From: Escherichia phage mEp013
DNA: 52,961 bases
Sequence record: PP180002
Direction: 5' to 3' (one strand)
Shown here: positions 1-52,961 of the stretch, piece after piece
How the letters are laid out: every line of letters begins with the position of its first letter
Position numbering within the stretch: the first letter of the stretch is position 1
The notes under the pieces: model-generated
The model's input: only the letters and a program-made list of their open reading frames with translations
Databases searched by the model: none
Told to the model about the DNA's origin: nothing
Made by a program: the position numbers and the translations under genes

Positions 1-60
1 GTTTTTCGTCAGTCTACCCATTCAAAAGATAAGTAGGTAACGCCATTTCTATCATTTCAC

Positions 61-129
61 ATCGTGTCACATCGTTACCGCTTCACCTTGATTTTAAAAG
101 AAATATTTATTCTATCGTGTCATATCGTT
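61..129. repeat. two 16-bp direct repeats ATCGTGTCA(C/T)ATCGTT (61-76 and 114-129) upstream of int; candidate Int arm-type or regulatory sites
   Basis: Read directly; 15/16 identical copies 53 bp apart, related TCACATCGTG at 57-66. Confidence 0.35.
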
Positions 130-160
130 CCCCATTGTGTTACTATCCATGCGTAAAATG

Positions 161-182
161 TGTGTACCAAATAGTGACCAAA
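161..182. repeat. left copy of 22-bp direct repeat TGTGTACCAAATAGTGACCAAA (att-associated: core or Int arm site)
   Basis: 21/22 identical to 52891-52912; ends 3 nt before int ATG; itself two tandem ~11-mers GTG(T)ACCAAA. Confidence 0.45.
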
Positions 183-185
183 ATT

Positions 186-1385
186 ATGCTTACAGATACC
201 AAATTACGAAACATTCACGGCAAGCCATACGATGGCCCGGAAGAAGTACCGGACGCTGGCGGATTGTCTGCCAGGATAAGCCCGCGCGGAGTTATATCTT
301 TCCAGTACCGCTACCGATTCAACGGCAAGCCTCGACGGATGAAGATCGGCACATACGGAGAAATAACACTCAAGGAAGCGCGGGCGGCGGTGGCGGAGCA
401 TAAGGAAGTTCTAAACTCAGGTCGAGATCCATCGGTAGCAAAAAGAATGCGCCTTTCCCGCGTTACGACACGGGCAACGGTTGAGGATATTGTAATGGAG
501 TACATGGGATCGCCGCAGGCAAGGAACATGGTCAATTATAAGCAGGTTGAGGCCATGCTAGATAAGCACGTCATAAAACCATACGGTGGCTATATAGTCG
601 ATGATATGGACGCTATGATGTGGGAAGGTGTTTTTAGAAGGGTTGCTAATGGTGGCGCACCAGTTCAGGCAGGTATAGTTCTCAACAGAATGAAGGCCGT
701 AATAAAATACGCCATGCGCCGCCGCCGCGTGGATCGTGACGACATATCATTACTGTGCGTTAAAGACGTTGGCAAAAAACCAGCGCAAGGCAAGCGCGTT
801 TTGTCAATACAGGAGATCCACCATCTAATTAGCCTTGTAGACAGTTCAAAAATGGCGAGGCTGAATCAGATATTGATGAAGCTGATTATATTTACCGGGT
901 GCAGGACAAGCGAACTAACAAACGCAAGGCGAGAGCATTTCGATCTTGATAGCTGTGTGTGGACGGTTCCGGGTGCATTAAGTAAGAACAGGAATGAGTT
1001 TAAACGCGGCTTATCCGACGTTAGCGTGGCTTTATTGCGTGAGGCTATGGATCTGCATAGCTTTGATTTTGTCTTCGTTCCTGTGCTTTCTGGAAGGGAT
1101 GAAGCGGTGGACAGGAGCGTTCCTAAAACAGCAGCAAGGGATTTAATGATGAGGATGTGCGGCGAGCCGTGGTCGTGTCACGATCTACGCCGCACCGTGA
1201 GGACAAACCTTTCAGCGCTTGGCGTTGCGCCTCACGTCGCGGAAAAGGTTTTGGGGCATAAGCTGGCGGGGATGTTGGCTATATACGATCAGTATGACTA
1301 TGTGAGGGAACAAATAGAGGCGATGAATAAACTGGCTGATTATTACATGAAGCCCATTGATTTACAAAATGAAATAACGTCCTGA
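186..1385 (+). CDS. int: tyrosine recombinase, P4-type phage integrase
   Basis: N-terminus MLTDTKLRN..GGL and C-terminal HxLRRT-type region typical of P4-like integrases; ATG at 186 chosen inside longer ORF 117..1385. Confidence 0.9.
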   Translation: MLTDTKLRNIHGKPYDGPEEVPDAGGLSARISPRGVISFQYRYRFNGKPRRMKIGTYGEITLKEARAAVAEHKEVLNSGRDPSVAKRMRLSRVTTRATVEDIVMEYMGSPQARNMVNYKQVEAMLDKHVIKPYGGYIVDDMDAMMWEGVFRRVANGGAPVQAGIVLNRMKAVIKYAMRRRRVDRDDISLLCVKDVGKKPAQGKRVLSIQEIHHLISLVDSSKMARLNQILMKLIIFTGCRTSELTNARREHFDLDSCVWTVPGALSKNRNEFKRGLSDVSVALLREAMDLHSFDFVFVPVLSGRDEAVDRSVPKTAARDLMMRMCGEPWSCHDLRRTVRTNLSALGVAPHVAEKVLGHKLAGMLAIYDQYDYVREQIEAMNKLADYYMKPIDLQNEITS

Positions 1386-1561
1386 TAACGGTAAAGAGAG
1401 CCGCCGCGCTTTAACGCTGGCATTCCCTTAACAGGTTCCGGAAAAGGAGTTCCGGAATCTTTCCATTTTTTAACCAGTTTAAAAAATGCTGACTTACTAA
1501 GCCCGCCTAACATTTTTTGCACTTGCTCGCGATTAATAAGTATTGTGCCGATTTTATCCAT
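1343..1561 (-). CDS. putative excisionase / AlpA-like HTH protein
   Basis: 72 aa, Xis/AlpA-like pattern (LINREQVQKMLG..FPEPVK..RGGSLYRYQDV); RBS GGGGA; TAATG coupling with upstream gene; convergent overlap with int 3' end lowers confidence. Confidence 0.4.
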   Translation of the reverse strand: MDKIGTILINREQVQKMLGGLSKSAFFKLVKKWKDSGTPFPEPVKGMPALKRGGSLYRYQDVISFCKSMGFM

Positions 1562-2208
1562 TATCTTTTCCCCGTGTATTCAACGTGTCCGATACATCCA
1601 TCAATAATAGCTTGCGCCATATTGCGGTAGTCGCACGAAAAATCGTTGTCGCGGTTAAAGTTAATCTCTTTCGCCGCATCTTCACCGATAACCTTAGTGG
1701 CCAGTGCGAAAGCAATTTCAGCAAGTGCTTTTTCTTTCGGATCTATCCAGCGACGATACCTAAAACTACTCCATCTTGCTGTTTCTTCACATTTTCCATT
1801 CCTTCTAACAAATATCCCTAATTCATCGCCAGTAAAAATATATTTAGCCACGCAGTATACAGGGGCAAATTCTCCTGGGTAAAATTCTAGCCATACATCT
1901 AATGGTGGTCTTTCCCCTTGCTGCCATTCCTCGGCTTTTGGTTTATCGCAATCATGTCGCTCATCTTCGATTAATTCATCAATAATCTTACTTTCTTTAT
2001 TCATACCGTCATCATCCTTTTCATGGAAACGTATAAAGCGCCACGTATTAGCCATCAACGTATAAGATTCGCCACCAACCTTAGATCCTGCGTAATACTC
2101 CGTACCAAAATCGTAATAACTAGAAAACGTTGTTACTTCAAAAGGCGGAATATCAACACGGAAGCGGTGGATCATTGTTCCTATTGCAGAAGGTGTTTTG
2201 CTTGTCAT
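1561..2208 (-). CDS. hypothetical protein (215 aa), cargo next to int/xis
   Basis: Long ORF with RBS GGTGG; no recognisable motif. Confidence 0.6.
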   Translation of the reverse strand: MTSKTPSAIGTMIHRFRVDIPPFEVTTFSSYYDFGTEYYAGSKVGGESYTLMANTWRFIRFHEKDDDGMNKESKIIDELIEDERHDCDKPKAEEWQQGERPPLDVWLEFYPGEFAPVYCVAKYIFTGDELGIFVRRNGKCEETARWSSFRYRRWIDPKEKALAEIAFALATKVIGEDAAKEINFNRDNDFSCDYRNMAQAIIDGCIGHVEYTGKR

Positions 2209-2209
2209 G

Positions 2210-2371
2210 TTACGCCACCGTTACATTGTCAACTTTGATAAAGTATTCAGGGTGATTTTCTATTTCGTGCTTGAAGTGCGCGTGACACAGTCGCCAATCA
2301 CGCGCCTGATTGTGAAAATAGTAAACGTATTCGCCATCAATCTTGTATAAAATGCCTGTAGGTTTAGCCAT
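2210..2371 (-). CDS. hypothetical small protein (53 aa)
   Basis: Hand-translated MAKPTGILYKIDGEYVYYFHNQARDWRLCHAHF...; fills gap between NinB and next gene; no clear SD. Confidence 0.3.
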   Translation of the reverse strand: MAKPTGILYKIDGEYVYYFHNQARDWRLCHAHFKHEIENHPEYFIKVDNVTVA

Positions 2372-2378
2372 GTAATAA

Positions 2379-2816
2379 TTAACCATTATTGCCCCAGCGT
2401 TTTATAAATTCCTCGTTTAACTTCGTATCGCCAGACCACTGAACACCATGTTCAGCGCCGAACGAGTAGATCAGTTCGATTAATTCGCTAAATTCTGCTT
2501 TACTCATCCGGCTGGTTGACGTACCCAGCACAACAAACCCTGATTTATCCAGGTTAGGGACAACGCCATATTTCTTAAGTCCGGCAGTAAATACCGCTTT
2601 CCAATCTTCCGGTGACAGCTTTTTGCCGTACCAATTAACCTGATCGCTAACGTCTGTCAGCAGCGCCCAAAGCAACGCGTTTTGACTCAGTGAGCGTGTT
2701 TTCTCCTTGATGGTAATTACCAGTGGGCTTTTGCTATCAGGCTGGATCTCCTTTATCTGCCTGATAGCGTTTTCTTTTACGGCGTCGTTTACTATTTCAA
2801 ATCTTATCTGCCTCAT
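2379..2816 (-). CDS. ninB: NinB-family recombination protein
   Basis: 145 aa; close match in length and motifs to lambda NinB as recalled (SLSQNALLWALLTDVS, VVPNLDKSGFVVLG). Confidence 0.8.
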   Translation of the reverse strand: MRQIRFEIVNDAVKENAIRQIKEIQPDSKSPLVITIKEKTRSLSQNALLWALLTDVSDQVNWYGKKLSPEDWKAVFTAGLKKYGVVPNLDKSGFVVLGTSTSRMSKAEFSELIELIYSFGAEHGVQWSGDTKLNEEFIKRWGNNG

Positions 2817-3010
2817 AATACACCGTTGCTATTTTTCCACTGTGCCCGCGCATACATGATCGCCCGCAAAGAAATTAGGCGCGAGCTTGTCATAAAAGCG
2901 CTTTTTAAGTACCTCATATCAACCACAACAGGTTTATCAGGATCGTCGCCGCGCATGTATTCCGCAATTGTGCTTAAGTCTTCAACGGTTAAATCTAACT
3001 CTTTATTCAT
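2813..3010 (-). CDS. hypothetical protein (65 aa)
   Basis: ORF with RBS AAGGGG; ATGA-type overlap with ninB. Confidence 0.5.
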   Translation of the reverse strand: MNKELDLTVEDLSTIAEYMRGDDPDKPVVVDMRYLKSAFMTSSRLISLRAIMYARAQWKNSNGVL

Positions 3011-3019
3011 GATCGCCCC

Positions 3020-3226
3020 TTACACAATCCGCATTGTGTTTCGTAATTCACCGCGCAACGCCTGCAAAGCGTAACTAATTGGCACAAAAGCACGGTTAAA
3101 TTTTACGTGCCTGTACTTGCGCATAAGTGGAGGTGTATAAACCATCGCACCGCAAGAATTGCATGGAAATGTAAAGTGAGATTCGTCAATGAATGTTTCA
3201 ACTGAATAAAAAATTACCCGTCTCAT
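3020..3226 (-). CDS. hypothetical protein (68 aa)
   Basis: ORF in operon context; start overlaps upstream gene end. Confidence 0.45.
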   Translation of the reverse strand: MRRVIFYSVETFIDESHFTFPCNSCGAMVYTPPLMRKYRHVKFNRAFVPISYALQALRGELRNTMRIV

Positions 3227-3780
3227 AATTCCAACCCCGTTTCGCCGTTAAGTTTTTCAATCTCAAATACTGGTTTATCAGGTAGCAGGCCGTTATTTTT
3301 CCGGTATTCGTTCAGACGGCTGTCAAAGTCAAACGCCAAATCATTGGCGTGACCAAATCGACCAGGTTTAAACAGTGAGTAAAAATTAACCCCGTGTCTA
3401 TTTGGATCAACGCAAAGCGTTTCATCAATCACCATTAAACGCAGAGTACGAGAAAGATAATTCCACGGTATTCCCGTTTCAGCGCTAATGTCGCGCATAC
3501 GCTTTTTAACGCTGTAGTCACCAAATAACGACGCGACACGCTCACGACGTTCAGCATATAACTGTTTGATACGATAACCCAGCAGACGGCGGCGGCGTCC
3601 AAAACATGTATACACGCGCTCGACGATACCGTTTTTTATTAAGTGTTTAATTGTCTCAGGCAGTAACCCGTCTTTGTCATATCCAGCCAATAACCCCGTT
3701 TTATTGCGTAACTGGTGCATTGTTGCGATGCCATCAAGTTCAAGGATATTGATAACTTTTGTTTCAAGTTCAGCGCTCAT
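3223..3780 (-). CDS. hypothetical protein (~185 aa; start uncertain, ORF extends to 3816)
   Basis: ATG at 3780 has GAGG RBS; GTG at 3816 lacks one. Confidence 0.55.
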   Translation of the reverse strand: MSAELETKVINILELDGIATMHQLRNKTGLLAGYDKDGLLPETIKHLIKNGIVERVYTCFGRRRRLLGYRIKQLYAERRERVASLFGDYSVKKRMRDISAETGIPWNYLSRTLRLMVIDETLCVDPNRHGVNFYSLFKPGRFGHANDLAFDFDSRLNEYRKNNGLLPDKPVFEIEKLNGETGLEL

Positions 3781-3859
3781 TGCTTTTAGCCTCATTAAAA
3801 ACGCGATAACAGCCACCAGAAAGCGGTAAACTTTCCGGTAAGCCGTTTGCTCATATTGA

Positions 3860-5275
3860 TTAAAAAGATGCGTTATTCTGATTGTTTCGTTGGTTAAAAC
3901 GGCTTGTGCGATGATTCATTGACTGAATGCACGCGGCAGCGGCCCTGCCCTGGTCGCATGGTATGATGTTGCCGTTATCGTCAAACCGCTGGTAGACAGT
4001 CCCCGTTTTCCCGTGACGGTTTTTCGATACAATGATTTCCATATATTCGCGGGCAACAGACTGCTCATCGTAGTAGCCATCGCGGTACACCATGATGATC
4101 CTGTCAGCGTCCTGTTCAAGATTGCCGGAATCACGAAGATCCGAATTGTTAGGACGCTTGTTCGGTCGTTCCTCAACGCGGCGGGATAATTGCGCCAGCG
4201 CCAGCACCGGTACGCGCAATTCTTTCGCCATCATCTTCAACGACCATGACAATTGCCCTACGGCGAGATCATGACGTTCAGCCTTAGCCAGCTTCATCAA
4301 CCCGATGTAGTCAATCATTACCATACCCATGTTGGGATGTTCCTGTTTCATCCGTTCCGTGGTGGCGCGTATTTCCTCAACCGTTAACTGCGACGCGTCA
4401 ACGATCCACACATCAAGATTAGCAAGTGCGCTCATACCCTGGCCGACATGCGCCCACCCCTCATCATCAAGTTTTACCGGATTGCGCAGGCAGTCAGTTG
4501 ATAAATTTCCAGCGCCAGCTATGGCGCGCTCAGTCATCTGATCGAGCGACATTTCAAGCGTGAAGAACAAAACGCCAACCCGCTGATCCTTGCTGCCAGG
4601 GTAAGGGCGTTCAGCAGCAGCGCGGGCAATTGCCAGCGCCAACGCAGATTTACCAGACCCAGGGCGTCCGGCGAGAAGCACCAGATCAGTAGCGTTAATG
4701 CCGCCTAACATTTCGTCGAGTGGTTCTATCCCTGTTTTGATGTTGTCAGAATTGACACCGCACTCCATGCGCTTACTTAAAACTTCTGTGTACTCCTGGA
4801 CAGCATCGCGCAACAGAACAGGGATAATCTTGTCTTTAGTTACCTTTAATTTTGAATACCGGGAATCAAAATCTTTCATCGTCTCTTTGACGACCTCAAG
4901 CGTCCCCGTCTCCAGTTTGTAGCGCATATCGTCGATGAGTTCTAACATCTGCCGACGCTGGTGCTCTTCACGTAATAGCTGTGCGTATCCCTTCAGGTTG
5001 GCAGCAGAAGGACACGATCGCGCCGTTTGCATCAGCGGTACAAAATTTTCGTTGCCAATCTCATCACCAACCAGCAAGGCGTCGATAAGATTCCTGTTTC
5101 TGGCTTGCGCCCTGATAATTTCAAACGCACGTTTATACAGCGGAATCGTGAACACTTCAGGATCAAGAGTGGCGAGAACATCTTGCGCGTTAGGAGTTAG
5201 GCCGCCTAACAGCAGCCCGCCGATAACTGACGCTTCACGTTCCTGCCGTAGTGAGTTTATTTGCTCAGTTACCAT
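3860..5275 (-). CDS. replicative DNA helicase, DnaB family
   Basis: 471 aa; DnaB N-terminal signature SVIGGLLLG and Walker A GRPGSGKS. Confidence 0.9.
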   Translation of the reverse strand: MVTEQINSLRQEREASVIGGLLLGGLTPNAQDVLATLDPEVFTIPLYKRAFEIIRAQARNRNLIDALLVGDEIGNENFVPLMQTARSCPSAANLKGYAQLLREEHQRRQMLELIDDMRYKLETGTLEVVKETMKDFDSRYSKLKVTKDKIIPVLLRDAVQEYTEVLSKRMECGVNSDNIKTGIEPLDEMLGGINATDLVLLAGRPGSGKSALALAIARAAAERPYPGSKDQRVGVLFFTLEMSLDQMTERAIAGAGNLSTDCLRNPVKLDDEGWAHVGQGMSALANLDVWIVDASQLTVEEIRATTERMKQEHPNMGMVMIDYIGLMKLAKAERHDLAVGQLSWSLKMMAKELRVPVLALAQLSRRVEERPNKRPNNSDLRDSGNLEQDADRIIMVYRDGYYDEQSVAREYMEIIVSKNRHGKTGTVYQRFDDNGNIIPCDQGRAAAACIQSMNHRTSRFNQRNNQNNASF

Positions 5276-5293
5276 TATGTCATTACCTCATGT

Positions 5294-6412
5294 TTACAAA
5301 ATGGAAAATTCAGGGTAATAAACAAAGCGCCCGATCTCCCCATGATCCGGGCTGTAAATAATAACCGCTGCCAGACGCCGCGACCGCCAGCCGCCATTAG
5401 TTGAGTAAGCGTCTTTACCCGCTAACGTGCCGTGATACTCAACAACGCCTAACGATGATTCGATTAGCCGTTGATGGTGCCAGTGCCCGCAATGAGCGTA
5501 AACCGCCGCAGACTTGCCAAAATCCTCACGCCAGTCAGCTACGCAAGCAGACAATAAATTTTCCGGCTTTTTGATAGTGTGCCCGTGGTGGTAAGCAAGG
5601 AATGTTTTTCCGTACTGTGTGTGGTGGACGATGGCAGGGGACACATCAACCGTCACGCGCGGTTCATCTTCGTAAAAAGCAGCCAGCGCCGCACGTAGCC
5701 AGATCATTCCTGACTGGTCGTGATTGCCGGATAACACCTGGATTTCAACATCCTTATGATTTAATAACATCTTCCCTACCGCCCGCCGGACCGACCGGAT
5801 CGCTACATAAACAAGTTTTGCGTAGCGACTATCTTGATCAAGAATGTGCCCGCTTGTTGGAGTCACCGGGACCATGCCGTCAGAGTGAAGCAGATCCCCA
5901 CCGAGAAGCAATACAGCTTTTTCAGACATCGGCGCAGCGCCTACAGCGTAGTCAAAGAAGTCATTCAACACGCGCTCAGCAATCCCAGTGTCGTAGCTCT
6001 CGCCACATTCGGCTTTATGAGCAAGCGCCCCGATATGCAGATCAAATACCGGATAAAGGGCCAGGCTTTTTTGAAAATCAATTTCAGGCACTGGCACGGC
6101 ATCCGCGCGTGGTATTTCCTCCGTGAATGCGTCGCAGGCAGCTTCCATTAGCCTTTCCATTTCATCACGGTCACGGGCTGTTTTAATCCAGCGCATGATC
6201 ACATTGCCGTTCTTATCGACTAGTAACGACTCGCCATTGACGCCAAAACCAGGCGCGCGGCGTGTTGACAATAAACCGCGTTTAGCCAGCTTTGCGCCAA
6301 GACGCTCGACGTTGCGTTTTGACATGCCATATTTTTCGGCGATCTGTTTATACGTTAAACCATTGTTATATTCAGCGATCAATTGCTCATCGCTGATTTT
6401 TCTTTGTGACAT
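5294..6412 (-). CDS. HTH domain fused to calcineurin-like metallophosphoesterase
   Basis: N-terminal HTH (LTYKQIAEKYGMSKRNVERL); phosphoesterase motifs GDLLHSD, SGNHD, GHWHH; RBS GAGGA. Confidence 0.75.
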   Translation of the reverse strand: MSQRKISDEQLIAEYNNGLTYKQIAEKYGMSKRNVERLGAKLAKRGLLSTRRAPGFGVNGESLLVDKNGNVIMRWIKTARDRDEMERLMEAACDAFTEEIPRADAVPVPEIDFQKSLALYPVFDLHIGALAHKAECGESYDTGIAERVLNDFFDYAVGAAPMSEKAVLLLGGDLLHSDGMVPVTPTSGHILDQDSRYAKLVYVAIRSVRRAVGKMLLNHKDVEIQVLSGNHDQSGMIWLRAALAAFYEDEPRVTVDVSPAIVHHTQYGKTFLAYHHGHTIKKPENLLSACVADWREDFGKSAAVYAHCGHWHHQRLIESSLGVVEYHGTLAGKDAYSTNGGWRSRRLAAVIIYSPDHGEIGRFVYYPEFSIL

Positions 6413-6445
6413 AGTGTTATTTCCTCTGGTTTACATTTTGTATAT

Positions 6446-6982
6446 TCATTGACAGCAAACAATCTCTTTATATGCCTCTTCTACCATGTCGAATACTTCC
6501 GGCCTGTAATAGAAAAACTCATTGCTGCCATCAAATTTTACAGGAAAGTTAATTTTATAATTGCTGAAATATTTATGCATCGTGCTTTCTAGTTTATGTA
6601 TATTTTCGGTTGACCCTTCTAACGTTTTCACGATACACAAATCAGGGATTCTAACGCCTGCTTTATGTGCGCTTTTTAATATTTCATTTCTTCGCTCGTT
6701 ATCCTTAACGCTTACACCGATTTTCATTTGTGTAGGTAATTCCAGATCATCAACCATGATGTAAAGTTTGCCATACTCATAACTAAGGAAACCGTATTTC
6801 GCGCATTTTGGGCAGCCGCGCCCGCGCTTAAGGTCGCTAGGAGTAGCCGACCACTCATGATCACAAACCTTACAGCGGCATGATACTTTTGTTTTGCAAT
6901 TGATAATTTCTCCCAACACTTCAACATTGGGGTTAATTCTTGAGATAGCGGCAACTTGCTCCTTATGAGTTAACTTGCGCAT
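6446..6982 (-). CDS. zinc-ribbon plus GIY-YIG-like (T5orf172/MUG113-type) protein, single-repeat paralog of 39479..40789
   Basis: One LTHKEQVAAI..C.C..C.HEW..GCPKC repeat then GKLYIMVDD..KIGVS..ERRN..EFFYY domain shared with the 436-aa protein; ATG at 6982 has RBS AGGAG. Confidence 0.7.
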   Translation of the reverse strand: MRKLTHKEQVAAISRINPNVEVLGEIINCKTKVSCRCKVCDHEWSATPSDLKRGRGCPKCAKYGFLSYEYGKLYIMVDDLELPTQMKIGVSVKDNERRNEILKSAHKAGVRIPDLCIVKTLEGSTENIHKLESTMHKYFSNYKINFPVKFDGSNEFFYYRPEVFDMVEEAYKEIVCCQ

Positions 6983-7115
6983 TGTCATAGCTCCTAAAAA
7001 CGCATCAGACGCGCTACAACGCAAAAAATCCCACCGCGTAACCCACTTGTAAGGGTGCAGTGTCTTTTTTGCGCCAGAAGCGCAATCAGGTGGCTAATTT
7101 TTGATTTACAGACTG

Positions 7116-7217
7116 GTAGGTATGTTATGGATTGACTAGAAGGAACAAACCGCCGAACAAAGCGACGTTAACAGCAATTGCCGCAGCGATGGCAAAAGCC
7201 AGGGCGAAAACGTGTTT
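7116..7217 (-). CDS. small hydrophobic membrane peptide (33 aa)
   Basis: Hand-translated MDGKHVFALAFAIAAAIAVNVALFGGLFLLVNP; RBS GAGAGGA; below the 60-aa ORF-track cutoff. Confidence 0.4.
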
Positions 7218-7359
7218 ACCGTCCATTTTTAAATCCTCTCTGTAACGCTCTATAACGAGCTAATCGCAAAAAGGTATGCAAGTGTAGCACCCAATGCTTT
7301 TTAGCTCGCTGGTGAGCTTGTTTTGTGGGTAATTTTGGATTTTTGTGTATTGTGGTTGG

Positions 7360-8358
7360 TCAAAGAGCGCCAGCGCGTGTATCACGTAGCGTTTTTGGTT
7401 TAAGCAGGAAATCAAGTGTCGCAGTAAAGCCATTGCCGAAGTAAAAATCTGAAGCCGTGTTTTTGAACGTTTCGAAGTAGGCAACAAAGCCGTTAATGCT
7501 TTTATCTTTCAGGTAGTCAGTGAACGCATAGATCTTTCGTTCAAGATCCCGATCCAGTTCAGCAGGTGGCAACAGGCCATCAAACGTGATGTTAAACTCT
7601 TCCACCACATCGGCAGCGCTTACAGTAGCTGTAACTCTTCGCCATTGTTCAGCCTTTGCCCGGTATTCATCAAAGCGGCTTACCCTGGCGATCTTTATCG
7701 GTTCCGGTTTAAACGACCATGTTTCCGCTATCCAGTCGATAACCATGATCAAATCTTCTTCAGTATATGCGCCTCGTGTTTTTGTTTTCTTCAGTAGGTT
7801 AACAAAGTATTTTTTCTCCTTATGCTTGCTATTAAACTTGTTGTTATAGTGATCGAGTACGCGCGACGCTGCCAAATCAGCCGCCCGATCTTCTTCGCTG
7901 ATAGACTCGTCTTTTTCCAATACACGAAGTGTATTGTTTTTAATGTTCTCTTTACTGGTTATATATGACTGGTTAGGGTGACTCTGTGACACTACCCCCG
8001 GTGACTCTGTGTCACTACCCTGGTGACTCTGTGACACTACCCCCGGTGTCACAGTGACACTACCATGTAATGACGGGAGGACTATTACATAGAAATTACT
8101 AGTTTGCTCTTTTCCTCCGATCAAGTATCTTGGTTGTTTAATCAACAACCCTTTTTCACAAAGTGAGTCTACAGCCCTCATAGCTGTTCTTTTGCTGATC
8201 TCACACTCCTTTGCTATGTGATGGTAAGAAGGGTAACACTCGCCGTTATCATTAGCGTTATCAGCTAACTTCAACAGCACTAGTTTGTGCATTGGGTCGC
8301 CGACCTCAGTATGGAAGACTTCTACCATTAGCCGCATACTCATAAGCATTAACCTCAT
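7360..8358 (-). CDS. replication initiator, lambda O-like (phage replisome organiser N-terminal domain) with internal iterons
   Basis: N-terminal wHTH (ISKRTAMRAVDSLCEKGLLIK); in-frame repeated GVVSQSH peptide encoded by four 22-bp iterons; start not resolved (8358 vs downstream ATGs). Confidence 0.75.
   Translation of the reverse strand: MRLMLMSMRLMVEVFHTEVGDPMHKLVLLKLADNANDNGECYPSYHHIAKECEISKRTAMRAVDSLCEKGLLIKQPRYLIGGKEQTSNFYVIVLPSLHGSVTVTPGVVSQSHQGSDTESPGVVSQSHPNQSYITSKENIKNNTLRVLEKDESISEEDRAADLAASRVLDHYNNKFNSKHKEKKYFVNLLKKTKTRGAYTEEDLIMVIDWIAETWSFKPEPIKIARVSRFDEYRAKAEQWRRVTATVSAADVVEEFNITFDGLLPPAELDRDLERKIYAFTDYLKDKSINGFVAYFETFKNTASDFYFGNGFTATLDFLLKPKTLRDTRAGAL
7977..8066. repeat. four ~22-bp iterons GGTGACTCTGTGACACTACCC inside the O-like gene (candidate origin of replication)
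   Basis: Direct repeats at 7977, 8000, 8022, 8045, each with an internal inverted GTGAC/GTCAC; mirrors lambda ori inside O. Confidence 0.7.
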
Positions 8359-8364
8359 GACGAA

Positions 8365-8610
8365 CTAAAACATTAACTGATAAACACAGAAGAAACCTGG
8401 CAGCTGACTGATTAGGCCGCTTCTTTTCAGTTGATGCAGTGCAGAGATAGTGTCACGTAACGAAATTTCGCACATTTCAGCGATTTCTTCCGGCGTTACT
8501 TCGCTTTTGCCGTTGCATCCGGCCTTTGTTGCCAGTGCAATTAAGATGAGTTTTTGCGTCGGATCATTGTTATTCAGGCGAATATCAAAAGCCTTGCGAA
8601 CGTAATACAT
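8365..8610 (-). CDS. Cro-position winged-HTH DNA-binding protein (81 aa)
   Basis: First gene divergent from cI; RBS AGGAGAAAG; aligns with N-terminal domain of the O-like protein (DP.QKLILI..EISLRD); may be Cro- or CII-like. Confidence 0.55.
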   Translation of the reverse strand: MYYVRKAFDIRLNNNDPTQKLILIALATKAGCNGKSEVTPEEIAEMCEISLRDTISALHQLKRSGLISQLPGFFCVYQLMF

Positions 8611-8915
8611 GTTTCTTTCTCCTATGGTTAGGTGAACGCGCGGGCGGGTATCCAATTAGCATTAGATAGCAGTGACTGACCGCTGAACAGATCCCGCCGT
8701 TGCGTGATATTTGTTTTTCGCTTCGCAGCGACACCGGGTTTTTAAAGAGCTTTTAAGGTATGTGCCTTTTGTGCTTTCCCTTATCTCTTTCCTTGCATCA
8801 TTGCAAGTTCGGCTTTACCTTGTCTGTAAGTTTACAGAATGGCGTTAACAGATCAAGGATTGAAAATTACATTTTGTGACTTGCATCAAAATTTTTTAGG
8901 TTATAGGGTAGCGAC

Positions 8916-9563
8916 ATGAAAACAAAATGGTATGACCTGGCAAAACAACTCATGCGGGCGCAGGGCATGAGTCAAGATTCATTGGCAGATCTCATGGGGA
9001 TCACTAAAGGCGGCTTGTCACACTGGCTTAACGGTCGCCGCGAGCCAAATCTTGAAGACATTGCGCGGATTATGCGGGCGCTTGGGCGTCGGCAGTTCAC
9101 TGTCACACATGATGGAATGGTCATTGATGACTCTGTTTCTAACACGTTGCCGGGAGCGCCACCGCGTGATTTAGGCAGTTACCCGGTTGTTGACTGGAAG
9201 GATGTAGTAAACAATATGGAAGATGCAAGGCGATCAACATTACCACACGTTACGACTAGCGTTATTTGTTCAGATGATAGTTATTGGCTGGTAGCTAAAG
9301 GCGAATCAATGAACGCGCCGCAAGGATTGAGTATACCAGCGGGGACGATGATACTTGTCGATCCGCACGCGCCAGCTATTGACGGAAAACTGGTTATAGC
9401 CCAACTGGAGGAGGGGCAGATACCGACGTTTAAACAGTTGATTATTGATGGAGGCAGAAAACTTTTGCGTTCACTGAATCCGTTGTATCCGCCAATCCCT
9501 ATGAATCCAGAATCTAAAATCATAGGCGTGGTAGTGGATGCGAAGATCGTAAACCTGCCATAA
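8916..9563 (+). CDS. cI: CI-type repressor (HTH_XRE plus S24 LexA-like peptidase domain)
   Basis: N-terminal HTH (MSQDSLADLMGITKGGLSHWLNG); C-terminal autocleavage domain with GESM Ser and downstream Lys. Confidence 0.85.
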   Translation: MKTKWYDLAKQLMRAQGMSQDSLADLMGITKGGLSHWLNGRREPNLEDIARIMRALGRRQFTVTHDGMVIDDSVSNTLPGAPPRDLGSYPVVDWKDVVNNMEDARRSTLPHVTTSVICSDDSYWLVAKGESMNAPQGLSIPAGTMILVDPHAPAIDGKLVIAQLEEGQIPTFKQLIIDGGRKLLRSLNPLYPPIPMNPESKIIGVVVDAKIVNLP

Positions 9564-9568
9564 ACACT

Positions 9569-9593
9569 AGCCGCCTGATGGCGGCTTTTCTTT
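9569..9593 (+). terminator. rho-independent terminator after cI
   Basis: AGCCGCC-TGAT-GGCGGCT hairpin followed by TTTTCTTT. Confidence 0.7.
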
Positions 9594-9686
9594 GCCGGAA
9601 AAACACCAAAACGTAAACAGAAAACGTTATTTATTGTTTAAATATCAATAACATATAAAATATTTTAAAAAAGTATACAAAATGGA

Positions 9687-9715
9687 TTGACTCGGTGTTT
9701 TACGGGGCGTATATT
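9687..9715 (+). promoter_or_regulatory. PL-like sigma70 promoter (TTGACT-17-TATATT)
   Basis: Near-consensus hexamers with 17-nt spacer; flanked by 8-bp inverted repeat TTGACTCG/CGAGTCAA; TATACAAAATGG motif directly upstream. Confidence 0.65.
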
Positions 9716-9756
9716 GCGAGTCAAAGGAGGAAGCAAGGCAGGGAAAGAAGGTTACT

Positions 9757-9794
9757 TGCTCTTTAATAATCTGGTCAGCCGCTGGAAGTGCGGC
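9757..9794 (+). promoter_or_regulatory. nutL-like site: boxA (TGCTCTTTAATAA) plus boxB hairpin (GCCGC-TGGAAGT-GCGGC)
   Basis: boxA nearly identical to rrn/lambda boxA consensus; 5-bp stem 7-nt loop hairpin 8 nt downstream; sits between promoter and N-like gene. Confidence 0.55.
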
Positions 9795-9850
9795 AATTAA
9801 CGAAGATGATTTTTTATTAAGTATCATCAAGGATATAAGGAGATCAGATC

Positions 9851-10141
9851 ATGACAGTTACAATCATGTATGGCAAATGTGACAGTAAACTGAATGCCAG
9901 GGAACGCAGAAGAATAAAAAGAGAAAACGAAAGAAAATCATCACCTGCAATCAATAAAACGGACAATGTGGATAAAGCCATTCGCTTTGCAAACGAGGAA
10001 AGATGCAAACCCAATGGCATTAAAGAACGTCGCAAAGGATCAGTTAAATGGTATAAGGAAAACGAAAGCGGCAACTACTACCACGCAACGCAACCACGCC
10101 AGTTAGGGGAAAAACCCCTTGATAAAGTCCGTTACCATTAA
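9851..10141 (+). CDS. N-like antitermination protein (arginine-rich motif)
   Basis: 96 aa, basic; N-terminal ARM NARERRRIKRENERK; first gene after PL/nutL; strong RBS TAAGGAG. Confidence 0.5.
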   Translation: MTVTIMYGKCDSKLNARERRRIKRENERKSSPAINKTDNVDKAIRFANEERCKPNGIKERRKGSVKWYKENESGNYYHATQPRQLGEKPLDKVRYH

Positions 10142-10171
10142 TACAAAATGTAAATAATCGGAGGTGACATT

Positions 10172-10294
10172 ATGGTTATTCATGCGCTCCAATTCAAACT
10201 GGCGGTAGCGGAAATGCTTCATGATGCCGAAATGTGGAGCGCCGCGAATAAAGCCTTGTATGTAGTGTTAACAGCGAAGGAGATCAAAGAGTGA
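10172..10294 (+). CDS. hypothetical small protein (40 aa)
   Basis: Hand-translated; strong RBS GGAGGTG; stop overlaps erf GTG start. Confidence 0.45.
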   Translation: MVIHALQFKLAVAEMLHDAEMWSAANKALYVVLTAKEIKE

Positions 10295-10932
10295 AAACAG
10301 AGTTACACAAAAAACTGTGGACGATTCAGCAAACGCTGAATGCACCAAAAGGGCAATACAATAAATTCGGTGGATATTCATACAGATCTGCGGAGGATAT
10401 TTTAGAGGCAGTTAAGCCACTTCTACAGAATGTCACGTTAATGGTTAGCGATGAAATTGTTTTAATCGGTGATCGCTATTATGTGAAAGCAACGGCAACG
10501 CTAAGCGACGGCGAGGATTCAATTTCAGCCACTGCGTTCGCGCGTGAGGAAAAAGAGCAAAAAGGAATGACGGCAGGGCAGCTAACTGGCGCGACATCAA
10601 GTTACGCGCGGAAATATGCCCTGAACGGTCTGTTCTGTATAGACGATGCGAAAGATTTAGACACTGACGCTTACGCGAAGCAGACAGGCCAGCAGCCTCG
10701 CCAGCAGAAAAACACACCAAAACAACAACCACAGCAGCAGAAAGCGCAGCCAAATCCTGATGAAGTATTAGCACGTTTCTGTGATGCAGCAGCGAAAGCG
10801 CCTGATGCTAATAAGTTACGCGAGATCTTCGGCAAGTGCTGGAAGCTGTTACCTGAAAATTCAGAGCAACGAGTCAAAGCAAAAGATATTTACCAAATAA
10901 GGCTTGAGGAGTTAAATGGAAGTATTAACTAA
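10291..10932 (+). CDS. erf: Erf-family single-strand annealing protein
   Basis: LNAPK.QYN.FG.Y.YRS.EDILE.VKPLL N-terminal pattern as in P22 Erf (from memory); Q/P-rich C-terminus; RBS AAGGAG with GTG start. Confidence 0.75.
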   Translation: MKTELHKKLWTIQQTLNAPKGQYNKFGGYSYRSAEDILEAVKPLLQNVTLMVSDEIVLIGDRYYVKATATLSDGEDSISATAFAREEKEQKGMTAGQLTGATSSYARKYALNGLFCIDDAKDLDTDAYAKQTGQQPRQQKNTPKQQPQQQKAQPNPDEVLARFCDAAAKAPDANKLREIFGKCWKLLPENSEQRVKAKDIYQIRLEELNGSIN

Positions 10933-11524
10933 GACATGTAATAAATGCGGTAGGCGACTACCGCTTGATTGTTTTCCTAAACATAAAGGCTGCAAATATG
11001 GTGTTACTAGCACATGCGTTGAGTGCACTAAAATAAGCGTGAAAGCATTTAGGGAAAGGAATAAAGATAAAATAGCTGAACGAAATAGAAAATGGAGGGA
11101 AGAACATAAGGAAGAGATACGAGAGAAAGATAAGAAATACTACGAAGAACATAAGAAAGAATGTAATGATCGCGCGAAAAAATATAGAGAAAACAACAGG
11201 AAGAAAATTATAGAATATAAAAATGATTGGGTTAAAAGAAACGAAGAAAGATTGAAGGAGTACCGGAGAATATATCACGAAGATTATAAAGAAAGAAATA
11301 AGGCTGAACTAAAAGCAAGAACAAAACTAAGTAACGCCATTAGAGATGGCAAGATATTTAGGCCTGATAGGTGTGATCGTTGCGGAAATAAATGTACTCC
11401 TGATGGTCATCACTGGAATTATGCGTTTCCGCTTAACGTTATTTGGTTATGTAGATCTTGTCACAAAATAGTTCATGTTAAATTCGGGTGTATCCACGAA
11501 GATATTAACGGGGAGATCAATTAA
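10916..11524 (+). CDS. HNH endonuclease-like protein
   Basis: Cys-rich N-terminus; lysine-rich centre; C-terminal CDRCG..HHWNY..WLCRSCH HNH-type motif. Confidence 0.6.
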   Translation: MEVLTKTCNKCGRRLPLDCFPKHKGCKYGVTSTCVECTKISVKAFRERNKDKIAERNRKWREEHKEEIREKDKKYYEEHKKECNDRAKKYRENNRKKIIEYKNDWVKRNEERLKEYRRIYHEDYKERNKAELKARTKLSNAIRDGKIFRPDRCDRCGNKCTPDGHHWNYAFPLNVIWLCRSCHKIVHVKFGCIHEDINGEIN

Positions 11525-11988
11525 TGAGCTTAAATTCAATCACGCTGGGTGGTAACGTTGGTAACGATCTTGAAGTGCGCTACACGCAAAACGGGAAGGC
11601 GATTGGTAGTTTTCCGTTAGCTGTAACGAATGGCTACGGTGATAATAAGCGGACAATGTGGATCACTTGCCTGGTATTTGGTGAGCGTGCGGAAAAATTA
11701 GCTCCACATATCCGCAAGGGTGGAAAAATAGTGGTAAGCGGTCGCCTGGATGTTCGGCAATATGACCGGAACGACGGCACGAAGGGGACTGCGGTAGAAG
11801 TGGCGGTTAACGAATTTGAATTCATGAATGTTAACCAACAAGGCCAGCAGCAAGGACAGCAGCAGAAAGCGCCGCCGCAGCAGCATAATAATAACGGGAA
11901 TAATGTTCCTCCTGATTTCGATGACGACATCCCATTTGCTCCTATGGGGTTACAATATGGCAAAAGCAGGATCTACGCGCTATCTTGA
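11524..11988 (+). CDS. ssb: single-stranded DNA-binding protein
   Basis: OB-fold SSB pattern, Gln/Gly linker, acidic tail DDDIPF. Confidence 0.9.
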   Translation: MSLNSITLGGNVGNDLEVRYTQNGKAIGSFPLAVTNGYGDNKRTMWITCLVFGERAEKLAPHIRKGGKIVVSGRLDVRQYDRNDGTKGTAVEVAVNEFEFMNVNQQGQQQGQQQKAPPQQHNNNGNNVPPDFDDDIPFAPMGLQYGKSRIYALS

Positions 11989-12250
11989 TGCGCCGCCGAT
12001 TCCGCGAACAAAAGAGCAAGTATTAAAAGAAGCCCGTGATCAAATCGATCATGGGCTTTTTTTATGCGGCACGGCAGCGGAACGGATGGCGAAAAGATTT
12101 AGTGACCTGTACGCAAAACAAATATGGTTCGACAACTGGCAGGCAAGTTTTTATCCACTGCAAAGAAAACCGGATATGCACTGGCCTGAATATGTCGATC
12201 CACGTATGCGCAAATATCGCGGGCGTATGGGCCAGGTCATTAACGATTAA
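11957..12250 (+). CDS. hypothetical protein (97 aa)
   Basis: ATG at 11957 inside ORF 11828..12250; overlaps ssb 3' end. Confidence 0.5.
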   Translation: MAKAGSTRYLDAPPIPRTKEQVLKEARDQIDHGLFLCGTAAERMAKRFSDLYAKQIWFDNWQASFYPLQRKPDMHWPEYVDPRMRKYRGRMGQVIND

Positions 12251-12264
12251 TGAGGTATCAAATC

Positions 12265-12489
12265 ATGATCGAAGAAAAAGAAGTTGATAAAGAAATGCCT
12301 AACTCATCTGATGACTATGTCACTTTTAACGGCGGCCTGTATGAGTTCGAAACGTCTGCAGGCTGGCACGATAAATGGCCTATGCCAACGCGCAAGGAAT
12401 TAAGCGAACGTAAAACATTTGGCGAAGATGCCGAACGCCTGGCTAATAACAAATGGCTTGATAAGTTCATTGCGGAGGGTGGCAAATGA
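12265..12489 (+). CDS. hypothetical protein (74 aa)
   Basis: ATG at 12265 with GAGG RBS (alternative 12250). Confidence 0.5.
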   Translation: MIEEKEVDKEMPNSSDDYVTFNGGLYEFETSAGWHDKWPMPTRKELSERKTFGEDAERLANNKWLDKFIAEGGK

Positions 12490-12599
12490 ACCTTGCAAAA
12501 ATTGCCGCATTGCTTGCGGCTTTGTCTATCGCTGTGCTGTATCTCAGCGTATCGCTTTATATCACGGTAGCGATCATTAAACTCATTGCTAACATGTGA
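12486..12599 (+). CDS. small hydrophobic membrane peptide (37 aa)
   Basis: MNLAKIAALLAALSIAVLYLSVSLYITVAIIKLIANM; ATGA overlap with upstream stop. Confidence 0.45.
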   Translation: MNLAKIAALLAALSIAVLYLSVSLYITVAIIKLIANM

Positions 12600-12607
12600 G
12601 GTTAATC

Positions 12608-12730
12608 ATGAAAGTCGGTAAGGATATTGTGACGGTCGCGTTTTGCATTATTTGCTTCCTGTTTTCGGTTGTATTTTGTGGCGCACTTGCGGCGGTGATC
12701 AGCTTTATTGGTAAAGGGGTGATATTATGA
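12608..12730 (+). CDS. small hydrophobic membrane peptide (40 aa)
   Basis: MKVGKDIVTVAFCIICFLFSVVFCGALAAVISFIGKGVIL; ATGA overlap with next gene start. Confidence 0.45.
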   Translation: MKVGKDIVTVAFCIICFLFSVVFCGALAAVISFIGKGVIL

Positions 12731-12999
12731 TTCCGTGGAATGCAAAAGCTGGTGATCTGGTTGTTTTGCCTGCATATCGTAGTGATCCTGGTCTTGTGGT
12801 GCTGAATAAAGCATGTATAGAAATTGAGCGCCCGATCCTTGTCAAATACCTGGACGGAACAATTATAGAGCCTATTTTCTTCGACAAGATTGAGCTGAAA
12901 GCCCGTAATGTTCGCGTTAAGCCGTTCCGGGCTTATGTTGAAGACCACTGGCGGAAATTGTTCGCCGGACTGAATGGGATGTACGGCGTATGGCTATAA
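12727..12999 (+). CDS. hypothetical protein (90 aa)
   Basis: ORF in tightly packed early operon. Confidence 0.5.
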   Translation: MIPWNAKAGDLVVLPAYRSDPGLVVLNKACIEIERPILVKYLDGTIIEPIFFDKIELKARNVRVKPFRAYVEDHWRKLFAGLNGMYGVWL

Positions 13000-13181
13000 A
13001 ATTGGTGAAAGTTAAAGATTTAAAAGGCGGCGAAAAACTCCGCGCATGGTTCGGATATGAATTTATTGCTACTGCCTTTCATTTCGGGAAAGGGGGCCAG
13101 GTAACAATTTTTGATGAAGATTACGACGAAGTTGGGCAATGGCATCTTGAGCAATATATCGAGGTGTTAAATGAAAATTAA
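12990..13181 (+). CDS. hypothetical protein (63 aa)
   Basis: ORF in tightly packed early operon. Confidence 0.45.
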   Translation: MAIKLVKVKDLKGGEKLRAWFGYEFIATAFHFGKGGQVTIFDEDYDEVGQWHLEQYIEVLNEN

Positions 13182-13503
13182 ATTCCATAAAGCATATGAT
13201 AGCCAGACAAACAAGCTATCACTATTTATTGAGTTCGAACGCCGGATCGTGGTTGTTCCTTATTCTCGGCGCTTTAATGATGCAGCAGGGCGGAGACAGT
13301 TCGCGTTAGATATGTTGTTACGCGGTTGCGGCCTTATGCGCCCGCTATCTGATTTAAAACGGATGATGCCTGGATCGTTCGGTCAGATTGATGAAATTGA
13401 AGTAAGCCAGGAAGAGCTAAAACGGGCGCGTGATTTGTTCCTTTCAAGCGAAGGAAACCCGTTTAATCCAGAAACTGAAATGAAATGGCATCACCCACTA
13501 TAA
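13171..13503 (+). CDS. hypothetical protein (110 aa)
   Basis: ORF in tightly packed early operon. Confidence 0.5.
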   Translation: MKIKFHKAYDSQTNKLSLFIEFERRIVVVPYSRRFNDAAGRRQFALDMLLRGCGLMRPLSDLKRMMPGSFGQIDEIEVSQEELKRARDLFLSSEGNPFNPETEMKWHHPL

Positions 13504-13516
13504 AAGGATAAATATC

Positions 13517-14137
13517 ATGAACGACATCAAAACAGCTTATTCACTCGGCAGCGAAGGCATGTTAATCACTCGCTATACTGAAGATGCAAGTTTTCATGAA
13601 GTGGAAATTAAAGATTATCACGAAGTATTGAAAGATATGGAGGCTGGCAAGTATGACGCTGATTTGAATCTGGCGTTACAGATTGTTGATATTGTGATGG
13701 ACGCGTCGATCCGTGATTATGTGTCTTTAGACGCTGAAGAAAAAACGGCTGTAGCTCGTTATGTCTTCTGCCTTACTTTCGTGAAACGCATGGAAGAGGA
13801 ATTTGGTCGCGTGCCAGTTCCGGAAGAAATTGACCCGCTGGCGTTCGGAAGCGCTGTTATTTTCCCGTTAGATGAAAATCATACTGGTAGCGTTGCGCTG
13901 CATTCTATGCGCGGCGTAATGAAAAGCGTCTTTGAGGCTAAGGCGCTACAGAAGTGCGTTGATGAAGGGCACAACGAGGAAGACGTAAAGGAGATCATGC
14001 CGTTGTTTTATGGCGAAATGGTTGGTAATAACATGCGTGCAAATGATTTAGGTGTGCAGGCGGCCATATCCGTTCTTAATGAAGTACGGAAAATGGCACA
14101 GCCAATGCCTGAACAGGGAAAACGTGTACTGCATTAA
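13517..14137 (+). CDS. hypothetical protein (206 aa)
   Basis: Long ORF, acidic; no recognisable motif. Confidence 0.6.
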   Translation: MNDIKTAYSLGSEGMLITRYTEDASFHEVEIKDYHEVLKDMEAGKYDADLNLALQIVDIVMDASIRDYVSLDAEEKTAVARYVFCLTFVKRMEEEFGRVPVPEEIDPLAFGSAVIFPLDENHTGSVALHSMRGVMKSVFEAKALQKCVDEGHNEEDVKEIMPLFYGEMVGNNMRANDLGVQAAISVLNEVRKMAQPMPEQGKRVLH

Positions 14138-14235
14138 CATCGTGATTGCTATCACATGAATATACATTTTGTGTTGTGATCGCATATCCGTTTTGTAAAC
14201 TGAAATTAAAGGTTTACAGCGCGGAGGAAAGCAAG

Positions 14236-14454
14236 ATGGAACGTGAATACATGCTTTATTGCGTTGAGGGTGGCGTAGGTAGCGATGCCTACGTCGCAGG
14301 GAAAAGCTATCCAGCCGATGAAGTGCTTTCTAATATGCACTTCCGGGAAAATGAAAACCAGGTGTCTGTGTGGAAGCGATGCGTTGATGGTATTGAAGTC
14401 GTTAGCCTTGAAAGATATTTGGGTAAATTTGACTACGCATTGATCGAGGCTTAA
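14236..14454 (+). CDS. hypothetical protein (72 aa)
   Basis: ATG at 14236 with RBS GGAGGA; promoter-like TTGTGA-16-TAAACT at 14174-14201 upstream. Confidence 0.45.
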   Translation: MEREYMLYCVEGGVGSDAYVAGKSYPADEVLSNMHFRENENQVSVWKRCVDGIEVVSLERYLGKFDYALIEA

Positions 14455-14456
14455 CT

Positions 14457-14549
14457 ATGGACGAATCATTGCTATTCATGTGCATTTGCTGGGGTTTTAT
14501 TGCCTTATGCCTGTTTATCAGGTGGTTTATTGAATACCATATGAGGTGA
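14457..14549 (+). CDS. small hydrophobic membrane peptide (30 aa)
   Basis: MDESLLFMCICWGFIALCLFIRWFIEYHMR; follows upstream stop by 2 nt. Confidence 0.4.
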   Translation: MDESLLFMCICWGFIALCLFIRWFIEYHMR

Positions 14550-14553
14550 TTTT

Positions 14554-14745
14554 ATGAAAAAGGTTGGCGAATACATGATACCGGATAACGCTAAATTAGC
14601 CGGGATAGGTCAATTTGGTTGTTATTACTATAACTGTGTCGGTGATATTTATCAGGTCAGTATTGTTGGTGGTGTACAGCATTTTCGTCTTATGCACTTT
14701 GAATTAAGCGCACTTAAAAAGGCGGTGTTAATGTATGAAGTTTAA
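14554..14745 (+). CDS. hypothetical protein (63 aa)
   Basis: RBS GAGGTG. Confidence 0.5.
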   Translation: MKKVGEYMIPDNAKLAGIGQFGCYYYNCVGDIYQVSIVGGVQHFRLMHFELSALKKAVLMYEV

Positions 14746-14938
14746 ACAGTATAAAGAATGGAAGATTCCAGAAGAAGCAACAAAGGCAGCGCCCGGAAGT
14801 TTTTCGGGCGTTTACTTTTATATGGAAGGTAAATGGTATTTCGGCAGCAGGCCGGATCACTATTATCAAGAAGTATGCAAATCTCACACATGGGACATTA
14901 AGGAACGCGTGCAAGGTGGTGTAATAGACGAGGTTTAA
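14735..14938 (+). CDS. hypothetical protein (67 aa)
   Basis: ORF overlapping neighbours. Confidence 0.45.
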   Translation: MKFKQYKEWKIPEEATKAAPGSFSGVYFYMEGKWYFGSRPDHYYQEVCKSHTWDIKERVQGGVIDEV

Positions 14939-14939
14939 A

Positions 14940-15176
14940 ATGGTTAAGAGCTTTTTTAACTGGTTGTGTGCGTGGCTTTTGGCTACGATTTTTGTTTTCC
15001 TGGCGGCCCTGACTGTTATCGTTGTTATCATGCTGGGGGCTATGTTTATTACGTGGTCGCTGCCTGAATTTAACGACATTGGGAATATTCTTTTTGCAGC
15101 CCGCGCTTTATTGGCTGTTAGCGCATTCATTGGTTTTTGCTGGACTGTGGCGCCTGATTGGGGTGATGAATGGTGA
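14940..15176 (+). CDS. hypothetical membrane protein (78 aa, two predicted TM helices)
   Basis: Two hydrophobic stretches. Confidence 0.5.
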   Translation: MVKSFFNWLCAWLLATIFVFLAALTVIVVIMLGAMFITWSLPEFNDIGNILFAARALLAVSAFIGFCWTVAPDWGDEW

Positions 15177-15180
15177 TCAT

Positions 15181-15414
15181 ATGGCTTTGTTCAATATGTC
15201 AGAACTGCAATTTAATGCCGTAAAAGCAGCCGCCCGCGCTGCACTTTCTGCTTGCAAAGCGGAGGTAGAGAAAAACGGCTACAGCGATAAAGCTACGCGG
15301 CTGATATTAGAAAAGCATTATCGCAAGGTTGCCCCGCTAATCAGCATTGAGCGTTTTGTCTGGTTGGTTGGGTATCTCAATAACCGATGGGGGACTGACC
15401 AGGATTATTTTTAG
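15181..15414 (+). CDS. hypothetical protein (77 aa)
   Basis: ATG at 15181 inside ORF 15022..15414. Confidence 0.45.
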   Translation: MALFNMSELQFNAVKAAARAALSACKAEVEKNGYSDKATRLILEKHYRKVAPLISIERFVWLVGYLNNRWGTDQDYF

Positions 15415-15426
15415 TGGGGGATAGCA

Positions 15427-15966
15427 ATGAAAAATGATTTTGGAGGCAGTAATACGCCAAAAGAGATTAAAGACCTGTGGCAGACGCCGAAACCAGTTTT
15501 CAGGGGAATGGATCGTGAATTTGAATTTGTCGCTGACGTTGCGGCAAATAAGGAAAATGCGCTAATTCCGCGATATATAACCGAAGAAATGGACACGCTA
15601 CATTATCCGTGGGGAGCGGTGGCAATGCCTGGTGAATATGTATGGATGAATCCGCCATATTCGAATCCTGGGCCATTCGTTGACAAGGCGGCGCTAGAAC
15701 ATCAACGGAATCACATCGGTTGCGTAATGTTATTGCCCGCTGACGTTTCTGTTAGCTGGTTCATGAACGGCGTGGAGACTGCAAACGAATGCCGATTAAT
15801 CACGCGCGGGCGTCTGGCGTTTATCAATGCTGCGACTGGTAAGCCAGTAAGCGGAAACAACAAAGGCAGCTTGTTTTTGATCTGGCATCCACGGTGCAGA
15901 CATGAATGTATTTTTACACACATAACGCGTAAAGAGCTATATGCAAGAGGTGCAGAAAATGACTAG
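15427..15966 (+). CDS. phage Dam-like DNA N6-adenine methyltransferase
   Basis: 179 aa; catalytic NPPY-type motif (WMNPPYS); RBS GGGGG. Confidence 0.75.
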   Translation: MKNDFGGSNTPKEIKDLWQTPKPVFRGMDREFEFVADVAANKENALIPRYITEEMDTLHYPWGAVAMPGEYVWMNPPYSNPGPFVDKAALEHQRNHIGCVMLLPADVSVSWFMNGVETANECRLITRGRLAFINAATGKPVSGNNKGSLFLIWHPRCRHECIFTHITRKELYARGAEND

Positions 15967-16456
15967 TGCAGCAGATTTATTACGACTTGCAGCGGAAACA
16001 ATAGAGCAAAGGGGTAAACAAAACGGCTACGACAGAAAAGAGGAAAAATCGGCGCCCAAAATAGCCACTATATACAACGCTAAGAAGGGGGCAAATTTAA
16101 CACCACTTGATGTATGGGATCTAATGATTTGCCTTAAGGAGGCGCGATTAGAGGCCATTTTGGTTAATGGAAGCGATCCGACAGACACCCTGATAGATTT
16201 AATTAGCTACAGCGCACTGAAAGCGGAACAAATATTAACGGAGCGCGAGAAAGAGCAAAAGAAAAAACAGGACGCTTTTGATCTCCCTGTTGGTGGACTA
16301 GTTAAAGGTGAGGCGATAACCAGTTGTAAGGGATTGCCACCTTCTATGCTTGCACCTCAATGTGGCTGCATTCCAACTAGTGTTGGCGTGAAGTTTAATA
16401 GGGAAAATGCTATTCGTGACAAGAGGTATGACCCAAATGAAAAAGGTGGCAATTGA
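15959..16456 (+). CDS. conserved phage protein (LTP.DVW..M..LK.ARL family; function unknown)
   Basis: Recurring phage pattern RGK..GY...LTPLDVWDLMICLKEARL...DLISYSALKAE; RBS AAGAGG. Confidence 0.55.
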   Translation: MTSAADLLRLAAETIEQRGKQNGYDRKEEKSAPKIATIYNAKKGANLTPLDVWDLMICLKEARLEAILVNGSDPTDTLIDLISYSALKAEQILTEREKEQKKKQDAFDLPVGGLVKGEAITSCKGLPPSMLAPQCGCIPTSVGVKFNRENAIRDKRYDPNEKGGN

Positions 16457-16940
16457 CAGGTTACTGGCCTGCGTTTATGTCGCCGTTTTCGTGATCATCA
16501 ACCTTATTGTTAACCATTGCGGCCCGTGGGTGATTCCGATCACTACGGTAGCCGCTGTGTGTGTCAATATGATGATCCGTGACTTCCTGTTGTATGACGG
16601 CGGCCTTAAATGGTCGGCTACAACATGCGCAGCCGCTGGCGCAATTACGGTGCTGATAAATTACGATGCCGGTATGGTGGCGATAGCGTCATTAGTTGCG
16701 GTTGTTTCCGGTGCGCTTATTTCTGGCGGCGTTTACCGGGTTTTACCTGATGATTTCGATTCTAAGCGCTGGCCTGCAAATATAGCGTCCGCCATTGGCG
16801 ATGCGTTAATTTTCCCGACGCTATCGTTTATGGCATTTATGCCTGAAATATCAGCTATGCAATTCATCTCAAAAATGGCAGCGGTAACGGTGATCACGAT
16901 CATTATGCGCCGCTATTTCACGTTTGAGGGCAAAAAATGA
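16437..16940 (+). CDS. YhhQ/DUF165 (VUT-family) queuosine-precursor transporter-like membrane protein
   Basis: Polytopic; motifs resemble YhhQ family (IPITTVAAVCVNMMIRDFLLYDGG, RWPANIASAIGDALIFPTLSF); family call from memory. Confidence 0.5.
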   Translation: MKKVAIDRLLACVYVAVFVIINLIVNHCGPWVIPITTVAAVCVNMMIRDFLLYDGGLKWSATTCAAAGAITVLINYDAGMVAIASLVAVVSGALISGGVYRVLPDDFDSKRWPANIASAIGDALIFPTLSFMAFMPEISAMQFISKMAAVTVITIIMRRYFTFEGKK

Positions 16941-17701
16941 GCAAGGCTAAACACTGGTTAAATAACTGGCTTAGAAGTTGGGTTGTATGGTCGCTGTACG
17001 ACGGCAGCGGGTACGCCGTTAAAGATTGGGCGGAGGCTGGATATAAGTGCTATTGCTTCAACTATGACGGCGCAAATCACGGCGATTATGACGGGGTAAA
17101 AATAATTCATCCAAATATTGAATACGTTAACGTCTGGATTGATAGCCACTTCCTGGTAATGTTCTCCCCTGAATTGTCTGTTTATCCAGAGCCTGACATC
17201 ATCATTGGCTTTCCTCCATGCGACGATCTCGCTGTTTCTGGTGCTGCCTGGTTTTCTGTTAAGCGTGAAAAAGATCCTAACTTCCAGGTGAAGGCGGCGA
17301 ATAGCGCCAAACTGGTAGAAAAACTGGCGAATATGTATAACGTGCCGTGGATGGTGGAAAATCCGGTTGGCGTACTGTCAACGTTATGGCGCAAACCTGA
17401 TTTTATTTTCAACCCGTGCGCTTACGGTGGCTACCTGCCGGAAGATGACAAACATCCCGCTTTCCCTGAATACATCGCCGACCGCGACGCGTACACGAAG
17501 AAAACTTGTATCTGGTGTGGTAACGGATTTAAACAGCCGATTTTTAGACCTGTATCACTGACTGACGAACCTGGTAACAGTCAACAGCACAGAAAGTTAG
17601 GTGGCAAAAGCAAGCGCACTAAGATGATCCGCTCACTAACGCCGCGCGGCTTTGCCCGTGCTGTATTCCTTGCTAACCATGACCGCGCTTTACCGGACTG
17701 A
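16937..17701 (+). CDS. compact C5-cytosine methyltransferase-like protein (254 aa)
   Basis: Motif I-like LYDGSG, IV-like GFPPCDDLAVSG, VI-like ENPVG, C-terminal LTPRGFARA; ATGA coupling to YhhQ-like gene; short for a canonical enzyme. Confidence 0.5.
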   Translation: MSKAKHWLNNWLRSWVVWSLYDGSGYAVKDWAEAGYKCYCFNYDGANHGDYDGVKIIHPNIEYVNVWIDSHFLVMFSPELSVYPEPDIIIGFPPCDDLAVSGAAWFSVKREKDPNFQVKAANSAKLVEKLANMYNVPWMVENPVGVLSTLWRKPDFIFNPCAYGGYLPEDDKHPAFPEYIADRDAYTKKTCIWCGNGFKQPIFRPVSLTDEPGNSQQHRKLGGKSKRTKMIRSLTPRGFARAVFLANHDRALPD

Positions 17702-17860
17702 AATTTACAAAATGGCGTCATTGCGTGATGTGGATCACATAATGGCGCTTTTCACCTTGTTCTGACGTATCCATTTTGTATACTTCAATCAAGCAAAATG
17801 CTCTTTAAAAATCCGGCAGCGCTGAAATGCGTAGAAATCACCTGAAAAGGAGAGAGCATT

Positions 17861-18037
17861 ATGCCTTTTGATAATTACCAATGGCATGACGACTATGAAC
17901 GAGAAAGCGTCATGCGTGCAATGTGCAATGTATGCAGCACGAAGAAAGGAGACTGCAACGAGTGCAACGAATGTTTAGATCATTGGCTAAGGGCCGGACA
18001 CGCCGAAAGGCTGAACGAAACAGAGAATCAAAAATAA
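17861..18037 (+). CDS. small Cys-rich protein (58 aa)
   Basis: Hand-translated; CNVCSTKKGDCNECNEC cluster; RBS AAAGGAG. Confidence 0.4.
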   Translation: MPFDNYQWHDDYERESVMRAMCNVCSTKKGDCNECNECLDHWLRAGHAERLNETENQK

Positions 18038-18051
18038 TCGGGGTGGTTTTT

Positions 18052-18657
18052 ATGCAGAACCCTAAAAAACCCATAAGACGCCGTTGCAAGTGCTGCGGCG
18101 TTTTTTTTGAGCCTAAATATCATAATCAAACGTGGTGCAGTGATGAATGTCTGGAGGAACTGAAGTTTGACCAGTTATGCCGCGACCGAGAAAAGGCTAT
18201 GAAGGCTATGGAGCGGAAGAAACGCCGTGATAGCCAGCGTGAAGAACGCAACCGGAAGCGTAAACAGTTAAATCCGCGTAGTTATTGGATCAAACAAGTT
18301 CAAAATGTATTTAACGCCTATATTCGAGAACGTGACGCGCGCTTGCCGTGTATATCTTGCGGGACTTACTACGGTGAGCAATGCGGGTGGGATGCAGGCC
18401 ATTACAGGACGGTAGCCGCCGCCGGACACCTTCGCTTCAACGAGGATAATTGCCATAAGCAATGTAGGCACTGCAACCAGACACTAGACGGCAATATCGG
18501 AGGGTATCGCCCGGCACTGATTCGAAAAATTGGCCTCGCCAGGGTGGTAGCTCTGGAGAACAACAACGAAACTCACAAATGGACGATTGCAGAATGTAAG
18601 GAGCTAATAAACATCTATCAGGCTAAATTGGACGCCTTAAGGAGAAAGGCAGCATGA
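18052..18657 (+). CDS. ninG: NinG/Rap-family recombination protein
   Basis: Strong resemblance to lambda NinG as recalled (RRRCK, PRSYWIKQ, LPCISCGT, WDAGHYRT, HKQC..CN); ATG at 18052 with RBS. Confidence 0.8.
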   Translation: MQNPKKPIRRRCKCCGVFFEPKYHNQTWCSDECLEELKFDQLCRDREKAMKAMERKKRRDSQREERNRKRKQLNPRSYWIKQVQNVFNAYIRERDARLPCISCGTYYGEQCGWDAGHYRTVAAAGHLRFNEDNCHKQCRHCNQTLDGNIGGYRPALIRKIGLARVVALENNNETHKWTIAECKELINIYQAKLDALRRKAA

Positions 18658-19061
18658 ACGAATATACATTTAGCCTACCTTACCCGCCATCGAATAATCG
18701 CTATTACCGACATTCGCGCGGTTTTCACTATATCAGCAAAGTGGGGAAGGAATACAGGGAACAAGTAAGAGACATCATTGAGCTATTAAATTTAAATATT
18801 AACCTGCCTTGCCGACTGGCAATTGCAATTTACGCCGCGCCGCCGGATAACCGGATCAGAGATCTGGATAATATCCCTAAATGCCTTTTTGATAGCCTTA
18901 CTTATGCCGGATTCTGGATGGATGACGGGCAAATTGACTCAATAAAAATTGTCCGCTGCCGGAAGATAAAAGGCGGACGCTTGTTTATTAAGATCCGCGA
19001 ACGCGGCGACCTACTACCGGATATTGACGAATACGCGACTAATATGTGGGGTGAGCAATGA
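18654..19061 (+). CDS. rusA: RusA-family Holliday junction resolvase
   Basis: 135 aa; N-terminal LPYPPSNNRYYR signature; position after ninG. Confidence 0.75.
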   Translation: MNEYTFSLPYPPSNNRYYRHSRGFHYISKVGKEYREQVRDIIELLNLNINLPCRLAIAIYAAPPDNRIRDLDNIPKCLFDSLTYAGFWMDDGQIDSIKIVRCRKIKGGRLFIKIRERGDLLPDIDEYATNMWGEQ

Positions 19062-19240
19062 AAAACGAAATTAAAGATCTGCAAATAGATATTCAGCGCG
19101 ATGAGCATGATTTAGCTACAGTCAGACAAATCCAGGCTTTCCACATGAGAGAACTGCTTGCGCTGAAAGAGCTTGAAAGAAAGTTGGTCCAATCAATATC
19201 TGATCGTAAACGTCTGGTTGCTCGTTACGGGGGCAAATAA
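19058..19240 (+). CDS. hypothetical protein (60 aa, coiled-coil)
   Basis: ORF coupled between rusA and Q. Confidence 0.45.
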   Translation: MKNEIKDLQIDIQRDEHDLATVRQIQAFHMRELLALKELERKLVQSISDRKRLVARYGGK

Positions 19241-19962
19241 TGAATCTGGAATCAATTCTTAAATTCCACTTCCCAAAATCACCGCGTTTGTCAGATGAAA
19301 GCCGTGGCACGTCCCCGGATGCTCTTAATACTACTGATGCACTAACTGCCGCAGGTATGGCGCAATCGCGCGTAGAGCTTGGTTACAGCGCTTTTTTAGG
19401 GAAGATGGAACTATCACAAGCCGAAAAGCACAGGGCCGTAGTTTTGCTTACAGAGCGTTTAATGGCTATGGCAAAAGATTATGAATACGTTATGGAACTG
19501 GACGAGGCCAAACGCAATGATCTCATTATTCTTATTGCCGTTTTCGCGTTTCGGGATTATTGCCAGAGCGCCGCGACGGAAAAAACTTGTATGGAGTGCG
19601 GCGGATATAAATTTACGTTTGACGAATACGGGGAAAAACACCTTTGCAAAAAATGTAAGGGGCATGGGAAAGTTCTTAATCATTGCAAACAATGCAAGGG
19701 CCGTGGCGAAGTACCGGATAAAGCAGCCAGTGAAGCGGCGGAAATGCCAGTGTTCAAAACGTGCCAGCACTGCGGCGGGCGAGGGTACTCGCGTTTCCCT
19801 GTAGATCTTGTCCGGCAGGCTGTTAATCAGCTTGTTTTTCCGGTAAGCCGATCAACATGGTGGAAAAAATACCGGGTTTTCTATGAAGACGCCATTGCTG
19901 AATTGTTCAAAGAAGAGGCGCGGGCTGATAACGAAATTAAGCAGGTGACGCGGGGTGAATGA
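19240..19962 (+). CDS. Q: late antiterminator Q (lambda-type)
   Basis: Matches lambda Q as recalled (LESILKFHFPKSP, AAGMAQS, CQSAAT, zinc-finger CxxC..CxxC, GYSRFP). Confidence 0.8.
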   Translation: MNLESILKFHFPKSPRLSDESRGTSPDALNTTDALTAAGMAQSRVELGYSAFLGKMELSQAEKHRAVVLLTERLMAMAKDYEYVMELDEAKRNDLIILIAVFAFRDYCQSAATEKTCMECGGYKFTFDEYGEKHLCKKCKGHGKVLNHCKQCKGRGEVPDKAASEAAEMPVFKTCQHCGGRGYSRFPVDLVRQAVNQLVFPVSRSTWWKKYRVFYEDAIAELFKEEARADNEIKQVTRGE

Positions 19963-20162
19963 TGGATAAGCTGGAAATAAACGATCAGTTTGCTGTTATC
20001 TTGTTCGAAGATAAAACAGGCGGTGCATGGTGTAAGAAGGTCACTGGTGCGGAAGCGCGTTTAATATTAGGCATGGCAAGCGCGTTAAACGAAGGCGAAT
20101 TGCCAGCCATCCCTATTAAGCCTGTCAAAATTTACAAGCGTGGTGACGATGATGAAGCCTAA
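19959..20162 (+). CDS. hypothetical protein (67 aa)
   Basis: RBS GGGGTG; overlaps Q stop. Confidence 0.45.
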   Translation: MMDKLEINDQFAVILFEDKTGGAWCKKVTGAEARLILGMASALNEGELPAIPIKPVKIYKRGDDDEA

Positions 20163-20421
20163 ATTAAAAGAACATCTATTTGCAAAGCTGGTTAATGACC
20201 TGACATTATCCGCGCGGTTGTGCCGTGATACACAACAATTAAGGGCGTGGATAGCAAGGGATTTAAAAAAATATATTGAGCCTGGCGTGCCAGGTGGCGA
20301 AATCACAATGGACGAGGCCATCAAACGCCGTTCGGCTGATTGGTCGGTGAGTAACACCGGATTAACCGGATACATTGAAGGCTATAACGACTGTTTACAG
20401 GATCATAGCAATGAAAAGTAA
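20149..20421 (+). CDS. hypothetical protein (~90 aa)
   Basis: ORF 20140..20421; first ATG at 20149. Confidence 0.45.
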   Translation: MMKPKLKEHLFAKLVNDLTLSARLCRDTQQLRAWIARDLKKYIEPGVPGGEITMDEAIKRRSADWSVSNTGLTGYIEGYNDCLQDHSNEK

Positions 20422-20623
20422 CCGTAAGCGCATTGTAAGGGCATACGATAAAGCATTAAAGGCTTTTGATGATCTGCGACGCAATAAGCGCCAGCGCCGT
20501 AAATGGGCGCGGATGCTTGTAAGGGAATGGCATGGCGAGGACTATTTCCTTGATGCCAAGCACATGACGCAGGATGTAGCTGACATGTTAGCTGACGAGA
20601 ACGTTTATTATATGATGTGGTGA
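20411..20623 (+). CDS. hypothetical basic protein (70 aa)
   Basis: ATG at 20411 inside ORF 20375..20623. Confidence 0.45.
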   Translation: MKSNRKRIVRAYDKALKAFDDLRRNKRQRRKWARMLVREWHGEDYFLDAKHMTQDVADMLADENVYYMMW

Positions 20624-20627
20624 TAAT

Positions 20628-20993
20628 ATGCAAATAATCATTGATTATCTCTGCCATGCTGTGAATACGCTTTTTGGTTTTTATCAACAACCATTCCTCA
20701 AAGAATGGGATGAAATGCTTAATGACATCATCGACAAAGGGTTAATAGTTGAAGTAGGCGAGCTAACGATAAAATTCAATTACGAAGGAAAAGAATATGA
20801 AATATGGGTAGGGAATAGATGGTACTCGTACGGTCATATCTATTCAATTGGCGGTAAGTACATTAAACGCAGCCAGGAGTTCAGGCCGCGATTCCGCACA
20901 ATGCGCCGCCTGCGTGACCTGCATATGAATATATTTGAAAATCAGGAAACGTGTGAACTATTCAAGATCTACGGGGATAAATCATGGAATTAA
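20628..20993 (+). CDS. hypothetical protein (121 aa)
   Basis: ORF with RBS. Confidence 0.5.
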   Translation: MQIIIDYLCHAVNTLFGFYQQPFLKEWDEMLNDIIDKGLIVEVGELTIKFNYEGKEYEIWVGNRWYSYGHIYSIGGKYIKRSQEFRPRFRTMRRLRDLHMNIFENQETCELFKIYGDKSWN

Positions 20994-21214
20994 AAATCTG
21001 GCAGGCTATCGACGTAGTTGATAATGAATTGTCTATGTTCGCCACTAACGGGAAGCGCGTTGTGATCGCTACATGGACACGTAACCATGATGATATTGCT
21101 TTTCGTCGCGCTGCGGCGGAATTGCTTTTCTCTGATGGCGGCTACACGATGAACATCGCACAGCTTGCCAGAATGAAAGATGAAAAGCTGGTGGACAGCT
21201 ACACAACTGCATAA
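20984..21214 (+). CDS. hypothetical protein (76 aa)
   Basis: RBS GGGGA. Confidence 0.45.
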   Translation: MELKIWQAIDVVDNELSMFATNGKRVVIATWTRNHDDIAFRRAAAELLFSDGGYTMNIAQLARMKDEKLVDSYTTA

Positions 21215-21224
21215 CGGGGTGAAT

Positions 21225-21458
21225 ATGCGTATCTATGAGCACAAGCGGGATAAAACCCGCTTTTTTGTTCGTGCTGGCGTAGCGTACCAGTATCACGAAT
21301 GCGGATATATTGAGGCGCTTGCTTACGACCTGGATTTTGAGCAGGAAAAAGAATGGTTCGATTTTAAAATTTACCGGAAACGCAAACCAACTCGCGACGA
21401 ACGCCACGCTATCAGGGATTTTTTAATCAGTATTGAGCGATGGGAGACAGAGGAATGA
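21225..21458 (+). CDS. hypothetical protein (77 aa)
   Basis: ATG at 21225 with RBS GGGGTG. Confidence 0.45.
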   Translation: MRIYEHKRDKTRFFVRAGVAYQYHECGYIEALAYDLDFEQEKEWFDFKIYRKRKPTRDERHAIRDFLISIERWETEE

Positions 21459-21679
21459 GAACTAAGAAAGCTGCAGATCAGAAAGCGTTGGTTATAGCAA
21501 CAAGGGATGTCTCGTTATTCACTAAGGGTGAAGAGATAGATCTTAAATTGCTTTGGGGCATGTTTGAACCACACGAAAAACCGTGGTTCGTGCATGAAGA
21601 TAAGCAAGGAAATATGCGCGTAGTCGTGCCTGACAGTAAAAGCGATATATTTTTTTGGCATTCCAGATCCGTTACATGA
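21455..21679 (+). CDS. hypothetical protein (74 aa)
   Basis: ATG at 21455 with RBS GAGGA. Confidence 0.45.
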   Translation: MRTKKAADQKALVIATRDVSLFTKGEEIDLKLLWGMFEPHEKPWFVHEDKQGNMRVVVPDSKSDIFFWHSRSVT

Positions 21680-21736
21680 CGGTGAGTTGTTGGCTGTATT
21701 GTTGATTTCTGATGCTGTTACTTATAAGGGTTAAAG

Positions 21737-21964
21737 ATGAAAGTAAAATTCTTGCACGATCACGGTTATCCGTCACTGAAACAGGTTGTTGGCAAGGTCG
21801 TTAACGTCGTTCATAGTGATAATGTCACATGTATGATTAACGGTGCTGACCTAATTGCCGCTGGCGCTGATGACCATTACATCAATCAGGAATGGTCGTA
21901 TACGTTCAGCCTGGGCGACTTCGTTGGCGACAAGGGGCGCGGGCTGGAAGTAGTCGAGGGTTAA
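21737..21964 (+). CDS. hypothetical protein (75 aa)
   Basis: RBS AAGGG. Confidence 0.45.
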   Translation: MKVKFLHDHGYPSLKQVVGKVVNVVHSDNVTCMINGADLIAAGADDHYINQEWSYTFSLGDFVGDKGRGLEVVEG

Positions 21965-21968
21965 CATC

Positions 21969-22217
21969 ATGGACGTTTACGAAGATCTATACCTCCAGAC
22001 AAACACATGCACTTTTTATTTTGTTAAAAACGGCGTCGTATATCGCAGTGATGACGGGATAGTAATAAAGGAGTGGCTATTTAAAAGCAAAGACCTACTT
22101 GAAGATCTTGTCTTCGCTGGTGTGTTCCGTAAACGTCCTGCCAACCTGGAAGAAGAAATGTTGATAGAGGTATATCAAAATGAAAATCAGGGTAAGTTAT
22201 TTCCGGGCGAAAGATAA
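21969..22217 (+). CDS. hypothetical protein (82 aa)
   Basis: RBS GAGGG. Confidence 0.45.
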   Translation: MDVYEDLYLQTNTCTFYFVKNGVVYRSDDGIVIKEWLFKSKDLLEDLVFAGVFRKRPANLEEEMLIEVYQNENQGKLFPGER

Positions 22218-22431
22218 GGCAACAGGAAAGCAGATGGCGATCCTGGTTAACGAGGCGCGTTACATGTTTGTGCTTCAGCCGTGGTGTGTTGTAGACCTTA
22301 ACGACAATTGCCGCCGTCACGCTGCGCGGAGTGCGGTAGGCATGAAAGGCTGGCAACCGCGCGACATGGAAAGCTATTGTGAATGGAAGCTGATAGCAAA
22401 ATACACGGTCGATTATAAGGGGGTTTTCTGA
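22180..22431 (+). CDS. hypothetical protein (83 aa)
   Basis: ORF overlapping upstream gene. Confidence 0.4.
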   Translation: MKIRVSYFRAKDKATGKQMAILVNEARYMFVLQPWCVVDLNDNCRRHAARSAVGMKGWQPRDMESYCEWKLIAKYTVDYKGVF

Positions 22432-22433
22432 TT

Positions 22434-22649
22434 ATGTTTGCAAGGTGCGTTTATTCTGACACTTCGTGCTTTACTGTTGGGGAATTATATAGCGTTGACC
22501 TTCTTAACGGGTGTAAGCGCGGCGCTGGCGGTATTCATTATGTAAAAGATAATGATGGCGATGCGTGGCAATTTTACGGCGATTATGCAAAAGGGGTTGT
22601 TAAGGGTAGTTTTGATAATCGTGTAATGGCGCGTTTCGTTAAGTGGTGA
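22434..22649 (+). CDS. hypothetical protein (71 aa)
   Basis: RBS AAGGGGG. Confidence 0.45.
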   Translation: MFARCVYSDTSCFTVGELYSVDLLNGCKRGAGGIHYVKDNDGDAWQFYGDYAKGVVKGSFDNRVMARFVKW

Positions 22650-22658
22650 GGTAGTGTC

Positions 22659-22955
22659 ATGAGCCGGAATCAGAGATACCAGTGCACATATTCACGATGT
22701 AGCGCGTTTTTTAAGAATGGCAAGATCTACGAAGTCGGCGCGGCATTGGTTGACGCAAAGAATCAGGAATATATTCACGCCATTACTGACGACCAGGGCC
22801 AGTTATGGCGATTTTATAAGATGGGGTGTGGCACGGCGCTTGTTTATGCGCGTGCTGGTGGTGGCGAGTGGGTAGCGCCAATCATTAAGACGACGCGAGA
22901 AACAATTAAAATATTTCTTGATGCTGGTGAACTGGTAAAGGTTAGCGACCTATGA
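22659..22955 (+). CDS. hypothetical protein (98 aa)
   Basis: RBS GTGGTGAGG. Confidence 0.45.
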   Translation: MSRNQRYQCTYSRCSAFFKNGKIYEVGAALVDAKNQEYIHAITDDQGQLWRFYKMGCGTALVYARAGGGEWVAPIIKTTRETIKIFLDAGELVKVSDL

Positions 22956-23128
22956 ACGAGATCGAAGATGGCATCTATTTGCATAAGGTATTTGACATCG
23001 CCTATTTGGTAAGAGGCGAAGAGGTGATGATAAGGAATGAAGATGTTCCTTATTGGGAATTAAGCGACATGGATCGCGAACACATGCAAACATTGCTTGA
23101 TAACGGACTGATATACAGAACTGCGTAA
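22952..23128 (+). CDS. hypothetical protein (58 aa)
   Basis: Hand-translated; ATGA overlap with upstream gene. Confidence 0.4.
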   Translation: MNEIEDGIYLHKVFDIAYLVRGEEVMIRNEDVPYWELSDMDREHMQTLLDNGLIYRTA

Positions 23129-23136
23129 AGCCGTAT

Positions 23137-23165
23137 TTGTGGGTCGAAAACAAACAGATTAAAAT
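23137..23165 (+). promoter_or_regulatory. candidate late promoter (PR'-like), TTGTGG-17-TAAAAT
   Basis: Hexamers with 17-nt spacer ~30 nt upstream of a strong terminator and the holin gene; lambda PR'-qut-tR' style. Confidence 0.45.
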
Positions 23166-23193
23166 ATTACCTAACAATGCGAAACTGTAACTA

Positions 23194-23217
23194 CCCGGCC
23201 CCGCGCCGGGTTTTTGC
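23194..23217 (+). terminator. rho-independent terminator (tR'-like) before the lysis cassette
   Basis: CCCGGC-CCCGC-GCCGGG 6-bp GC stem followed by TTTTTGCTTT. Confidence 0.7.
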
Positions 23218-23235
23218 TTTGTTGGAGGAAAATCT

Positions 23236-23436
23236 ATGTTCGACAGAATACGGGAGGCGTGTGCGTATGTGACTGGGGCCGTAACTGCTTTTTTCGGCGC
23301 TATAACCATCAATGACGTCGCTGTTTTCGTTGGTATCTTATCAACCATAGGCACATTTGCCGTTAATTATTACTTCAAATCACAGGAGAACAAGCGAGCG
23401 CAAGAGGAACACGACGCGCGAATGGGGAATAAGTAA
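23236..23436 (+). CDS. holin
   Basis: 66 aa, two hydrophobic TM segments and charged C-terminus; directly precedes endolysin; RBS GGAGGA. Confidence 0.7.
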
Positions 23437-23437
23437 A

Positions 23438-23929
23438 ATGATTAGCCAATCGCTGAAAAACAAGATTGTTGCGGCGGCGGCTGGTGGGGCGATCGCTATT
23501 GCGGCGGTGATGATTAAGCCATTAGAGGGCGTGGAATACGATCCTTATCGTGATGTTGTTGGTGTATGGACTGTTTGCTATGGTCACACAGGAAAAGACA
23601 TTATGTTGGGCAAGACATACACGCAATCAGAATGCGATGCTTTGTTAAATAAAGATCTACACAAGACCGCAAAAGCGATTGACCCATATATCAAAGTTGA
23701 AATATCAGATTTTACCCGCGCTGCACTTTATTCATTCGCCTATAACGTAGGCGCGACCAACTTCAAAACATCAACCTTATTAAAACTGCTCAATGACGGC
23801 AAGAAATCAGAGGCGTGCGCACAGCTTAAGCGCTGGGTATACGCTGGCGGTAAGAAGTGGCAAGGCCTGGTAAACCGCCGCGAGGTTGAATATGCCGTTT
23901 GCGAATGGGGGGAAACGTGGACAAGGTGA
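23438..23929 (+). CDS. SAR endolysin (T4-lysozyme-like muramidase with signal-anchor-release domain)
   Basis: N-terminal Gly/Ala-rich weakly hydrophobic segment then lysozyme-like catalytic region ([21 protein letters not shown]); ATG at 23438 two nt after holin stop. Confidence 0.8.
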
Positions 23930-24387
23930 AGGCGTTAATTATCGCCGCTGTTGTTTGCATCATTGCCAGCCTTACCGCAGTAACATGCCATTACCAGAGT
24001 GAGGCGACAAGGTTACAGGAAGAATTAACGACCACGCAAGGCGCACTGAAAACGGCAAGTAACACTATTCAGCAGATGAAGGAGCGAAACGCCGAACTGT
24101 CAAAACTTGATAAGAGGTATCACGATGAGATTAAAGCAATCAGATCTGACATTGCCGATCTGCGCACTGGTATTGATAACGGCACTATCAGGCTGCGCGT
24201 CAACGCAATACCCGTGCGAGTGTCCGACTCCACCGGATCCGCCAGCACCATTAATGGAGCCTCCTGTAGACTCACTCCCGACGCTGAATCGGCTTATCTA
24301 TCCCTCAGAGAACAACTAAAAGAGAAAGACGCGAAGATAACCGCGCTTCAGGGATACATCAAAACGCAGTGCTTACGCAAAGAATAA
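23905..24387 (+). CDS. Rz-like i-spanin
   Basis: N-terminal TM helix then coiled-coil; overlaps endolysin 3' end; contains embedded Rz1 frame. Confidence 0.7.
24125..24319 (+). CDS. Rz1-like o-spanin lipoprotein, embedded in Rz in +1 frame
   Basis: Lipobox LSGC; proline-rich mature region ([16 protein letters not shown]). Confidence 0.7.
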   Translation: MRLKQSDLTLPICALVLITALSGCASTQYPCECPTPPDPPAPLMEPPVDSLPTLNRLIYPSENN

Positions 24388-24723
24388 CAGTGCGTTGACG
24401 TGTCGCCGTTTCCTCCAGCCAGCCATAACCGGGCCAATCCTTCCCGCGAGCGACGGCGGAAATTCAAAAACACGTAATACCGGGTAAACAACCTCATTAA
24501 CAGGTCCGGCGCTACCTGGGTAGAAGAAAGCGCCATTACTCACCTGCCATGAGTAGGAAGAGCGTTCGGATCTGTTTATCAGAGATGTTGAGCAGGTCCA
24601 GTTTTATAAAATTCCAAAAACGGTACTAACTCAGCGCCGTTTTTAGTGTTTTATAGCTGTTTTCACTCCCTGCGGTGTCCAGTTTTGCGGGGGTTATATT
24701 TTTCAGGATAGAGGAATATTCTG

Positions 24724-25257
24724 ATGGCTAAGGCTAAAGGCATTAAGTTGCCTCAATTCAAAGTCCCGCTCTTTGAGCATACAACAGTTTTCTTTTGCCC
24801 GACCCGCGAGATGTTCTATGAATTTTGCGAAAAGGCAGGGATCCCAATCGAACCTGATTTCGAACTGGCAGGAGGATTGACGCTTACTTGCACGGGTGAG
24901 AAAGGCGGTAACTTCTACGTGATCGCAGTATTCGATAATGAGTTAGGAACGCTAACACATGAAGTGGCACATGCTACATTTCATTGTTTAAGTGATGTTG
25001 GCGTAATGGCTGCAACAGATCCCAGCCATCCAGCCAATGAGACTTACGCTTATATGATTGGGCGCATGTTTGATGCTTTTTATCCTGTACTACTTGAAAG
25101 CATAGACGCACAAGCCGCAGCTATCCGGGCGCAACAAGCGCTAGAAGAAGCTGAAAGAAAAAAAGAAGCCAAAAGAAAAGCAAAAGCAAAAGCAAAAGAG
25201 CCGCCAAAAGTGGAAAAATACATTGTTGCGTGGCGTAGCCGTTATGCAATGGGATGA
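24724..25257 (+). CDS. HExxH-motif protein (putative zinc metallopeptidase-like), lysine-rich C-terminus
   Basis: HEVAH motif; KAKAKAK tail; RBS GAGGAA. Confidence 0.5.
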   Translation: MAKAKGIKLPQFKVPLFEHTTVFFCPTREMFYEFCEKAGIPIEPDFELAGGLTLTCTGEKGGNFYVIAVFDNELGTLTHEVAHATFHCLSDVGVMAATDPSHPANETYAYMIGRMFDAFYPVLLESIDAQAAAIRAQQALEEAERKKEAKRKAKAKAKEPPKVEKYIVAWRSRYAMG

Positions 25258-25729
25258 TTATTTCAGTTATAACCAAGAAACAGGGGATCTAATGTGGAAG
25301 GTGTACAGATCGCCAAACGCAAAGCCAGGTGACATTATCAGAGGGACTAAATCAAGAAACAAGCATTTGCGAGTGAATTTAAACAGAAAATGTTATCAAG
25401 TTCATTGCATTATTTGGGAAATGCACAACGGCCCAATCCCTGAAGGTTATGAGATAGACCATATTGACCATGATAGATGGAATAACAGGTTATCTAATTT
25501 GAGGCTTGTTGATGATGAAGGCAATGCGCACAATATGAGTTTGTTTAAAACCAATACAAGCGGTGTTTCCGGGGTGGGCTGGCATAGTCAACGTAAAAAA
25601 TGGCGTGCAACAATATGGCATAAATGCAAACAAGTATCACTTGGTTTGTTTGACAATTTTGATGATGCTGTAATGGCACGGCGTGAAGCCGAGATTAAAT
25701 ATGGCTATCACCCAAATCATGGTCATTAA
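25244..25729 (+). CDS. HNH endonuclease with AP2-like DNA-binding domain (terminase-associated)
   Basis: HNH motif YEIDHIDHDRWNNRLSNL; AP2-like SGVSGVGWHSQRKKWRATIW; upstream of terS. Confidence 0.75.
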   Translation: MQWDDYFSYNQETGDLMWKVYRSPNAKPGDIIRGTKSRNKHLRVNLNRKCYQVHCIIWEMHNGPIPEGYEIDHIDHDRWNNRLSNLRLVDDEGNAHNMSLFKTNTSGVSGVGWHSQRKKWRATIWHKCKQVSLGLFDNFDDAVMARREAEIKYGYHPNHGH

Positions 25730-25746
25730 TTTAAACGAGGCTGATT

Positions 25747-35792: not shown

Positions 35793-35820
35793 AAAGGGGC
35801 TATTTAGCCCCTTCCTTTTA
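35793..35820 (+). terminator. rho-independent terminator/attenuator after major tail gene
   Basis: AAAGGGGC-TATTTA-GCCCCTT then CCTTTTAG. Confidence 0.6.
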
Positions 35821-35831
35821 GGGTGAATACT

Positions 35832-36512
35832 ATGATCCATGTTCGTACCGGACAATTTGCGGCTGTGGTGAACGGTAAGCGCTATAAATTTAACCCGTGT
35901 TTCGCTGCGATGGCTAAAATCGGTAATGACAGGGAGCTTGTGGAATGTTTCGCAACCATCCACGGTAGCAAATACCCTTCACGATTACCTACAGATCCAG
36001 ACCTCCGCAATCGCATTATGGCGCGGTGTTATGGTGAGATAGTGCAAACGTCTATACACATCCTGAAATGTTGCTCAGACGACGAAACAGGCCCGTTATT
36101 AGGCGAATGCTGGTTCACTCCTTCGGGTAAATTGAGATTAAAACCGGGAATAATGCCAGTTGATGATGTTATTACGCTGGCGCAACACTGCATGTACCAC
36201 GGTTTAATTGGTGACAGCCCTGAAGAGGTCGCAAGCGATAGACGGGAAGGTGAATACAAACCAACGTTCGACATACTGGAGTTTGTTTATTCTGCCGTTG
36301 CTCACCTGGGGTTATCAGAATCAGAAGCGTGGAATATGACAATGACCGGATATAGGGCCGCTGTGCGTGCTAAAACGCCACCAGAAGCAAGAAGCAAACA
36401 AAAACGACCAAATGTATTGCTTGATAAAAAGGCTTATGACGATGGAATGAGGGAGGCTATGGAGGTGCTGGAAAGACTAAAAAAATCCAAAGAACAAAAA
36501 GCCCGGAATTAG
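35832..36512 (+). CDS. tail assembly chaperone (G/GT-like)
   Basis: Position immediately upstream of tape measure region; RBS AGGG. Confidence 0.55.
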   Translation: MIHVRTGQFAAVVNGKRYKFNPCFAAMAKIGNDRELVECFATIHGSKYPSRLPTDPDLRNRIMARCYGEIVQTSIHILKCCSDDETGPLLGECWFTPSGKLRLKPGIMPVDDVITLAQHCMYHGLIGDSPEEVASDRREGEYKPTFDILEFVYSAVAHLGLSESEAWNMTMTGYRAAVRAKTPPEARSKQKRPNVLLDKKAYDDGMREAMEVLERLKKSKEQKARN

Positions 36513-36526
36513 CCGGGCCTTTCTTT
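36496..36526. terminator. bidirectional terminator between convergent genes
   Basis: GCCCGG-AATTA-GCCGGGC flanked by A-run and T-run. Confidence 0.6.
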
Positions 36527-36899
36527 AATTGAAATCTTTGACGGCAGCGCCTGGTGAGCTGTGATTAATTGTGCCATATACAGTCTTCGCCTTGCTGCGA
36601 TCTTTCCATTCTTTCAGAATACAATTATCAAACTTCGCTATAACCCTTGAAGGGGATAACTCTTCAACATCCATGTATGTAAAACCTACCGTACTTGTTA
36701 CCGACCACCATACGTGATAGCTGTACTTGCCGTCATACTCAATCCTTTGAGGCTCACCCATGATTTTAGTAACCTGCTCGCAAGTCATTCCAGCCTGCAA
36801 CTTGTTATCAGCCAACCTAACAAAATCAGTTGATCTTGCACACCCAGCGATCGACAGAGCAATAACACCAATCAGCGCGGCTTTTAATACGTTTTTCAT
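36525..36899 (-). CDS. lipoprotein with BamE/SmpA-OmlA-like domain (moron)
   Basis: Signal peptide with lipobox LSIAGC; LQAGMTCEQVTKIMGEPQ BamE-like motif; ATG at 36899 inside ORF 36525..37097. Confidence 0.6.
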   Translation of the reverse strand: MKNVLKAALIGVIALSIAGCARSTDFVRLADNKLQAGMTCEQVTKIMGEPQRIEYDGKYSYHVWWSVTSTVGFTYMDVEELSPSRVIAKFDNCILKEWKDRSKAKTVYGTINHSSPGAAVKDFN

Positions 36900-36910
36900 A
36901 ATTAGCACAT

Positions 36911-37090
36911 TTAAGCCATAAACCAGCGGATTAAAGCATCCAGCGCACCCCAGCCAGGGATGAACGCCTTTTGACCTGCGATCTGCATCATGAGCATTGC
37001 ATTTGGAGCTTGCCAGTAAAGCACGGTCATGTGCACACAGATTGCAAGAGCAATGGCAACCACCAGGATTTTGTTGATTAAACTTTTCAT
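36911..37090 (-). CDS. small membrane protein (59 aa, moron)
   Basis: Hand-translated MKSLINKILVVAIALAICVHMTVLYWQ...; RBS GAGGTG; 11 nt upstream of lipoprotein gene. Confidence 0.45.
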   Translation of the reverse strand: MKSLINKILVVAIALAICVHMTVLYWQAPNAMLMMQIAGQKAFIPGWGALDALIRWFMA

Positions 37091-37216
37091 AATTCACCTC
37101 GTTTTTGTTTGATTTCTTAACTGTTCCCTATGGCTTCTTTATACAAAATGGAGTCGCTGAAGTAAAGCCATTTTGTATAAAATAGAGACACAGATCACAA
37201 AACCGGAGTAGCAATC

Positions 37217-39424
37217 ATGACCACAAATGTAGGCACGATCGAATATACCGTTGATGCAAAAACCGAACGGTTGCTCGTAGCTCAACGCAAGGCGGAAGAC
37301 TCGTTTGATAAAATCGAGCAGGGCGCTAAACGTACCGATAAATCAGTTCGGTCACTTAACACCACGATAAGTAATTTATCCAAAGCTGTGAACATTGGAA
37401 TGATGGTCATGGCTGCAAAAAAATTCCTGGAGATCGCAGATAACGTGAATCTGCTACGCGCCAGGGTGACGCGACTATCGAGTGGCATTGCTGACGCAAA
37501 ATCGAATTTTGACGGGATTATTCAGATATCGAATCGCACAGGGATGAGTGTTCAAAGCACCGGGAAGCTGTGGGAAAGCCTAAAGGCCAGCCTACAGGAT
37601 ACCAGTGCGACAAGTCAGCAGGTATTGCAACTTACCGACTCGCTTCAGAAAATAGGCCGTATCGGAGGTAGCTCCTCAGATGAAATGTCAAACGCACTTC
37701 GCCAGTTAGGACAATCCCTGACGGGTGGCATTGTTCGCGCGGAAGAATACAACTCTGTGCTTGAAAACATGCCCGAAGTATGGCGACGCGTCGCTAAACA
37801 AATGGGGATCTCGATGGGTGAACTTCGCGCAAGAATGCTTGATGGTAAGCTCACCGCCGAGGATGTTACCAACTCAATTCTTGCTGGCGCAGAAGATATA
37901 GAGAAGGACTTCGCACAGCTGCCAACAACAACAGATCAGGCATTTAACGAGCTAAAAAACAACTTCGATCTGTTAATTGACACGCTAAACCAAACGCTTG
38001 GAGTGTCTGATTTGGTAGTTGCTGGTATACAGGCTGTTTCTAGTGAAGTTCAGATATTATCAGGTTGGTTTAAGTCCCTGGCGAGCGATAGCACGTCATT
38101 AACTGATAAATTGTGGCTATTGGCTGGGGCGTTCGAGGGTATAGTACCTGGGCTTAGTTTGTTCCGCTCTCAAGCGAAACAGGTTGGATGGTTTGGCGAT
38201 GGAGATCAGGAGTTTGTTTCTACGCTTCCCACGGGGCAAGCTGGTGTAAGTCGCATAACATTTAAGCCTCAACCTGGTGGTAGAGGTAAGAACGGAAAAG
38301 GTAAAAAATCCGGCAAGTCAGAAGCCGAACGCCTTGCGGAACAGGGTGTACGCGTTTCAGATACATATAACGAAGATTCAGCAGCAATGCGTAAAGCGCT
38401 TGAGTCACAAAAAGCTCTGGATGCTGCATTTAAAGCCGGGAAAATAACCATGCTTGAATACAAAGGCGCAATGAAGGGAATTGGTGATGAATTGCGCGAA
38501 ACTCTAGCAGAAATTAACGACCCGATCAATAGTCTGCAAGAAAAATGGGACAAAATGATTCCATCACTGGATCAGAAACGCGGCGAGCTGGACCCAATAC
38601 AGCAGGCGCAAAATGAATGGACCATACGCAAGCAAATGCTGGAAGATCTTGGCGCTACCGAGCAATACATGAAGGAGCAAGAAAGAGCGCACGCACAAGA
38701 AATGCTATCCCTTGAATGGGAGCGATATAAAGCACAGTCAATGAGCTACAAACTATTGGGTGATACCGTTGATGCAATGGGAGGATCTGCAACAAATGCG
38801 CTTGTGGGCCTGGTTAACGGCACTCAAAGTTGGCAGCAGGCGCTGGCTAACATTGGCAATACAATCCTTTCCTCCGTTATCGGTACACTTGTTCAAATGG
38901 GTGCTGAATGGGTTAAACAGCAATTGATCGGTGAGGCCGCCAGCGCTGCGGCAACAGCTAAAGCACTAGCCGAGGCTACTGCATTAGGATCTGCGTGGGC
39001 CACTCCTGCATACCTGGCAAACGTTGCCACGATGGGCGGAGCGGCGACCGTGGGGGGCACGAGTCTTGCCACTGGTGTGGCTGGGGCTAAGGCGCTTGGG
39101 CTTGCTGGCGCTCGTTATAACGGCGGTGCGGTTAATGGTGGCAATCTTTATAGGGTCGGGGAAGGTGGAAAAATGGAGCTGTTCACCACTACTGACGGGA
39201 AACAGTACATGATCCCCGGAGAAAACGGGCGTATCACTCCTAATCGCGACCTTGTCAGCGGTGGTGGCGTCACAATCAATAGTCCGATCACCATTAACAC
39301 TACGAATGGCTTCAGTGAGGAAGACTCAAGACGTCTGGAAGACACCATGAAGCGCGTTGCTATGGGAGTAGTTAGAGAGCAAAGTTCAAGGCCCGGAGGA
39401 CTTATCCAACCGCGAAGAAAATAA
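37217..39424 (+). CDS. H: tail tape measure protein
   Basis: 735 aa, Gly/Ala-rich C-terminal region, position before M/L/K/I/J. Confidence 0.85.
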   Translation: MTTNVGTIEYTVDAKTERLLVAQRKAEDSFDKIEQGAKRTDKSVRSLNTTISNLSKAVNIGMMVMAAKKFLEIADNVNLLRARVTRLSSGIADAKSNFDGIIQISNRTGMSVQSTGKLWESLKASLQDTSATSQQVLQLTDSLQKIGRIGGSSSDEMSNALRQLGQSLTGGIVRAEEYNSVLENMPEVWRRVAKQMGISMGELRARMLDGKLTAEDVTNSILAGAEDIEKDFAQLPTTTDQAFNELKNNFDLLIDTLNQTLGVSDLVVAGIQAVSSEVQILSGWFKSLASDSTSLTDKLWLLAGAFEGIVPGLSLFRSQAKQVGWFGDGDQEFVSTLPTGQAGVSRITFKPQPGGRGKNGKGKKSGKSEAERLAEQGVRVSDTYNEDSAAMRKALESQKALDAAFKAGKITMLEYKGAMKGIGDELRETLAEINDPINSLQEKWDKMIPSLDQKRGELDPIQQAQNEWTIRKQMLEDLGATEQYMKEQERAHAQEMLSLEWERYKAQSMSYKLLGDTVDAMGGSATNALVGLVNGTQSWQQALANIGNTILSSVIGTLVQMGAEWVKQQLIGEAASAAATAKALAEATALGSAWATPAYLANVATMGGAATVGGTSLATGVAGAKALGLAGARYNGGAVNGGNLYRVGEGGKMELFTTTDGKQYMIPGENGRITPNRDLVSGGGVTINSPITINTTNGFSEEDSRRLEDTMKRVAMGVVREQSSRPGGLIQPRRK

Positions 39425-39478
39425 TTTATTAATTTGATCTTACGCCCGCAAGATAATGATGTATCCTGCGGGCTTTGC

Positions 39479-40789
39479 TTACGCTGCTTTTATAATTTCT
39501 TCATACTTATCTTCCACCATGCTAAAAACTTCTGGTCTATAGTAGAAAAATTCGCAACTACCATCAAATTTTACGGGGAAGTTAATTTTGTAATTACTAA
39601 GTTTTTTGTGTATCGCGCCCTCTAGTTCAAAGATATTTTGTGTCGGACCTTCTAATGTTTTTACGATATGTAAATCAGGAATTGTCACACCAGCCTTATG
39701 TGCACTGCTTAGTATTCTATTCCTTCGTTCGTTTTCCTTAACACTTACCCCTACTTTCATTAGCGTTGGCACTTCCATATCGTCAACCATGATATAAAGT
39801 TTGCCGCGTTCGTAGGATAAAAAACCTTTTTTCGCACATTTTAAACATCCGCTACCTCCTTTAAGTTTTTGCGGCGTGGTTCTCCACTTATAGCCACACA
39901 CTTTACATAGACACGATACTTTGGTTTTGTTTCCTGTTATCTTACCAACAACTTTGATATTAGGGTTGATGTTGGCAATGGCTTTTATTTGTTCTTCATG
40001 CGATATTCTTCGCGCTTGTGCTCTTTTTGATGCCGCGCACTTCGGGCAACCAGTGCCTTTTTTAAGGCTGGCTGGAGTAGTTAACCATTCATGACCGCAA
40101 TACTTACAGCTGCATAACGTCCTTGTAGTATTGCTAATAATTTTCCCTAACACCTCAACGCCAGGGCTAGTTTTCGCAATAGCTGTAACCTGTTCTTTGT
40201 GTGATAATTTCATCTTCCCTGAACATTTCGGGCAGCCAGTACCATGCTTGAGATTATTTGGAGTGGCTGACCATTCATAATTGCAAATCTTACATTTGCA
40301 TAATACGTTTTTTAAACTTGAAGTAATTTTTCCCAAGATTTCAATATTGCTGTTAACCTTCGCAATGGATGCAACTTGTTCTTCATGCGTTAATCTTCTA
40401 TCTGTACATTTCGGGCAACCTTGCCCGATTTTAAGTGTTTCAGGTCTAGCCATCCATTCGTGATTACAAACCTTGCAATGGCATAATACTTTTGTTTTAT
40501 TATTAATAATTTTCCCTAATACCTTAACATCAGGATTAACTTTAGCAATAATTGCAATCTGTTCTTCATGTGGTAATGCTCGTTTTTGCGCTCTTTTTGA
40601 TGCCGCGCACTTCGGGCAACCAATACCACGCTTAAGATCAGCAGGTCTACCAAACCATTCGTGATTACAAGTTTTGCAGCAGCATGATACTTTTTCCATA
40701 TTCCCGGTAATTACCCCTATCACCTCGATGTTGGGGTTAACTTTTGCAATGGCGGCAACTTGTTCTTCGTGTGTTAATTTTTTTGTCAT
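39479..40789 (-). CDS. five tandem zinc-ribbon repeats plus GIY-YIG-like (T5orf172/MUG113-type) C-terminal domain
   Basis: Five ~62-aa repeats (L.HEEQ.A.IAKVNP...C.C..C.HEW...GCPKC) then GKLYIMVDD..KVGVS..ERRN..EFFYY domain; paralog of 6446..6982. Confidence 0.7.
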   Translation of the reverse strand: MTKKLTHEEQVAAIAKVNPNIEVIGVITGNMEKVSCCCKTCNHEWFGRPADLKRGIGCPKCAASKRAQKRALPHEEQIAIIAKVNPDVKVLGKIINNKTKVLCHCKVCNHEWMARPETLKIGQGCPKCTDRRLTHEEQVASIAKVNSNIEILGKITSSLKNVLCKCKICNYEWSATPNNLKHGTGCPKCSGKMKLSHKEQVTAIAKTSPGVEVLGKIISNTTRTLCSCKYCGHEWLTTPASLKKGTGCPKCAASKRAQARRISHEEQIKAIANINPNIKVVGKITGNKTKVSCLCKVCGYKWRTTPQKLKGGSGCLKCAKKGFLSYERGKLYIMVDDMEVPTLMKVGVSVKENERRNRILSSAHKAGVTIPDLHIVKTLEGPTQNIFELEGAIHKKLSNYKINFPVKFDGSCEFFYYRPEVFSMVEDKYEEIIKAA

Positions 40790-40866
40790 AATACCGCTCC
40801 TACATTATTCCGTTTCATGAATAATCATTACTAACCACAATTGTGTTATTAATTACATGAATAAAT

Positions 40867-41037
40867 TTACTCAAATCTTGTATATCCTCTTTCAATTTTC
40901 CCTCCGTGTACACTTCTTGCAAACACCGCGTCAGTATACCTGAAAAATGGACATGTATATGTATCCACTTTGCTATCCATATATTTTAGCACCCATGCCA
41001 TGCGTTTTACATTGCTTTTATTTGCCTGGCTTTTCAT
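40867..41037 (-). CDS. hypothetical protein (56 aa)
   Basis: Hand-translated MKSQANKSNVKRMAWVLKYMD...; RBS GGAGGAAAA. Confidence 0.4.
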   Translation of the reverse strand: MKSQANKSNVKRMAWVLKYMDSKVDTYTCPFFRYTDAVFARSVHGGKIERGYTRFE

Positions 41038-41055
41038 TTTATTTTCCTCCGCAAA

Positions 41056-41148
41056 TCACAACCTGCCGTTTCTTGCTATGTAGCTGCGAGCAAACATCAC
41101 CTGCCAGATGTTCCAGATCTCCCTCCAGGTGAATTTATCGTCATCCAT
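41056..41148 (-). CDS. hypothetical small protein (30 aa)
   Basis: Hand-translated MDDDKFTWREIWNIWQVMFARSYIARNGRL; RBS GAGGTG. Confidence 0.3.
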   Translation of the reverse strand: MDDDKFTWREIWNIWQVMFARSYIARNGRL

Positions 41149-41156
41149 ATTTCACC

Positions 41157-41411
41157 TCATTTATGTGCCCCTTTTACGCCACAGTGTCGGTTGTATTCCA
41201 GATGGTCAATAATTAACCACATCTTTAAATCTTCGCTGAATAACCGCCAATCTGGGTTGATGTCAAATTTATAACCGTAGCCATCGCGTAATTTTTTGGG
41301 GTTGGCCTCTTTTTTCAGGAAAGCGTTTAATAAGGCTTTGCCCTTTTTGATGATCCGGTCCTGTGCGTTTTTCTGTGCTTTCAGGTTTTTACCAATCGCC
41401 ACCAATTTCAT
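41157..41411 (-). CDS. hypothetical basic protein (84 aa)
   Basis: ATG at 41411 with RBS GGGGTGG inside ORF 41157..41429. Confidence 0.5.
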   Translation of the reverse strand: MKLVAIGKNLKAQKNAQDRIIKKGKALLNAFLKKEANPKKLRDGYGYKFDINPDWRLFSEDLKMWLIIDHLEYNRHCGVKGAHK

Positions 41412-41429
41412 AATCCACCCCGCAATCAA

Positions 41430-41585
41430 TTAGTTGACCACTTTCAGGAAGAAATCACGGTATTCGTCTTCTTTTGCGTTCATCATGAACTGACCGTATT
41501 TGAATGCGTCATCAAAGCCTTTGACTATCGCCACCTCAACCTGCTCGAATGCTTTGTTTAGCATTACCACTACATAGCGTTTCAT
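41430..41585 (-). CDS. hypothetical protein (51 aa)
   Basis: ATG at 41585 with RBS GTGGGG inside ORF 41430..41636. Confidence 0.4.
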   Translation of the reverse strand: MKRYVVVMLNKAFEQVEVAIVKGFDDAFKYGQFMMNAKEDEYRDFFLKVVN

Positions 41586-41754
41586 ATTGTCCCCACTTTG
41601 TTGGTACTGTTTTCTCTTCTTGCTTTCTGTATACATCTTGTTACGTCCTGCGTGAAGCCATTTCGTAAACTGGGTATAATTCTTGTGACGAAGTTCTCAT
41701 TTTCGCGTAGAAGCGCGTAAAGATGTATGCAATATGTAACTTATAGGGGGAATC

Positions 41755-42108
41755 ATGCCGGAAGTTTTCAGATGGACGCCGCAAAGAAGCTACAGCGTGA
41801 CCAGGGAACCAAATGTGTCGGTCGTTAAACTTGGTGATGGTTATGAACAGCGCCAGGCGAAAGGGATTAACACGTTGCTTGATAGCTACACCCTGGTTTT
41901 TAAAGGCAGTAGCGCAGGATGCGGTGATAGTGGGAACGTGGCGATCCAGGCAGAAGCATTCTTGAGGGCGCGCGGCGCTGTCGAGGCTTTTTACTGGTCG
42001 CCGTCTATGGATGGAGTGCAAAGGCTTTTTGTTTGCCGTAGCTGGAGTATGACAAAGGACGGGCCTGTATACACGCTAAACGCAACATTTGAGCAAGTTG
42101 TCAGCTAG
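41755..42108 (+). CDS. M: minor tail protein, lambda gpM-like
   Basis: 117 aa; matches lambda M pattern as recalled (FRWTP, KLGDGY.QR, F..A.GA...FYW.P, FEQVV). Confidence 0.8.
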   Translation: MPEVFRWTPQRSYSVTREPNVSVVKLGDGYEQRQAKGINTLLDSYTLVFKGSSAGCGDSGNVAIQAEAFLRARGAVEAFYWSPSMDGVQRLFVCRSWSMTKDGPVYTLNATFEQVVS

Positions 42109-42119
42109 TGGGGGTTAAT

Positions 42120-42305
42120 ATGTACGGGACTTGTGTAGTGGACAAAACTGACGCTTTTACATTGTTTGACGACTACGAGATCAACGACCTTACTGTAAAG
42201 GCTGACAATGGCGATACCTGGTATCTTCATGATGTTGGTGACGGGTATGTGGGATGCAGATCCAGGGAAGGCAAGGAGGTTTTATTTTTGGTTGATGGCG
42301 TATAA
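42120..42305 (+). CDS. hypothetical protein (61 aa)
   Basis: ATG at 42120 with RBS GTGGGGG. Confidence 0.4.
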   Translation: MYGTCVVDKTDAFTLFDDYEINDLTVKADNGDTWYLHDVGDGYVGCRSREGKEVLFLVDGV

Positions 42306-42308
42306 TAA

Positions 42309-42336
42309 CAACCCCGCTTCGCGCGTGGTTTTCTTT
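42309..42336 (+). terminator. terminator-like hairpin (imperfect copy of the J terminator)
   Basis: AACCCCGC-TTCG-CGCGTGGTT (one stem mismatch) plus TTTTCTTTT; part of 36-bp repeat shared with 49833-49868. Confidence 0.4.
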
Positions 42337-42380
42337 TAGTAGTTAATATGCATCAAACTCATTGGGTGAGCGTGCGCCAT

Positions 42381-42473
42381 ATTATTGGCTATCGCCGCCC
42401 AGTCCCAATCGGCAGCATGAACGCCAAATACTATCAGTCCCATTATTATTAGCGCCAAAACTTCTATTTTCAT
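42381..42473 (-). CDS. hypothetical small hydrophobic peptide (30 aa)
   Basis: Hand-translated MKIEVLALIIMGLIVFGVSCCRLGLGGDSQ; RBS AGGTGA. Confidence 0.3.
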
Positions 42474-42483
42474 AATCTGTCAC

Positions 42484-42732
42484 CTATAAGTTATCACGCA
42501 GGTAATTAACGCCCTTATCAGTGACGAATGAATGGTTGACCTGGTTTTCATCCGTCATGATGACGAATAACTTTTCCTGTAGGTATTTCGCTTTCGGGTA
42601 CAGTGTTAAACAGACCTGGTACAGTATCCCGCGCTCAATCAGCAAATCAATAAATTCGTGCTCATGATAACCGATGAGGCGGGCGGCCTGTTTCAACGTG
42701 TACACATAATCACCGTGATTGCGCCGCGCCAT
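42484..42732 (-). CDS. hypothetical protein (82 aa), possible HTH
   Basis: RBS AGGTGGGA. Confidence 0.5.
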   Translation of the reverse strand: MARRNHGDYVYTLKQAARLIGYHEHEFIDLLIERGILYQVCLTLYPKAKYLQEKLFVIMTDENQVNHSFVTDKGVNYLRDNL

Positions 42733-42741
42733 ACTCCCACC

Positions 42742-43092
42742 TTATTTATCGAAAGCAGATAGGTTGTCTATACAGAAATCTTTTGCAGCTTTTTCGTATT
42801 CGCGTTTTGCTTGCGGATCGTCTGCCGGGAAACCTTTTGCGTGTATTTCACCAGGGCAAGACTGATCCATAGAATCAGCAAATTCAACATTGACGTTAAA
42901 GTTAATATCTTTCGGGTTCATCTCTTCCACCTTATCAGGTACTTGGACCGGAGTAATAACAAAATCACGAGCGTTAGACCAACAGCGAAGTAATTCGCGA
43001 CCTTCATCACGCGCCGCAGTATATGTGTCAAATAGGCCCATGCATTCCCATTCACATTTACCAGTCCACACGTCTAGGCTGTATTTTTGCAT
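42742..43092 (-). CDS. hypothetical protein (116 aa)
   Basis: RBS GAGAGG. Confidence 0.5.
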   Translation of the reverse strand: MQKYSLDVWTGKCEWECMGLFDTYTAARDEGRELLRCWSNARDFVITPVQVPDKVEEMNPKDINFNVNVEFADSMDQSCPGEIHAKGFPADDPQAKREYEKAAKDFCIDNLSAFDK

Positions 43093-43104
43093 TTTGTTAA
43101 CCTC

Positions 43105-43260
43105 TCATTTGACAGGTTCTATCCTGTACCCCAAAACGCGTTCATCTTCAGCAAGTAAAAGCGCGTCATTCAGTGCCTCGCCTTCATCCTTATACAGAGC
43201 TACAGTCATTTCCCTGCCATCCGCAAGGAACACCGTTAACCTCCACACCTTATCAACCAT
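43105..43260 (-). CDS. hypothetical protein (51 aa)
   Basis: ATG at 43260 with strong RBS GGAGGTG inside ORF 43105..43335. Confidence 0.45.
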   Translation of the reverse strand: MVDKVWRLTVFLADGREMTVALYKDEGEALNDALLLAEDERVLGYRIEPVK

Positions 43261-43306
43261 CTCACACCTCCGCGCCATTTTGTTAACCATGCTTCCTTTT
43301 GAGTAC

Positions 43307-43335
43307 AATATACATATTGTAAAAAGCGCTATCAA
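43307..43335 (-). promoter_or_regulatory. sigma70-like promoter for the minus-strand cassette (TTGATA-17-TATATT)
   Basis: On minus strand: TTGATA, 17-nt spacer, TATATT, ~40 nt upstream of the cassette's first start. Confidence 0.55.
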
Positions 43336-43387
43336 CCGTTTTGGTATGATTTAGCGTGACGTCGATCACAAATTACAAGGTGATAAA

Positions 43388-44092
43388 ATGCGCAGCATAC
43401 CTACAGAAATGATTATTGATTCCGTGGATGCCGGAGTCGGCGCGGTAATTGACTTGTTTGAATTAGACCTCACGCCCCTTGGTGGCGAGGTTATCCGCTT
43501 CCATTCCGGCGCTAATGGCTATTACGGCCCGGTTATCTGGAAGGGAGTGGCTTACAACAGCTACCCAATCGAGGCAACTGGCTTCGAAATGAAAAACGAA
43601 GGCGTTTACTCACGCCCCCAAATGGTAGTAGCCAACATTGGCGGGCTAATCACCGGGATGAACAACGATTTCAATGACCTGCGAGGAATGAAGGTTACGC
43701 GCCGCCAGGTGGAAGTAAAATACCTGGATGCCATCAATTTCCCCAACGGCAACCCGGATGCAGATCCATCTATCGAGGCAGTATCTTTTTACGTCGTTGA
43801 GGCGATGAGCGAAGAAACAGCCGACCAGGTGCAATATGAACTGTCAACGCCAATTGATGCTGACAAGGCGGTTATCCCGGGGCGCACAATTCTCGCTGAC
43901 GTTTGCCAGTGGCAATATCGCGGCGACGGTTGCAGATACAGTGGCGGCCCCGTAGCTACTGACAAAGACGAGCCAACAAGTGATCCAAAGCTGGATAAAT
44001 GCAGCCACCGCCTGAGCGGTTGCCGTTTGCGTTTTCCGCGTCCTAATCCGTTACCAATTTCCTGTTTCCCAGGATCTAGTAAGGTAGGTTGA
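43388..44092 (+). CDS. L: minor tail protein, lambda gpL-like
   Basis: Matches lambda L as recalled (TGM..D...L.G..V.RR, YRGD.C.YSG, DKCS..LSGC..RF). Confidence 0.85.
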   Translation: MRSIPTEMIIDSVDAGVGAVIDLFELDLTPLGGEVIRFHSGANGYYGPVIWKGVAYNSYPIEATGFEMKNEGVYSRPQMVVANIGGLITGMNNDFNDLRGMKVTRRQVEVKYLDAINFPNGNPDADPSIEAVSFYVVEAMSEETADQVQYELSTPIDADKAVIPGRTILADVCQWQYRGDGCRYSGGPVATDKDEPTSDPKLDKCSHRLSGCRLRFPRPNPLPISCFPGSSKVG

Positions 44093-44094
44093 TT

Positions 44095-52961: not shown

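Follow-up and report, generated by a model that had tools for sequence, protein, structure and literature searches.

Kil of phage lambda, encoded by a small gene in the early operon of this temperate coliphage, is a soluble antagonist of FtsZ and not a transmembrane (TM) peptide. Tiny single-TM inhibitors of cell division are known from Caulobacter (SidA, 29 aa) and from the Bacillus phage SPO1 (gp56), and these block late membrane proteins of the divisome. T4 Imm has a role at the inner membrane in blocking DNA entry and in exclusion, and MgrB, AcrZ and SgrT are, besides MgtS and MgtR, bacterial small membrane-protein regulators. Small membrane proteins of at most 50 aa were reviewed to bind larger membrane proteins, as exemplified by MgtS and MgtR acting on magnesium transporters (PMC12648545). 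Type I toxins are shorter than 60 aa and have a hydrophobic alpha-helical TM domain with cationic residues near the C-terminus (PMC8309996). They include TisB, Hok, Ldr, Ibs, ShoB, Fst and BsrG, they possess an antisense RNA and a transcription unit of their own, and some of these systems reside in prophages. Holins and pinholins are small hydrophobic phage membrane proteins as well, which are encoded in the lysis cassette of the late operon.

The window analyzed here is the whole stretch of 52,961 nucleotides from Escherichia phage mEp013 (PP180002), in which a first-pass annotation had seen four tiny ORFs for single-TM peptides among the early genes. All four are present and each encodes one strongly hydrophobic helix, as judged by an ORF check and by hydropathy (Table 1). 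The positions given for sp37, sp40 and sp30 were exact, whereas sp33 had been placed at 7116..7217 and thus 9 nt off. The four peptides have GRAVY values of 1.1-2.0, their best 19-residue Kyte-Doolittle windows reach 2.25-2.83, and the charged residues are confined to the ends, with K, R or H close to the C-terminus in sp30, sp37 and sp40. For sp40, AlphaFold2 predicted one helix as a single chain (residues 5-38, mean pLDDT 86). As the N-terminus of sp30 is acidic (MDES) and its C-terminus basic (RWFIEYHMR), an N-out/C-in topology is predicted. The window contains 12 ATG ORFs of 25-50 aa with similar hydropathy, several of them inside larger genes, compared to about one in first-order Markov simulations.

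Table 1. Features of the early operons and of the lysis region in the window.
Feature	Position	Strand	Description	Sequence
sp37 gene	12486..12599	+	37 aa, predicted single-TM	MNLAKIAALLAALSIAVLYLSVSLYITVAIIKLIANM
sp40 gene	12608..12730	+	40 aa, predicted single-TM	MKVGKDIVTVAFCIICFLFSVVFCGALAAVISFIGKGVIL
sp30 gene	14457..14549	+	30 aa, predicted single-TM	MDESLLFMCICWGFIALCLFIRWFIEYHMR
sp33 gene	7125..7226	-	33 aa, predicted single-TM, leftward replication operon	MDGKHVFALAFAIAAAIAVNVALFGGLFLLVNP
Coupling junction, 79-aa gene/sp37	12470..12489	+	conserved in an alignment of 14 sequences	GCGGAGG...AAATGA
Coupling junction, sp30/downstream 63-aa gene	14541..14556	+	invariant in 14 sequences	ATGAGGTGA(n3-4)ATG
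78-aa multi-TM protein, rightward operon	14940..15176	+	phrog_14059 (E 4e-12), no function assigned in PHROGs	
Ipe homologue	15181..15414		directly 3' of the 78-aa multi-TM gene	
Lysis cassette	23236..24387		66-aa holin-like gene, SAR-endolysin-like gene and Rz/Rz1; about 9 kb from the peptide ORFs	

The rightward early operon encodes the N-like antiterminator Gp17, a Kil-like ORF, Erf, an HNH endonuclease, SSB, Abc2, the 79-aa protein, sp37 and sp40, followed by five more genes, sp30 and further genes including those for Ipe and Dam. According to the paper on this phage group, the operon is antiterminated by Gp17, nutR1 preceding gp17 and nutR2 following the methyltransferase gene (PMC11893012). 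Predicted terminators, T4 in abc2 and T5 in the DUF7274 gene, flank sp37, sp40 and sp30. A sub-threshold Rfam match to Thr_leader at 11960..12065 (E <= 1, search over 6000..17000) coincides with the predicted terminator in abc2 and not with the peptides, and it was discarded. The same applies to a hairpin within sp37 (12504..12520), listed as 'TERM_2' in the 2018 mEp021 record, as its position and its T-tail are not conserved in relatives; it seems to result from the Ala codons. In some genomes PGAP calls the 78-aa multi-TM gene further downstream 'cell division protein FtsK'.

Within this polycistronic operon sp37, sp40 and sp30 lie 0-8 nt from their neighbours. The stop/start overlap that had been proposed for the tiny ORFs is found as ATGA at two junctions, where the start codon of sp37 shares bases with the TGA of the preceding 79-aa gene and the stop codon of sp40 with the ATG of the 90-aa gene that follows, while the other junctions are spaced, with 8 nt between sp37 and sp40 and with spacers of 2 nt and 4 nt at sp30. 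The Shine-Dalgarno (SD) sequence of sp37, GGAGG, lies within the 3' end of the 79-aa gene, that of sp40 (TGAGG) consists of the last codon of sp37 plus its stop, and sp30 has GAGG 7 nt upstream and ends in the codons ATG AGG TGA, which serve as SD for the next gene. The ORF sp33 follows 134 nt 3' of the replication-initiator gene, has its own SD (GAGAGGA) and precedes a conserved hairpin with a T-run. SDs and junctions are conserved in the 14-sequence alignment. The translational embedding in the early operons was borne out. We suppose that sp37, sp40 and sp30 are translated by coupling, via SDs that the preceding gene carries in its 3' end and via ATGA overlaps or 2-8 nt spacers, and owing to this coupling to their operon neighbours they would appear early after infection or induction, alongside the products of the recombination and host-takeover genes; sp33 would be made from the leftward replication operon. 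The 134-nt leader of sp33 folds well (z = -5.2), with neither covariation nor a promoter-like site; its sequence is conserved, but the covariation term is +0.9, and it was not retained as a structured RNA.

Conservation of the frames in related prophages, which had been suggested as a check, was found in about 50 genomes with nucleotide identities of 55-100%, in which the frames are intact and indels are in-frame only. These comprise 13 GenBank/RefSeq relatives and the IMG/VR contigs, in which the frame is intact in 37/37 cases for sp37, 37/37 for sp40 and 38/39 for sp30, the latter being present at 39/39 loci with one truncated copy. Pooled pairwise Nei-Gojobori estimates, obtained with a custom script from sequences that are non-independent, gave in-frame dN/dS values of 0.147 (sp37), 0.321 (sp40), 0.175 (sp30) and 0.118 (sp33, 10 sequences), which is the range of the flanking accepted genes, compared to 0.70-2.48 in the two other frames of the same loci (sp37 1.0 and 1.5, sp40 0.81 and 1.18, sp33 2.5 and 2.2). 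The low values partly reflect compositional constraint because TM segments accept many hydrophobic substitutions. Conservation is also position-specific. Among 25 distinct DNA versions of sp30, 18 third positions are variable versus three second positions, and 23/30 residues are invariant, 21 of them in the 23-residue stretch M8-R30. The C-terminal half of sp37 (Y19-M37) accounts for 13 of the 19 invariant residues, and sp40 is invariant at M1, V3, K5, C13, F17 and G25. Inside the helices, the polar or small residues Y19, S23 and T27 are conserved in sp37, C13, G25, A28 and A29 in sp40, and N20 and G25-G26 in sp33, which suggests specific helix packing beyond bare hydrophobicity; the hydrophobic helix itself is kept in every variant examined. 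Judged by this frame-specific conservation, sp37, sp40, sp30 and sp33 are genuine conserved genes for predicted single-helix membrane peptides.

The window phage belongs to the mEp021 group (mEpimmI) of temperate coliphages. The block is carried by 6/6 GenBank phages of this group and by 35 of 5,426 complete E. coli genomes, and it is matched by 39-40 IMG/VR contigs, mostly of 50-57 kb, whereas no match was obtained in 185,579 species-representative genomes (GTDB). The flanking genes are likewise confined to the mEpimmI group, and tblastn with the two genes that flank the block in 50,697 phage records returned only the same six phages. The four genes, found at the same position in mEpimmI phages and prophages and absent elsewhere in the data searched, are lineage-restricted, near-universal accessory genes of mEpimmI (mEp021-like) temperate coliphages. 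The sp40 family comprises 71 clusters of 37-48 aa, the named sources of which are all E. coli, coliphages or a Caudoviricetes MAG, and a full HMMER profile scan of 1.84 billion proteins yielded no relatives of sp40 outside of this family. Searches with the four peptides in Pfam, PHROGs, NCBIfam and PADLOC gave nothing significant, and a sequence profile search in PDB gave no match. As no homologue of known function was found, the mechanism proposed below is drawn by analogy from a functional class.

The first-pass annotation had compared the peptides to Kil and to type I toxins. Kinship to Kil was not confirmed, as 0/4 peptides match Pfam Lambda_Kil (PF06301) or phrog_2055 even at E <= 1. They share with the lambda gene the small size, the early operon of a temperate coliphage and the same general neighbourhood as the recombination genes, but sp37, sp40, sp30 and sp33 have no homology to it. 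By its sequence, the Kil-like candidate gene of this phage is a separate ORF (10172..10294) directly 3' of the N-like gene, the only tested ORF with a Kil-family match, i.e., weak ones to Lambda_Kil (E 2e-4, 21.2 bits and so short of the cutoff of 27.6 bits) and to phrog_2055 (E 1.3e-3). The supplement of the group paper does not specify which gene is meant by 'Kil-like' (PMC11893012). The resemblance to type I toxins applies to the peptides themselves, which have 30-40 aa, the hydropathy given above and C-terminal K, R or H in sp30, sp37 and sp40, and it does not extend to the architecture. The 0-8 nt spacing leaves no room for an own promoter or 5' leader at sp37, sp40 and sp30, and neither an RBS-sequestering leader nor an own transcription unit was found for these three, which are parts of a polycistronic operon. 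No promoter-like site was detected immediately upstream of any of the four ORFs in a sigma-70 consensus scan, nor was a sigma-70-like site detected on the opposite strand at or adjoining them, although such a scan may miss weak or other-type promoters. The nearest opposite-strand site (14655..14627, minus strand) lies inside the hypervariable downstream gene, and the region has 9 promoter-like sites compared to 15.1 expected. For the peptides no Rfam match to an antitoxin RNA was obtained (E <= 1, 6000..17000), and synonymous divergence is not reduced at their ORFs. By sequence and gene arrangement the four peptides are thus not related to Kil, nor are they type I toxins of the classical kind.

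We favour, with a confidence slightly above even, that the four peptides are single-pass inner-membrane microproteins, made early, which act by specific helix-helix binding to larger membrane proteins. Each peptide would insert into the inner membrane as an alpha-helix and, through sequence-specific helix-helix packing, contact an integral membrane protein that is larger and encoded by the host or by the phage, and the activity or stability of the bound partner would be changed in a manner similar to MgtS and MgtR. For the four peptides we infer membrane insertion, translation in vivo, a binding partner and a phenotype. They resemble MgtS and MgtR in having at most 50 aa, one TM helix (predicted by hydropathy, and by AlphaFold2 for sp40) and no enzymatic domain; unlike these bacterial regulators, to which they have no sequence similarity, they are encoded in a phage early lytic operon instead of a stress regulon, the class being defined by function. 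If they shared the mode of SidA and SPO1 gp56, to which the likeness is one of size and TM helix only, a 'Kil-like' phenotype could arise via a membrane target. If their partners are defined membrane proteins of the host, the peptides would be compact inhibitors or probes, of natural origin, for the inner-membrane machinery of E. coli, and a function would be added to a gut-prevalent coliphage group in which most early genes are unannotated.

Sequence comparison further indicates that sp37 probably acts jointly with sp40. The sequence types of the two occur together (adjusted mutual information 0.86) and their distance matrices correlate with r = 0.57 (Mantel 0/2000), the highest value among adjacent gene pairs, compared to r = 0.01 for sp37 and the overlapping 79-aa gene. 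The correlation could instead reflect linkage or shared mosaic blocks, and in some genomes (L010 and L011) sp37 and sp40 differ markedly in their divergence from the window. It is conceivable, though rather unlikely, that sp37 and sp40 co-evolve as the two peptides of a heteromer and that sp30 and sp33 are further 'membrane adaptors', each docking early on a specific host inner-membrane machine; the divisome, a DNA-entry transporter, FtsH or a membrane-bound defence sensor would be such machines. If so, these peptides would be a family of small phage effector proteins not described before, the host targets of which could be identified. A rare natural fusion of sp30 with the downstream gene (P0106) was given little weight as evidence for a partnership because the divergence of the two is not correlated (r = 0.09).

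Instead of binding specific partners, the peptides might damage the membrane in a generic way, as pore-forming or depolarising agents of a type I toxin- or holin-like kind, so that the host is slowed or arrested early in lytic growth and a Kil-like effect is reached by another route. Small or polar motifs, i.e., the Ala-rich face of sp37 and N20 in sp33, could support self-association, and overexpression of Ipe, which is encoded in the same operon, was described in the group paper to result in haemolysis via HlyE vesicles and in cell death (PMC11893012). We nevertheless regard this explanation as doubtful, since no antisense RNA, no promoter of their own and no leader sequestering the RBS was found for sp37, sp40 and sp30, and uncontrolled early depolarisation would lower the phage yield. 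Moreover, the phage has its own lysis genes at 23.2-24.4 kb (holin-like, SAR-endolysin-like and Rz/Rz1), and in contrast to holins, which are encoded late beside the endolysin, the four ORFs reside in early operons. The position-specific conservation of sp30 also exceeds what a generic hydrophobic pore helix needs. Decidedly unlikely is a role in superinfection exclusion or anti-defence at the inner membrane during lytic growth, by which the entry of competitor DNA or a membrane-bound defence would be blocked. The tested exclusion function of the group is attributed to Lpp lipoproteins encoded elsewhere in the genome (PMC11893012), neither PADLOC nor PHROGs gave an exclusion match, and the consensus scan showed no promoter for expression in the lysogen. 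What speaks for it are the neighbours Abc2 (anti-RecBCD) and Dam methylase with their counter-defence functions, and the divergence of sp37, sp40 and the 78-aa membrane gene, the last being the most divergent of the block (mean pairwise nucleotide identities of 73.5-74.5% versus 88-93% for several neighbours), a pattern common in genes of phage/host conflict. However, positive selection is not indicated, dN/dS being well below 1, and sp30 and sp33 show high conservation and no diversification.

Two further explanations assign no role to the peptides. The ORFs might serve to keep ribosomes on the mRNA, by coupling and by shielding it from Rho-dependent polarity, and to provide the next SD, and the ends of sp37 (ATG TGA GG) and of sp30 (ATG AGG TGA) are indeed downstream SDs with invariant junctions. 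Purifying selection on amino acids along the full length instead of at the 3' ends alone, dN/dS of about 1 or more in the other frames, indels that are always in-frame and a helix kept in every variant make this highly improbable. That the four are chance untranslated ORFs in hydrophobic-prone sequence is hardly credible at all: coding DNA does give rise to short hydrophobic ORFs in its other frames, as those of the 12 that lie within larger genes illustrate, but these four fill otherwise gene-free gaps on the operon strand with conserved SDs and are intact under frame-specific purifying selection across the divergence described above.

The expectation that standard gene callers would miss these ORFs holds for PGAP and fails for PHANOTATE and Prodigal. 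Among the RefSeq prophage loci, which are annotated by PGAP, sp37 is annotated in 0/8, sp30 in 0/8, sp40 in 1/8 and sp33 in 0/5, and the 2018 mEp021 record contains 0/4, so that the RefSeq annotation of mEpimmI prophages systematically lacks four conserved genes that are found by phage-specific callers. Comparative frame analysis, combining dN/dS with junction conservation, suffices to validate such small genes. PGAP names the 90-aa gene after sp40 'toxin-antitoxin system toxin subunit', a name for which NCBIfam and Pfam HMMs gave no support. No function for the four peptides is given in the GenBank records or in the examined passages of the group paper, and the word 'transmembrane' does not occur in that paper (PMC11893012). 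As small orphan membrane proteins of a phage that are already deposited as hypothetical, the four are nothing out of the ordinary, and genes for tiny phage membrane proteins of this sort are common. The PHANOTATE-based records of mEp044, mEp010, mEp554 and MagusPhagus annotate 4/4, and variants of sp37, sp40 and sp30 were deposited by Prodigal-type pipelines on hundreds of E. coli contigs. The sp37, sp40 and sp30 of the window match hypothetical proteins of mEpimmI phages exactly, with identical sequences deposited for mEp013, mEp044 and mEp515: sp37 is identical to WWQ70309.1, WWQ70418.1 and WWQ70525.1, and sp30 to WWQ70316.1 (mEp013_35). Identical or near-identical proteins at the same positions are mEp044_27, _28, _34 and _13, and sp33 is annotated as mEp044_13, mEp554_13 and MagusPhagus CDS0006.

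The four small open reading frames sp37, sp40, sp30 and sp33 (named by their length in amino acids) are all present in the mEp013 sequence (see table); the first-pass annotation had placed the first three correctly and sp33 wrongly at 7116..7217. Each peptide contains one long hydrophobic stretch with charged residues at the termini only, and the AlphaFold2 model of sp40 is a single helix (residues 5-38, pLDDT 86), which bears out their description as single-TM peptides.

Features of the mEp013 sequence; numbered rows give the order of the rightward operon, obtained from family searches of the neighbouring genes
No.	Feature	Position	Strand	Remarks
1	N-like antiterminator gene	9851..10141	+	
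2	40-aa Kil-like ORF	10172..10294	+	weak Lambda_Kil and phrog_2055 matches
3	Erf			
4	HNH endonuclease			
5	SSB			
6	Abc2 anti-RecBCD			
7	79-aa gene			DUF2737-like
8	sp37	12486..12599	+	ORF present
9	sp40	12608..12730	+	ORF present
10	Five function-unknown genes			
11	sp30	14457..14549	+	ORF present
12	63-aa gene			
13	DUF7274 gene			
14	78-aa multi-TM protein gene	14940..15176	+	
15	Ipe homologue			
16	Dam methylase			
	Terminator-like hairpin	~7030..7100	-	just 3' of sp33
	sp33	7125..7226	-	ORF present
	Spacer, replication-initiator gene to sp33	7227..7360	-	134 nt
	Thr_leader match	11960..12065	+	in abc2
	GC hairpin, then TTTGTCT	12504..12520	+	inside sp37
	90-aa gene	12727..12999	+	3' of sp40
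	Lysis cassette	23236..24387	+	66-aa two-TM holin-like gene; endolysin with N-terminal SAR-like hydrophobic segment; Rz
	Rz1 lipoprotein	24107..24319		LSGC lipobox; embedded in Rz
	HNH endonuclease	25223..25729		
	35-aa hydrophobic ORF	25916..26023	+	with SD; mEp044_74
	26-aa hydrophobic ORF	26010..26090	+	overlaps the preceding ORF
	Terminase small subunit	26393..26893		
	45-aa ORF	42336..42473	-	with SD; annotated mEp554_102

Judged by their conservation and pattern of substitution, all four ORFs are real genes. Conservation in related prophages, proposed earlier as a check, was found: the three rightward ORFs are intact in 13/13 GenBank/RefSeq relatives, with length variation in frame only (6 nt in sp37, 3 nt in sp40). 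In IMG/VR, sp30 occurs on 39 contigs and sp37 on 40, mostly of about 50-57 kb; sp37 and sp40 are both intact in all 37 loci long enough to span them, and sp30 in 38 of 39. Pooled Nei-Gojobori dN/dS in frame is 0.147 (sp37), 0.321 (sp40) and 0.175 (sp30) and 0.70-1.75 in the two other frames, accepted flanking genes showing 0.10-0.42; for sp33 it is 0.118 in frame vs 2.2-2.5 off frame (10 sequences). An alignment of six sp30 variants leaves 23 of 30 residues invariant, and its 25 distinct DNA versions vary at 18 third but 3 second positions. Frames intact in both sets of relatives and low in-frame dN/dS rule out chance ORFs, the least credible reading of all. Spacer ORFs kept solely for translational coupling might be suspected from the junctions: the stop of the 79-aa gene overlaps the sp37 ATG (ATGA), the start of the 90-aa gene overlaps the sp40 stop, and the final codons of sp37 (ATG TGA GG) and sp30 (ATG AGG TGA) form the next gene's Shine-Dalgarno sequence, both junctions being kept in 14/14 aligned sequences. 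The frame-specific purifying selection and the third-position bias of sp30 nevertheless reject this reading, which we hold to be very improbable. The stop/start overlap proposed for the peptides is confined to the junctions of sp37 with the 79-aa gene and of sp40 with the 90-aa gene; elsewhere there are gaps of 8 nt (sp37-sp40), 2 and 4 nt (around sp30) and 134 nt (replication-initiator gene to sp33, which has its own Shine-Dalgarno sequence GAGAGGA).

That standard gene callers miss these genes is true of PGAP, which in RefSeq loci called sp37 in 0/8, sp30 in 0/8, sp33 in 0/5 and sp40 in 1/8 (UMNK88, WP_000868625.1), and of the 2018 mEp021 record (0/4), but PHANOTATE-type annotations contain 4/4. 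Public protein sets hold sp37 variants on 767 contigs and sp30 variants on 429, labelled 'hypothetical' or 'uncharacterized', and sp30, sp37 and sp40 of the window are identical to deposited proteins (sp30 being 'mEp013_35', WWQ70316.1). The genes are known to exist as uncharacterised hypothetical proteins, and are orphan small phage membrane proteins: for none of the four did searches of Pfam, PHROGs, NCBIfam, PADLOC and PDB sequences yield a significant match. A word-indexed search gave 71 sp40 clusters (37-48 aa), all named sources being E. coli, coliphage or Caudoviricetes MAG; an exhaustive HMMER search covering 1.84 billion representatives revealed no sp40 relatives beyond its own family, and sp30 was absent from the species-representative genomes searched. 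The flanking genes are as narrowly distributed. The surrounding 2.6-kb stretch matches six GenBank phages, mEp044 (96%), mEp010, mEp554, mEp021, mEp515 and MagusPhagus, and prophages of 35/5,426 complete E. coli genomes (82-91% identity). All belong to the mEpimmI phages, which PMC11893012 describes as Nus-dependent, non-lambdoid temperate coliphages.

According to the same paper, the rightward operon is antiterminated by Gp17, with nutR1 5' of gp17 and nutR2 3' of the methyltransferase gene. As the three rightward peptide genes are bracketed by two predicted terminators, T4 within abc2 and T5 within the DUF7274 gene, and the scan revealed no promoter-like site directly 5' of any of the three, sp37, sp40 and sp30 should, from the annotation and PMC11893012, be delayed-early products that are off in the lysogen. 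The lysis cassette lies about 9 kb away. The sub-threshold Rfam Thr_leader match in abc2 (29.3 bits, E 0.033) coincides with T4, a Rho-independent terminator according to ARNold predictions for mEp044 and mEp010. The hairpin inside sp37 is 'TERM_2' of the 2018 mEp021 record; relatives carry Ala-codon GC hairpins nearby and the T-tail is not conserved. Both PGAP and the mEp021 record call the 90-aa gene 'toxin-antitoxin system toxin subunit'; it has no match in NCBIfam, Pfam or PADLOC, its sole match being the function-unknown phrog_28396. No gene of the block is more divergent than that of the 78-aa multi-TM protein, which falls into 7 types at 80% amino acid identity and has a dN/dS of 0.42; its PGAP label in several genomes, 'cell division protein FtsK', has no profile support here.

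The first-pass annotation was sound as an observation and in part as an interpretation. Kinship with Kil does not hold, as none of the four peptides matches Kil profiles; the putative Kil-like candidate of this phage is the separate ORF directly 3' of the N-like antiterminator gene, with matches to Lambda_Kil (E 2e-4; 21.2 bits, curated cutoff 27.6), phrog_2055 'Kil protein for bacterial septation inhibition' (E 1.3e-3) and phrog_34942 (E 4e-28). The likeness to type I toxins extends to peptide-level features but not to gene layout: sp37, sp40 and sp30 leave no space for a promoter or leader, no opposite-strand promoter-like site was seen at or adjoining them, Rfam gave no antitoxin-type match at the peptide genes, and their synonymous divergence is normal. 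Upstream of sp33 there is a well-folding leader (-30.9 kcal/mol, z = -5.2 vs shuffles), centred on the inverted repeat AGCGAGCTAA...TTAGCTCGT, but with neither covariation nor a visible promoter; because its sequence is kept in 9 relatives without covariation, it may be a DNA-level element (e.g., origin-related) rather than an RNA structure. The conserved compound hairpin past sp33 ends in GGTGGGA and a T5-6 run; its large loop kept the simple scan from picking it up.

The four ORFs very probably encode real TM microproteins. Conserved polar and small residues within a TM helix are expected for specific helix-helix packing, and position-specific conservation beyond hydrophobicity is seen in the C-terminal 23 residues of sp30, Y19, S23, T27 and the C-terminal half of sp37, C13, G25, A28 and A29 of sp40, and N20 and G25-G26 of sp33. 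The peptides would be early-expressed inner-membrane microproteins binding larger membrane proteins, as bacterial small membrane-protein regulators do (a class precedent; review PMC12648545). We lean slightly toward this explanation taken whole; its mode of action, drawn by analogy, is tentative. Generic membrane-damaging peptides are an unlikely alternative reading, and exclusion or anti-defence factors appear less probable still.

Mean pairwise nucleotide identity is 73.5% for sp37 and 74.5% for sp40, among the most divergent of the block, and 92.8% for sp30, among the most conserved. The sequence types of sp37 and sp40 co-occur (adjusted mutual information 0.86) and their distance matrices correlate (r = 0.57, Mantel 0/2000), the highest value among adjacent pairs vs r = 0.01 for sp37 and the overlapping 79-aa gene, which suggests a two-peptide unit. 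For sp30 and its downstream gene no correlated divergence was found. In P0106, a rare natural variant (4 public contigs; window 14457..14745), a stop-loss TGA->TGG lets sp30 read on in frame into the ~64-aa protein downstream; the resulting 96-aa membrane-anchored fusion is compatible with the predicted N-out/C-in topology of sp30.

Further small ORFs occur elsewhere in the window. The overlapping 35-aa and 26-aa hydrophobic ORFs, both without a PHROG match, sit between the second HNH endonuclease gene of the table and the terminase small subunit gene. The 45-aa ORF has an N-terminus resembling a signal peptide (MKIEVLALIIMGLIVFGVHAADW...) and belongs to a moron-like unit that follows the tail genes.

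What the first reader, a model, noticed from the sequence alone, without database searches (positions are those of the whole stretch)
15427..17701. Candidate DNA-modification island: Dam-like MTase, conserved phage protein, YhhQ-like transporter coupled to a compact C5-MTase-like protein
Four co-oriented genes: an N6-adenine MTase (NPPY motif), a conserved phage protein, a polytopic protein resembling the YhhQ/DUF165 7-deazaguanine-precursor transporter family, and, overlapping it by ATGA, a 254-aa protein with C5-cytosine-MTase-like motifs (LYDGSG, GFPPCDD, ENPVG, C-terminal LTPRGFARA) but far shorter than canonical enzymes. I see no DpdA/TGT-like transglycosylase in the window, so a precursor importer coupled to a Cys-nucleophile MTase-fold enzyme is not the described dpdA-yhhQ arrangement. 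It could be an uncharacterised DNA modification or anti-restriction system.
Basis: partly seen in the sequence, partly recalled or inferred. Interest (0 to 1): 0.75.

Follow-up and report, generated by a model that had tools for sequence, protein, structure and literature searches.

The report
Two phage methylases plus an orphan transporter

Summary
The window is a temperate coliphage of the mEp021 (mEpimmI) group. Positions 15427-17701 hold four co-transcribed early genes:
- a phage Dam-family N6-adenine methylase;
- a DUF6378 protein;
- a 167-aa six-helix membrane protein, which is a very divergent VUT/YhhQ-family member;
- a 254-aa compact C5-cytosine methylase-fold protein (PHROG 757).

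The family calls, the ATGA overlap and the absence of DpdA/TGT are all confirmed. The proposed functional coupling is not supported.
- The methylase family occurs in 1,521 of 50,697 phage records. Of 80 loci carrying it (79 metagenomic viral loci plus L083), 70 have no VUT gene within 5 kb; the ten that do are all of the mEp021 lineage, one with the VUT gene truncated.
- The short phage VUT family normally sits beside a DpdA-like transglycosylase: adjacent in 59 of 80 loci, and present in 73 of 80.
- Inside the mEp021 lineage the methylase is deleted, truncated or replaced by an HNH-like gene in 7 of 46 genomes while the VUT gene stays intact. One genome shows the converse.

The residual curiosity is a small DpdA-less VUT clade. 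It is under strong purifying selection (dN/dS 0.03-0.08) and lacks several residues conserved in its DpdA-linked relatives. Its substrate and role are unknown.

Overall this is a mosaic of ordinary orphan methylases plus an unusual orphan transporter.

The parts
15427..15966 (+). Orphan phage Dam-family N6-adenine DNA methylase (179 aa, NPPY motif)
   Evidence: PF05869 at E 3.4e-52 and TIGR01712 equivalog at 143 bits, both above their cut-offs. phrog_111. PADLOC 'orphan methyltransferase' at E 4e-26. dN/dS 0.01-0.11 against relatives.
15941..16456 (+). DUF6378 protein of unknown function (171 aa). Its C-terminal half varies in length among relatives.
   Evidence: PF19905 at 34.1 bits, above the 27.1 cut-off. 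phrog_474/9871. Annotated as a DUF6378 domain-containing protein in RefSeq prophages. dN/dS 0.06-0.24. Its length varies from 100 to 181 aa in lineage members.
16437..16940 (+). Orphan, DpdA-less member of the short phage VUT/YhhQ transporter family. It is 167 aa from M at 16437; an upstream ATG at 16407 would give 177 aa.
   Evidence: - phrog_4899 at E 1e-46.
- Own Vut_1 hit at E 0.11, but 57 of 60 remote homologues hit Vut_1.
- hhalign to the canonical clade gives 99.9%, and that clade matches the CAjan preQ0-transporter annotation at 97.6%.
- The AF2 model has pLDDT 93 and is all-helical. Its top PDB folds are RibU ECF S-components, which is weak support.
- dN/dS 0.03-0.08.
- It lacks H52, D96, S123, G149-G150 and W153, which are conserved in DpdA-linked relatives.
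16937..17701 (+). Compact orphan C5-cytosine methylase-fold protein (254 aa, PHROG 757). It carries motif I YDGSG, motif IV PPC (Cys95) and motif VI ENP, with a target-recognition segment of only about 40 residues.
   Evidence: - phrog_757 at E 5.9e-88.
- More than 6,000 homologous clusters.
- 14 of 34 members hit PF00145.
- The family profile aligns motifs I-IV, including the Cys, to DNMT3B.
- The AF2 model has pLDDT 88, and Foldseek matches DNMT3A/B at E 1e-7.
- The family is present in 1,521 phage records.
- dN/dS 0.09-0.17.
17706..17780 (+). Conserved stem-loop directly after the methylase stop codon. It corresponds to the predicted terminator t4 / nutR2 region that closes this block in mEp021.
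   Evidence: The RNA fold is -27.1 kcal/mol, z = -4.0, and 0 of 200 shuffles fold as well. The sequence is nearly identical in mEp021, and its flanks are conserved in the 53-63%-identity relative L083. mEp021 annotates TERM_4 here. The paper places nutR2 downstream of the methylase gene (PMC11893012).

Best explanation
This is a mosaic stretch of accessory genes in the delayed-early (N-like antiterminated) operon of an mEp021-group temperate coliphage. It is not a single system.

**The methylases (inferred).** Two unrelated orphan DNA methylases most likely methylate replicating phage DNA. One is a Dam-family m6A enzyme and the other a compact C5-cytosine enzyme of the widespread PHROG 757 family. 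Methylation would blunt host restriction enzymes, as phage orphan methylases generally do. Enzymatic activity, cofactor and target sequence are not shown.

**The membrane protein (shown).** It is a derived member of the short phage VUT/YhhQ family. That family's normal partner is the DNA transglycosylase DpdA, for which the transporter is thought to bring in a 7-deazaguanine base such as preQ0.

**The membrane protein (inferred).** In this lineage DpdA is absent. The transporter survives as a stand-alone gene under strong purifying selection and has lost several residues that are conserved in DpdA-linked relatives. I therefore infer that it still works as a solitary small-molecule, purine-like-base transporter during lytic growth. 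It probably has a shifted substrate or a role other than feeding DNA modification, for example feeding host queuosine-tRNA salvage. Its adjacency and ATGA overlap with the methylase reflect tight operon packing, not shared chemistry.
For: **Identity of the phage and operon**
- The region is 87-92% identical at the nucleotide level to mEp044, mEp010 and mEp021 and to 35 E. coli prophages.
- No promoter or terminator excess is seen inside the block.
- A conserved terminator follows the block.

**The methylase family is autonomous**
- It has more than 6,000 clusters and occurs in 1,521 of 50,697 phage records, spanning T1-like, Kagunavirus, RB49-like, rV5-like and Jersey-like phages.
- Its neighbours outside this lineage are heterogeneous.
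- 0 of 70 non-lineage loci have a VUT or DpdA gene within 5 kb.

**The VUT family is normally DpdA-linked**
- In 59 of 80 loci a phrog_887 protein lies immediately upstream, and 73 of 80 loci have one somewhere in the locus.
- That neighbour family is homologous to the genetically validated CAjan DpdA (hhalign 97.0%, E 8.6e-11; CAjan genetics from PMC7544227).
- In the isolates PEAT2 and Phleasolo, DpdA-like follows directly downstream of the VUT gene.

**No DpdA in this phage**
- A six-frame HMM search gave a best E-value of 2.3.
- Pfam and PHROG scans of the larger unassigned ORFs found none.
- The PGAP annotation of a 90%-identical prophage lists none.

**Independent loss within the lineage**
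- The VUT gene is intact in all 46 lineage loci examined.
- The methylase is absent in 3 of them: replaced by an HNH-like ORF with the same ATGA junction in L175, missing in L176 (what lies downstream there was not read), and cleanly deleted in L201. It is truncated in 4 more.
- L085 has lost the dam 3' end, DUF6378 and the VUT 5' end but keeps the methylase.

**Selection and residue changes**
- dN/dS is 0.03-0.08 for the VUT gene.
- The residue changes are shared by the other DpdA-less relatives P0129, P0133 and P0140.
Against: - No biochemical data exist for any of the four proteins. No paper characterising a PHROG 757 member was found.
- The module order Dam - DUF6378 - VUT - methylase is conserved down to 53-63% protein identity (L083), so the neighbourhood is older than simple chance adjacency.
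- One 121-kb metagenomic phage carries both an orphan-clade VUT gene and this methylase family, although about 70 kb apart.
- A gene expressed only in the lytic early operon is an odd way to influence host tRNA queuosine, so the positive role assigned to the transporter is weak.
- Absence of DpdA rests on sequence searches. Divergent DpdA subfamilies have been missed before (PMC10516641).
- The 80-locus VUT sample was retrieved with a peptide pattern (DS..FP..AF) that favours the canonical clade.
Confidence: 0.68

Rival explanations
1. The VUT-like importer supplies a precursor to the adjacent Cys-nucleophile methylase-fold enzyme, and the pair installs a non-methyl, uncharacterised DNA modification in this lineage.
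For: - The two genes overlap by ATGA and are co-transcribed.
- The pair is conserved at 53%/63% identity in L083.
- The transporter has diverged from its DpdA-linked relatives at conserved positions, which is compatible with a new substrate.
- Both genes are under purifying selection.
Against: - The methylase family is found almost everywhere without any VUT gene.
- The other DpdA-less VUT relatives have no such methylase nearby.
- 7 of 46 lineage genomes keep an intact VUT gene with the methylase deleted, truncated or replaced, and one genome shows the converse.
- The methylase keeps the ordinary SAM-type motif I and the catalytic PC and ENV-type motifs.
- The ATGA junction persists with an unrelated replacement gene.
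Confidence: 0.04
2. The transporter still serves 7-deazaguanine DNA modification. It would feed a transglycosylase that was not recognised here, either a very divergent phage protein or a host or co-resident prophage DpdA.
For: - The family to which it belongs is tightly DpdA-linked.
- DpdA subfamilies have escaped detection before, as with CP220 and HVTV-1 (PMC10516641).
- The phage has many early ORFs of unknown function.
Against: - No ORF in the window matches the DpdA-like profile; the best E-value is 2.3.
- The unassigned ORFs of at least 197 aa that were scanned have other assignments or no TGT signal.
- All members of the DpdA-less clade share loss of residues that are conserved in DpdA-linked transporters, which suggests a changed role.
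- mEp phages are propagated on E. coli K-12 strains. My own knowledge is that K-12 has no dpd cluster.
Confidence: 0.08
3. A tRNA-directed pair. The transporter would raise queuosine-precursor supply for host tRNA, and the compact C5 enzyme would act as a Dnmt2-like tRNA m5C methylase. This would parallel the known stimulation of Dnmt2 by queuosine in eukaryotes.
For: - YhhQ-type proteins import preQ0/preQ1 for tRNA queuosine (Zallot et al. 2017, as cited in PMC7544227).
- Hutinet et al. suggest that phages with Q-pathway genes but no DpdA may boost host Q (PMC6884629).
- The link between Dnmt2 and queuosine is from my own knowledge.
Against: - The best structural matches are DNA methylases (DNMT3A/B, DNMT1, MET1, DIM2). 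No Dnmt2 appears in the top 50.
- The methylase family's distribution is independent of VUT genes.
- The genes lie in a lytic early operon.
- E. coli already encodes its own Q pathway and YhhQ (PMC6884629).
Confidence: 0.04
4. The VUT-like protein has been co-opted for a role other than transport, for example a membrane-acting superinfection-exclusion, lysis-timing or anti-defence protein. Its transporter ancestry would then be irrelevant.
For: - Residues conserved in the canonical clade have been lost.
- No partner enzyme occurs in any of three independent contexts.
- Selection is strong, so the protein has some function.
Against: - The core polar residues shared by the whole family are kept: Y14, N22, R48, D49, S85, N115, D122, Q142 and K146.
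- The model keeps the compact helical S-component-like fold.
- There is no PADLOC or other defence-related hit.
Confidence: 0.12

Closest known systems
Phage dpdA-yhhQ (VUT) cassettes for 7-deazaguanine DNA modification, for example Escherichia phage CAjan gp35/gp41, Pectobacterium phage PEAT2 gp18/gp19 and Rogunavirinae such as Phleasolo
   Same: The membrane protein belongs to the same family of short (about 160 aa) phage VUT proteins. hhalign gives 99.9% to the canonical clade, and that clade matches the CAjan 'preQ0 transporter' at 97.6%. Size, helical architecture and core polar residues are the same.
   Different: - There is no DpdA and there are no preQ0-synthesis genes.
- H52, D96, S123, G149-G150 and W153 are replaced.
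- The direct comparison with CAjan gp41 is not significant.
- The gene downstream is a C5 methylase-fold gene instead of DpdA.
E. coli YhhQ (COG1738 / Pfam Vut_1), the preQ0/preQ1 importer
   Same: Superfamily membership is supported through intermediate sequences: 57 of 60 remote homologues hit PF02592.
   Different: The window protein scores only 13.3 bits against a cut-off of 27.2. It is about 55 residues shorter than E. coli YhhQ (221 aa, from my own knowledge). Its substrate is untested.
PHROG 757 compact orphan 'Dcm-like' C5-cytosine methylases of enterobacterial phages (annotated in rV5-like, RB49-like, T1-like and Jersey-like phages, Kagunavirus and PVP-SE1)
   Same: It is a full-length member at E 5.9e-88. 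It is 55-65% identical to hundreds of phage proteins with the same invariant motifs: FDGSG, PPC, ENP and GGKS-RTK-IRSLTPRG.
   Different: Nothing substantive. This copy has a 15-residue N-terminal extension, and motif IV reads PPCDD instead of the family's PPCTD.
Eukaryotic DNMT3A/DNMT3B catalytic domain
   Same: It is the best structural match (Foldseek E 1e-7, probability 1.0, TM about 0.5). The family profile aligns motif I and the catalytic Pro-Cys to DNMT3B. Both have a very small target-recognition region.
   Different: Sequence identity is only 12-18%. The phage protein has no regulatory domains, is about 30 residues shorter, and its C-terminal DNA-contact segment is different.
Phage Dam family (PF05869 / TIGR01712), orphan N6-adenine methylases of lambdoid and T1-like phages
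   Same: It passes both curated thresholds and has the NPPY motif.
   Different: None noted.

Membership tests
Phage Dam N6-adenine methylase (PF05869 / TIGR01712) | Score above the curated family thresholds over the full length | tested here: met
   PF05869 scores 177 bits against a cut-off of 28.1, covering residues 7-176 and profile positions 1-167 of 169. TIGR01712 scores 143 bits against 97.
Phage Dam N6-adenine methylase (PF05869 / TIGR01712) | Catalytic (D/N)PPY motif | tested here: met
   MNPPYSN is present in the translation.
Phage Dam N6-adenine methylase (PF05869 / TIGR01712) | m6A methylation of DNA (GATC or other) | not testable with these tools
   Needs SMRT or nanopore sequencing, or DpnI/MboI digestion of phage DNA.
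VUT / YhhQ (Pfam Vut_1 PF02592, COG1738) | Pfam gathering score reached by the protein itself | tested here: not met
   13.3 bits against a cut-off of 27.2, E 0.11, although the match spans positions 6-149 of the 152-position profile.
VUT / YhhQ (Pfam Vut_1 PF02592, COG1738) | Homology demonstrable through intermediate sequences or profiles | tested here: met
   An exhaustive profile search found 254 representatives, and 57 of the 60 top ones hit Vut_1, best E 1.3e-13. hhalign of the lineage profile against the canonical clade gives 99.9%, E 6e-33. RefSeq annotates relatives as 'VUT family protein'.
VUT / YhhQ (Pfam Vut_1 PF02592, COG1738) | Polytopic helical membrane fold of the S-component type | tested here: inconclusive
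   The AF2 model has pLDDT 93 and is all-helical. The top PDB matches are RibU S-components at TM about 0.48, but their E-values (0.6 and above) are not significant. The top BFVD match with a name is 'putative vitamin uptake transporter', E 0.07. mEp021 annotators report 6 TM helices.
VUT / YhhQ (Pfam Vut_1 PF02592, COG1738) | Transport of preQ0/preQ1 | not testable with these tools
   Needs the queD yhhQ complementation assay of Zallot et al. 2017.
Phage dpdA-VUT 7-deazaguanine DNA-modification cassette | A DpdA (TGT-like DNA transglycosylase) gene in the same genome, normally adjacent | tested here: not met
   The profile built from the DpdA-like neighbours found nothing in a six-frame search of the window (best E 2.3). 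There is no TGT hit in Pfam or PHROG scans of the larger unassigned ORFs, and none in the PGAP annotation of a related prophage. For comparison, 73 of 80 canonical loci have one.
Phage dpdA-VUT 7-deazaguanine DNA-modification cassette | Residues conserved in DpdA-linked VUT proteins (H52, D96, S123, G149-G150, W153; window numbering) | tested here: not met
   The window has L52, S96, A123, A149, V150 and I153. The canonical signature HDSGGW or a near variant occurs in about 110 of 139 family representatives.
Phage dpdA-VUT 7-deazaguanine DNA-modification cassette | 7-deazaguanine nucleosides in virion DNA | not testable with these tools
   Needs LC-MS/MS.
C5-cytosine DNA methylase (PF00145) | Pfam hit by the protein itself | tested here: not met
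   No Pfam family at E up to 1. However, 14 of 34 close family members hit PF00145, best E 1.3e-6.
C5-cytosine DNA methylase (PF00145) | Motif I (FxGxG), motif IV Pro-Cys nucleophile and motif VI ENV | tested here: met
   YDGSG (FDGSG in the family), PPC with invariant C95, and invariant E141-N142-P143. The profile alignment places FDGSG and PPC on DNMT3B motifs I and IV.
C5-cytosine DNA methylase (PF00145) | Class I methylase fold resembling solved C5 DNA methylases | tested here: met
   The AF2 model has pLDDT 88 and pTM 0.87. Foldseek finds 80 PDB matches at E up to 1e-3. All 50 rows printed are C5 DNA-methylase structures or their complexes: DNMT3A/B, DNMT1, MET1 and DIM2.
C5-cytosine DNA methylase (PF00145) | Sizeable target-recognition domain between motifs VIII and IX | tested here: not met
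   Only about 40 residues separate the strand at 190-195 from the C-terminal helices, and part of that segment has low confidence. The segment is nearly invariant across the family.
C5-cytosine DNA methylase (PF00145) | SAM-dependent m5C formation in DNA | not testable with these tools
   Needs bisulfite or EM-seq, or restriction-protection assays.
DUF6378 (PF19905) | Pfam gathering score | tested here: met
   34.1 bits against a cut-off of 27.1, residues 13-96.

The most novel reading that the evidence does not exclude
In the mEp021 lineage the diverged VUT transporter and the C5 methylase-fold enzyme have become a working pair. The transporter would import a small molecule other than preQ0, and the Cys-nucleophile enzyme would attach it, or depend on it, to make a non-methyl C5 modification of cytosine. 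That would be a DpdA-independent route from an imported precursor to modified phage DNA.

A weaker version is that the DpdA-less VUT clade has a new substrate and a phage function unrelated to DNA modification.
Probability: 0.05. Interest if true: 0.8.

Novelty: new variant of a known kind. Interest (0 to 1): 0.3.

Why it matters
If the best explanation holds, the locus adds little. Orphan Dam and Dcm-like methylases in the early region of temperate phages are commonplace.

Two points have some value.

1. The short phage VUT family is shown here to be a near-obligate neighbour of DpdA, which strengthens its assignment as the 7-deazaguanine-base importer of these cassettes.
2. A small clade, found in common human-gut coliphages (the mEpimmI group) and a few large phages, has kept the transporter without DpdA. 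It is under strong purifying selection and has altered conserved residues. That is a clean natural experiment for asking what else a YhhQ-type transporter can do for a phage, and it is testable with existing E. coli K-12 phages and existing transport assays.

The compact PHROG 757 methylase occurs in about 3% of sequenced phages, and my searches found no published specificity for it. Determining its target motif would annotate more than a thousand phage genomes.

Tried and rejected
- **Sequence searches against PDB.** Both proteins alone gave nothing useful. The methylase family profile gave only weak DNMT3B hits at E 0.13. The DpdA-like profile gave none.
- **Family scans of the DpdA-like neighbour.** NCBIfam and Pfam found nothing for it. 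Its identity rests on phrog_887, RefSeq naming and hhalign to CAjan DpdA.
- **Defence-system models.** PADLOC matched only the Dam protein, as an orphan methylase.
- **Literature.** Searches for a characterised PHROG 757-type methylase or for DpdA-less phage YhhQ found nothing specific. The Hutinet 2019 table lists one YhhQ-only virus in the part I read (part 2 of 2) and no mEp phage.
- **A mapping error, corrected.** A first residue-signature table built on hmmalign coordinates was mis-indexed. It was redone with MAFFT.
- **D44N rejected as a hallmark.** I first took D44N as the mark of DpdA-less proteins. The wider sample shows position 44 varies in canonical proteins too, so only H52, D96, S123, GG149-150 and W153 are used.
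- **No shared neighbour.** I looked for a gene common to the three DpdA-less contexts (mEp lineage, L164, L171) and found none.
- **CAjan comparison.** The lineage profile compared directly with the CAjan transporter is not significant.
- **Promoters and terminators.** Consensus scans inside the block are at chance level.


Full report
**What the window is.** The 2.3-kb region is 87-92% identical at the nucleotide level to Escherichia phages mEp044, mEp010, mEp021, mEp515, mEp554 and MagusPhagus. It also matches prophages in 35 of 5,426 complete E. coli genomes. These are the Nus-dependent, non-lambdoid 'mEpimmI' temperate coliphages described in PMC11893012. In mEp021 the same four genes are annotated gp30-gp33: a putative N6-adenine methylase, a hypothetical protein, a putative membrane protein with 6 TM helices, and a putative cytosine methylase. 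They are followed by a predicted terminator and then NinF, NinG, RusA and Q. The paper places the nutR2 site just downstream of the methylase gene. The four genes therefore belong to the delayed-early, N-like-antiterminated right operon.

**Checking the observation.**
- The first matches Pfam Dam (PF05869, E 3.4e-52) and the TIGR01712 equivalog, both above curated thresholds. It carries NPPY.
- The second passes the DUF6378 threshold.
- The membrane protein most likely starts at the second ATG (16437), as in its homologues. Its TGA overlaps the ATG of the 254-aa gene (aaaATGAgc).
- The 254-aa protein contains the quoted motifs.
- Promoter- and terminator-like sites inside the block are no more frequent than in shuffled sequence.
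- A strongly folding stem-loop follows the last stop codon (z = -4.0; 0 of 200 shuffles fold as well). It is nearly identical in mEp021, and its flanks are conserved in a relative only 53-63% identical at protein level.

**The 254-aa protein.** It has no Pfam, NCBIfam or PDB sequence hit of its own. It is nevertheless a full-length member of PHROG 757, 'DNA methyltransferase' (E 5.9e-88).
- A database search found more than 6,000 homologous clusters, mostly 227-260 aa.
- In an alignment of 34 members the motifs FDGSG, FPPC(T/D)D, ENP, KKTC and GGKS-RTK-IRSLTPRG are invariant or nearly so.
- 14 of the 34 members hit PF00145, best E 1.3e-6.
- The family profile aligns motif I and the Pro-Cys of motif IV onto DNMT3B.
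- The AlphaFold model is confident (pLDDT 88, pTM 0.87). All 50 PDB matches listed are C5 DNA methylases, led by DNMT3B and DNMT3A (E 1e-7, probability 1.0, TM about 0.5).
- The segment between the motif VIII strand and the C-terminal helices is only about 40 residues. This explains the small size and resembles the minimal target-recognition region of DNMT3.
- tblastn finds the family in 1,521 of 50,697 phage records, across unrelated groups: T1-like, Kagunavirus, RB49-like, rV5-like, Jersey-like and PVP-SE1. It is often annotated Dcm or C5 methylase.

It is a common, compact orphan phage methylase. I found no paper that determines its specificity.

**The membrane protein.** Its own Vut_1 hit is sub-threshold (E 0.11), although it spans nearly the whole profile. 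The word-indexed search found only close relatives. I therefore used the exhaustive HMMER search with a profile of those relatives, which gave 254 representatives at E up to 1e-3.
- Of the 60 best full-length representatives, 57 hit Vut_1, best E 1.3e-13.
- Profile-profile comparison of the mEp-lineage alignment with 27 canonical members gives 99.9% probability, E 6e-33, over 155 columns.
- That canonical clade matches the 159-aa 'putative preQ0 transporter' gp41 of phage CAjan at 97.6%.
- The AlphaFold model is confident (pLDDT 93) and entirely helical. Its best PDB matches are the riboflavin S-component RibU, and its best named viral match is a 'putative vitamin uptake transporter'. All are below significance, so they are only supportive.

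**What the VUT family normally does in phages.** I fetched 80 viral-contig loci encoding relatives that are 30-37% identical.
- In 59 of them the immediately upstream gene is a protein of about 245 aa. In 73 the same family is present somewhere within 6 kb.
- That protein is phrog_887, 'queuine tRNA-ribosyltransferase' (E 2.8e-67).
- It is homologous to CAjan DpdA (hhalign 97.0%, E 8.6e-11). Deletion of CAjan dpdA abolishes dPreQ0 in the DNA (PMC7544227).
- In the cultured phages PEAT2 and Phleasolo the DpdA-like gene follows directly downstream of the VUT gene.
- This matches the published idea that phages with DpdA but no preQ0 synthesis genes rely on host or imported precursor (PMC6884629; PMC8306585).

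One caveat applies. The retrieval pattern used for these 80 loci contains 'DS', which favours the canonical clade.

**No DpdA here.**
- A profile built from the DpdA-like neighbours finds nothing in a six-frame translation of the window; the best E-value is 2.3.
- Pfam and PHROG scans of the larger unassigned ORFs give integrase, DnaB, replication and HTH proteins, repressor, exonuclease, NinB and HNH, with no TGT-like hit.
- The PGAP annotation of a 90%-identical prophage lists none.

**Is the transporter coupled to the methylase?** Four lines of evidence say no.
1. Of 80 loci carrying the methylase family (79 viral-contig loci plus L083), only nine mEp-type loci (L084-L090, L115, L083) have an intact VUT gene, and L085 retains only a truncated one. 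The 70 others, at 32-63% identity, have no VUT or DpdA gene within 5 kb. Their neighbours are heterogeneous.
2. Only 2 of the 80 VUT loci contain this methylase.
3. Within the lineage the two genes come apart. Among 46 lineage loci the VUT gene is always intact, while the methylase is missing in three and truncated in four. In L175 it is replaced by a 175-aa ORF with an HNH-type motif, and the same ATGA junction is kept. In L201 it is cleanly deleted. Conversely, L085 has a deletion removing the dam 3' end, DUF6378 and the VUT 5' end but keeps the methylase.
4. The nearest non-lineage relatives of the VUT protein sit in other contexts. P0133 (45% identical) lies between small unknown genes, with an N6_N4 methylase three genes downstream. 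P0140 lies between a DNA ligase and a lysozyme-like gene in a 128-kb phage. Neither has the C5 methylase or DpdA nearby, and no neighbour is shared among the three contexts. rV5-like isolates carry the methylase, but none carries a P0140-like VUT gene.

**The residual oddity.** The orphan VUT gene is not decaying. Pairwise dN/dS against seven relatives is 0.03-0.08. That is as low as Dam (0.01-0.11) and lower than the methylase (0.09-0.17) or DUF6378 (0.06-0.24).
- It keeps the polar residues shared by the whole family: Y14, N22, R48, D49, S85, N115, D122, Q142 and K146.
- It has replaced H52, D96, S123, G149, G150 and W153, which are conserved in 78-98% of the remote homologues.
- P0129, P0133 and P0140, and no other representatives, share the loss of H52, D96, G149-G150 and W153; S123 is also lost in P0129 and P0140 but kept in P0133. 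All of these lack DpdA.
- P0136 and the Rogunavirinae proteins, which do have DpdA, are intermediate.

There is therefore a small DpdA-less clade with an altered set of conserved residues. I infer a retained transport function with a shifted substrate or role, but nothing here shows what it is. The Hutinet 2019 survey lists only one YhhQ-only virus in the part of the table I read, and no mEp phage.

**Verdict.** The 'island' is a mosaic of independently mobile accessory genes: two ordinary orphan methylases, a DUF6378 protein, and an unusual orphan VUT transporter. The hypothesis of a new importer-plus-Cys-enzyme modification system is not excluded by chemistry, but it is contradicted by distribution and by natural deletion variants. 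I give it about 5%. Interest is modest. The point worth following up is the DpdA-less VUT clade, and secondarily the unknown specificity of a methylase family present in about 3% of sequenced phages.

Noticed in passing
window 39479-40789 (- strand): A 436-aa ORF on the opposite strand inside the tail-gene region. It has five DUF4379 treble-clef zinc-finger repeats, three CapR-homology repeats and a C-terminal T5orf172 domain. It coincides with the lowest GC of the window, 0.387 at 40-41 kb. It looks like an inserted moron or a nuclease-like accessory gene.
   Followed up: no
L175 6501-7028 (IMG/VR contig of the mEp021 lineage); L176 also lacks the methylase: In L175 the C5-methylase slot is occupied by a 175-aa ORF with an HNH-type motif (DHINHVKTDNR). 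The ORF starts with the same ATGA overlap on the VUT stop codon. In L201 the methylase is simply deleted. L176 lacks the methylase by HMM, but what lies downstream of its VUT gene was not read.
   Followed up: partly
L085 (IMG/VR 3300045988_049781), equivalent to window 15534-16690: A natural 1.16-kb deletion removes most of dam, all of DUF6378 and the 5' half of the VUT gene, and leaves the methylase intact. It probably corresponds to the chimeric 115-aa 'Dam + VUT C-terminus' protein P0130, which was seen on 7 contigs.
   Followed up: partly
L003-L082 (viral contigs): The canonical two-gene DpdA-like + short VUT cassette repeatedly sits among NinB, RusA-like, helicase, PAPS-reductase-like and replication genes. 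This is the same kind of 'nin' accessory region as in this window.
   Followed up: partly
L222 and L116 (both from contig IMGVR_UViG_3300045988_157310, 121 kb): One large metagenomic phage encodes both an orphan-clade VUT protein and a PHROG 757-type methylase, about 70 kb apart. Whether this genome-level co-occurrence exceeds chance was not tested.
   Followed up: no
window 28432-29823 (+); homologue at L163 33400-34770: PGAP names the homologue of this 463-aa ORF 'anti-CBASS protein Acb1 family protein'. The ORF lies just downstream of the large terminase gene, in the head-gene block. The name was not checked.
   Followed up: no
window 10916-11524 (+) and 25223-25729 (+): Two HNH/endonuclease VII-type ORFs. 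The first has a Lar-like N-terminus and lies in the recombination module. The second (phrog_99) lies next to the terminase genes.
   Followed up: no
L163 19396-20190 (prophage in E. coli N1286, NZ_CP178401.1): RefSeq annotates the methylase homologue only from an internal start (163 aa, 'hypothetical protein'), although the full reading frame is open and scores 416 bits with the family profile. Several database entries for this family are similarly N-terminally short (P0004, P0029).
   Followed up: partly

Follow-up and report, generated by a model that had tools for sequence, protein, structure and literature searches.

The lambda-type Q gene of Escherichia phage mEp013 is most likely uncoupled from its presumed target site by a block of 13 small genes

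The antiterminator gene Q of Escherichia phage mEp013 most likely lies away from its presumed target site, as judged from the sequence of the window (the whole 52,961-nt stretch of record PP180002, which belongs to the mEpimmI group of coliphages and is related to mEp010 and mEp021). The Q stop codon and the −35 element of the candidate late promoter are separated by 3168 nt (about 3.2 kb) containing 13 ORFs, and the distance between Q and the corresponding module ranges from 1.9 to 6.7 kb in the mEpimmI family. The 81-bp module at 23137–23217 is probably a Q-utilization site distant from Q, with the interposed block being delayed-early and ending at the terminator tR'. The separation of Q from its target is a real but modest variation on the well-known lambda circuit.

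Q and the block of small genes that follows it

The features of this region are as follows.
17798–17835, + strand: candidate nutR2, a boxA-like sequence (GCTCTTTAA) and a small hairpin with an A-rich loop, recognized by sequence and fold
19240–19962, + strand: Q, an antiterminator gene of the lambda-Q family (240 aa) with one additional CxxC pair
19959–20162, 20149–20421, 20411–20623, 20628–20993, and 20984–21214, + strand: ORF1 to ORF5, overlapping or abutting small genes
21225–21458, + strand: ORF6, a core gene, 77 aa
21243–21270, + strand: terminator-like hairpin within ORF6, AAGCGGG-ATAAAA-CCCGCTT followed by a T-run (−16.5 kcal/mol, z −3.9)
21455–21679, 21737–21964, and 21969–22217, + strand: ORF7 to ORF9, part of the ORF7–ORF13 run (21455–23128)
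22180–22431, 22434–22649, 22659–22955, and 22952–23128, + strand: ORF10 to ORF13

By sequence, the mEp013 Q is a true homologue of lambda Q. It matches Pfam PF03589 (E = 4.6e-30, score 104 bits, cut-off 26.7) and PHROG 127 “anti-termination protein Q-like” (2.9e-79), and is 34.5% identical to lambda Q over 99% of the query (tblastn, lambda 43887–44507). A seven-sequence alignment including lambda, P22, and four others shows no variation at the zinc cysteines C149, C152, C175, and C178. Published mEpimmI records annotate Q as a putative late regulator, and the mEpimmI paper on Gp17/nut antitermination calls it “Q-lambda-like”; in the passages of that paper considered here, neither a late promoter nor a qut site is mentioned, nor that Q lies apart from one (PMC11893012). 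The same passages place nutR2 downstream of the methyltransferase gene in mEpimmI phages and present Gp17/nut antitermination for mEp021 (PMC11893012). The candidate nutR2 of mEp013, a boxA/boxB-like site, is located approximately 1.4 kb upstream of Q, is conserved in the family (diversity 0.046 vs. a median of 0.11), and is preceded by a long hairpin terminator (~17714–17755) equivalent to TERM_4 of mEp021. Genes for NinF, NinG, and RusA are also upstream of Q.

A preliminary description of this DNA, made from the sequence alone, had reported that Q ends at 19962 with no intergenic space and is followed by 13 packed ORFs of 58–121 aa, and both observations are confirmed. The Q stop codon TGA overlaps the next ATG at 19959 (ATGA), and the 13 + strand ORFs occupy 19959–23128 with lengths of 67, 90, 70, 121, 76, 77, 74, 75, 82, 83, 71, 98, and 58 aa, after refinement of their starts with PHROG profiles and the annotation of relatives. 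Only 86 of the 3166 nt in the block are non-coding, including a single 57-nt gap (21680–21736), and overlapping stops and starts with G-rich ribosome-binding sites are found across the block. The ORFs are conserved and all 13 have coding-type substitution patterns; substitutions in ORF1–ORF5 are biased to the third codon position, and ORF4 and ORF5 were found in 53–54 of the 54 loci. ORF7 is truncated at its C terminus, ORF12 is a deletion fusion, and the mEp013 block is among the shorter ones because of a deletion of approximately 2 kb relative to mEp010.

The gapless packing of these genes behind Q suggests that they are transcribed with it. Since the ORFs are real and conserved and no space for a promoter-terminator unit is left after Q, the delayed-early block proposed in the preliminary description is the best reading, in which the timing of expression and its Q-dependence are inferred. 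The ORF6 hairpin has a third-codon diversity of 0.034, compared to 0.229 elsewhere in ORF6, and its conservation may mean that the block is not one simple transcription unit.

The suggestion that these genes encode host-takeover or anti-defense factors gained no support. ORF1–ORF5 match PHROG families labelled as unknown function, none of the 13 ORFs has a Pfam match, none of the ten ORFs searched against NCBIfam and PADLOC (ORF1–ORF10) had a match, and a fold search with one good structure model of the block ORFs gave no informative match. Similarity to described anti-defense or host-takeover families (anti-CRISPR, Ocr, Ard, and similar) was likewise not found. The sole experimental datum on the block ORFs comes from ORF9, which is 88% identical to mEp021 gp41, a protein detected by mass spectrometry in CsCl-purified mEp021 virions according to the passages considered (PMC11893012). 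The presence of an ORF9 homologue in purified virions could suggest late expression, against the delayed-early reading, but the early protein Ssb was likewise found in these virions (PMC11893012). The gp41 detection has no bearing on the anti-defense idea.

The candidate promoter-pause-terminator module upstream of the holin gene

The 107-nt gap between ORF13 and the holin gene (23129–23235) carries a candidate promoter-pause-terminator module, and the PR'-like promoter and strong terminator previously placed here were both seen at accurate coordinates.
23137–23165, + strand: candidate PR', −35 TTGTGG (23137–23142), 17-nt spacer, −10 TAAAAT (23160–23165)
23148–23159, + strand: candidate Q-binding element (QBE), the near-invariant spacer core AAACAAACAGAT
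23173–23178, + strand: AACAAT, −10-like, predicted +1 to +6, candidate sigma70-dependent pause inducer
23193–23217, + strand: candidate tR', an intrinsic terminator with a 7-bp G+C-rich stem, 5-nt loop, and T-tract
23236–23436, + strand: holin gene (Pfam PF16080, 6.7e-15)
23438–23929, + strand: lysozyme gene (Pfam PF00959)
23899–24387, + strand: Rz gene, given as ORF bounds (Pfam PF03245)
24107–24319, + strand: Rz1-like ORF embedded in Rz, from the ORF list

The −10 element matches the consensus at five of six positions and the −35 at three of six, and the latter is why the promoter was missed by a strict consensus scan. With a custom weight matrix, the candidate PR' ranks eighth among approximately 52,900 + strand positions, the best rank in the Q-holin interval, and the immunity-region promoter ranks first with the same matrix. 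The mEp013 −35 is weak (TTG only) compared to TTGACT, TTTACT, or TTTACA of canonical PR' promoters, which counts against the promoter reading. Among 55 sequences, diversity is 0.000 for the −10 hexamer, 0.056 for the spacer core, and 0.18 for the −35, which occurs in two forms: 13 of the 55, including that of the viable phage MagusPhagus, have TCGCGC without TTG, and the score of these sites drops to the top 0.3%. In cis, Q needs a QBE located between the two promoter hexamers, and the initially transcribed region must contain a −10-like element (PMC6606751). The spacer core AAACAAACAGAT does not resemble the lambda spacer in sequence, and its assignment as the QBE is a guess from the sequence.

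The AACAAT hexamer starts 7 nt after TAAAAT, is invariant in the 55 sequences, and is predicted to induce a pause near 23188–23189. An AACGAT of the same position and class is present in lambda, P22, Proteus V3, SF10, HK225, and 30 of 50 surveyed prophages, and a Pectobacterium prophage has AACAAT itself. Of the terminator-like sites in 17000–26000, the candidate tR' hairpin (ACCCGGC-CCCGC-GCCGGGT, 23193–23211, T-tract ending at 23217) ranks first; the leader fold has a free energy of −19.7 kcal/mol (z −3.0), and the predicted terminated leader RNA is ~44–45 nt. The stems are invariant, and loop diversity (0.20) is like that of synonymous sites (0.16–0.34). The terminator is annotated in published mEpimmI records, as TERM_5 in mEp021, and probably corresponds to “t5”, which the passages considered describe as experimentally demonstrated (PMC11893012).

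In the proposed circuit, the sigma70 promoter TTGTGG-17-TAAAAT would fire with a transcript start at ~23173, and AACAAT at +1 to +6 would hold sigma70 such that polymerase pauses near +16/17. Without Q, transcripts would end at the hairpin terminator ~44 nt after the start. With Q bound to the conserved spacer and then loaded onto the paused polymerase, the modified polymerase may continue past the terminator into the holin, lysozyme, Rz, and structural genes, the lysis cassette (23236–24387, + strand) presumably providing the first genes of the late operon. The 13 small genes (8–27 in relatives) would be co-transcribed with Q and form the last part of the rightward early operon, read by polymerase that the N-like protein Gp17 has modified at nutR2, and their delayed-early expression would end at tR'.

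Conservation in the mEpimmI family and comparison with lambdoid phages

The module is single-copy in 54 mEpimmI genomes, always abutting the holin gene at 1.9–6.7 kb after Q, and a search of 2.9 million viral contigs confined its core to the mEpimmI family. No variation occurs in the −10, AACAAT, or either stem arm, while the loop and neighboring codons drift, and the adjoining ORF13 has 1 invariant column of 177; from the sequences compared, this pattern fits function. Over the region, mEp021, mEp010, mEp044, mEp554, mEp515, and MagusPhagus have 88–93% nucleotide identity to mEp013, and the mEp010 module is 100% identical.

The preliminary description had contrasted mEp013 with lambda, in which PR' adjoins Q, and the adjacency proved to be widespread. 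Among 50 distinct Q-lambda-family prophage genes, 30 have T[AT]NNNT-N6-7-AAC[GA][AC]T 42–65 nt after the Q stop, and a further 18 have variant pause hexamers and a terminator within ~150 nt; the same arrangement occurs in four annotated phages. In lambda and P22, the module likewise begins within ~150 nt of the Q stop. The experiment-based P22 annotation places the transcription start at the first A of AACGAT and the terminator at +31 to +59. Lambda, P22, and mEp013 have a homologous Q (34–40% identity, zinc cysteines kept) and a common order and spacing upstream of the lysis genes: −35, 17-nt spacer, −10, 6–7-nt gap, AAC(G/A)AT at +1 to +6, and terminator, which is near the start in P22 and HK225 as in mEp013. 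On the other hand, mEp013 has 13 genes (8–27 in the family) instead of intergenic space after Q, a much weaker −35, a spacer (the presumed QBE) unrelated in sequence, and no clear counterpart of the lambda-type −35-like TTGACT before the pause element. The Q-PR'/tR' circuit is known, and the 1.9–6.7 kb between Q and the module is the variant feature.

In Stx-converting and other lambdoid phages, Q and the lysis cassette are also several kb apart, with accessory genes in between. However, in these phages PR'/tR' is next to Q and the stx genes or morons downstream are late and Q-dependent, according to the passages considered (PMC6266700, PMC7547250), whereas the mEp013 module is downstream of the accessory block. 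The block resembles the lambda nin region, which is likewise a mosaic run of small ORFs on one strand, tightly packed and partly dispensable, with internal terminators and, on the proposed reading, transcription by N-modified polymerase. The nin region comprises delayed-early small ORFs between P and Q, i.e., upstream of Q; the mEp013 block is an additional region downstream of Q.

Alternative readings of the module and the block

The module may instead have no meaningful promoter of its own and serve for Q loading and termination, as a site at which early-operon polymerase pauses at AACAAT with sigma70 retained or rebinding from solution, making the late genes a Q-gated extension of the early operon. 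This agrees with the weak −35, replaced in 13 of the 55 sequences, and with the conservation of all of −25 to +45. The 82Q protein can engage a promoter-distal sigma70-paused complex in vitro (PMC4914094), and sigma70 can reach elongation complexes from solution in vivo, according to the passages considered (PMC4604602). We nevertheless regard this reading as unlikely. TAAAAT is invariant and at the exact promoter distance from AACAAT as in canonical PR', and in type-A genomes the site ranks with the best sigma70 matches genome-wide. Early complexes modified by N are resistant to pausing and termination and would have no need of Q. Moreover, NusA antagonizes promoter-distal Q engagement if the nascent RNA is long (PMC4914094). 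A form of this reading in which, at least in the 13 of 55 family members without a −35, the late start is away from the module and Q captures sigma70-paused early complexes is very doubtful. If true, the rightward genome would be one transcription unit gated by an N-like and then a Q antiterminator, and promoter-distal Q loading, demonstrated to date only on engineered templates, would have a natural example. In a milder variant, as is reported of the PR' leader of Stx phages, the constitutive ~45-nt leader may be a regulatory small RNA in lysogens.

It is also improbable that the block consists of independently expressed accessory cassettes (morons) with their own promoters, some expressed from the prophage, and with the ORF6 hairpin as an internal terminator. 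The Q-holin interval is a hotspot of gene flux in the family, with 29 ORF families, 8–27 ORFs per genome, and paralogues within one locus, and a conserved terminator-like hairpin is located inside the block. Some relatives have an AT-rich mid-block intergenic region with a perfect TGTGA-N6-TCACA and a predicted terminator, but this region is absent from the mEp013 window. Against cassettes, starts in the mEp013 block overlap preceding stops with just the 86 non-coding nt noted above, and none of the promoter candidates found inside the block with the weight matrix is conserved (diversity 0.17–0.27).

A motif directly 3' of Q in mEp013 resembles a PR'-type module.
19945–19985, + strand: PR' look-alike GTGACG-16-TAAGCT-7-AACGAT, spanning the stop codon of Q and codons 3–9 of ORF1

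A Q-dependent promoter here would make the 13 ORFs late, similar to stx morons, and the hairpins at 21243 and 23193 terminators passed by Q-modified polymerase. Element order and spacing are correct, the location is that in 48 of the 50 surveyed relatives, many family members carry GTGACA (a 5/6 match to the −35 consensus), and the conserved ORF6 hairpin is the nearest strong terminator in the downstream direction. However, no terminator is present within 1.2 kb, unlike every surveyed PR', TAAGCT scores poorly (outside the top 12 weight-matrix matches of the interval), and the motif lies inside ORF1 codons (DKLEINDQ) with a diversity of 0.107, equal to the regional median. A pattern scan predicts 1.55 such matches per strand by chance. 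The motif vanishes where ORF1 is replaced or diverged (CAAGTT at 7 loci, ACAACA...AACATG at 9 loci) and at least 12 family loci lack it or have it disrupted. Two of these are mEp021 and mEp044, both viable, which have unrelated sequence here and the same Q and holin-proximal module. Such a promoter, which the preliminary description had named as evidence against itself, is therefore most improbable, and the look-alike is judged to be a chance or non-essential match.

Q and the putative promoter–terminator module before the holin

The Q gene of mEp013 matches Pfam PF03589 (E 4.6e-30) and PHROG 127, its product aligns with lambda Q over 99% of its length at 34.5% identity, and its four zinc cysteines are shared without exception by lambda, P22, and four further Qs aligned with it, which places it in the lambda-Q family. 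Two cis elements are required by this family: a Q-binding element between the −35 and −10 of the late promoter PR′ and, in the initially transcribed region, a pause element that resembles a −10 (PMC6606751). The preliminary description had placed a PR′-like promoter and a strong terminator directly before the holin, separated from Q by 13 small ORFs, and every element that it described lies at the stated position. The layout of the region is:

19240-19962: Q homologue; its TGA stop overlaps the ATG of the next ORF, leaving no intergenic space
19959-23128, + strand: block of 13 ORFs
23137-23217: module of putative promoter, pause element, and hairpin terminator
Directly 3′ of the 107-nt pre-holin gap: holin (start at 23236), lysozyme, and Rz/Rz1
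25223-25729: HNH endonuclease (PF13392 and a weak AP2 domain), between the lysis cassette and the packaging genes

The 107-nt gap holds TTGTGG-17-TAAAAT, then a seven-pair, G+C-rich hairpin and a T-tract. From the −10 onward the sequence reads TAAAAT-attacct-AACAAT, with the hairpin 15 nt beyond, and AAACAAACAGAT in the conserved spacer is a candidate Q-binding element. At the −10 hexamer and AAC(G/A)ATG, the module can be aligned with its counterparts in lambda, P22, Proteus phage V3, SF10, and HK225. P22 has annotations for qut, for the late promoter, for the point where transcription begins (first A of AACGAT, 7 nt past TAAATT), and for a terminator at +31 to +59; lambda has the same layout. 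Among 55 sequences of the mEpimmI coliphage family, diversity is zero or near zero in the −10 hexamer, AACAAT, and both stem arms, and diversity in the hairpin loop (0.20) is like that of third codon positions (0.16-0.34). In ORF13 next to it, 1 of 177 columns is invariant. Each genome has one copy of the module, always against the holin, and a search of 2.9 million viral contigs found the module core in this family only. The terminator is annotated as TERM_5 in mEp021 and, because of the order of TERM_1 to TERM_5 in that GenBank record, is probably the mEp021 “t5” that PMC11893012 calls experimentally demonstrated.

In a sigma70 weight-matrix scan, the module promoter ranked 8th of approximately 52,900 + strand positions; the immunity-region promoter ranked first, which suggests that the matrix is sensible. 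The −35 of the module is weak, retaining only TTG-, where canonical PR′ promoters have TTGACT, TTTACT, or TTTACA, and it is replaced by a different sequence without TTG in 13 of the 55 family sequences, MagusPhagus among them. Given this weak −35 and PMC4914094, it is conceivable that the module is a promoter-less, promoter-distal site for Q loading, although this is less likely than a late promoter at the module itself. The region 23137-23147 and its equivalents (collected loci L005, L020, L025, and others) occur in two unrelated upstream forms, GCCGTATTTGTRG... and ...CATAATCGCGCATAA..., and the break between variable and conserved sequence falls at approximately −26, counted from the predicted start. 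Recombination thus seems to exchange the whole sequence 5′ of the presumed Q-binding spacer, with the −35 included.

The position of PR′ in relatives was surveyed with 50 distinct Q-lambda-family genes from prophages of many Enterobacterales genera. The pattern T[AT]NNNT-N6-7-AAC[GA][AC]T starts 42-65 nt past the Q stop in 30 of them, mostly followed by a terminator, and one Pectobacterium prophage has exactly AACAAT. Another 18 share this layout but have different pause hexamers (AATGAT, AATAAT, AACGTA, and others), and two show neither. The module is thus next to Q in 48 of 50 surveyed relatives, whereas the mEpimmI family as a whole departs from this. The parts, a lambda-family Q and a PR′/qut/tR′ module, are known, and the Q-distant arrangement is what is new. 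Lambda-Q-like matches of 207 codons, with lambda Q’s identity to the query, also occurred at loci L102-L121, L126, L128, L133, L135, and L142, which are short or low-coverage contigs of unrelated assemblies (Psychrobacter, Bradyrhizobium, Kitasatospora, Oceanobacillus, Segatella MAGs, and others); contamination of these assemblies with lambda DNA is the likeliest cause.

Putative transcription of the region

Judging from the sequence, the following is the most likely working of the region. Rightward early transcription would be modified by the N-like antiterminator Gp17 at a boxA/boxB-like site (17798-17835; PMC11893012), and would run through ninF, ninG, rusA, a 60-codon ORF, and Q. It would then carry on through all 13 ORFs, because the sequence behind Q leaves no space for either a promoter or a terminator. 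Q made from this early transcript would diffuse 3.2 kb downstream to the module, bind the conserved spacer, load on polymerase that had initiated at approximately 23173 and then paused owing to AACAAT, and enable it to pass the terminator and transcribe the lysis and structural genes. In the absence of Q, the module promoter would yield only an RNA of approximately 45 nt.

Upstream, a long hairpin terminator (17714-17755) is the equivalent of mEp021 TERM_4. The family-conserved site 3′ of it, at 17798-17835, consists of a boxA-like GCTCTTTAA plus a small hairpin whose loop is A-rich, and fits the nutR2 that has been published for mEp021. At 18080-18120, within the ninG coding sequence and across its conserved CKCCGVFF motif, there is a hairpin with a run of eight T behind it. 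Few parts of the region vary as little, and several relatives carry a predicted-terminator annotation there.

The preliminary description had set its arrangement against a late promoter immediately after Q. A pattern scan did return a second match, GTGACG-16-TAAGCT-7-AACGAT (19945-19985), exactly at the canonical place of PR′, but this motif is less likely to be the real PR′ and was rejected as the essential late promoter. The pattern is expected approximately 1.5 times per strand by chance, and the match sits in codons of ORF1, evolves at the background rate with a diversity equal to the regional median, and is followed by 1.2 kb without a terminator. At least 12 family genomes have a degraded copy or none; two of these are the viable laboratory phages mEp021 and mEp044, whose Q and holin-proximal module are unchanged. 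A moron-like, independent expression of the block is also less likely; the other weight-matrix promoter candidates within it (21789, 20749, and others) were rejected as not conserved.

Q-mediated antitermination is a textbook model, in which the loading site, embedded in the promoter, is taken to be a neighbour of the Q gene. In classical genetics, lambda Q reportedly acts preferentially in cis (Echols and colleagues in 1976; Burt and Brammar in 1982), which was ascribed to the adjacency of Q and its site. The mEpimmI phages, a common family of gut coliphages, naturally set Q 2-7 kb from its presumed site and so offer a ready test of whether adjacency affects the timing or strength of the switch, and of the classical cis-preference of Q. 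The arrangement is of moderate interest because of this natural test and because it marks a hypervariable slot of presumed delayed-early genes. It also carries a warning for annotation, in that genes downstream of Q should not be assumed to be late genes.

The block of small ORFs

The 13 ORFs (58-121 aa; starts refined by PHROG profiles and the annotation of relatives) fill 19959-23128 as tightly as the preliminary description had held, with 86 of 3166 nt non-coding. Stops and starts overlap or abut, and G-rich Shine-Dalgarno-like sequences precede most starts. The ORFs behave as genes: substitutions are third-position-biased in all 13, and ORF4, 5, 6, 8, 9, and 10 were found in 53-54 of 54 genomes, with ORF11 and ORF12 rare. 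According to PMC11893012, the ORF9 homologue of mEp021 (gp41, 88% identical) was seen by mass spectrometry in CsCl-purified virions, so at least an ORF9-type protein is made; because that preparation also contained Ssb, an early protein, little can be learned from it about timing.

Across 50 distinct intervals, the slot spans 1.9-6.7 kb and 8-27 ORFs of 29 families, several of which are duplicated within a genome. The mEp013 block is short, as approximately 2 kb of mEp010 (locus L002, 5480-7526) is deleted. ORF12 (22659-22955) is a fusion of two genes through this deletion, with an N-terminal part like ORF11 and the last 34 residues of mEp010_72. ORF7 retains residues 1-67 of a 97-aa family protein (21455-21736 with the gap), and the 57-nt gap at 21680-21736 was rejected as a regulatory site because it consists of leftover sequence from the truncated 3′ end of that gene.

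A host-takeover or anti-defence role, proposed in the preliminary description, found no support: Pfam gave no match for any of the 13 ORFs, and NCBIfam and PADLOC gave none for ORF1-10. PHROG families were matched by 12 of the 13, all of them families of unknown function. In tblastn searches, rV5-like myophages gave relatives of ORF8 and Sasha/Solent-like siphophages gave relatives of ORF3; all are hypothetical proteins of virulent coliphages. Among 5.8 billion proteins, ORF9 came from E. coli alone, and ORF4 from no source other than E. coli and Salmonella prophages. The structure model of ORF9 is poor (pLDDT 65); that of ORF4 is good, and its fold search gave no informative neighbour. The slot genes should be expressed exactly when Q is made, before the lysis and assembly genes, which would make the slot a sensible place to seek hypothetical host-directed or counter-defence functions.

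Codons 7-15 of the core gene ORF6 (21225-21458) contain a perfect intrinsic-terminator-like hairpin, AAGCGGG-ATAAAA-CCCGCTT followed by TTTTTGTT (21243-21270). Third-codon diversity across the family is 0.034 in the hairpin versus 0.229 in the rest of the gene, which gives the hairpin the look of an RNA or DNA element under selection within coding sequence; an internal terminator, a processing site, or a translational element are candidate roles. Some relatives (mEp554, L004 4623-4739; L021 14079-14094) have an AT-rich mid-block intergenic region, absent from mEp013, with a perfect CRP-site-like TGTGA-N6-TCACA palindrome and a predicted terminator, which suggests separately regulated cassettes in some family members.

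Phage family and neighbouring sequences

The region 19240-23440 is 88-93% identical to that of the Mexican E. coli phages mEp010, mEp044, mEp554, mEp021, and mEp515, and also to MagusPhagus, and the module of mEp010 is a 100% match; related prophages were found in 35 of 5426 complete E. coli genomes. PMC11893012 describes mEpimmI phages as Nus-dependent and non-lambdoid by recombination and serology, with regulation by a lambda-like N-type system (Gp17 and three nut sites) and by a second one called “Q-lambda-like”; the available passages of it gave no mention of a late promoter or of where Q lies with respect to one.

A search of the whole window at Rfam gathering thresholds matched no family. 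Between Rz and the next ORF, the 336-nt gap at 24388-24723 has only short minus-strand ORFs and a terminator-like AAAACGG...CCGTTTT near 24620-24645. Two segments of it (24417-24456 and 24496-24537) are among the most conserved 30-40-nt stretches of 16900-25300, and the gap may be either a small gene missing from the annotation or a non-coding element that is conserved. Elsewhere, a tandem TTGACT TTGACT followed by AACAATAAAAT (51955-51988) yields two sigma70 weight-matrix scores that are among the highest of the whole window.

What the first reader, a model, noticed from the sequence alone, without database searches (positions are those of the whole stretch)
24724..25257. HExxH-motif protein with a lysine-rich tail between lysis genes and the terminase HNH
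A 177-aa product carries a single HEVAH motif and ends in a KAKAKAK-rich stretch. It sits in a slot that in other phages holds accessory genes, and could be a small metallopeptidase-like factor or a DNA-binding anti-host protein.
Basis: seen in the sequence. Interest (0 to 1): 0.45.

Follow-up and report, generated by a model that had tools for sequence, protein, structure and literature searches.

The report
Small phage zinc-protease-like protein, basic tail
This is a real, conserved late gene of a gut E. coli phage that most likely encodes a very small zinc-dependent protease of an uncharacterised family (also present, unannotated, in phage P22), here carrying a conserved helical stalk and lysine-rich tail; its target is unknown.

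Summary
The 177-aa ORF (24724-25257, +) is real and under strong purifying selection (dN/dS about 0.06 for the domain, 0.04-0.08 for the tail). The window is an mEp021-group (mEpimmI) coliphage.

Residues 1-~130 form a compact domain belonging to PHROG 1365 (unknown function; no Pfam or NCBIfam model). The family has 608 clusters at 50% identity, nearly all stand-alone proteins of 115-140 aa. It includes P22/HK620 hkcC and phage L Orf129.

In 143 diverse members H79, E80, H83 and E106 are essentially invariant. The usual His-to-Glu spacing is 19-20 residues and the Glu is usually preceded by Asn: a gluzincin signature. The predicted secondary-structure order fits the zincin core. H87, which sits next to the motif, is not conserved.

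The gene almost always lies on the late-operon strand between the lysis genes and the small terminase.

The tail (acidic helix, polybasic patch, short conserved end) is specific to this phage group but recurs in other lineages.

The neighbouring HNH is a roaming homing-type gene, not a terminase partner.

Verdict: probable new family of minimal zincin peptidase; substrate unknown.

The parts
24724..25257 (+). Complete CDS of the 177-aa protein (stop included); member of PHROG 1365
   Evidence: ORF list. PHROG 1365 E 5.5e-28 over residues 1-131. dN/dS 0.04-0.08 among 35 unique alleles.
24711..24715 (+). Shine-Dalgarno-like GAGGA, 8 nt upstream of the ATG
   Evidence: Read directly from the sequence.
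24724..25113 (+). Conserved globular domain (residues 1-~130). Predicted elements: strands 11-13, 21-25, 51-57 and 63-69; helices 28-38, 44-48, 74-91 and 103-134
   Evidence: AlphaFold2 with a 138-sequence alignment, pLDDT 94.9, pTM 0.87. The exhaustive profile search shows most family members consist of this domain only.
24958..24972 (+). HEVAH motif (H79, E80, H83): proposed two zinc ligands and the catalytic base, in the middle of helix 74-91
   Evidence: H79 142/143, E80 141/143, H83 141/143 conserved. Helix assignment.
25036..25053 (+). N105-E106-T107-Y108-A109-Y110 at the start of the following long helix. E106 is the proposed third zinc ligand. Y110 is the proposed transition-state or ligand-sphere residue
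   Evidence: E106 142/143, Y110 138/143, N105 96/143. His2-to-Glu spacing is 19-20 in most members and 23 here.
25078..25152 (+). Acidic/neutral helical stalk (residues 119-143, net -3) that continues the Glu helix out of the domain
   Evidence: Full-length model: single helix 106-157, pLDDT >=90 to about residue 150. Charge count. In relatives this segment varies in length by indels.
25153..25212 (+). Polybasic segment ERKKEAKRKAKAKAKEPPKV (residues 144-163, net +7)
   Evidence: Charge count. The equivalent KKGKRKPKAK segment in 47 relatives has dN/dS 0.08.
25213..25254 (+). C-terminal end EKYIVAWRSRYAMG, alignable with ...EALVPRVMSFKRG / ...EEYVPRIARYKRG of relatives; low model confidence
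   Evidence: Alignments. pLDDT about 50.
24616..24654 (+). Terminator-like hairpin (A-tract, 9-bp+ stem, U-run) in the leader between Rz and the gene
   Evidence: RNA fold of 24590-24730, z = -2.7. A terminator is annotated at the equivalent place in mEp021.
24667..24703 (+). Second terminator-like hairpin (9-bp G+C-rich stem, then UUAUAUUUUU) about 20 nt before the RBS
   Evidence: RNA fold.
25080..25746 (+). Replacement cassette relative to HNH-less relatives: codes tail residues ~120-177 plus the HNH gene. Relatives have about 293 nt here
   Evidence: blastn breakpoints against mEp010, mEp554, mEp021 and IMG/VR relatives.
25244..25729 (+). HNH_3 + AP2 endonuclease gene whose start overlaps the last 14 nt of the CDS; homing-type, not part of the finding's protein
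   Evidence: Pfam PF13392 E 6e-20 and AP2. Absent at this site in 50 related loci, with paralogs at other sites.

Best explanation
The gene encodes a minimal, stand-alone zinc metallohydrolase of the zincin (gluzincin-type) kind, most probably a peptidase.

Proposed mechanism (inferred from the motifs, not shown):
- H79 and H83, one turn apart on helix 74-91, and E106, at the start of the next helix, hold a Zn2+ ion.
- E80 activates the catalytic water.
- Y110, one turn after E106 and equally invariant, lies in the ligand sphere and may stabilise the transition state.
- The substrate peptide probably lies against the edge of the small beta-sheet (strands 51-57 / 63-69) that precedes the HExxH helix.

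The protein has no signal peptide and is made from the late operon, downstream of two terminator-like hairpins that an antiterminated late transcript would read through. It should therefore act in the cytoplasm late in infection, around the time of DNA packaging and lysis.

In the mEp021 phage group the Glu helix continues as an acidic stalk. The stalk carries a polybasic patch and a short conserved C-terminal peptide. I infer that this tail either tethers the enzyme to a polyanion, most likely DNA, or folds back to regulate the acidic catalytic domain.

Shown: the gene is real and under selection; the four residues are invariant; the fold is confidently predicted; the genomic position is conserved.

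Inferred: metal binding, peptidase activity, the role of the tail, and the substrate (unknown).
For: - The ORF is real with a good RBS.
- Selection is purifying: dN/dS 0.06 (domain), 0.044 (stalk), 0.08 (basic end) among 35 alleles.
- The family is large: 608 clusters with E<=1e-3, nearly all 115-140 aa stand-alone. All 138 tested members hit PHROG 1365.
- H79, E80, H83 and E106 are kept in 141-142 of 143 representatives that share only 20-40% identity; Y110 in 138/143.
- His2-to-Glu spacing is 19-20 in 132 of 147 members. From established knowledge this matches thermolysin (20) and M1 peptidases (19), whose Glu is also preceded by Asn.
- The AlphaFold2 domain model has pLDDT 94.9. Its order is strand, helix, two strands, HExxH helix, Glu helix. 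That is the zincin MPTase core as defined in PMC5512222.
- All nine sub-threshold PDB profile hits are zincin peptidases, aligned through the HExxH helix and preceding strands.
- 19 of 138 members give weak Pfam SprT-like hits, and others hit DUF4344 or M48.
- hhalign against a PF18818 (ArdC) profile gives P = 6e-5, probability 65%, in the correct register.
- One source names a 62%-identical homologue 'PolyVal Metallopeptidase superfamily domain'.
- Late-operon position: 27/32 distant loci have lysis genes upstream and 28/32 have terS downstream.
- Basic tails recur in unrelated lineages of the family.
Against: - The window protein itself hits no Pfam, NCBIfam or PDB sequence.
- Profile-profile similarity to ArdC covers only 21 columns, and the greedy alignment does not pair the two Glu helices.
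- hhalign probability is 4% against SprT and 1% against PF18894.
- I could not inspect model coordinates, so convergence of H79/H83/E106 on one site is unverified.
- HExxH+E sites also occur in non-peptidase hydrolases such as YgjP-like proteins.
- No experimental data exist for any member.
- Most family members lack the tail, so any tail-based mechanism cannot be general.
Confidence: 0.55

Rival explanations
1. Virion-delivered or DNA-tethered effector. The enzyme is made late so that it can ride on the phage DNA via the polybasic tail, or be packed into the head. It would act in the next host at injection by cleaving a host defence or DNA-bound protein, as predicted for zincin MPTase domains of polyvalent proteins and shown genetically for ArdC.
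For: - Late-operon position just before the packaging genes.
- A polybasic tail under purifying selection, with similar tails in other lineages.
- Weak profile link to the ArdC/PolyVal MPTase and a source name to that effect.
- Distant members directly follow a Pfam Tad2-like gene inside an accessory block with two ParB_N genes.
- PMC5512222 proposes such roles for MPTase domains.
Against: - Most members are bare 120-aa domains without a tail.
- The mEp021 virion mass-spectrometry study does not mention the orthologue in its text or held supplements.
- No padloc or anti-defence family match.
- The Tad2-like adjacency is seen in one related pair of loci only.
- Membership in PF18818 is not met.
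Confidence: 0.15
2. Lysis accessory enzyme. The cytoplasmic 14-20 kDa hydrolase is released to the periplasm through the holin lesion together with the endolysin. There it cuts a peptide link in the envelope (peptidoglycan stem or cross-link, Lpp tether, or an outer-membrane protein).
For: - The gene lies immediately after Rz/Rz1 in this window and in 27 of 32 distant loci.
- It has no signal peptide, like canonical endolysins.
- A phage-derived metzincin that sensitises Listeria to lysins is a precedent for proteases affecting the envelope (PMC8235301, listed; abstract only read).
Against: - Two terminator-like hairpins separate it from the lysis cassette.
- In P22 the intact copy lies in the immI region, far from the lysis genes.
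- In the Ralstonia-type phages it lies in a ParB/thioredoxin/Tad2-like block.
- There is no similarity to known cell-wall peptidase families.
- A polybasic tail has no obvious role there.
Confidence: 0.12
3. Metal-dependent hydrolase that is not a peptidase, or a metal-binding regulator or scaffold that has kept the zincin site for structure or for binding a partner peptide without cleaving it.
For: - No significant structural match to any peptidase.
- No hit to a peptidase family above threshold.
- Zincin-like folds with HExxH are known in non-peptidase enzymes. E. coli SprT itself gives a weak YgjP-like hit.
Against: - The invariant catalytic-base Glu (E80) in 141/143 members argues for chemistry, not mere metal binding.
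- All weak profile hits are to peptidases.
Confidence: 0.12
4. Prohead maturation protease or scaffold-associated protease of this phage group. The basic tail would serve as the signal that takes it into the procapsid.
For: - No recognisable head protease in the head module: Mu-F-like protein, a 428-aa phrog_760 protein with no Pfam hit, decoration protein and major capsid protein.
- The gene is conserved in all mEp021-group relatives examined.
- C-terminal targeting tails are known for HK97-type proteases (established knowledge).
Against: - Close family members occur in P22-like phages. By established knowledge these do not proteolytically process their coat protein and use a recycled scaffold.
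- There the gene sits in moron slots and is variably placed.
- The gene lies outside the head module, upstream of terS.
- Most members have no tail.
Confidence: 0.04
5. Chance motif in a protein with an unrelated function.
For: About 0.5 HExxH motifs are expected by chance in this window's ORF products, and a second one occurs in an 82-aa ORF product.
Against: H79/E80/H83/E106 are invariant in 141-142 of 143 representatives that otherwise share 20-40% identity. They are the most conserved positions of the family.
Confidence: 0.02

Closest known systems
Zincin-like MPTase domain of polyvalent proteins / ArdC C-terminal domain (Pfam PF18818, MPTase-PolyVal; Iyer et al. 2017, PMC5512222)
   Same: - Phage or mobile-element origin.
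- HExxH on one helix and a Glu on the next; ArdC E228/E229 lie 23-24 residues after the second His, against 23 here.
- Three-stranded sheet plus N-terminal helix plus two C-terminal helices.
- hhalign P = 6e-5 in the correct register.
- One database source uses this name for a 62%-identical homologue.
   Different: - No PF18818 hit for this protein or any of 138 relatives at E<=0.1, whereas ArdC scores 1e-48.
- Only 21 columns align.
- It is a stand-alone 120-aa protein, not a domain of a large multidomain protein.
- There is no ArdC-N or other fused domain.
Classical gluzincins (thermolysin M4, M1 aminopeptidases, M3 oligopeptidases)
   Same: - HExxH followed 19-20 residues later by (N)E on the next helix.
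   Different: - These are enzymes several times larger, with further subdomains.
- There is no sequence-family hit.
SprT-like / Spartan / Wss1 DNA-dependent metalloproteases (Pfam PF10263)
   Same: - A small zincin with HExxH.
- 19 of 138 family members give weak PF10263 hits (best E 1e-4).
- A protease joined to a basic, presumably DNA-binding segment is the design principle of this group (established knowledge).
   Different: - The third ligand here is an invariant Glu, not a His; H87 is not conserved.
- There is no zinc ribbon.
- The window protein has no PF10263 hit.
- hhalign against E. coli SprT gives probability 4%.
Minigluzincins (proabylysin, projannalysin; about 100-aa soluble gluzincin scaffolds) - recalled from memory, not tested here
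   Same: - About the same size, with a minimal sheet plus backing helix plus HExxH helix plus Glu helix.
- A C-terminal tail that regulates the active site is described for them, which offers a model for the tail here.
   Different: - They are archaeal rather than phage proteins.
PF18894 'Putative phage metallopeptidase'
   Same: A small phage HExxH protein in the same pre-terminase slot. In loci L070 and L077 it lies directly after the family gene.
   Different: It is unrelated beyond the motif: hhalign probability 1%. It is about 210 aa.

Membership tests
PHROG 1365 (phage protein family of unknown function) | Significant match to the family profile over its whole length | tested here: met
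   E 5.5e-28, residues 1-131 against profile 3-124 of 127. All 138 relatives also match.
Zincin superfamily, gluzincin type | HExxH motif located in an alpha-helix and conserved in the family | tested here: met
   HEVAH 79-83 lies inside predicted helix 74-91. Conserved in 141-142 of 143 members.
Zincin superfamily, gluzincin type | Third metal ligand is a Glu on the next helix, about 18-25 residues after the second His | tested here: met
   E106 is conserved in 142/143 members and lies at the start of helix 103-134. The spacing is 23 here and 19-20 in most members. This is met at the level of sequence and predicted secondary structure only.
Zincin superfamily, gluzincin type | Core fold: small mixed beta-sheet with a backing helix, then the active-site helix and the Glu helix | tested here: inconclusive
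   [not shown]
Zincin superfamily, gluzincin type | The three ligands converge on one metal site; the protein binds Zn2+ and hydrolyses peptide bonds | not testable with these tools
MPTase-PolyVal (Pfam PF18818; ArdC C-terminal domain) | Match to the Pfam model above its gathering score | tested here: not met
   No hit at E<=1 for the window protein or at E<=0.1 for 138 relatives. The positive control ArdC scores 164.8 bits.
MPTase-PolyVal (Pfam PF18818; ArdC C-terminal domain) | Profile-profile homology over the domain | tested here: inconclusive
   hhalign of a 138-sequence profile against a 120-sequence profile gives probability 65% and P 6e-5. Only 21 columns align (strand plus HExxH helix), and the Glu helices are not paired in greedy mode.
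SprT-like (Pfam PF10263) | Match to the Pfam model above the gathering score (25.6 bits) | tested here: not met
   There is no hit for the window protein. 19 of 138 relatives have sub-threshold hits, best E 1e-4. The control E. coli SprT scores 82.5 bits.
SprT-like (Pfam PF10263) | Third His ligand after HExxH; often a C-terminal zinc ribbon | tested here: not met
   H87 is not conserved in the family, while E106 is invariant. There is no Zn_ribbon_SprT hit. hhalign against SprT gives probability 4%.
ImmA/IrrE antirepressor metalloproteases (Pfam PF06114) | Match to the family model; gene next to its cognate repressor | tested here: not met
   PF06114 does not appear among the hits of 138 members at E<=0.1. 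The neighbours are lysis and packaging genes, not a repressor.
Metzincins (astacin-like) | Extended HExxHxxGxxH motif with a third His, and a Met-turn | tested here: not met
   The motif here is HEVAHATFHC, with no G at +3 after the second His, and H87 is not conserved. Profile hits to myroilysin and BMP1 reach only E 0.015-0.5.
PF18894 Putative phage metallopeptidase | Match to the Pfam model or profile homology | tested here: not met
   No hit. hhalign probability 1.4% against a genuine member.
Terminase-associated HNH (claim about the neighbouring gene) | An HNH gene conserved next to the terminase genes in related phages | tested here: not met
   The gene is an HNH_3+AP2 type. It is absent at this site in 50 related loci. 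HNH_3 genes sit at varying sites (endolysin/Rz, family gene/terS, terS/terL) in relatives. The segment is a cassette replacement.

The most novel reading that the evidence does not exclude
The family is a new class of stand-alone, late-expressed phage protease. In the mEp021 group a polybasic tail loads it onto DNA. It would either strip or cleave DNA-bound host proteins (nucleoid proteins, or defence nucleases and sensors) from the genome as it is packaged. Alternatively it travels with the DNA into the next cell as an injected anti-defence protease. In effect this would be a minimal, single-domain counterpart of ArdC or Spartan, with a fold divergent enough to have no recognisable solved homologue.
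Probability: 0.12. Interest if true: 0.7.

Novelty: new variant of a known kind. Interest (0 to 1): 0.4.

Why it matters
If the prediction holds, a widespread family gains a testable biochemical function. The family has 608 sequence clusters and is present in the model phages P22, HK620, L and epsilon34, and in a prevalent group of human-gut coliphages. The proposed function is a roughly 120-residue zinc peptidase, which would be among the smallest known.

Because P22 genetics are easy, deleting or mutating hkcC could quickly show what a late-expressed cytoplasmic protease does for a temperate phage: lysis, packaging, or counter-defence.

The lack of any significant structural neighbour means an experimental structure would also define a new minimal zincin scaffold.

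It would not overturn current concepts, since small zincin domains in phages are already an established theme.

Tried and rejected
1. Direct family assignment failed. Pfam, NCBIfam, PADLOC and PDB sequence searches with the protein and with profiles gave nothing above threshold.

3. SprT membership is rejected: no hit, a different third ligand, hhalign probability 4%.

4. ArdC/PolyVal membership is rejected at family level; only a motif-region profile similarity remains.

5. A relationship to PF18894 is rejected.

6. H87 as a third or fourth ligand (HExxHxxxH) is rejected because it is not conserved.

7. 'Terminase HNH' is rejected in favour of a roaming homing-type HNH.

8. Strict linkage of the window's tail variant to the HNH is rejected, because locus L096 has the same tail type with no adjacent HNH.

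9. The search for fused domains in longer family members found none.

10. The literature has no functional data on hkcC, Orf129 or mEp021 gp49. The mEp021 paper and its held supplements do not mention the gene.

11. The tail alone matches no solved structure.

12. There is no Rfam element in 23000-27000, and no sigma-70-like promoter was found directly upstream.

13. The search for related loci with the deep alignment failed for lack of a conserved stretch, so the 5-sequence alignment was used instead.
Full report
**Observation.** The window has an ATG-initiated ORF at 24724-25257 on the + strand that encodes 177 residues. A GAGGA Shine-Dalgarno precedes it by 8 nt. It carries one HEVAH motif (residues 79-83). 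It also has a lysine-rich stretch, ERKKEAKRKAKAKAKEPPKV (residues 144-163, net +7), followed by 14 further residues (EKYIVAWRSRYAMG). Upstream are a holin, an endolysin and Rz with an embedded Rz1-like ORF. Downstream are an HNH_3+AP2 protein, an Sf6-type small terminase and the large terminase. A bare HExxH is not remarkable: about 0.5 are expected among this window's ORF products and two occur.

**Source and reality of the gene.** The window is about 93% identical over this region to the mEp010/mEp044/mEp554/mEp021 coliphages. These are the 'mEpimmI' group of Nus-dependent temperate siphoviruses from human faeces (PMC11893012). Orthologues are annotated only as hypothetical (mEp021_49, mEp010_78, mEp554_72). 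Among 35 distinct alleles from 47 IMG/VR relatives plus the window, dN/dS is 0.06 for residues 1-118, 0.044 for the helical segment 119-140 and 0.08 for the last 26 codons. Both the domain and the tail are thus coding and constrained. The short antisense ORFs over the region are best regarded as spurious.

**The family.** Residues 1-131 match PHROG 1365 (unknown function) at E 5.5e-28. There is no Pfam, NCBIfam, PADLOC or PDB-sequence match.
- tblastn finds 35-43% identical relatives in 70-odd P22-like phages. These include phage L Orf129, ST64T gp49, epsilon34 gp70, HK620 hkcC, and an intact but unannotated 119-codon ORF in P22 between sieA and mnt.
- The epsilon34 genome paper lists hkcC as of unknown function (PMC2629481).
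- An exhaustive profile search of 1.84 billion representatives finds 608 clusters at E<=1e-3. Nearly all are 115-140 residues long, that is, the bare domain.
- They are mostly metagenomic, but the family reaches a Ralstonia pickettii prophage.
- Longer members have no recognisable fused domain.

**Catalytic signature.** In an alignment of 143 representatives sharing 20-40% identity, the most conserved positions are H79 (142/143), E80 (141), H83 (141) and E106 (142). G51 (141) and Y110 (138) follow, and N105 is the commonest residue before E106. H87, which makes the window's motif look like HExxHxxxH, is Tyr or Asp in the P22-type relatives and is not conserved. The spacing from the second His to the Glu is 19 or 20 in 132 of 147 members, and 23 in the window because of a three-residue insertion. 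From established knowledge, HExxH followed 19-20 residues later by (N)E on the next helix is the gluzincin signature. Thermolysin has HExxH...NExxSD and M1 aminopeptidases have HExxH-x18-E.

**Structure.**
- AlphaFold2 with 18 close sequences gave pLDDT 81. The tail end was poorly defined, and a single long helix ran from 106 to 157.
- With 138 diverse sequences the domain model reached pLDDT 94.9 and pTM 0.87.
- The order of elements is: strands 11-13 and 21-25, helix 28-38, a short helix 44-48, strands 51-57 and 63-69, helix 74-91 carrying HExxH, and helix 103-134 starting at E106.
- This is the arrangement Iyer et al. give for the zincin-like MPTase core: a three-stranded sheet, an N-terminal helix, an HExxH helix and a Glu helix (PMC5512222).
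- I could not access coordinates to test whether the three ligands converge.

**Profile evidence.** All weak signals point the same way.
- The nine PDB sequences reached by the family profile at E<=10 are all zincin peptidases (myroilysin E 0.015, BMP1/tolloid about 0.5, peptidyl-Lys metalloendopeptidase 1.2). They align through the strands and the HExxH helix.
- 19 of 138 members give sub-threshold Pfam SprT-like hits, and others hit DUF4344 'putative metallopeptidase' or M48.
- One member hits a PHROG annotated 'peptidase'.
- A database source names a 62%-identical homologue 'PolyVal Metallopeptidase superfamily domain'.
- I tested the two named candidates directly. E. coli SprT (confirmed PF10263) gives hhalign probability 4%.
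- R388 ArdC (confirmed PF18818) gives 28% as a single sequence. As a 120-sequence PF18818 profile it gives 65% with P = 6e-5, but over only 21 columns (strand plus HExxH). The greedy alignment does not pair the Glu helices, although ArdC's conserved E228/E229 lie 23-24 residues after its second His.
- The link is therefore at superfamily level. Membership in PF18818, PF10263, PF06114 or PF18894 is not met.

**Genomic position.** In 32 loci with 41-47% identical relatives, the gene is on the same strand as its neighbours. A recognised endolysin or spanin lies within five genes upstream in 27, a small terminase within five genes downstream in 28, and both in 23. The exceptions are mostly contig ends or artefacts of my crude gene calling.
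- Frequent neighbours are a P22 orf80-like protein (PHROG 571) and a Dec-type decoration protein.
- In P22 the intact copy lies instead in the immI region, still in the direction of the late operon.
- In a Ralstonia prophage and a metagenomic relative the gene overlaps the end of a Pfam Tad2-like gene. There it sits in a block of two ParB_N genes, an ATPase and a thioredoxin, a few genes before the large terminase.
- In two loci a different small putative metallopeptidase (PF18894) follows it directly.
- In the window, two terminator-like hairpins with U-runs (24616-24654 and 24667-24703) lie between Rz and the gene, matching a terminator annotated in mEp021. No sigma-70-like promoter was found directly upstream. 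Expression by antiterminated late transcription is therefore the likely mode (inference).

**The tail.** Only the mEp021 group (and its 50-62% identical relatives P0118 and P0119) has the 50-70 residue extension.
- It has a fixed design. The Glu helix continues as an acidic A/E/Q-rich stalk whose length varies by indels, giving proteins of 180, 183, 184, 190 and 194 residues.
- Next comes a polybasic patch (KKGKRKPKAK, or KRKAKAKAK in the window). Last is a short end...EALVPRVMSFKRG...EEYVPRIARYKRG, or ...EKYIVAWRSRYAMG in the window.
- It is under purifying selection.
- Other, distant lineages have their own charged Lys-rich C-terminal helices (P0223, P0154, P0204, P0255), so a basic appendage is a recurrent solution in this family.
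- The tail matches nothing in the PDB.
- Its role is inferred. One option is tethering the acidic (net -7) catalytic domain to a polyanion such as DNA, the design principle of SprT/Spartan-type proteases. The other is folding back as a regulatory peptide, as described for minigluzincins (recalled, not tested).

**The HNH neighbour.**
- The window differs from HNH-less relatives by a replacement of about 293 nt with 667 nt (25080-25746). The replacement encodes tail residues ~120-177 plus the HNH gene, whose ATG at 25244 overlaps the end of the CDS.
- No HNH homologue lies at this site in any of 50 related loci; 35-49% identical paralogs lie elsewhere.
- Contigs carrying the window-type tail have HNH_3 genes after the gene and between endolysin and Rz. 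In another contig the only one is between terS and terL, with no HNH next to the gene.
- This is the behaviour of free-standing homing endonucleases. The window's tail is an allelic variant that may have spread with one, but it is not strictly linked to it.

**Mechanism and rivals.** The best-supported explanation is a minimal gluzincin-type zinc hydrolase, most probably a peptidase, made late and acting in the cytoplasm. I put about 0.55 on that statement as a whole, and higher on 'metal-dependent hydrolase of the zincin kind'. The substrate is unknown. The rivals are:
- a DNA-tethered or virion-delivered anti-host protease (0.15);
- a lysis accessory enzyme released through the holin (0.12);
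- a non-peptidase hydrolase or non-catalytic metal-binding protein (0.12);
- a prohead protease (0.04). No other head protease is recognisable, but the family's presence as a movable accessory gene in P22-like phages, which do not process their coat protein, argues against it;
- a chance motif (0.02), excluded by conservation.

**Novelty.** The family is catalogued (PHROG 1365) and one automatic annotation already calls a homologue a metallopeptidase-superfamily domain, so the idea is not new. However, no curated family model, no structure and no experiment exist. The fold has no significant solved neighbour, and the stalk-plus-polybasic-tail architecture is undescribed. I rate it a new variant of a known kind, of moderate interest (0.4). 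It is easily testable through P22 hkcC.

Noticed in passing
window 25244-25729 (+); cassette 25080-25746: The HNH_3+AP2 endonuclease gene is part of a 667-nt segment that replaces about 293 nt of the relatives. Related phages carry HNH_3 paralogs at different intergenic sites: endolysin/Rz, family gene/terS and terS/terL. It looks like a family of free-standing homing endonucleases moving around the lysis-packaging junction.
   Followed up: partly
L003 3001-3360 (P22 NC_002371.2 13861-14220, + strand): Phage P22 has an intact 119-codon member of this family (HECAH...NETYCY) between sieA and mnt. It is not annotated as a CDS in the RefSeq record and overlaps the annotated sieA promoter. A second, two-piece (possibly frameshifted) match lies at 37376-37668 of AF217253, between Rz and gene 3.
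   Followed up: partly
L089 5739-6429 (Ralstonia pickettii CP104381.1) and L087 5729-6570: Distant family members overlap the stop of a Pfam PF11195 'Tad2-like' gene. They sit in a conserved block of ParB_N, ParB_N, ABC/AAA ATPase, thioredoxin, Tad2-like, family gene and a 300-aa unknown protein, just upstream of the large terminase. This may be an anti-defence or accessory island.
   Followed up: no
L070 about 7390-8030 and L077 5909-6541: A different small HExxH protein (Pfam PF18894 'Putative phage metallopeptidase', E 2e-43) lies directly downstream of the family gene and before terS. Two unrelated putative metallopeptidases therefore share the same slot.
   Followed up: partly
window 24616-24654 and 24667-24703 (+): Two terminator-like hairpins with U-runs lie in the 337-nt gap between Rz and the gene (fold z = -2.7). 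The simple terminator scan missed them because their loops exceed 8 nt. Relatives have a 61-nt variable segment at 24537-24597.
   Followed up: partly
window 24107-24319 (+), inside Rz (23899-24387): An embedded +1-frame ORF has a lipobox-like LSGCAS and a proline-rich C-terminal part, as expected for an Rz1 o-spanin.
   Followed up: no
window 30700-31986 (+): A 428-aa head-module protein (PHROG 760, unknown function, no Pfam hit) lies between the Mu-F-like head morphogenesis gene and the decoration gene. No head maturation protease or scaffold is recognisable in this module.
   Followed up: partly
L007-L053, family gene codons about 140-165: The acidic stalk of the tail varies in length among mEp021-group alleles (proteins of 180, 183, 184, 190 and 194 aa) through insertion or deletion of A/E/Q-rich segments such as EKATDAAEQAVEQA. 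The basic end stays nearly invariant.
   Followed up: partly
window 49859-50107 (-): The only other HExxH in the window's ORF products is HELDH at residue 63 of an 82-aa ORF product. It was not examined.
   Followed up: no

What the first reader, a model, noticed from the sequence alone, without database searches (positions are those of the whole stretch)
36525..37090. Lipoprotein plus small membrane protein moron between tail chaperone and tape measure genes
A two-gene minus-strand unit (59-aa membrane protein, then a 124-aa lipoprotein with lipobox LSIAGC and a BamE/SmpA-OmlA-like motif) sits between a bidirectional terminator and the TATACAAAATGG inverted repeat. Envelope-targeted morons in this position often mediate superinfection exclusion or host fitness; a BamE-like fold could interfere with outer-membrane assembly or receptor availability.
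Basis: partly seen in the sequence, partly recalled or inferred. Interest (0 to 1): 0.55.

Follow-up and report, generated by a model that had tools for sequence, protein, structure and literature searches.

The report
Swappable envelope-protein cassette beside tape measure gene
A temperate E. coli phage carries, between two tail genes, a small backwards-facing cassette for an inner-membrane mini-protein and a BamE-shaped outer-membrane lipoprotein; both genes are real, but this is an ordinary accessory ("moron") slot that related phages fill with other exported proteins, and its function is untested.

Summary
A 59-aa single-pass membrane protein (36911..37090, minus) and a 124-aa lipoprotein (36525..36899, minus; lipobox IAG|C, Ala at +2) lie between a strong minus-strand terminator and a perfect 14-bp inverted repeat. 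They are flanked by a DUF6246 tail gene and the tape measure gene of an mEp021-like (mEpimmI) coliphage.

- **Both genes are under purifying selection:** dN/dS is 0.18 and about 0.05.
- **The two genes are not an obligate pair.** In relatives the lipoprotein sits alone, with a VasI/TagO-like lipoprotein, or with a 138-aa secreted protein. The small protein occurs without it in another E. coli element.
- **The inverted repeat and terminator are conserved backbone** in all 21 related loci examined. The cargo between them varies, and every variant includes an exported or membrane protein.
- **The position matches the HK97 gp15 exclusion moron**, but there is no homology to gp15.
- **The phage already carries a proven receptor-type exclusion lipoprotein** (Lpp010 type, 98.8% identical).

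The most likely role is envelope-level protection of lysogens, but this is inferred. I class it as a new member of a known kind, of moderate-to-low interest.

The parts
36496..36523 (-). Intrinsic terminator of the cassette. The hairpin core at 36501-36518 also forms on the plus strand, but with a poor T-run. It overlaps the 3' end of the convergent DUF6246 gene.
   Evidence: 11 pairs, 6 of them GC, followed by a T-run.: -16.6 kcal/mol and z -3.3 on the minus strand, -12.6 kcal/mol on the plus strand. It is backbone: the 96% match to mEp515 runs to 36520.
36525..36899 (-). 124-aa lipoprotein gene. The product has a signal peptide with lipobox IAG|C20 and Ala at +2, which predicts sorting to the outer membrane. 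The mature 105-aa domain has a BamE/OsmE/BLIP-like fold, paired cysteines C40/C93 and a conserved C-terminal tail.
36911..37090 (-). 59-aa small membrane protein gene. The product has an N-terminal transmembrane helix (residues 8-26), lysines on the N-terminal side, and a C-terminal segment of about 33 aa with the invariant motif GQKAFIPGWG-LDALIRWF.
   Evidence: Searches give the ORF and hydropathy. The AF2 model has three helices at pLDDT about 72. Homologues are 97%, 68% and 63% identical. dN/dS is 0.18. No Pfam, PHROG, NCBIfam or PADLOC family matches.
37095..37100 (-). Shine-Dalgarno sequence GAGGTG, 4 nt upstream of the ATG of the 59-aa gene.
   Evidence: Read directly from the sequence.
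37138..37166 (-). Sigma-70-like promoter candidate for the cassette: -35 TTTACT (37166-37161), 17-nt spacer, -10 TATAAA (37143-37138). It lies inside the inverted repeat.
   Evidence: Read from the sequence. The match is 4/6 plus 5/6, but the strict scan does not list it because the last -10 base is A. The -10 and the 20 nt downstream are conserved in all relatives whatever the cargo, and partly in a distant relative. The layout '12-mer, 1-2 nt, -35, 17 nt, -10' is the same at the early promoter at 9687-9715 and at the promoter-like site upstream of the repressor gene at 8845-8873.
37138..37181 (.). Perfect 14-bp inverted repeat TTTATACAAAATGG / CCATTTTGTATAAA with a 16-nt gap. It is a conserved backbone element and holds two copies of the genome-wide 12-mer TWTACAAAATGK.
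   Evidence: One search gives the arms. The pair occurs with the same spacing in all 21 related loci (alignment). The 12-mer has 8 exact sites in the window against 0.07 expected. In relatives the innermost arm base changes G to T on one arm without compensation. That fits a DNA-binding site better than an RNA stem.
35823..36512 (+). Left flank: DUF6246 gene, downstream of the tail tube gene and in the position of a tail-assembly chaperone. It converges on the cassette.
   Evidence: Pfam DUF6246 at E 9e-54. It is 96% identical in DNA to mEp515.
37217..39424 (+). Right flank: tape measure protein gene, divergent from the cassette.
   Evidence: Pfam TMP_3 at E 1.6e-51 and PHROG tape measure families.

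Best explanation
**What it is.** The region is the cargo of an accessory-gene slot found throughout the mEp021-like (mEpimmI) coliphages. The slot lies between the DUF6246 tail gene and the tape measure gene.

The slot has a conserved frame. On one side is a palindromic control region that contains a sigma-70-like promoter reading leftwards. On the other side is a strong terminator. Between them the gene content varies from phage to phage. In this phage the cargo is two independent modules.

1. **A 59-aa bitopic inner-membrane protein.** I infer that its N-terminus faces the cytoplasm and its conserved C-terminal segment of about 33 residues faces the periplasm.
2. **A 124-aa lipoprotein.** I infer that it is lipidated at Cys20, sorted by Lol to the inner leaflet of the outer membrane (Ala at +2), and folds in the periplasm. 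The fold is a disulphide-stabilised BamE/OsmE/BLIP-type protein-binding domain.

**What is shown.** The genes, their selection, the fold, the slot architecture and the independent assortment of the modules are shown by tool results.

**What is inferred.**
- The cassette is transcribed from its own promoter, antisense to the late operon.
- The two products act separately by binding envelope components.
- They protect the carrier cell against incoming phages at a step after adsorption, during passage of the tail tip and DNA across the periplasm and inner membrane.

In this reading the small protein is a positional and physico-chemical analogue of HK97 gp15. The lipoprotein acts from the outer-membrane side, as Llp, Cor, Lpp or Ltp-type exclusion lipoproteins do.
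For: **Anatomy.**
- The ORFs, Shine-Dalgarno sequence, terminator and inverted repeat are all present.
- Both genes are under purifying selection.
- The lipobox is conserved in all homologues.

**Slot.**
- The control region and terminator are conserved while the cargo differs in mEp515, mEp021, mEp044, MagusPhagus, E. coli prophages, IMG/VR contigs and Logan contigs.
- Every variant includes at least one protein with a signal peptide, lipobox or transmembrane helix. These were judged by inspection.
- The lipoprotein keeps the terminator-proximal place even in a relative only 48% identical.

**Independence of the modules.**
- The lipoprotein occurs with a VasI/TagO-like lipoprotein, with a 138-aa secreted protein, or with no other exported partner beside it.
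- The small protein occurs with a different secreted protein or with none, in an element next to eutA.

**Link to exclusion.**
- HK97 gene 15 occupies the same chaperone/tape-measure position. It encodes a small inner-membrane protein that blocks genome injection in a way that depends on the tail of the infecting phage (PMC3594210).
- mEpimmI phages use lipoproteins for exclusion (PMC11893012).
- The small-protein family sits next to a tape measure gene of the same family (52% identity) in both of its known contexts.
- In the eutA-side element, no tail genes follow the tape measure gene in the stretch read, and the small-protein gene is still under purifying selection. That suggests a benefit to the host, although I did not examine the rest of the element.
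Against: - No experiment or expression data bear on this cassette.
- Neither protein is homologous to a known exclusion protein. hhalign probability is 0.3% against HK97 gp15. The mature domains give no alignment with Lpp010. PADLOC gives no hit.
- The phage already encodes an Lpp010-type exclusion lipoprotein.
- Very strong purifying selection on the mature lipoprotein (dN/dS about 0.05) fits a conserved host target rather than an arms race with variable phage parts.
- The promoter candidate lacks the conserved T at the last -10 position and fails the strict scan.
- The same 12-mer abuts the -35 of the early promoter and of the promoter-like site upstream of the repressor gene. If it is the repressor's operator, the cassette could be silent in lysogens.
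- GC content is not foreign: 0.43-0.47 against 0.457 for the genome.
Confidence: 0.4

Rival explanations
1. The cassette is a host-fitness or immunity cargo. The BamE/BLIP-fold lipoprotein would be a periplasmic inhibitor that neutralises an envelope-acting toxin or enzyme. Candidates are a type VI secretion effector, a colicin or a peptidoglycan hydrolase. It would help lysogens in bacterial competition rather than against phages.
For: - In most E. coli prophages the lipoprotein's neighbour is a VasI/TagO-family lipoprotein, a type VI secretion-associated family. Pfam VasI scores 57.6 bits against a threshold of 26.5.
- dN/dS of about 0.05 fits a conserved bacterial target.
Against: - The fold matches are modest and the fold is generic; BamE and OsmE score equally well.
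- No toxin gene is nearby.
- The window has no VasI-like gene.
- The family is known only from this phage lineage's slot, not from T6SS or colicin loci.
Confidence: 0.2
2. The cassette is a lytic-cycle gene set rather than a lysogenic-conversion unit. The 12-mer would be an operator of the phage's own regulator, so the cassette would be expressed with the early genes after infection or induction. Its role might then be to stop progeny or superinfecting particles wasting themselves on the infected cell (as T5 Llp is thought to do; my own recall, not checked here), or to condition the envelope.
For: - The 12-mer TWTACAAAATGK lies 1-2 nt upstream of the -35 at three sites: the strong early promoter at 9687-9715, which is followed by a boxA-like site and an N-like gene; the promoter-like site upstream of the repressor gene at 8845-8873; and the cassette promoter.
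- Apart from boxA and A/T runs, it is the only 8-mer or longer sequence shared by the two immunity-region control regions that lies beside their promoter elements.
- It also occurs upstream of the Lpp exclusion gene.
Against: - Which protein binds the 12-mer is unknown, as is whether it activates or represses.
- A site abutting the -35 is also the classic position for activation, as with lambda CI at PRM. That would mean expression in lysogens.
- The small-protein gene is kept under selection next to eutA in an element where no tail genes follow the tape measure gene, which argues for a function outside the lytic cycle.
Confidence: 0.2
3. The lipoprotein is a BamE mimic. It would dock on the BAM complex and reduce the insertion or display of outer-membrane receptors.
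Against: - It falls below the Pfam BamE cut-off (17.9 against 23.2 bits), and no NCBIfam BamE model matches.
- OsmE and BLIP-like proteins match as well or better.
- It has family-specific features that BamE lacks: the Cys pair, the TY-DVEEL-P-RVI-KFD-C motif and a conserved tail.
- General interference with BAM would be costly to the host.
Confidence: 0.07
4. The two proteins form one obligate complex that spans the periplasm, with an inner-membrane partner and an outer-membrane lipoprotein, and work only together.
For: The genes are adjacent, 11 nt apart, with no clear Shine-Dalgarno sequence for the second gene. This suggests coupled translation. The same pair recurs in one other assembly (L007).
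Against: - Among 15 or more loci that carry the lipoprotein, only two have the small protein.
- The small-protein family occurs with a different exported protein, or with none, in 5 or more other contigs.
- Spanin-like or other trans-envelope pairs normally co-inherit.
Confidence: 0.06

Closest known systems
HK97 gene 15 moron (gp15, YebO-like superinfection exclusion protein)
   Same: It occupies the same genomic position, between the tail-assembly chaperone gene(s) and the tape measure gene (PMC3594210). It has its own terminator. Its product is a protein of about 60 aa with one N-terminal transmembrane helix.
   Different: There is no sequence relationship (hhalign probability 0.3%). HK97 gene 15 is on the same strand as the tail genes, whereas this cassette is on the opposite strand. 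This cassette also carries a second gene. Exclusion has not been tested here.
Exclusion lipoproteins: mEpimmI Lpp021 and Lpp010 (PMC11893012). From general knowledge only, also Cor (phi80/N15), Llp (T5) and Ltp (TP-J34)
   Same: They are small phage-encoded lipoproteins with a classical lipobox, encoded within the tail gene region on the opposite strand. The same phage family demonstrably uses lipoproteins for exclusion.
BamE / OsmE / BLIP (SmpA_OmlA-like) fold family
   Same: It shares the two-helix plus beta-sheet fold, the GMT-x-x-QV-x-x-x-G-x-P motif and the lipoprotein anchor.
   Different: It falls below the curated cut-offs of Pfam BamE and NCBIfam OsmE. It has a family-specific Cys pair and C-terminal tail. 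It is confined to one phage lineage.
Phage accessory-gene hotspots with a conserved frame and variable cargo (the 'moron' concept of Juhala and Hendrix)
   Same: Conserved flanks (promoter region and terminator) surround cargo that differs between otherwise collinear genomes.
   Different: The slot was never empty in the 20 or more relatives examined. GC content is not atypical. The cargo is strikingly restricted to envelope-targeted proteins.

Membership tests
BamE (Pfam PF04355; BAM complex lipoprotein) | Sequence score at or above the Pfam gathering threshold | tested here: not met
   17.9 bits against 23.2, covering residues 32-50 only. No NCBIfam BamE model matched.
BamE (Pfam PF04355; BAM complex lipoprotein) | Two-helix plus three-stranded (or larger) sheet fold on a lipid-anchored protein | tested here: met
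BamE (Pfam PF04355; BAM complex lipoprotein) | Binds BamD/BamA as a subunit of the BAM complex | not testable with these tools
   This needs co-purification or genetics.
OsmE (NCBIfam NF008423) | Score at or above the curated cut-off | tested here: not met
phrog_18614 (phage protein family of unknown function) | Full-length profile match | tested here: met
   E 1.5e-54, residues 1-124 on profile positions 5-128 of 129.
Moron (independent transcription unit added to a phage genome) | Own terminator | tested here: met
Moron (independent transcription unit added to a phage genome) | Own promoter, active from the repressed prophage | tested here: inconclusive
   The candidate is TTTACT-17-TATAAA, conserved in relatives. 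It fails the strict consensus scan. No expression data are available.
Moron (independent transcription unit added to a phage genome) | Absent from related genomes whose flanking genes are otherwise collinear | tested here: met
   mEp515, mEp021, mEp044, MagusPhagus and E. coli strains M15 and MIN12 lack both genes at this site and carry other cargo.
Moron (independent transcription unit added to a phage genome) | Base composition different from the neighbours | tested here: not met
   GC is 0.429 and 0.472, against 0.457 for the genome.
HK97 gp15 / YebO family | Sequence homology to gp15 | tested here: not met
   hhalign probability 0.3%. I did not compare E. coli YebO itself.
HK97 gp15 / YebO family | Small inner-membrane protein encoded between the tail chaperone and tape measure genes | tested here: met
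   PMC3594210. Membrane location is predicted, not measured.
mEpimmI Lpp exclusion lipoproteins (types A and C, PMC11893012) | Homology of the mature domain to Lpp010 | tested here: not met
   BLASTP of mature against mature found no alignment. The hhalign hit covers mainly the signal peptide. I did not compare Lpp021 (type A).
mEpimmI Lpp exclusion lipoproteins (types A and C, PMC11893012) | Excludes phages when expressed | not testable with these tools
   This needs infection assays.
Bacterial lipoprotein (Lgt/LspA/Lnt substrate) | Signal peptide with lipobox [LVI][ASTVI][GAS]C, conserved in homologues | tested here: met
   IAGC here; LTGC, LAGC and LASC in homologues. Processing itself is not testable here.

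The most novel reading that the evidence does not exclude
The DUF6246/tape-measure junction of the mEpimmI phages would be a dedicated cassette-exchange locus for envelope-targeted proteins.

In this reading the locus is framed by a conserved palindromic control region, whose 12-mer (TWTACAAAATGK) is the binding site of a phage regulator. That regulator would also act at the repressor promoter, the early promoter and the Lpp promoter. Accessory envelope genes would then be wired directly into the immunity circuit.

Within the locus, the BamE-fold lipoprotein and the 59-aa protein would be two new, unrelated classes of post-adsorption exclusion factor.
Probability: 0.2. Interest if true: 0.55.

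Novelty: new member of a known kind. Interest (0 to 1): 0.36.

Why it matters
If the inference holds, this phage family offers a compact natural library of envelope-acting proteins. At least ten cargo combinations sit in one promoter/terminator frame.

Testing them could do two things. It could reveal new ways in which prophages block phage entry or protect the cell envelope. It could also assign a first function to a BamE/BLIP-fold phage lipoprotein (phrog_18614) and to an orphan 59-aa membrane protein.

The recurring 12-mer may identify the still-undescribed operator or regulatory site of the mEpimmI immunity system.

None of this overturns current ideas. Morons at this position and lipoprotein-mediated exclusion are both established.

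Tried and rejected
- **Family searches for the 59-aa protein.** Pfam, PHROGs, NCBIfam and PADLOC gave nothing. So did tblastn against 50,697 phage records, GTDB species representatives and IMG/VR. blastn against 5,426 complete E. coli genomes also found nothing. Only the 5.8-billion-protein search found three relatives.
- **Plasmid search** of the region found no match.
- **Homology to HK97 gp15** was rejected.
- **Homology of the lipoprotein to the window's Lpp010-type protein.** The hhalign hit at 85% probability rests mainly on the signal peptide. The mature domains give no alignment, so I rejected it.
- **Foldseek against viral structures** returned only weak matches to uncharacterised phage lipoproteins. 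The AlphaFold-database library was unavailable.
- **Rfam scan of 36300-37400** found nothing above any gathering score. The rimP-leader hit at the terminator scores 29 bits against 47 and is just the hairpin.
- **The inverted repeat as an RNA stem or terminator.** It folds at -16.4 and -14.7 kcal/mol on the two strands, but it has an AT-rich stem and no T-run. One arm changes without compensation in relatives. I prefer a DNA site.
- **The inverted repeat as a plus-strand promoter for the tape measure gene.** The -10 is good but the -35 is poor (GTCGCT), so this is left open.
- **Co-variation of cargo with tape measure length** (735, 780 or 1,050 aa). No pattern appeared.
- **The 190-aa ORF at 36525..37097** was rejected as an artefact.
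- **The four lipoprotein types in PMC11893012.** I tried to learn whether they include this protein, but the figure is not held and the supplements do not list sequences.
Full report
**What the window is.** The 52,961-bp window looks like a complete temperate siphophage genome of the mEp021-like group, called mEpimmI in PMC11893012.
- The DUF6246 gene next to the finding is 96% identical in DNA to mEp515. It is 78-85% identical to mEp044, mEp021 and MagusPhagus.
- Gene order runs from an integrase-sized ORF (117..1385, not scanned against any family library) and a CI-like repressor (8916..9563) to the tail fibre genes. In between are replication, recombination, lysis, head and tail genes.

**Checking the observation.**
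- The 59-aa ORF lies at 36911..37090 on the minus strand. A GAGGTG ribosome-binding site sits 4 nt before its ATG.
- The 124-aa ORF lies at 36525..36899 on the minus strand and starts MKNVLKAALIGVIALSIAG|C. That is a textbook lipobox, with Ala at +2.
- Immediately after its stop codon is an 11-bp GC-rich hairpin with a T-run, at -16.6 kcal/mol and z -3.3. The plus-strand version of the hairpin is shorter with a poor T-run. This makes sense because late transcription has to continue into the tape measure gene.
- Upstream of the 59-aa gene is a perfect 14-bp inverted repeat, at 37138-37151 and 37168-37181, with a 16-nt gap.
- The flanks are a DUF6246 gene, which follows the tail tube gene and so occupies the chaperone position, and the tape measure gene.

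**Are the ORFs genes?** Yes.
- The 59-aa protein has relatives at 97%, 68% and 63% identity. Against the 68% relative, dN/dS is 0.18. In the last 21 aligned codons there are 7 synonymous changes and 1 non-synonymous.
- The lipoprotein gene differs by about 19% in DNA from the common E. coli prophage allele. The mature protein is nevertheless almost unchanged, with dN/dS about 0.05 and dS about 1.2.
- The 190-aa ORF that overlaps both genes is an artefact, because homologues start at MKN.

**What the lipoprotein is.**
- *Sequence evidence.* On its own it matches Pfam BamE only weakly: 17.9 bits against 23.2, over residues 32-50. It matches phrog_18614, a family of unknown function, over its full length at E 1.5e-54. 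An exhaustive HMMER search of 1.84 billion representative proteins found 14 hits. Seven of the nine I scanned (the single-domain and other shorter hits) carry Pfam BamE above threshold. A profile built from the family finds weak hits (E 0.02-0.2), mostly BamE/OmlA, TpgA and BLIP chains, among solved structures.
- *Conclusion.* It belongs to the BamE/OsmE/BLIP fold class. By the curated cut-offs it is not a BamE or OsmE family member.
- *Family-specific features.* Two cysteines, C40 and C93, are both present in every family member, including one only 48% identical. Both are absent in the remote BamE-like relatives. This suggests a periplasmic disulphide bond. The family also has a conserved C-terminal tail that the model leaves largely low-confidence.

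**What the small protein is.**
- It has one strongly hydrophobic helix at residues 8-26, with lysines on the N-terminal side.
- This is followed by about 33 residues that the model builds as two short helices. They contain the invariant stretch GQKAFIPGWG-LDALIRWF.
- By the positive-inside rule the conserved C-terminal part should face the periplasm. This is an inference.
- It has no family assignment in any library and is extremely rare.

**The surroundings change the picture.**

*Frame and cargo.* In all 21 related loci that I fetched, the inverted repeat is present with the same spacing. About 20 nt on its cassette side and about 30 nt on its tape-measure side are also conserved, as is the terminator. 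What lies between differs from phage to phage.

| Source | Cargo in the slot |
|---|---|
| Window and L007 | 59-aa membrane protein + 124-aa lipoprotein |
| Most E. coli prophages and IMG/VR contigs | 219-aa VasI/TagO-family lipoprotein + the lipoprotein |
| L003 (E. coli MLI107) | 29-aa ORF + VasI/TagO-family lipoprotein + the lipoprotein |
| L008 | 29-aa ORF + the lipoprotein |
| L010 | 28-aa ORF + 138-aa secreted protein + the lipoprotein |
| mEp021, MagusPhagus | 137-138-aa secreted protein |
| mEp515, E. coli MIN12 | 29-aa ORF (annotated in mEp515) + 119-aa secreted protein |
| E. coli M15 | 165-aa secreted protein |
| mEp044 | two small membrane proteins |
| L026, a distant metagenomic relative | 91-aa protein + 118-aa anchored protein + a 48%-identical lipoprotein |

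Every variant contains at least one protein with a signal peptide, lipobox or transmembrane helix. I judged these by inspection, because no signal-peptide predictor was available.

*Position of the lipoprotein.* When present, the lipoprotein is always the gene next to the terminator.

*The small protein elsewhere.* The small protein's other relatives sit in a different element next to eutA in E. coli assemblies. There the gene is downstream of a tape measure gene that is 52% identical to the window's. It follows a 20-aa hydrophobic ORF, and is followed either by an unrelated 123-aa secreted protein or by nothing.

*What follows.* The two genes are therefore independent modules, not an obligate pair. 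The inverted repeat and terminator form the frame of a family-wide cargo slot.

**The control region.**
- On the minus strand the inverted repeat contains TTTACT (37166-37161), a 17-nt spacer and TATAAA (37143-37138). This is a 4/6 plus 5/6 match to the sigma-70 consensus. The strict scan does not list it because the last -10 base is A.
- The -10 and the sequence downstream of it are conserved in all relatives and are recognisable in the distant relative.
- The 12-mer of the repeat, TWTACAAAATGK, occurs 8 times in the window against 0.07 expected. Looser copies cluster in the immunity region and upstream of the Lpp gene.
- At three places the layout is the same: 12-mer, 1-2 nt, -35, 17 nt, -10. 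These are:
  - the strong early promoter at 9687-9715, which is followed by a boxA-like TGCTCTTTAA and an arginine-rich N-like ORF;
  - the promoter-like site at 8845-8873 that reads into the repressor gene;
  - the cassette promoter.
- Apart from boxA and A/T runs, the 12-mer core is the only shared sequence lying beside the promoter elements of the two immunity-region control regions.
- I conclude that the 12-mer is probably the binding site of a phage regulator. I cannot tell which protein binds it, or whether it activates or represses. This leaves open whether the cassette is expressed in lysogens.

**How it most likely works.**

*Shown:*
- two selected genes for envelope proteins;
- a BamE/BLIP-type protein-binding fold;
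- a conserved promoter-like region and a terminator;
- independent assortment of the modules;
- a position equivalent to HK97 gene 15, which PMC3594210 places between the chaperone and tape measure genes.

HK97 gp15 is a small inner-membrane protein. According to PMC3594210 it blocks genome injection in a way that depends on the tail of the infecting phage.

*Inferred:*
- transcription from the cassette's own promoter;
- lipidation and outer-membrane sorting of the lipoprotein;
- the topology of the small protein;
- action by binding envelope components;
- a role in protecting the carrier cell against incoming phages at a step after adsorption.

I put this functional reading at about 0.4.

*Points against it:*
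- Neither protein is homologous to gp15 or to Lpp010.
- No defence-system model matches.
- The phage already carries an Lpp010-type lipoprotein at 49859..50107 (98.8% identical). Lpp010 was shown to exclude LamB-dependent mEp phages and lambda (PMC11893012).
- The very strong purifying selection on the lipoprotein points to a conserved target.

*Rivals:*
- a periplasmic immunity or inhibitor role against bacterial toxins, suggested by the fold and by the VasI/TagO neighbour in relatives (0.2);
- a lytic-cycle role under repressor control (0.2);
- BAM mimicry (0.07);
- an obligate two-protein complex (0.06).

**Comparison with the known, and novelty.**
- In position and kind this is a moron, like HK97 gene 15.
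- In chemistry it resembles the lipoprotein exclusion systems.
- In fold the lipoprotein belongs with BamE, OsmE and BLIP.
- It fails the sequence-membership tests for BamE, OsmE, gp15 and Lpp010.
- The mEpimmI paper, as far as its text and supplements could be searched, describes neither this slot nor the 12-mer.

I class the finding as a new member of a known kind. It is a solid, ordinary accessory cassette with some worthwhile side observations. I score interest at 0.36.

Noticed in passing
window 5293, 6433, 9674, 17704, 17771, 37140, 37168, 50172 (exact); looser copies at 8831, 8870, 8919, 10140, 41658, 43275, 50202, 50232: The 12-mer TWTACAAAATGK occurs 8 times against 0.07 expected, almost always between genes. 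At three sites it lies 1-2 nt upstream of a -35 hexamer: the early promoter at 9687, the promoter-like site upstream of the repressor gene at 8845, and the cassette promoter. Copies also precede the plus-strand tail genes that follow each minus-strand accessory block. It is probably the site of an undescribed phage regulator.
   Followed up: partly
window 49859..50107 (-): An 82-aa lipoprotein lies directly after the J-like tail tip gene. It is 98.8% identical to mEp010 Lpp010, which was shown to exclude LamB-dependent mEp phages and lambda (PMC11893012). Its C-terminal part is also 73-77% identical to a lipoprotein of CAjan/Seurat-like lytic phages.
   Followed up: partly
window 24125..24319 (+): A third lipobox ORF of 64 aa, proline-rich after the Cys, is embedded in a longer ORF in the lysis region. 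It looks like an Rz1-type outer-membrane spanin.
   Followed up: no
window 39479..40789 (-) and 6446..7024 (-): A 436-aa protein has five treble-clef zinc-ribbon repeats (DUF4379/CapR) and a C-terminal T5orf172 (GIY-YIG-like) domain. Its GC is low (0.386) and it lies on the minus strand just after the tape measure gene. A shorter relative lies next to one of the 12-mer sites. These may be homing-endonuclease-like or DNA-binding accessory genes.
   Followed up: no
window 9757-9767 and 9851..10141 (+); mirror copy at 8742-8750 (-): boxA-like sequences (TGCTCTTTAA) follow both early promoters. An arginine-rich 96-aa ORF resembling an N-type antiterminator follows the rightward one. This fits the reported Nus dependence of these phages.
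   Followed up: no
L006, L027-L030 (E. coli assemblies, next to eutA/eutH): An element at the eutA side of the eut operon, which I recall (not checked here) as the CPZ-55 prophage site of K-12, carries a tape measure gene 52% identical to the window's. No tail genes follow it in the stretch read. Instead there is a promoter-like region, a 20-aa hydrophobic ORF, the 58-aa homologue of the small protein and a terminator. In L006 there is an extra 123-aa secreted protein.
   Followed up: partly
L003-L005, L009, L011-L018 (relatives; not in the window): In most E. coli prophages of this family the gene upstream of the lipoprotein is a 219-aa lipoprotein of the VasI/TagO family (Pfam VasI 57.6 bits). 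This is a type VI secretion-associated family of unknown function, found here inside a phage tail module.
   Followed up: partly
L001 5107-5196, L010 3369-3455 and aligned regions of L002, L003, L008 (relatives; deleted in the window): A conserved 28-29-aa ORF (MKNVNYHPSEHERYADFIEEMLKALKNKN) with a strong ribosome-binding site is the first gene of the slot in several relatives. It is missing from the window.
   Followed up: no
window 37192-37202 and 50231-50241 (+); similar at about 43356-43366: The sequence AGATCACAAAA, which contains a GATC site, lies 15-45 nt upstream of the start codons of the tape measure gene and the tail fibre gene. A close variant precedes the 43388 tail gene. As an 11-mer it is not statistically exceptional. 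It may be a degenerate copy of the 12-mer.
   Followed up: partly

What the first reader, a model, noticed from the sequence alone, without database searches (positions are those of the whole stretch)
37140..37179. Recurring motif TATACAAAATGG / CCATTTTGTATA at module boundaries
The 12-mer or close variants occur at 9674-9685 (abutting the PL-like -35), 17706-17715 and 17771-17782, 37140-37151 and 37168-37179 (a perfect inverted pair with 16-bp spacer upstream of H and of the minus-strand moron), 50172-50183, 50202-50213 and 50235-50244 (upstream of the tail fibre gene), 6433-6444, 8869-8880, 14161-14173 and 5295-5304. About seven exact 9-mer core hits are seen where roughly 0.4 is expected by chance. 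The placement suggests a binding site for a phage regulator or host factor coordinating moron and late-gene restart promoters.
Basis: seen in the sequence. Interest (0 to 1): 0.6.

Follow-up and report, generated by a model that had tools for sequence, protein, structure and literature searches.

The report
Dispersed operators of the phage repressor
The recurring 12-base motif is most likely the DNA site bound by this E. coli phage's own lambda-CI-like immunity repressor, and it sits not only at the usual early promoters but also at about half a dozen promoters scattered through the early and tail-gene regions.

Summary
TATACAAAATGG occurs four times exactly; 29 sites have ≤2 mismatches against 7.5 expected. 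In intergenic DNA alone, six sites have ≤1 mismatch against 0.05 expected.

The window belongs to the mEpimmI (mEp021) group of E. coli temperate phages. The 12-mer is the strong half plus centre of a 15-bp dyad, TWTACR-N3-YGTAWA. I read it as the operator of the phage's lambda-CI homologue, Rep (8916-9563).

Main evidence:
- Sites overlap the -10 (centre about -16) of at least seven σ70-like promoters. A partner lies about 25 bp (-41) or 35 bp (-51) upstream.
- Every family member keeps the sites while flanking cassettes differ.
- The two arms at 37140-37179 never co-vary, so selection does not preserve a hairpin.
- Unrelated prophages in other genera share only the Rep helix-turn-helix domain. 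They carry the same dyad around their repressor genes, and the outer base changes with the recognition helix.

The 40-bp element upstream of the tape-measure gene is a PL-type operator/promoter cassette. It heads a minus-strand accessory gene.

No binding experiment exists for these sites. Their effect at tail-region promoters (repression or activation) is inferred. I rate this a new member of a known kind, of moderate interest.

The parts
8916..9563 (+). rep: CI-like repressor gene (HTH_3 plus Peptidase_S24 domains), the proposed binder
   Evidence: Pfam and PHROGs matches. Lambda CI structure 3BDN matches at E=1e-18 over both domains. The mEp021 orthologue Rep021 confers immunity (PMC11893012).
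8831..8845 (.). OR1-like operator TTTACAGAATGGCGT. It overlaps the -10 (8829-8834) of the minus-strand PR-like promoter TTGATC-16-TAAACT (-35 at 8851-8856); centre about -16.
   Evidence: Sequence. Conserved in 47 loci. Equivalent position (-82 to -89) to the dyads in the cross-genus switches.
8866..8880 (.). OR2-like operator ATTACATTTTGTGAC. Centre is 43 bp before the rep ATG and about -51 from the PR-like start site.
   Evidence: Same position (-49/-50) and same half-site as the middle operator of the cross-genus switches.
9674..9688 (.). OL2-like operator TATACAAAATGGATT, abutting the PL-like -35; centre about -41
9699..9713 (.). OL1-like operator TTTACGGGGCGTATA, a perfect 12/12 dyad with a G-rich centre. 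It overlaps the PL-like -10 and lies 25 bp from OL2.
   Evidence: Dyad scan. Conservation.
9687..9715 (+). PL-like σ70 promoter TTGACT-17-TATATT. It is followed by a boxA-like sequence (nutR1) and the N-like gene 9851-10141.
   Evidence: Promoter scan scores 10/12. PHROG N-like match. Nut sites described in PMC11893012.
5293..5307 (.). Single operator-like site TTTACAAAATGGAAA. It overlaps the stop codon of the 5294-6412 gene, 17 nt before the dnaB-like start. Role unclear.
6430..6444 (.). Perfect dyad TTTACATTTTGTATA in the 33-bp gap before the gene 6412-5294. Role unclear: a weak internal promoter or a roadblock.
   Evidence: Conserved in mEp021 (7721) although the upstream gene differs.
10140..10154 (.). 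Operator-like site AATACAAAATGTAAA at the stop codon of the N-like gene. Role unclear.
14161..14201 (+). Internal early promoter with two operators: TATACATTTTGTGTT (14161-14175, centre about -40) and TATCCGTTTTGTAAA (14185-14199, centre about -16). Promoter TTGTGA(14174-14179)-16-TAAACT(14196-14201).
   Evidence: Sequence..
17704..17784 (+). Three sites at 17704-17718, 17734-17748 (weak) and 17768-17782. The last overlaps the -10 of TTGTTC(17757-17762)-16-TATACT(17779-17784), which is followed by the nutR2 boxA.
   Evidence: nutR2 position from PMC11893012.
37140..37179 (.). The flagged 40-bp element: operators at 37140-37154 and 37165-37179, centres 25 bp apart. On the minus strand it reads operator(-41)-C-TTTACT(-35, 37166-37161)-17-TATAAA(-10, 37143-38), heading gene 37097-36525. 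On the plus strand only a -10-like TATAAA/TAAAAT faces the tape-measure gene.
   Evidence: A PL-type cassette of the same design occurs in Symbiopectobacterium locus L180.
41628..41680 (.). Divergent promoter region with operators at 41630-41644 (weak) and 41655-41669, 25 bp apart. Minus strand: TTCACG-17-TATACA towards 41636-39479 (unknown gene, ParE-like toxin, endonuclease). Plus strand: GTGAAG-17-TATAAT (41652-41680) towards the minor tail gene at 41755.
   Evidence: Conserved in 59 loci.
43272..43335 (-). Promoter TTGATA-17-TATATT (43335-43307) with a perfect dyad TATACATATTGTAAA (43309-43323) over the -10 and a second site at 43272-43286 (about +21). It heads 43260-42484, which includes a KilAC antirepressor-like gene.
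   Evidence: Promoter scan scores 10/12..
50169..50247 (.). Three sites at 50169-50183, 50199-50213 and 50233-50247, between the exclusion-lipoprotein gene (50107-49859, minus) and the tail-fibre gene (50284, plus)
   Evidence: Retained beside different lipoprotein cassettes and in genomes with no cassette.

Best explanation
The motif is the operator of the phage's immunity repressor Rep, a lambda-CI homologue encoded at 8916-9563. By analogy with lambda, the Cro-position protein may bind the same sites.

The full site is a 15-bp pseudo-dyad, TWTACR-N3-YGTAWA. One half is strong (TATACA) and the other is usually degenerate (TGG/TGT...).

Rep dimers would bind pairs of sites with centres 24-25 bp apart, as lambda OR1-OR2 are spaced. 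One site lies over the -10 (about -16) and the other abuts the -35 (about -41). Together they would shut off σ70 promoters in the lysogen.

Unlike lambda, this phage group has such operator/promoter cassettes at many places:
- the PR-like and PL-like early promoters;
- two internal early promoters, at 14.2 kb and 17.8 kb;
- four intergenic regions inside the tail-gene cluster (37.1, 41.6, 43.3 and 50.2 kb). There they head short minus-strand accessory cassettes: an unknown 190-aa protein; a ParE-like toxin plus endonuclease; a KilAC antirepressor-like set; and an exclusion lipoprotein. Some also face tail genes.

The 40-bp inverted pair at 37140-37179 is one such PL-type cassette.

Shown here: enrichment, conservation, promoter-relative geometry, absence of hairpin co-variation, and cross-genus association with the Rep helix-turn-helix domain. 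Inferred: actual Rep binding, cooperativity, and repression of the tail-region cassettes in lysogens with early expression after induction or infection.
For: 1. Enrichment against whole-window and intergenic-only models. The centre-free dyad model gives 4 perfect dyads against 0.06 expected, and 11 at >=11/12 against 2.0.

2. Family conservation. The 40-bp element is present with a fixed 16-bp spacer in every mEpimmI locus that spans the junction (about 40), beside several dissimilar left-flank (moron 5' UTR) sequences. None of about 28 distant loci has a hit. In the subset of 30 loci (22 distinct sequences) that could be aligned across the flanks, arm columns are 0.96-1.00 conserved, against spacer 0.88 and flanks 0.78-0.86. 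The complete site set recurs in mEp021. The P41, P43 and P50 sites are conserved, including beside different cassettes or none.

3. Geometry. A site is centred near -16 at seven predicted promoters. A partner lies at -40/-41 at four of them (PL, P14, P37, P41) and at about -50 at two (PR-like, P17), from sequence.

4. Rep is a two-domain lambda CI homologue (3BDN, E=1e-18). In that alignment Asp aligns with lambda Glu34 and with Asp38.

5. Cross-genus test. Repressors with the helix T[K/R]G..HWLNGRREP in Symbiopectobacterium, Serratia and Xenorhabdus have TATACR-N3-YGTATA at -23 and -82 from their start codons, and again just downstream of the gene. In Serratia the downstream sites are a pair 25 bp apart. 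Ten of 11 such loci have a dyad of >=11/12 within -150..0, against 1 of 14 other loci; chance gives 0.006 per 150 bp. TQG-helix repressors have AATACR-N3-YGTAAT/ATT at the same positions.

6. Those loci share no Cro-position or N-like protein with the window, and often share only the N-terminal helix-turn-helix domain of Rep. They show no nucleotide homology with the window outside rep coding sequence.

7. Unrelated low-GC phages carry the same arms in the switch next to an Xre-type repressor with a similar helix (GLISHYINARRSP).
Against: - No binding or expression data exist for these sites. The promoters are consensus predictions, and only two pass the tool's strict scan.
- Most sites are strongly asymmetric: G is preferred at position 12 where a true dyad would have T. 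That is unusual for a symmetric dimer and is not explained.
- The cross-genus loci are not all independent (seven or more come from Xenorhabdus), so the Fisher p-value overstates the support. There are about four or five independent lineages per group.
- Accessory 'morons' such as exclusion lipoproteins are usually expressed in lysogens. That fits poorly with repression by Rep.
- Three single sites (5293, 6430, 10140) have no convincing promoter.
- The OR3-equivalent seen in other genera is degenerate in this family.
- One group of hits in giant-virus-like contigs (L138, L145, L174) shows that exact arm pairs can arise with no related repressor.
Confidence: 0.75

Rival explanations
1. Rep bound at the -41 site works as a class-II activator, as lambda CI does at PRM. 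The tail-region cassettes would then be switched on in the lysogen, not off. The dyad element would act as a concentration-dependent bidirectional switch.
For: A site centred at -41 to -43 matches the lambda OR2/PRM geometry. Rep has Asp at the positions aligned with lambda CI Glu34 and Asp38, the positive-control patch (the role of those lambda residues is from my own knowledge). OR2-like sites lie 42-43 bp before the apparently leaderless rep start in the window and in other genera. Exclusion lipoproteins and toxin-antitoxin modules are typically lysogen-expressed (general knowledge).
Against: Every one of these promoters also has a site over its -10, and at 37140-37179 both arms are full-consensus 12-mers. 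The -35 and -10 hexamers are already reasonable (TTTACT/TATAAA, TTGATA/TATATT) and do not need an activator. The same arrangement occurs at the PL-like promoter, which must be repressed in a lysogen.
Confidence: 0.12
2. The sites belong to a different phage protein, such as the Cro-position HTH protein (8365-8655), and Rep uses other operators.
For: The Cro-position protein has an HTH (HTH_36) and is a core gene. An unexplained palindrome CTTGCATCATTGCAAG (8792-8807), and the inverted repeat TTGACTCG/CGAGTCAA around the PL core, could be alternative Rep sites.
Against: Cross-genus loci with the same dyads have no homologue of that protein in the Cro position, but do share the Rep helix-turn-helix domain. 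The operator's outer base co-varies with the Rep recognition helix. In lambda-type switches Cro and CI share operators, so this is more a complement than a rival.
Confidence: 0.06
3. The motif is only a shared σ70 promoter core (end of the spacer plus a -10 such as CCATTTTG|TATACT), with no dedicated binding protein.
For: Read on the other strand, the motif ends in TATACT, TATAAA, TAAACT or TATATT at most sites.
Against: σ70 does not require the eight conserved bases upstream of the -10. The TG sits one base out of register for an extended -10. Several sites lie upstream of the -35, or point antisense within operons (9674, 17704, 10140, 6433). This reading does not explain the cross-genus link to a repressor helix.
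Confidence: 0.03
4. The 40-bp inverted repeat acts as a hairpin or cruciform: an RNA element, a terminator, or a recombination or linker site at mosaic junctions.
For: It folds at -10.2 kcal/mol with z=-3.8. It sits exactly where sequence similarity between relatives breaks on the moron side.
Against: None of the 20 distinct variants shows a compensatory change, and 12 of 20 have mismatched arms. No T-tract follows either arm. There is no Rfam match. Most other sites are single or differently spaced. The junction position is explained by the cassette carrying its own promoter.
Confidence: 0.03
5. The motif is a binding site for a host factor such as IHF, Fis, CRP or DnaA.
For: The motif is AT-rich and intergenic. 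GATCACA next to some sites resembles half of a CRP site (the resemblance is my own reading).
Against: Compared by eye with the consensus sequences WATCAANNNNTTR (IHF), TGTGA-N6-TCACA (CRP) and TTATCCACA (DnaA), the motif fits none. It is absent from other E. coli lambdoid loci (L048-L050, L092-L121). The same site tracks a phage repressor helix in other host genera.
Confidence: 0.01

Closest known systems
Lambda CI / OR-OL operators (lambdoid immunity switch)
   Same: - Rep is a homologous two-domain repressor.
- Operators are pseudo-dyads with one consensus half and one degenerate half.
- Sites overlap the -10 and -35 of divergent early promoters on either side of the repressor gene.
- Adjacent sites are 24-25 bp apart, against 23-24 bp in lambda.
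- An OR2-like site lies 42-43 bp before an apparently leaderless repressor start.
- Relatives in other genera have a tripartite OR at -82, -49 and -23.
   Different: - The site is 15 bp (TWTACR-N3-YGTAWA), not 17 bp, and has a different sequence.
- In this family OR has only two clear sites, 35 bp apart.
- The same operator/promoter cassette is repeated at six or more further places, four of them inside the tail-gene cluster. Lambda CI has operators only at OL and OR.
- According to PMC11893012, Rep lacks the Ala-Gly cleavage site and lysogens are not UV-inducible.
Stoperators of Cluster A mycobacteriophages (L5 gp71)
   Same: About 20 repressor sites are spread over the whole genome, including the structural-gene region. 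Sites look asymmetric. The site sequence co-varies with the repressor across relatives (PMC6550527).
   Different: Stoperators are mostly not promoter-associated, are oriented with transcription, and are bound without cooperativity to block elongation. Here the sites occur in both orientations, in pairs or triplets, and mostly over predicted -10/-35 elements. The repressor is a CI-type dimeriser. Only the three single sites (5293, 6430, 10140) could act like stoperators.
Phage P1 C1 repressor regulon (own knowledge, not checked here)
   Same: One immunity repressor controls many promoters scattered round the genome through a shared operator sequence.
   Different: P1 C1 is unrelated in sequence and binds 17-bp asymmetric sites as a monomer. 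P1 is a plasmid prophage with a different genome layout.
P22 immI / antirepressor control (own knowledge, not checked here)
   Same: An antirepressor-like (KilAC) gene is embedded among late genes, behind its own operator-controlled promoter.
   Different: In P22, ant is controlled by the dedicated repressors Mnt and Arc, not by the main c2 repressor. Here the promoter carries the main repressor's operator.

Membership tests
Lambda-type CI operator | Cognate repressor is a CI-family protein (HTH plus S24 or dimerisation domain) | tested here: met
   Pfam HTH_3 plus Peptidase_S24. 3BDN matches at E=1e-18 over residues 15-208.
Lambda-type CI operator | Sites have (pseudo-)dyad symmetry of about 14-18 bp | tested here: inconclusive
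   The centre-free dyad model is strongly enriched: 4 perfect dyads against 0.06 expected, and 11 at >=11/12 against 2.0. But the commonest form, TATACAAAATGG, has a weak second half, and positions 13-15 carry little information.
Lambda-type CI operator | Sites flank the repressor gene and overlap the core of the divergent early promoters | tested here: met
   8831-8845 and 8866-8880 lie upstream of rep. 9674-9688 and 9699-9713 lie downstream, over TTGACT-17-TATATT. The promoters are predictions only.
Lambda-type CI operator | Adjacent sites spaced about 2.3 helical turns apart, allowing pairwise cooperativity | tested here: met
   Centre-to-centre spacing is 25 bp at PL, 37.1 kb and 41.6 kb, and 24 bp at 14.2 kb. 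It is 25 bp in Serratia L186 and Xenorhabdus L195. Cooperativity itself was not tested.
Lambda-type CI operator | Operator sequence co-varies with the repressor's recognition helix among homologues | tested here: met
   T[K/R]G helices go with TATAC...GTATA; TQG helices go with AATAC...GTAAT/ATT at the same positions; other helices have none. The lineages are only partly independent.
Lambda-type CI operator | Direct, specific binding by the repressor, and loss of immunity in operator mutants | not testable with these tools
   Needs EMSA or footprinting, ChIP, or genetics.
Stoperator (L5-type) | Sites oriented predominantly with the direction of transcription | tested here: not met
   Both orientations occur within single operons and within single clusters, for example 17704(+)/17771(-), 14161(-) and 14185(-) in a plus-strand operon, and 5293(+) in a minus-strand operon.
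Stoperator (L5-type) | [quoted passage not shown] | tested here: not met
   Most strong sites overlap predicted -10/-35 hexamers. Only 5293, 6430 and 10140 lack a convincing promoter.
Intrinsic terminator / structured RNA | Stem maintained by compensatory change; T-tract or an Rfam model | tested here: not met
   No compensated variant among 20. No T-tract. No Rfam match.

The most novel reading that the evidence does not exclude
Rep is a genome-wide dual regulator. From the -41 sites it activates the accessory cassettes (exclusion lipoprotein, ParE-like toxin, KilAC protein) in the lysogen, as lambda CI activates PRM. From the -16 sites, and by looping between ten or more operator pairs spread over 45 kb, it silences early and tail-facing promoters. 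The 40-bp dyads would then be bidirectional switches that tie lysogenic-conversion genes directly to the immunity state, and portable promoter/operator sockets into which different cassettes are swapped.
Probability: 0.15. Interest if true: 0.7.

Novelty: new member of a known kind. Interest (0 to 1): 0.5.

Why it matters
The mEpimmI phages were described in 2025 as a prevalent group of human-gut coliphages forming a single immunity group. Their repressor (Rep021) was shown to confer immunity, but no operator was reported in that paper (PMC11893012).

This analysis gives a concrete and testable operator, TWTACR-N3-YGTAWA, and a map of about 20 sites in 11 clusters.

It predicts that the immunity repressor also controls promoters inside the tail-gene cluster. 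Those promoters head exclusion, toxin, endonuclease and antirepressor-like cassettes. If so, these 'morons' would be immunity-controlled early genes rather than constitutive lysogenic-conversion genes, and the operator cassette would be a conserved socket next to which cassettes are exchanged.

The cross-genus pairing of recognition helix and operator (K/R with T, Q with A at the outermost base) is a small natural specificity series. It could be useful for studying or engineering CI-type repressors.

Tried and rejected
- Palindrome-only model: positions 13-15 proved weakly informative. I kept a pseudo-dyad with one strong half.
- PWM refinement at a low threshold drifted into A-rich coding hits, so I did not use it for counting.
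- Promoter-only reading (motif as spacer plus -10): rejected, because orientation is inconsistent within operons and some sites lie at -41.
- Hairpin: rejected on the absence of co-variation.
- Distant Rep homologues L048-L050 (36% identity) turned out to be unrelated lambdoid backbones. They show only that the motif is family-specific.
- The low-GC phage hits are suggestive but could be convergence. A third group (L138, L145, L174, giant-virus-like) has the arms with no repressor nearby and is probably chance.
- The Gp17 antitermination paper (Valencia-Toxqui 2023), which might map promoters, is not held.
- Literature searches for the sequence gave only unrelated eukaryotic primers.
- The strict σ70 scan found nothing at 37.1 or 50.2 kb, because it requires T at the last -10 position. 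Those promoters rest on my manual reading.
- I could not test whether prophages in other genera also have dispersed late-region operators, because only 6-kb loci were available.

Full report
OBSERVATION

The 12-mer TATACAAAATGG is present at the coordinates given. Exact copies lie at 9674(+), 17771(-), 37140(+) and 37168(-), and 37140-37179 is a perfect 12-bp inverted pair with a 16-bp spacer.

With up to two mismatches there are 29 hits against 7.5 +/- 2.7 in dinucleotide-preserving shuffles. The 9-mer core occurs 11 times against 1.03 expected.

It does not vanish. Within about 4.9 kb of intergenic DNA, against a first-order Markov model of that DNA, there are 6 sites with <=1 mismatch against 0.05 expected. 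A few coding hits with two mismatches are probably chance.

WHAT THE WINDOW IS

The window is about 90% identical to the mEp021 / mEpimmI group of temperate E. coli phages: mEp010, mEp044, mEp554, mEp515, mEp021 and MagusPhagus.

The layout is a mirrored lambda immunity region:
- A minus-strand operon runs from about 8655: the Cro-position HTH protein, an O-like initiator and a DnaB-like helicase.
- A CI-like repressor gene, rep, lies at 8916-9563 (+).
- A strong promoter TTGACT-17-TATATT at 9687-9715 leads to an N-like antiterminator, Erf, a Q-like protein at 19240-19962 and the late genes.

The published description of the group shows that Rep021 confers immunity and describes three nut sites. 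It does not report operators (PMC11893012).

THE MOTIF IS A CONSERVED PROTEIN-TYPE SITE, NOT A HAIRPIN

I collected about 45 family members from IMG/VR. Every locus that spans the junction has the 40-bp element with an invariant 16-bp spacer. The DNA to its left (the 5' end of the minus-strand 'moron') shows several dissimilar sequence types by inspection. None of about 28 distant relatives of the anchor gene has a single hit with <=1 mismatch.

In the subset of 30 loci (22 distinct sequences) that align across the flanks, arm columns are 0.96-1.00 conserved. The spacer is 0.88, the flanks 0.78-0.86 and adjacent coding DNA 0.90.

Among the 20 distinct variants of the element, position 12 changes G to T in one arm or the other in 12 cases and is never compensated in the partner arm. 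A second variant (AACGG) is likewise uncompensated. The element can fold (-10.2 kcal/mol, z=-3.8), but folding is not what selection preserves. There is no T-tract and no Rfam match.

THE FULL SITE AND ITS GEOMETRY

Some sites extend to near-perfect palindromes, for example TATACAAAATGTAAA at 6430 and TATACATTTTGTATA in mEp021. A centre-free dyad model, TWTACR-N3-YGTAWA, finds 4 perfect matches against 0.06 expected and 11 at >=11/12 against 2.0. Three of these the 12-mer search had missed:
- TTTACGGGGCGTATA (9699-9713), over the -10 of the PL-like promoter;
- TATACATATTGTAAA (43309-43323), over the -10 of the predicted promoter at 43335-43307;
- TATACATCTTGTTAC (41630-41644), which scores 10/12.

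Most sites nevertheless have one strong half and one weak half, with G favoured at position 12.

Reading the sequence against hexamer positions gives a repeated design (promoters are inferred; only the promoters at 9687 and 43335 pass the strict scan). A site is centred near -16, its last four bases being the first four of the -10, at seven promoters:
- PR-like (8831-8845);
- PL-like (9699-9713);
- P14 (14185-14199);
- P17 (17768-17782), which is followed by the nutR2 boxA;
- P37, minus strand (37140-37154);
- P41, minus strand (41630-41644);
- P43, minus strand (43309-43323).

A second site lies 24-25 bp upstream (about -41, one base from the -35) at PL, P14, P37 and P41. It lies about 35 bp upstream (about -50) at the PR-like promoter and P17.

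The flagged element therefore reads, on the minus strand: operator-C-TTTACT-17-TATAAA, leading to gene 37097-36525.

The same site set recurs in mEp021. The P41, P43 and P50 regions are conserved across 16-59 loci. The P50 operators persist beside two different lipoprotein cassettes and in genomes with no cassette at all.

WHO BINDS IT

Rep is a homologue of lambda CI in both domains (3BDN, E=1e-18). In the alignment, Asp in Rep aligns with lambda Glu34 and with Asp38.

I searched one genome per bacterial species with the Rep N-terminal 66 residues and obtained 35 loci in other genera.

Repressors whose recognition helix reads T[K/R]G(G/A)x(S/G)HWLNGRREP occur in Symbiopectobacterium, Serratia and Xenorhabdus. 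They have TATACR-N3-YGTATA at -23/-29 and -82/-89 from the repressor start, and again just downstream of the gene. Ten of 11 such loci have a dyad of >=11/12 within 150 bp upstream, against 1 of 14 others; 0.006 is expected by chance per 150 bp.

Repressors with TQG helices (Citrobacter, Enterobacter, Trabulsiella, Erwinia, Pantoea, Rahnella, Pseudomonas-type) carry AATACR-N3-YGTAAT/ATT at the same positions. Their middle site in Citrobacter and Enterobacter reads AATACAAAATGG. This is co-variation between helix and operator.

The downstream, PL-equivalent regions repeat the window's cassette design:
- Symbiopectobacterium: TATACATAATGT-N16-CCATTATGTATA|CT, with TTTACA in the spacer;
- Serratia: two dyads 25 bp apart ending in TATACT;
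- Xenorhabdus: TATACAAAATGTA-C-TTGCCT-16-TATACT.

These loci share no Cro-position or N-like protein with the window, and many share only the helix-turn-helix domain of Rep. BLASTN finds no nucleotide similarity with the window outside rep coding sequence.

The lineages are only partly independent, since several loci are Xenorhabdus. The nominal Fisher p of 3.5e-5 is therefore optimistic.

A reverse search of all viral contigs for the arm pair also found low-GC phages with TATACAAAATGT-N26-ACATTTTGTATA in the switch next to a 148-aa Xre-type repressor whose helix (GLISHYINARRSP) resembles Rep's. This is suggestive but could be convergence. A giant-virus-like group with the arms and no repressor nearby is probably chance.

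MECHANISM PROPOSED

Rep dimers bind the 15-bp pseudo-dyads. Pairs 24-25 bp apart are probably filled cooperatively, as at lambda OR1-OR2. Occupancy of the -16 site blocks RNA polymerase.

In the lysogen this would silence the two early operons, two internal early promoters and the promoters in the tail cluster. The tail-cluster promoters head four gene sets:
- an unknown 190-aa protein;
- an unknown gene, a ParE-like toxin and a T5orf172/treble-clef endonuclease;
- two unknown genes and a KilAC antirepressor-like protein;
- the exclusion lipoprotein.

The OR2-like site, 43 bp before the apparently leaderless rep start, probably activates rep transcription as in lambda. In other genera the equivalent site is at -42, and an OR3-like site covers a TATAAT. 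All of this is inference from geometry and homology.

The main rival is that the -41 sites activate the cassettes in lysogens. It cannot be excluded, and it is the more novel reading.

COMPARISON AND NOVELTY

The system works like lambda CI/OR-OL and meets the sequence-level membership tests. Binding was not testable here.

It differs in having the operator/promoter cassette repeated at six or more further places, including inside the late region. In dispersal it resembles L5 stoperators (PMC6550527) and P1 C1 operators. It fails the stoperator criteria: sites occur in both orientations and are promoter-associated. Only the single sites at 5293, 6430 and 10140 could act as roadblocks.

I rate it a new member of a known kind: the previously undescribed operator set of the mEpimmI repressor, with an unusual genome-wide distribution.

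The regulator is most likely the immunity repressor itself, and the boundary placement follows from where the promoters lie.

Noticed in passing
window 17733-17745, 50232-50244, 37191-37198, 14176-14182: Several weaker operator-like sites read GATCACA(A/T)AATGG, that is ATCACA in place of TATACA, and so contain a Dam site (GATC). GATCACA downstream of the 40-bp element is conserved across the family. The phage encodes its own DNA adenine methyltransferase homologue (15427-15966; the equivalent mEp021 gene is annotated Dam). Methylation-sensitive repressor binding is conceivable.
   Followed up: no
L124, L128, L129, L142, L159, L161, L170, L171, L175 (IMG/VR contigs, 24-27% GC): Unrelated low-GC phages carry TATACAAAATGT-N26-ACATTTTGTATA in their genetic switch. 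It lies between an Xre-type repressor plus ImmA-like protease and the early genes. The right arm covers the -10 of TTGACT-17-TATAAT, and the operator spacing is 35 bp, as at the window's PR-like promoter. The repressor helix resembles Rep's.
   Followed up: partly
window 8792-8807 and 9687-9694/9717-9724: Two unexplained symmetric sequences lie in the immunity region. One is the palindrome CTTGCATCATTGCAAG, just downstream of the inferred PR-like start site. The other is the 8-bp inverted repeat TTGACTCG...CGAGTCAA, which brackets the PL-like core promoter.
   Followed up: no
window 8890-8915 compared with L180, L186, L189: Relatives in other genera have a third operator, OR3-like, at -23, whose GTATAAT supplies the -10 for an apparently leaderless repressor mRNA. 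In the mEpimmI family this site is degenerate (TTTTTTAGGTTATAG), which suggests altered negative autoregulation.
   Followed up: partly
window 6446-7024 and 39479-40789 (both minus strand): Two T5orf172/GIY-YIG-type endonuclease genes with treble-clef zinc fingers look like homing-endonuclease insertions. Each sits next to an operator-like site, and they are variably present among relatives: mEp021 has different genes at both places.
   Followed up: partly
window 41157-41636 and 42484-42732 (minus strand): A ParE-like toxin gene, preceded by a 68-aa ORF that may be its antitoxin, and a KilAC-domain antirepressor-like gene are embedded among tail genes behind operator-bearing promoters. PMC11893012 notes that Rep lacks the Ala-Gly autocleavage site and that lysogens are not UV-inducible, so an antirepressor route to induction is worth testing.
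   Followed up: partly
window 36496-36523 and 49833-49853: Bidirectional intrinsic-terminator-like hairpins close the 3' ends of the minus-strand cassettes against the preceding plus-strand tail genes. Each cassette is therefore a complete unit of operator-promoter, gene and terminator inserted antisense in the late operon.
   Followed up: no
window 28616-28630 compared with mEp021 29103-29117: A dyad inside the portal gene scores 11/12 in both phages, but the mismatch is in opposite halves: TATACAAACTGTACA against TGTACAAACTGTATA. This may be chance in coding DNA or a maintained intragenic site.
   Followed up: no
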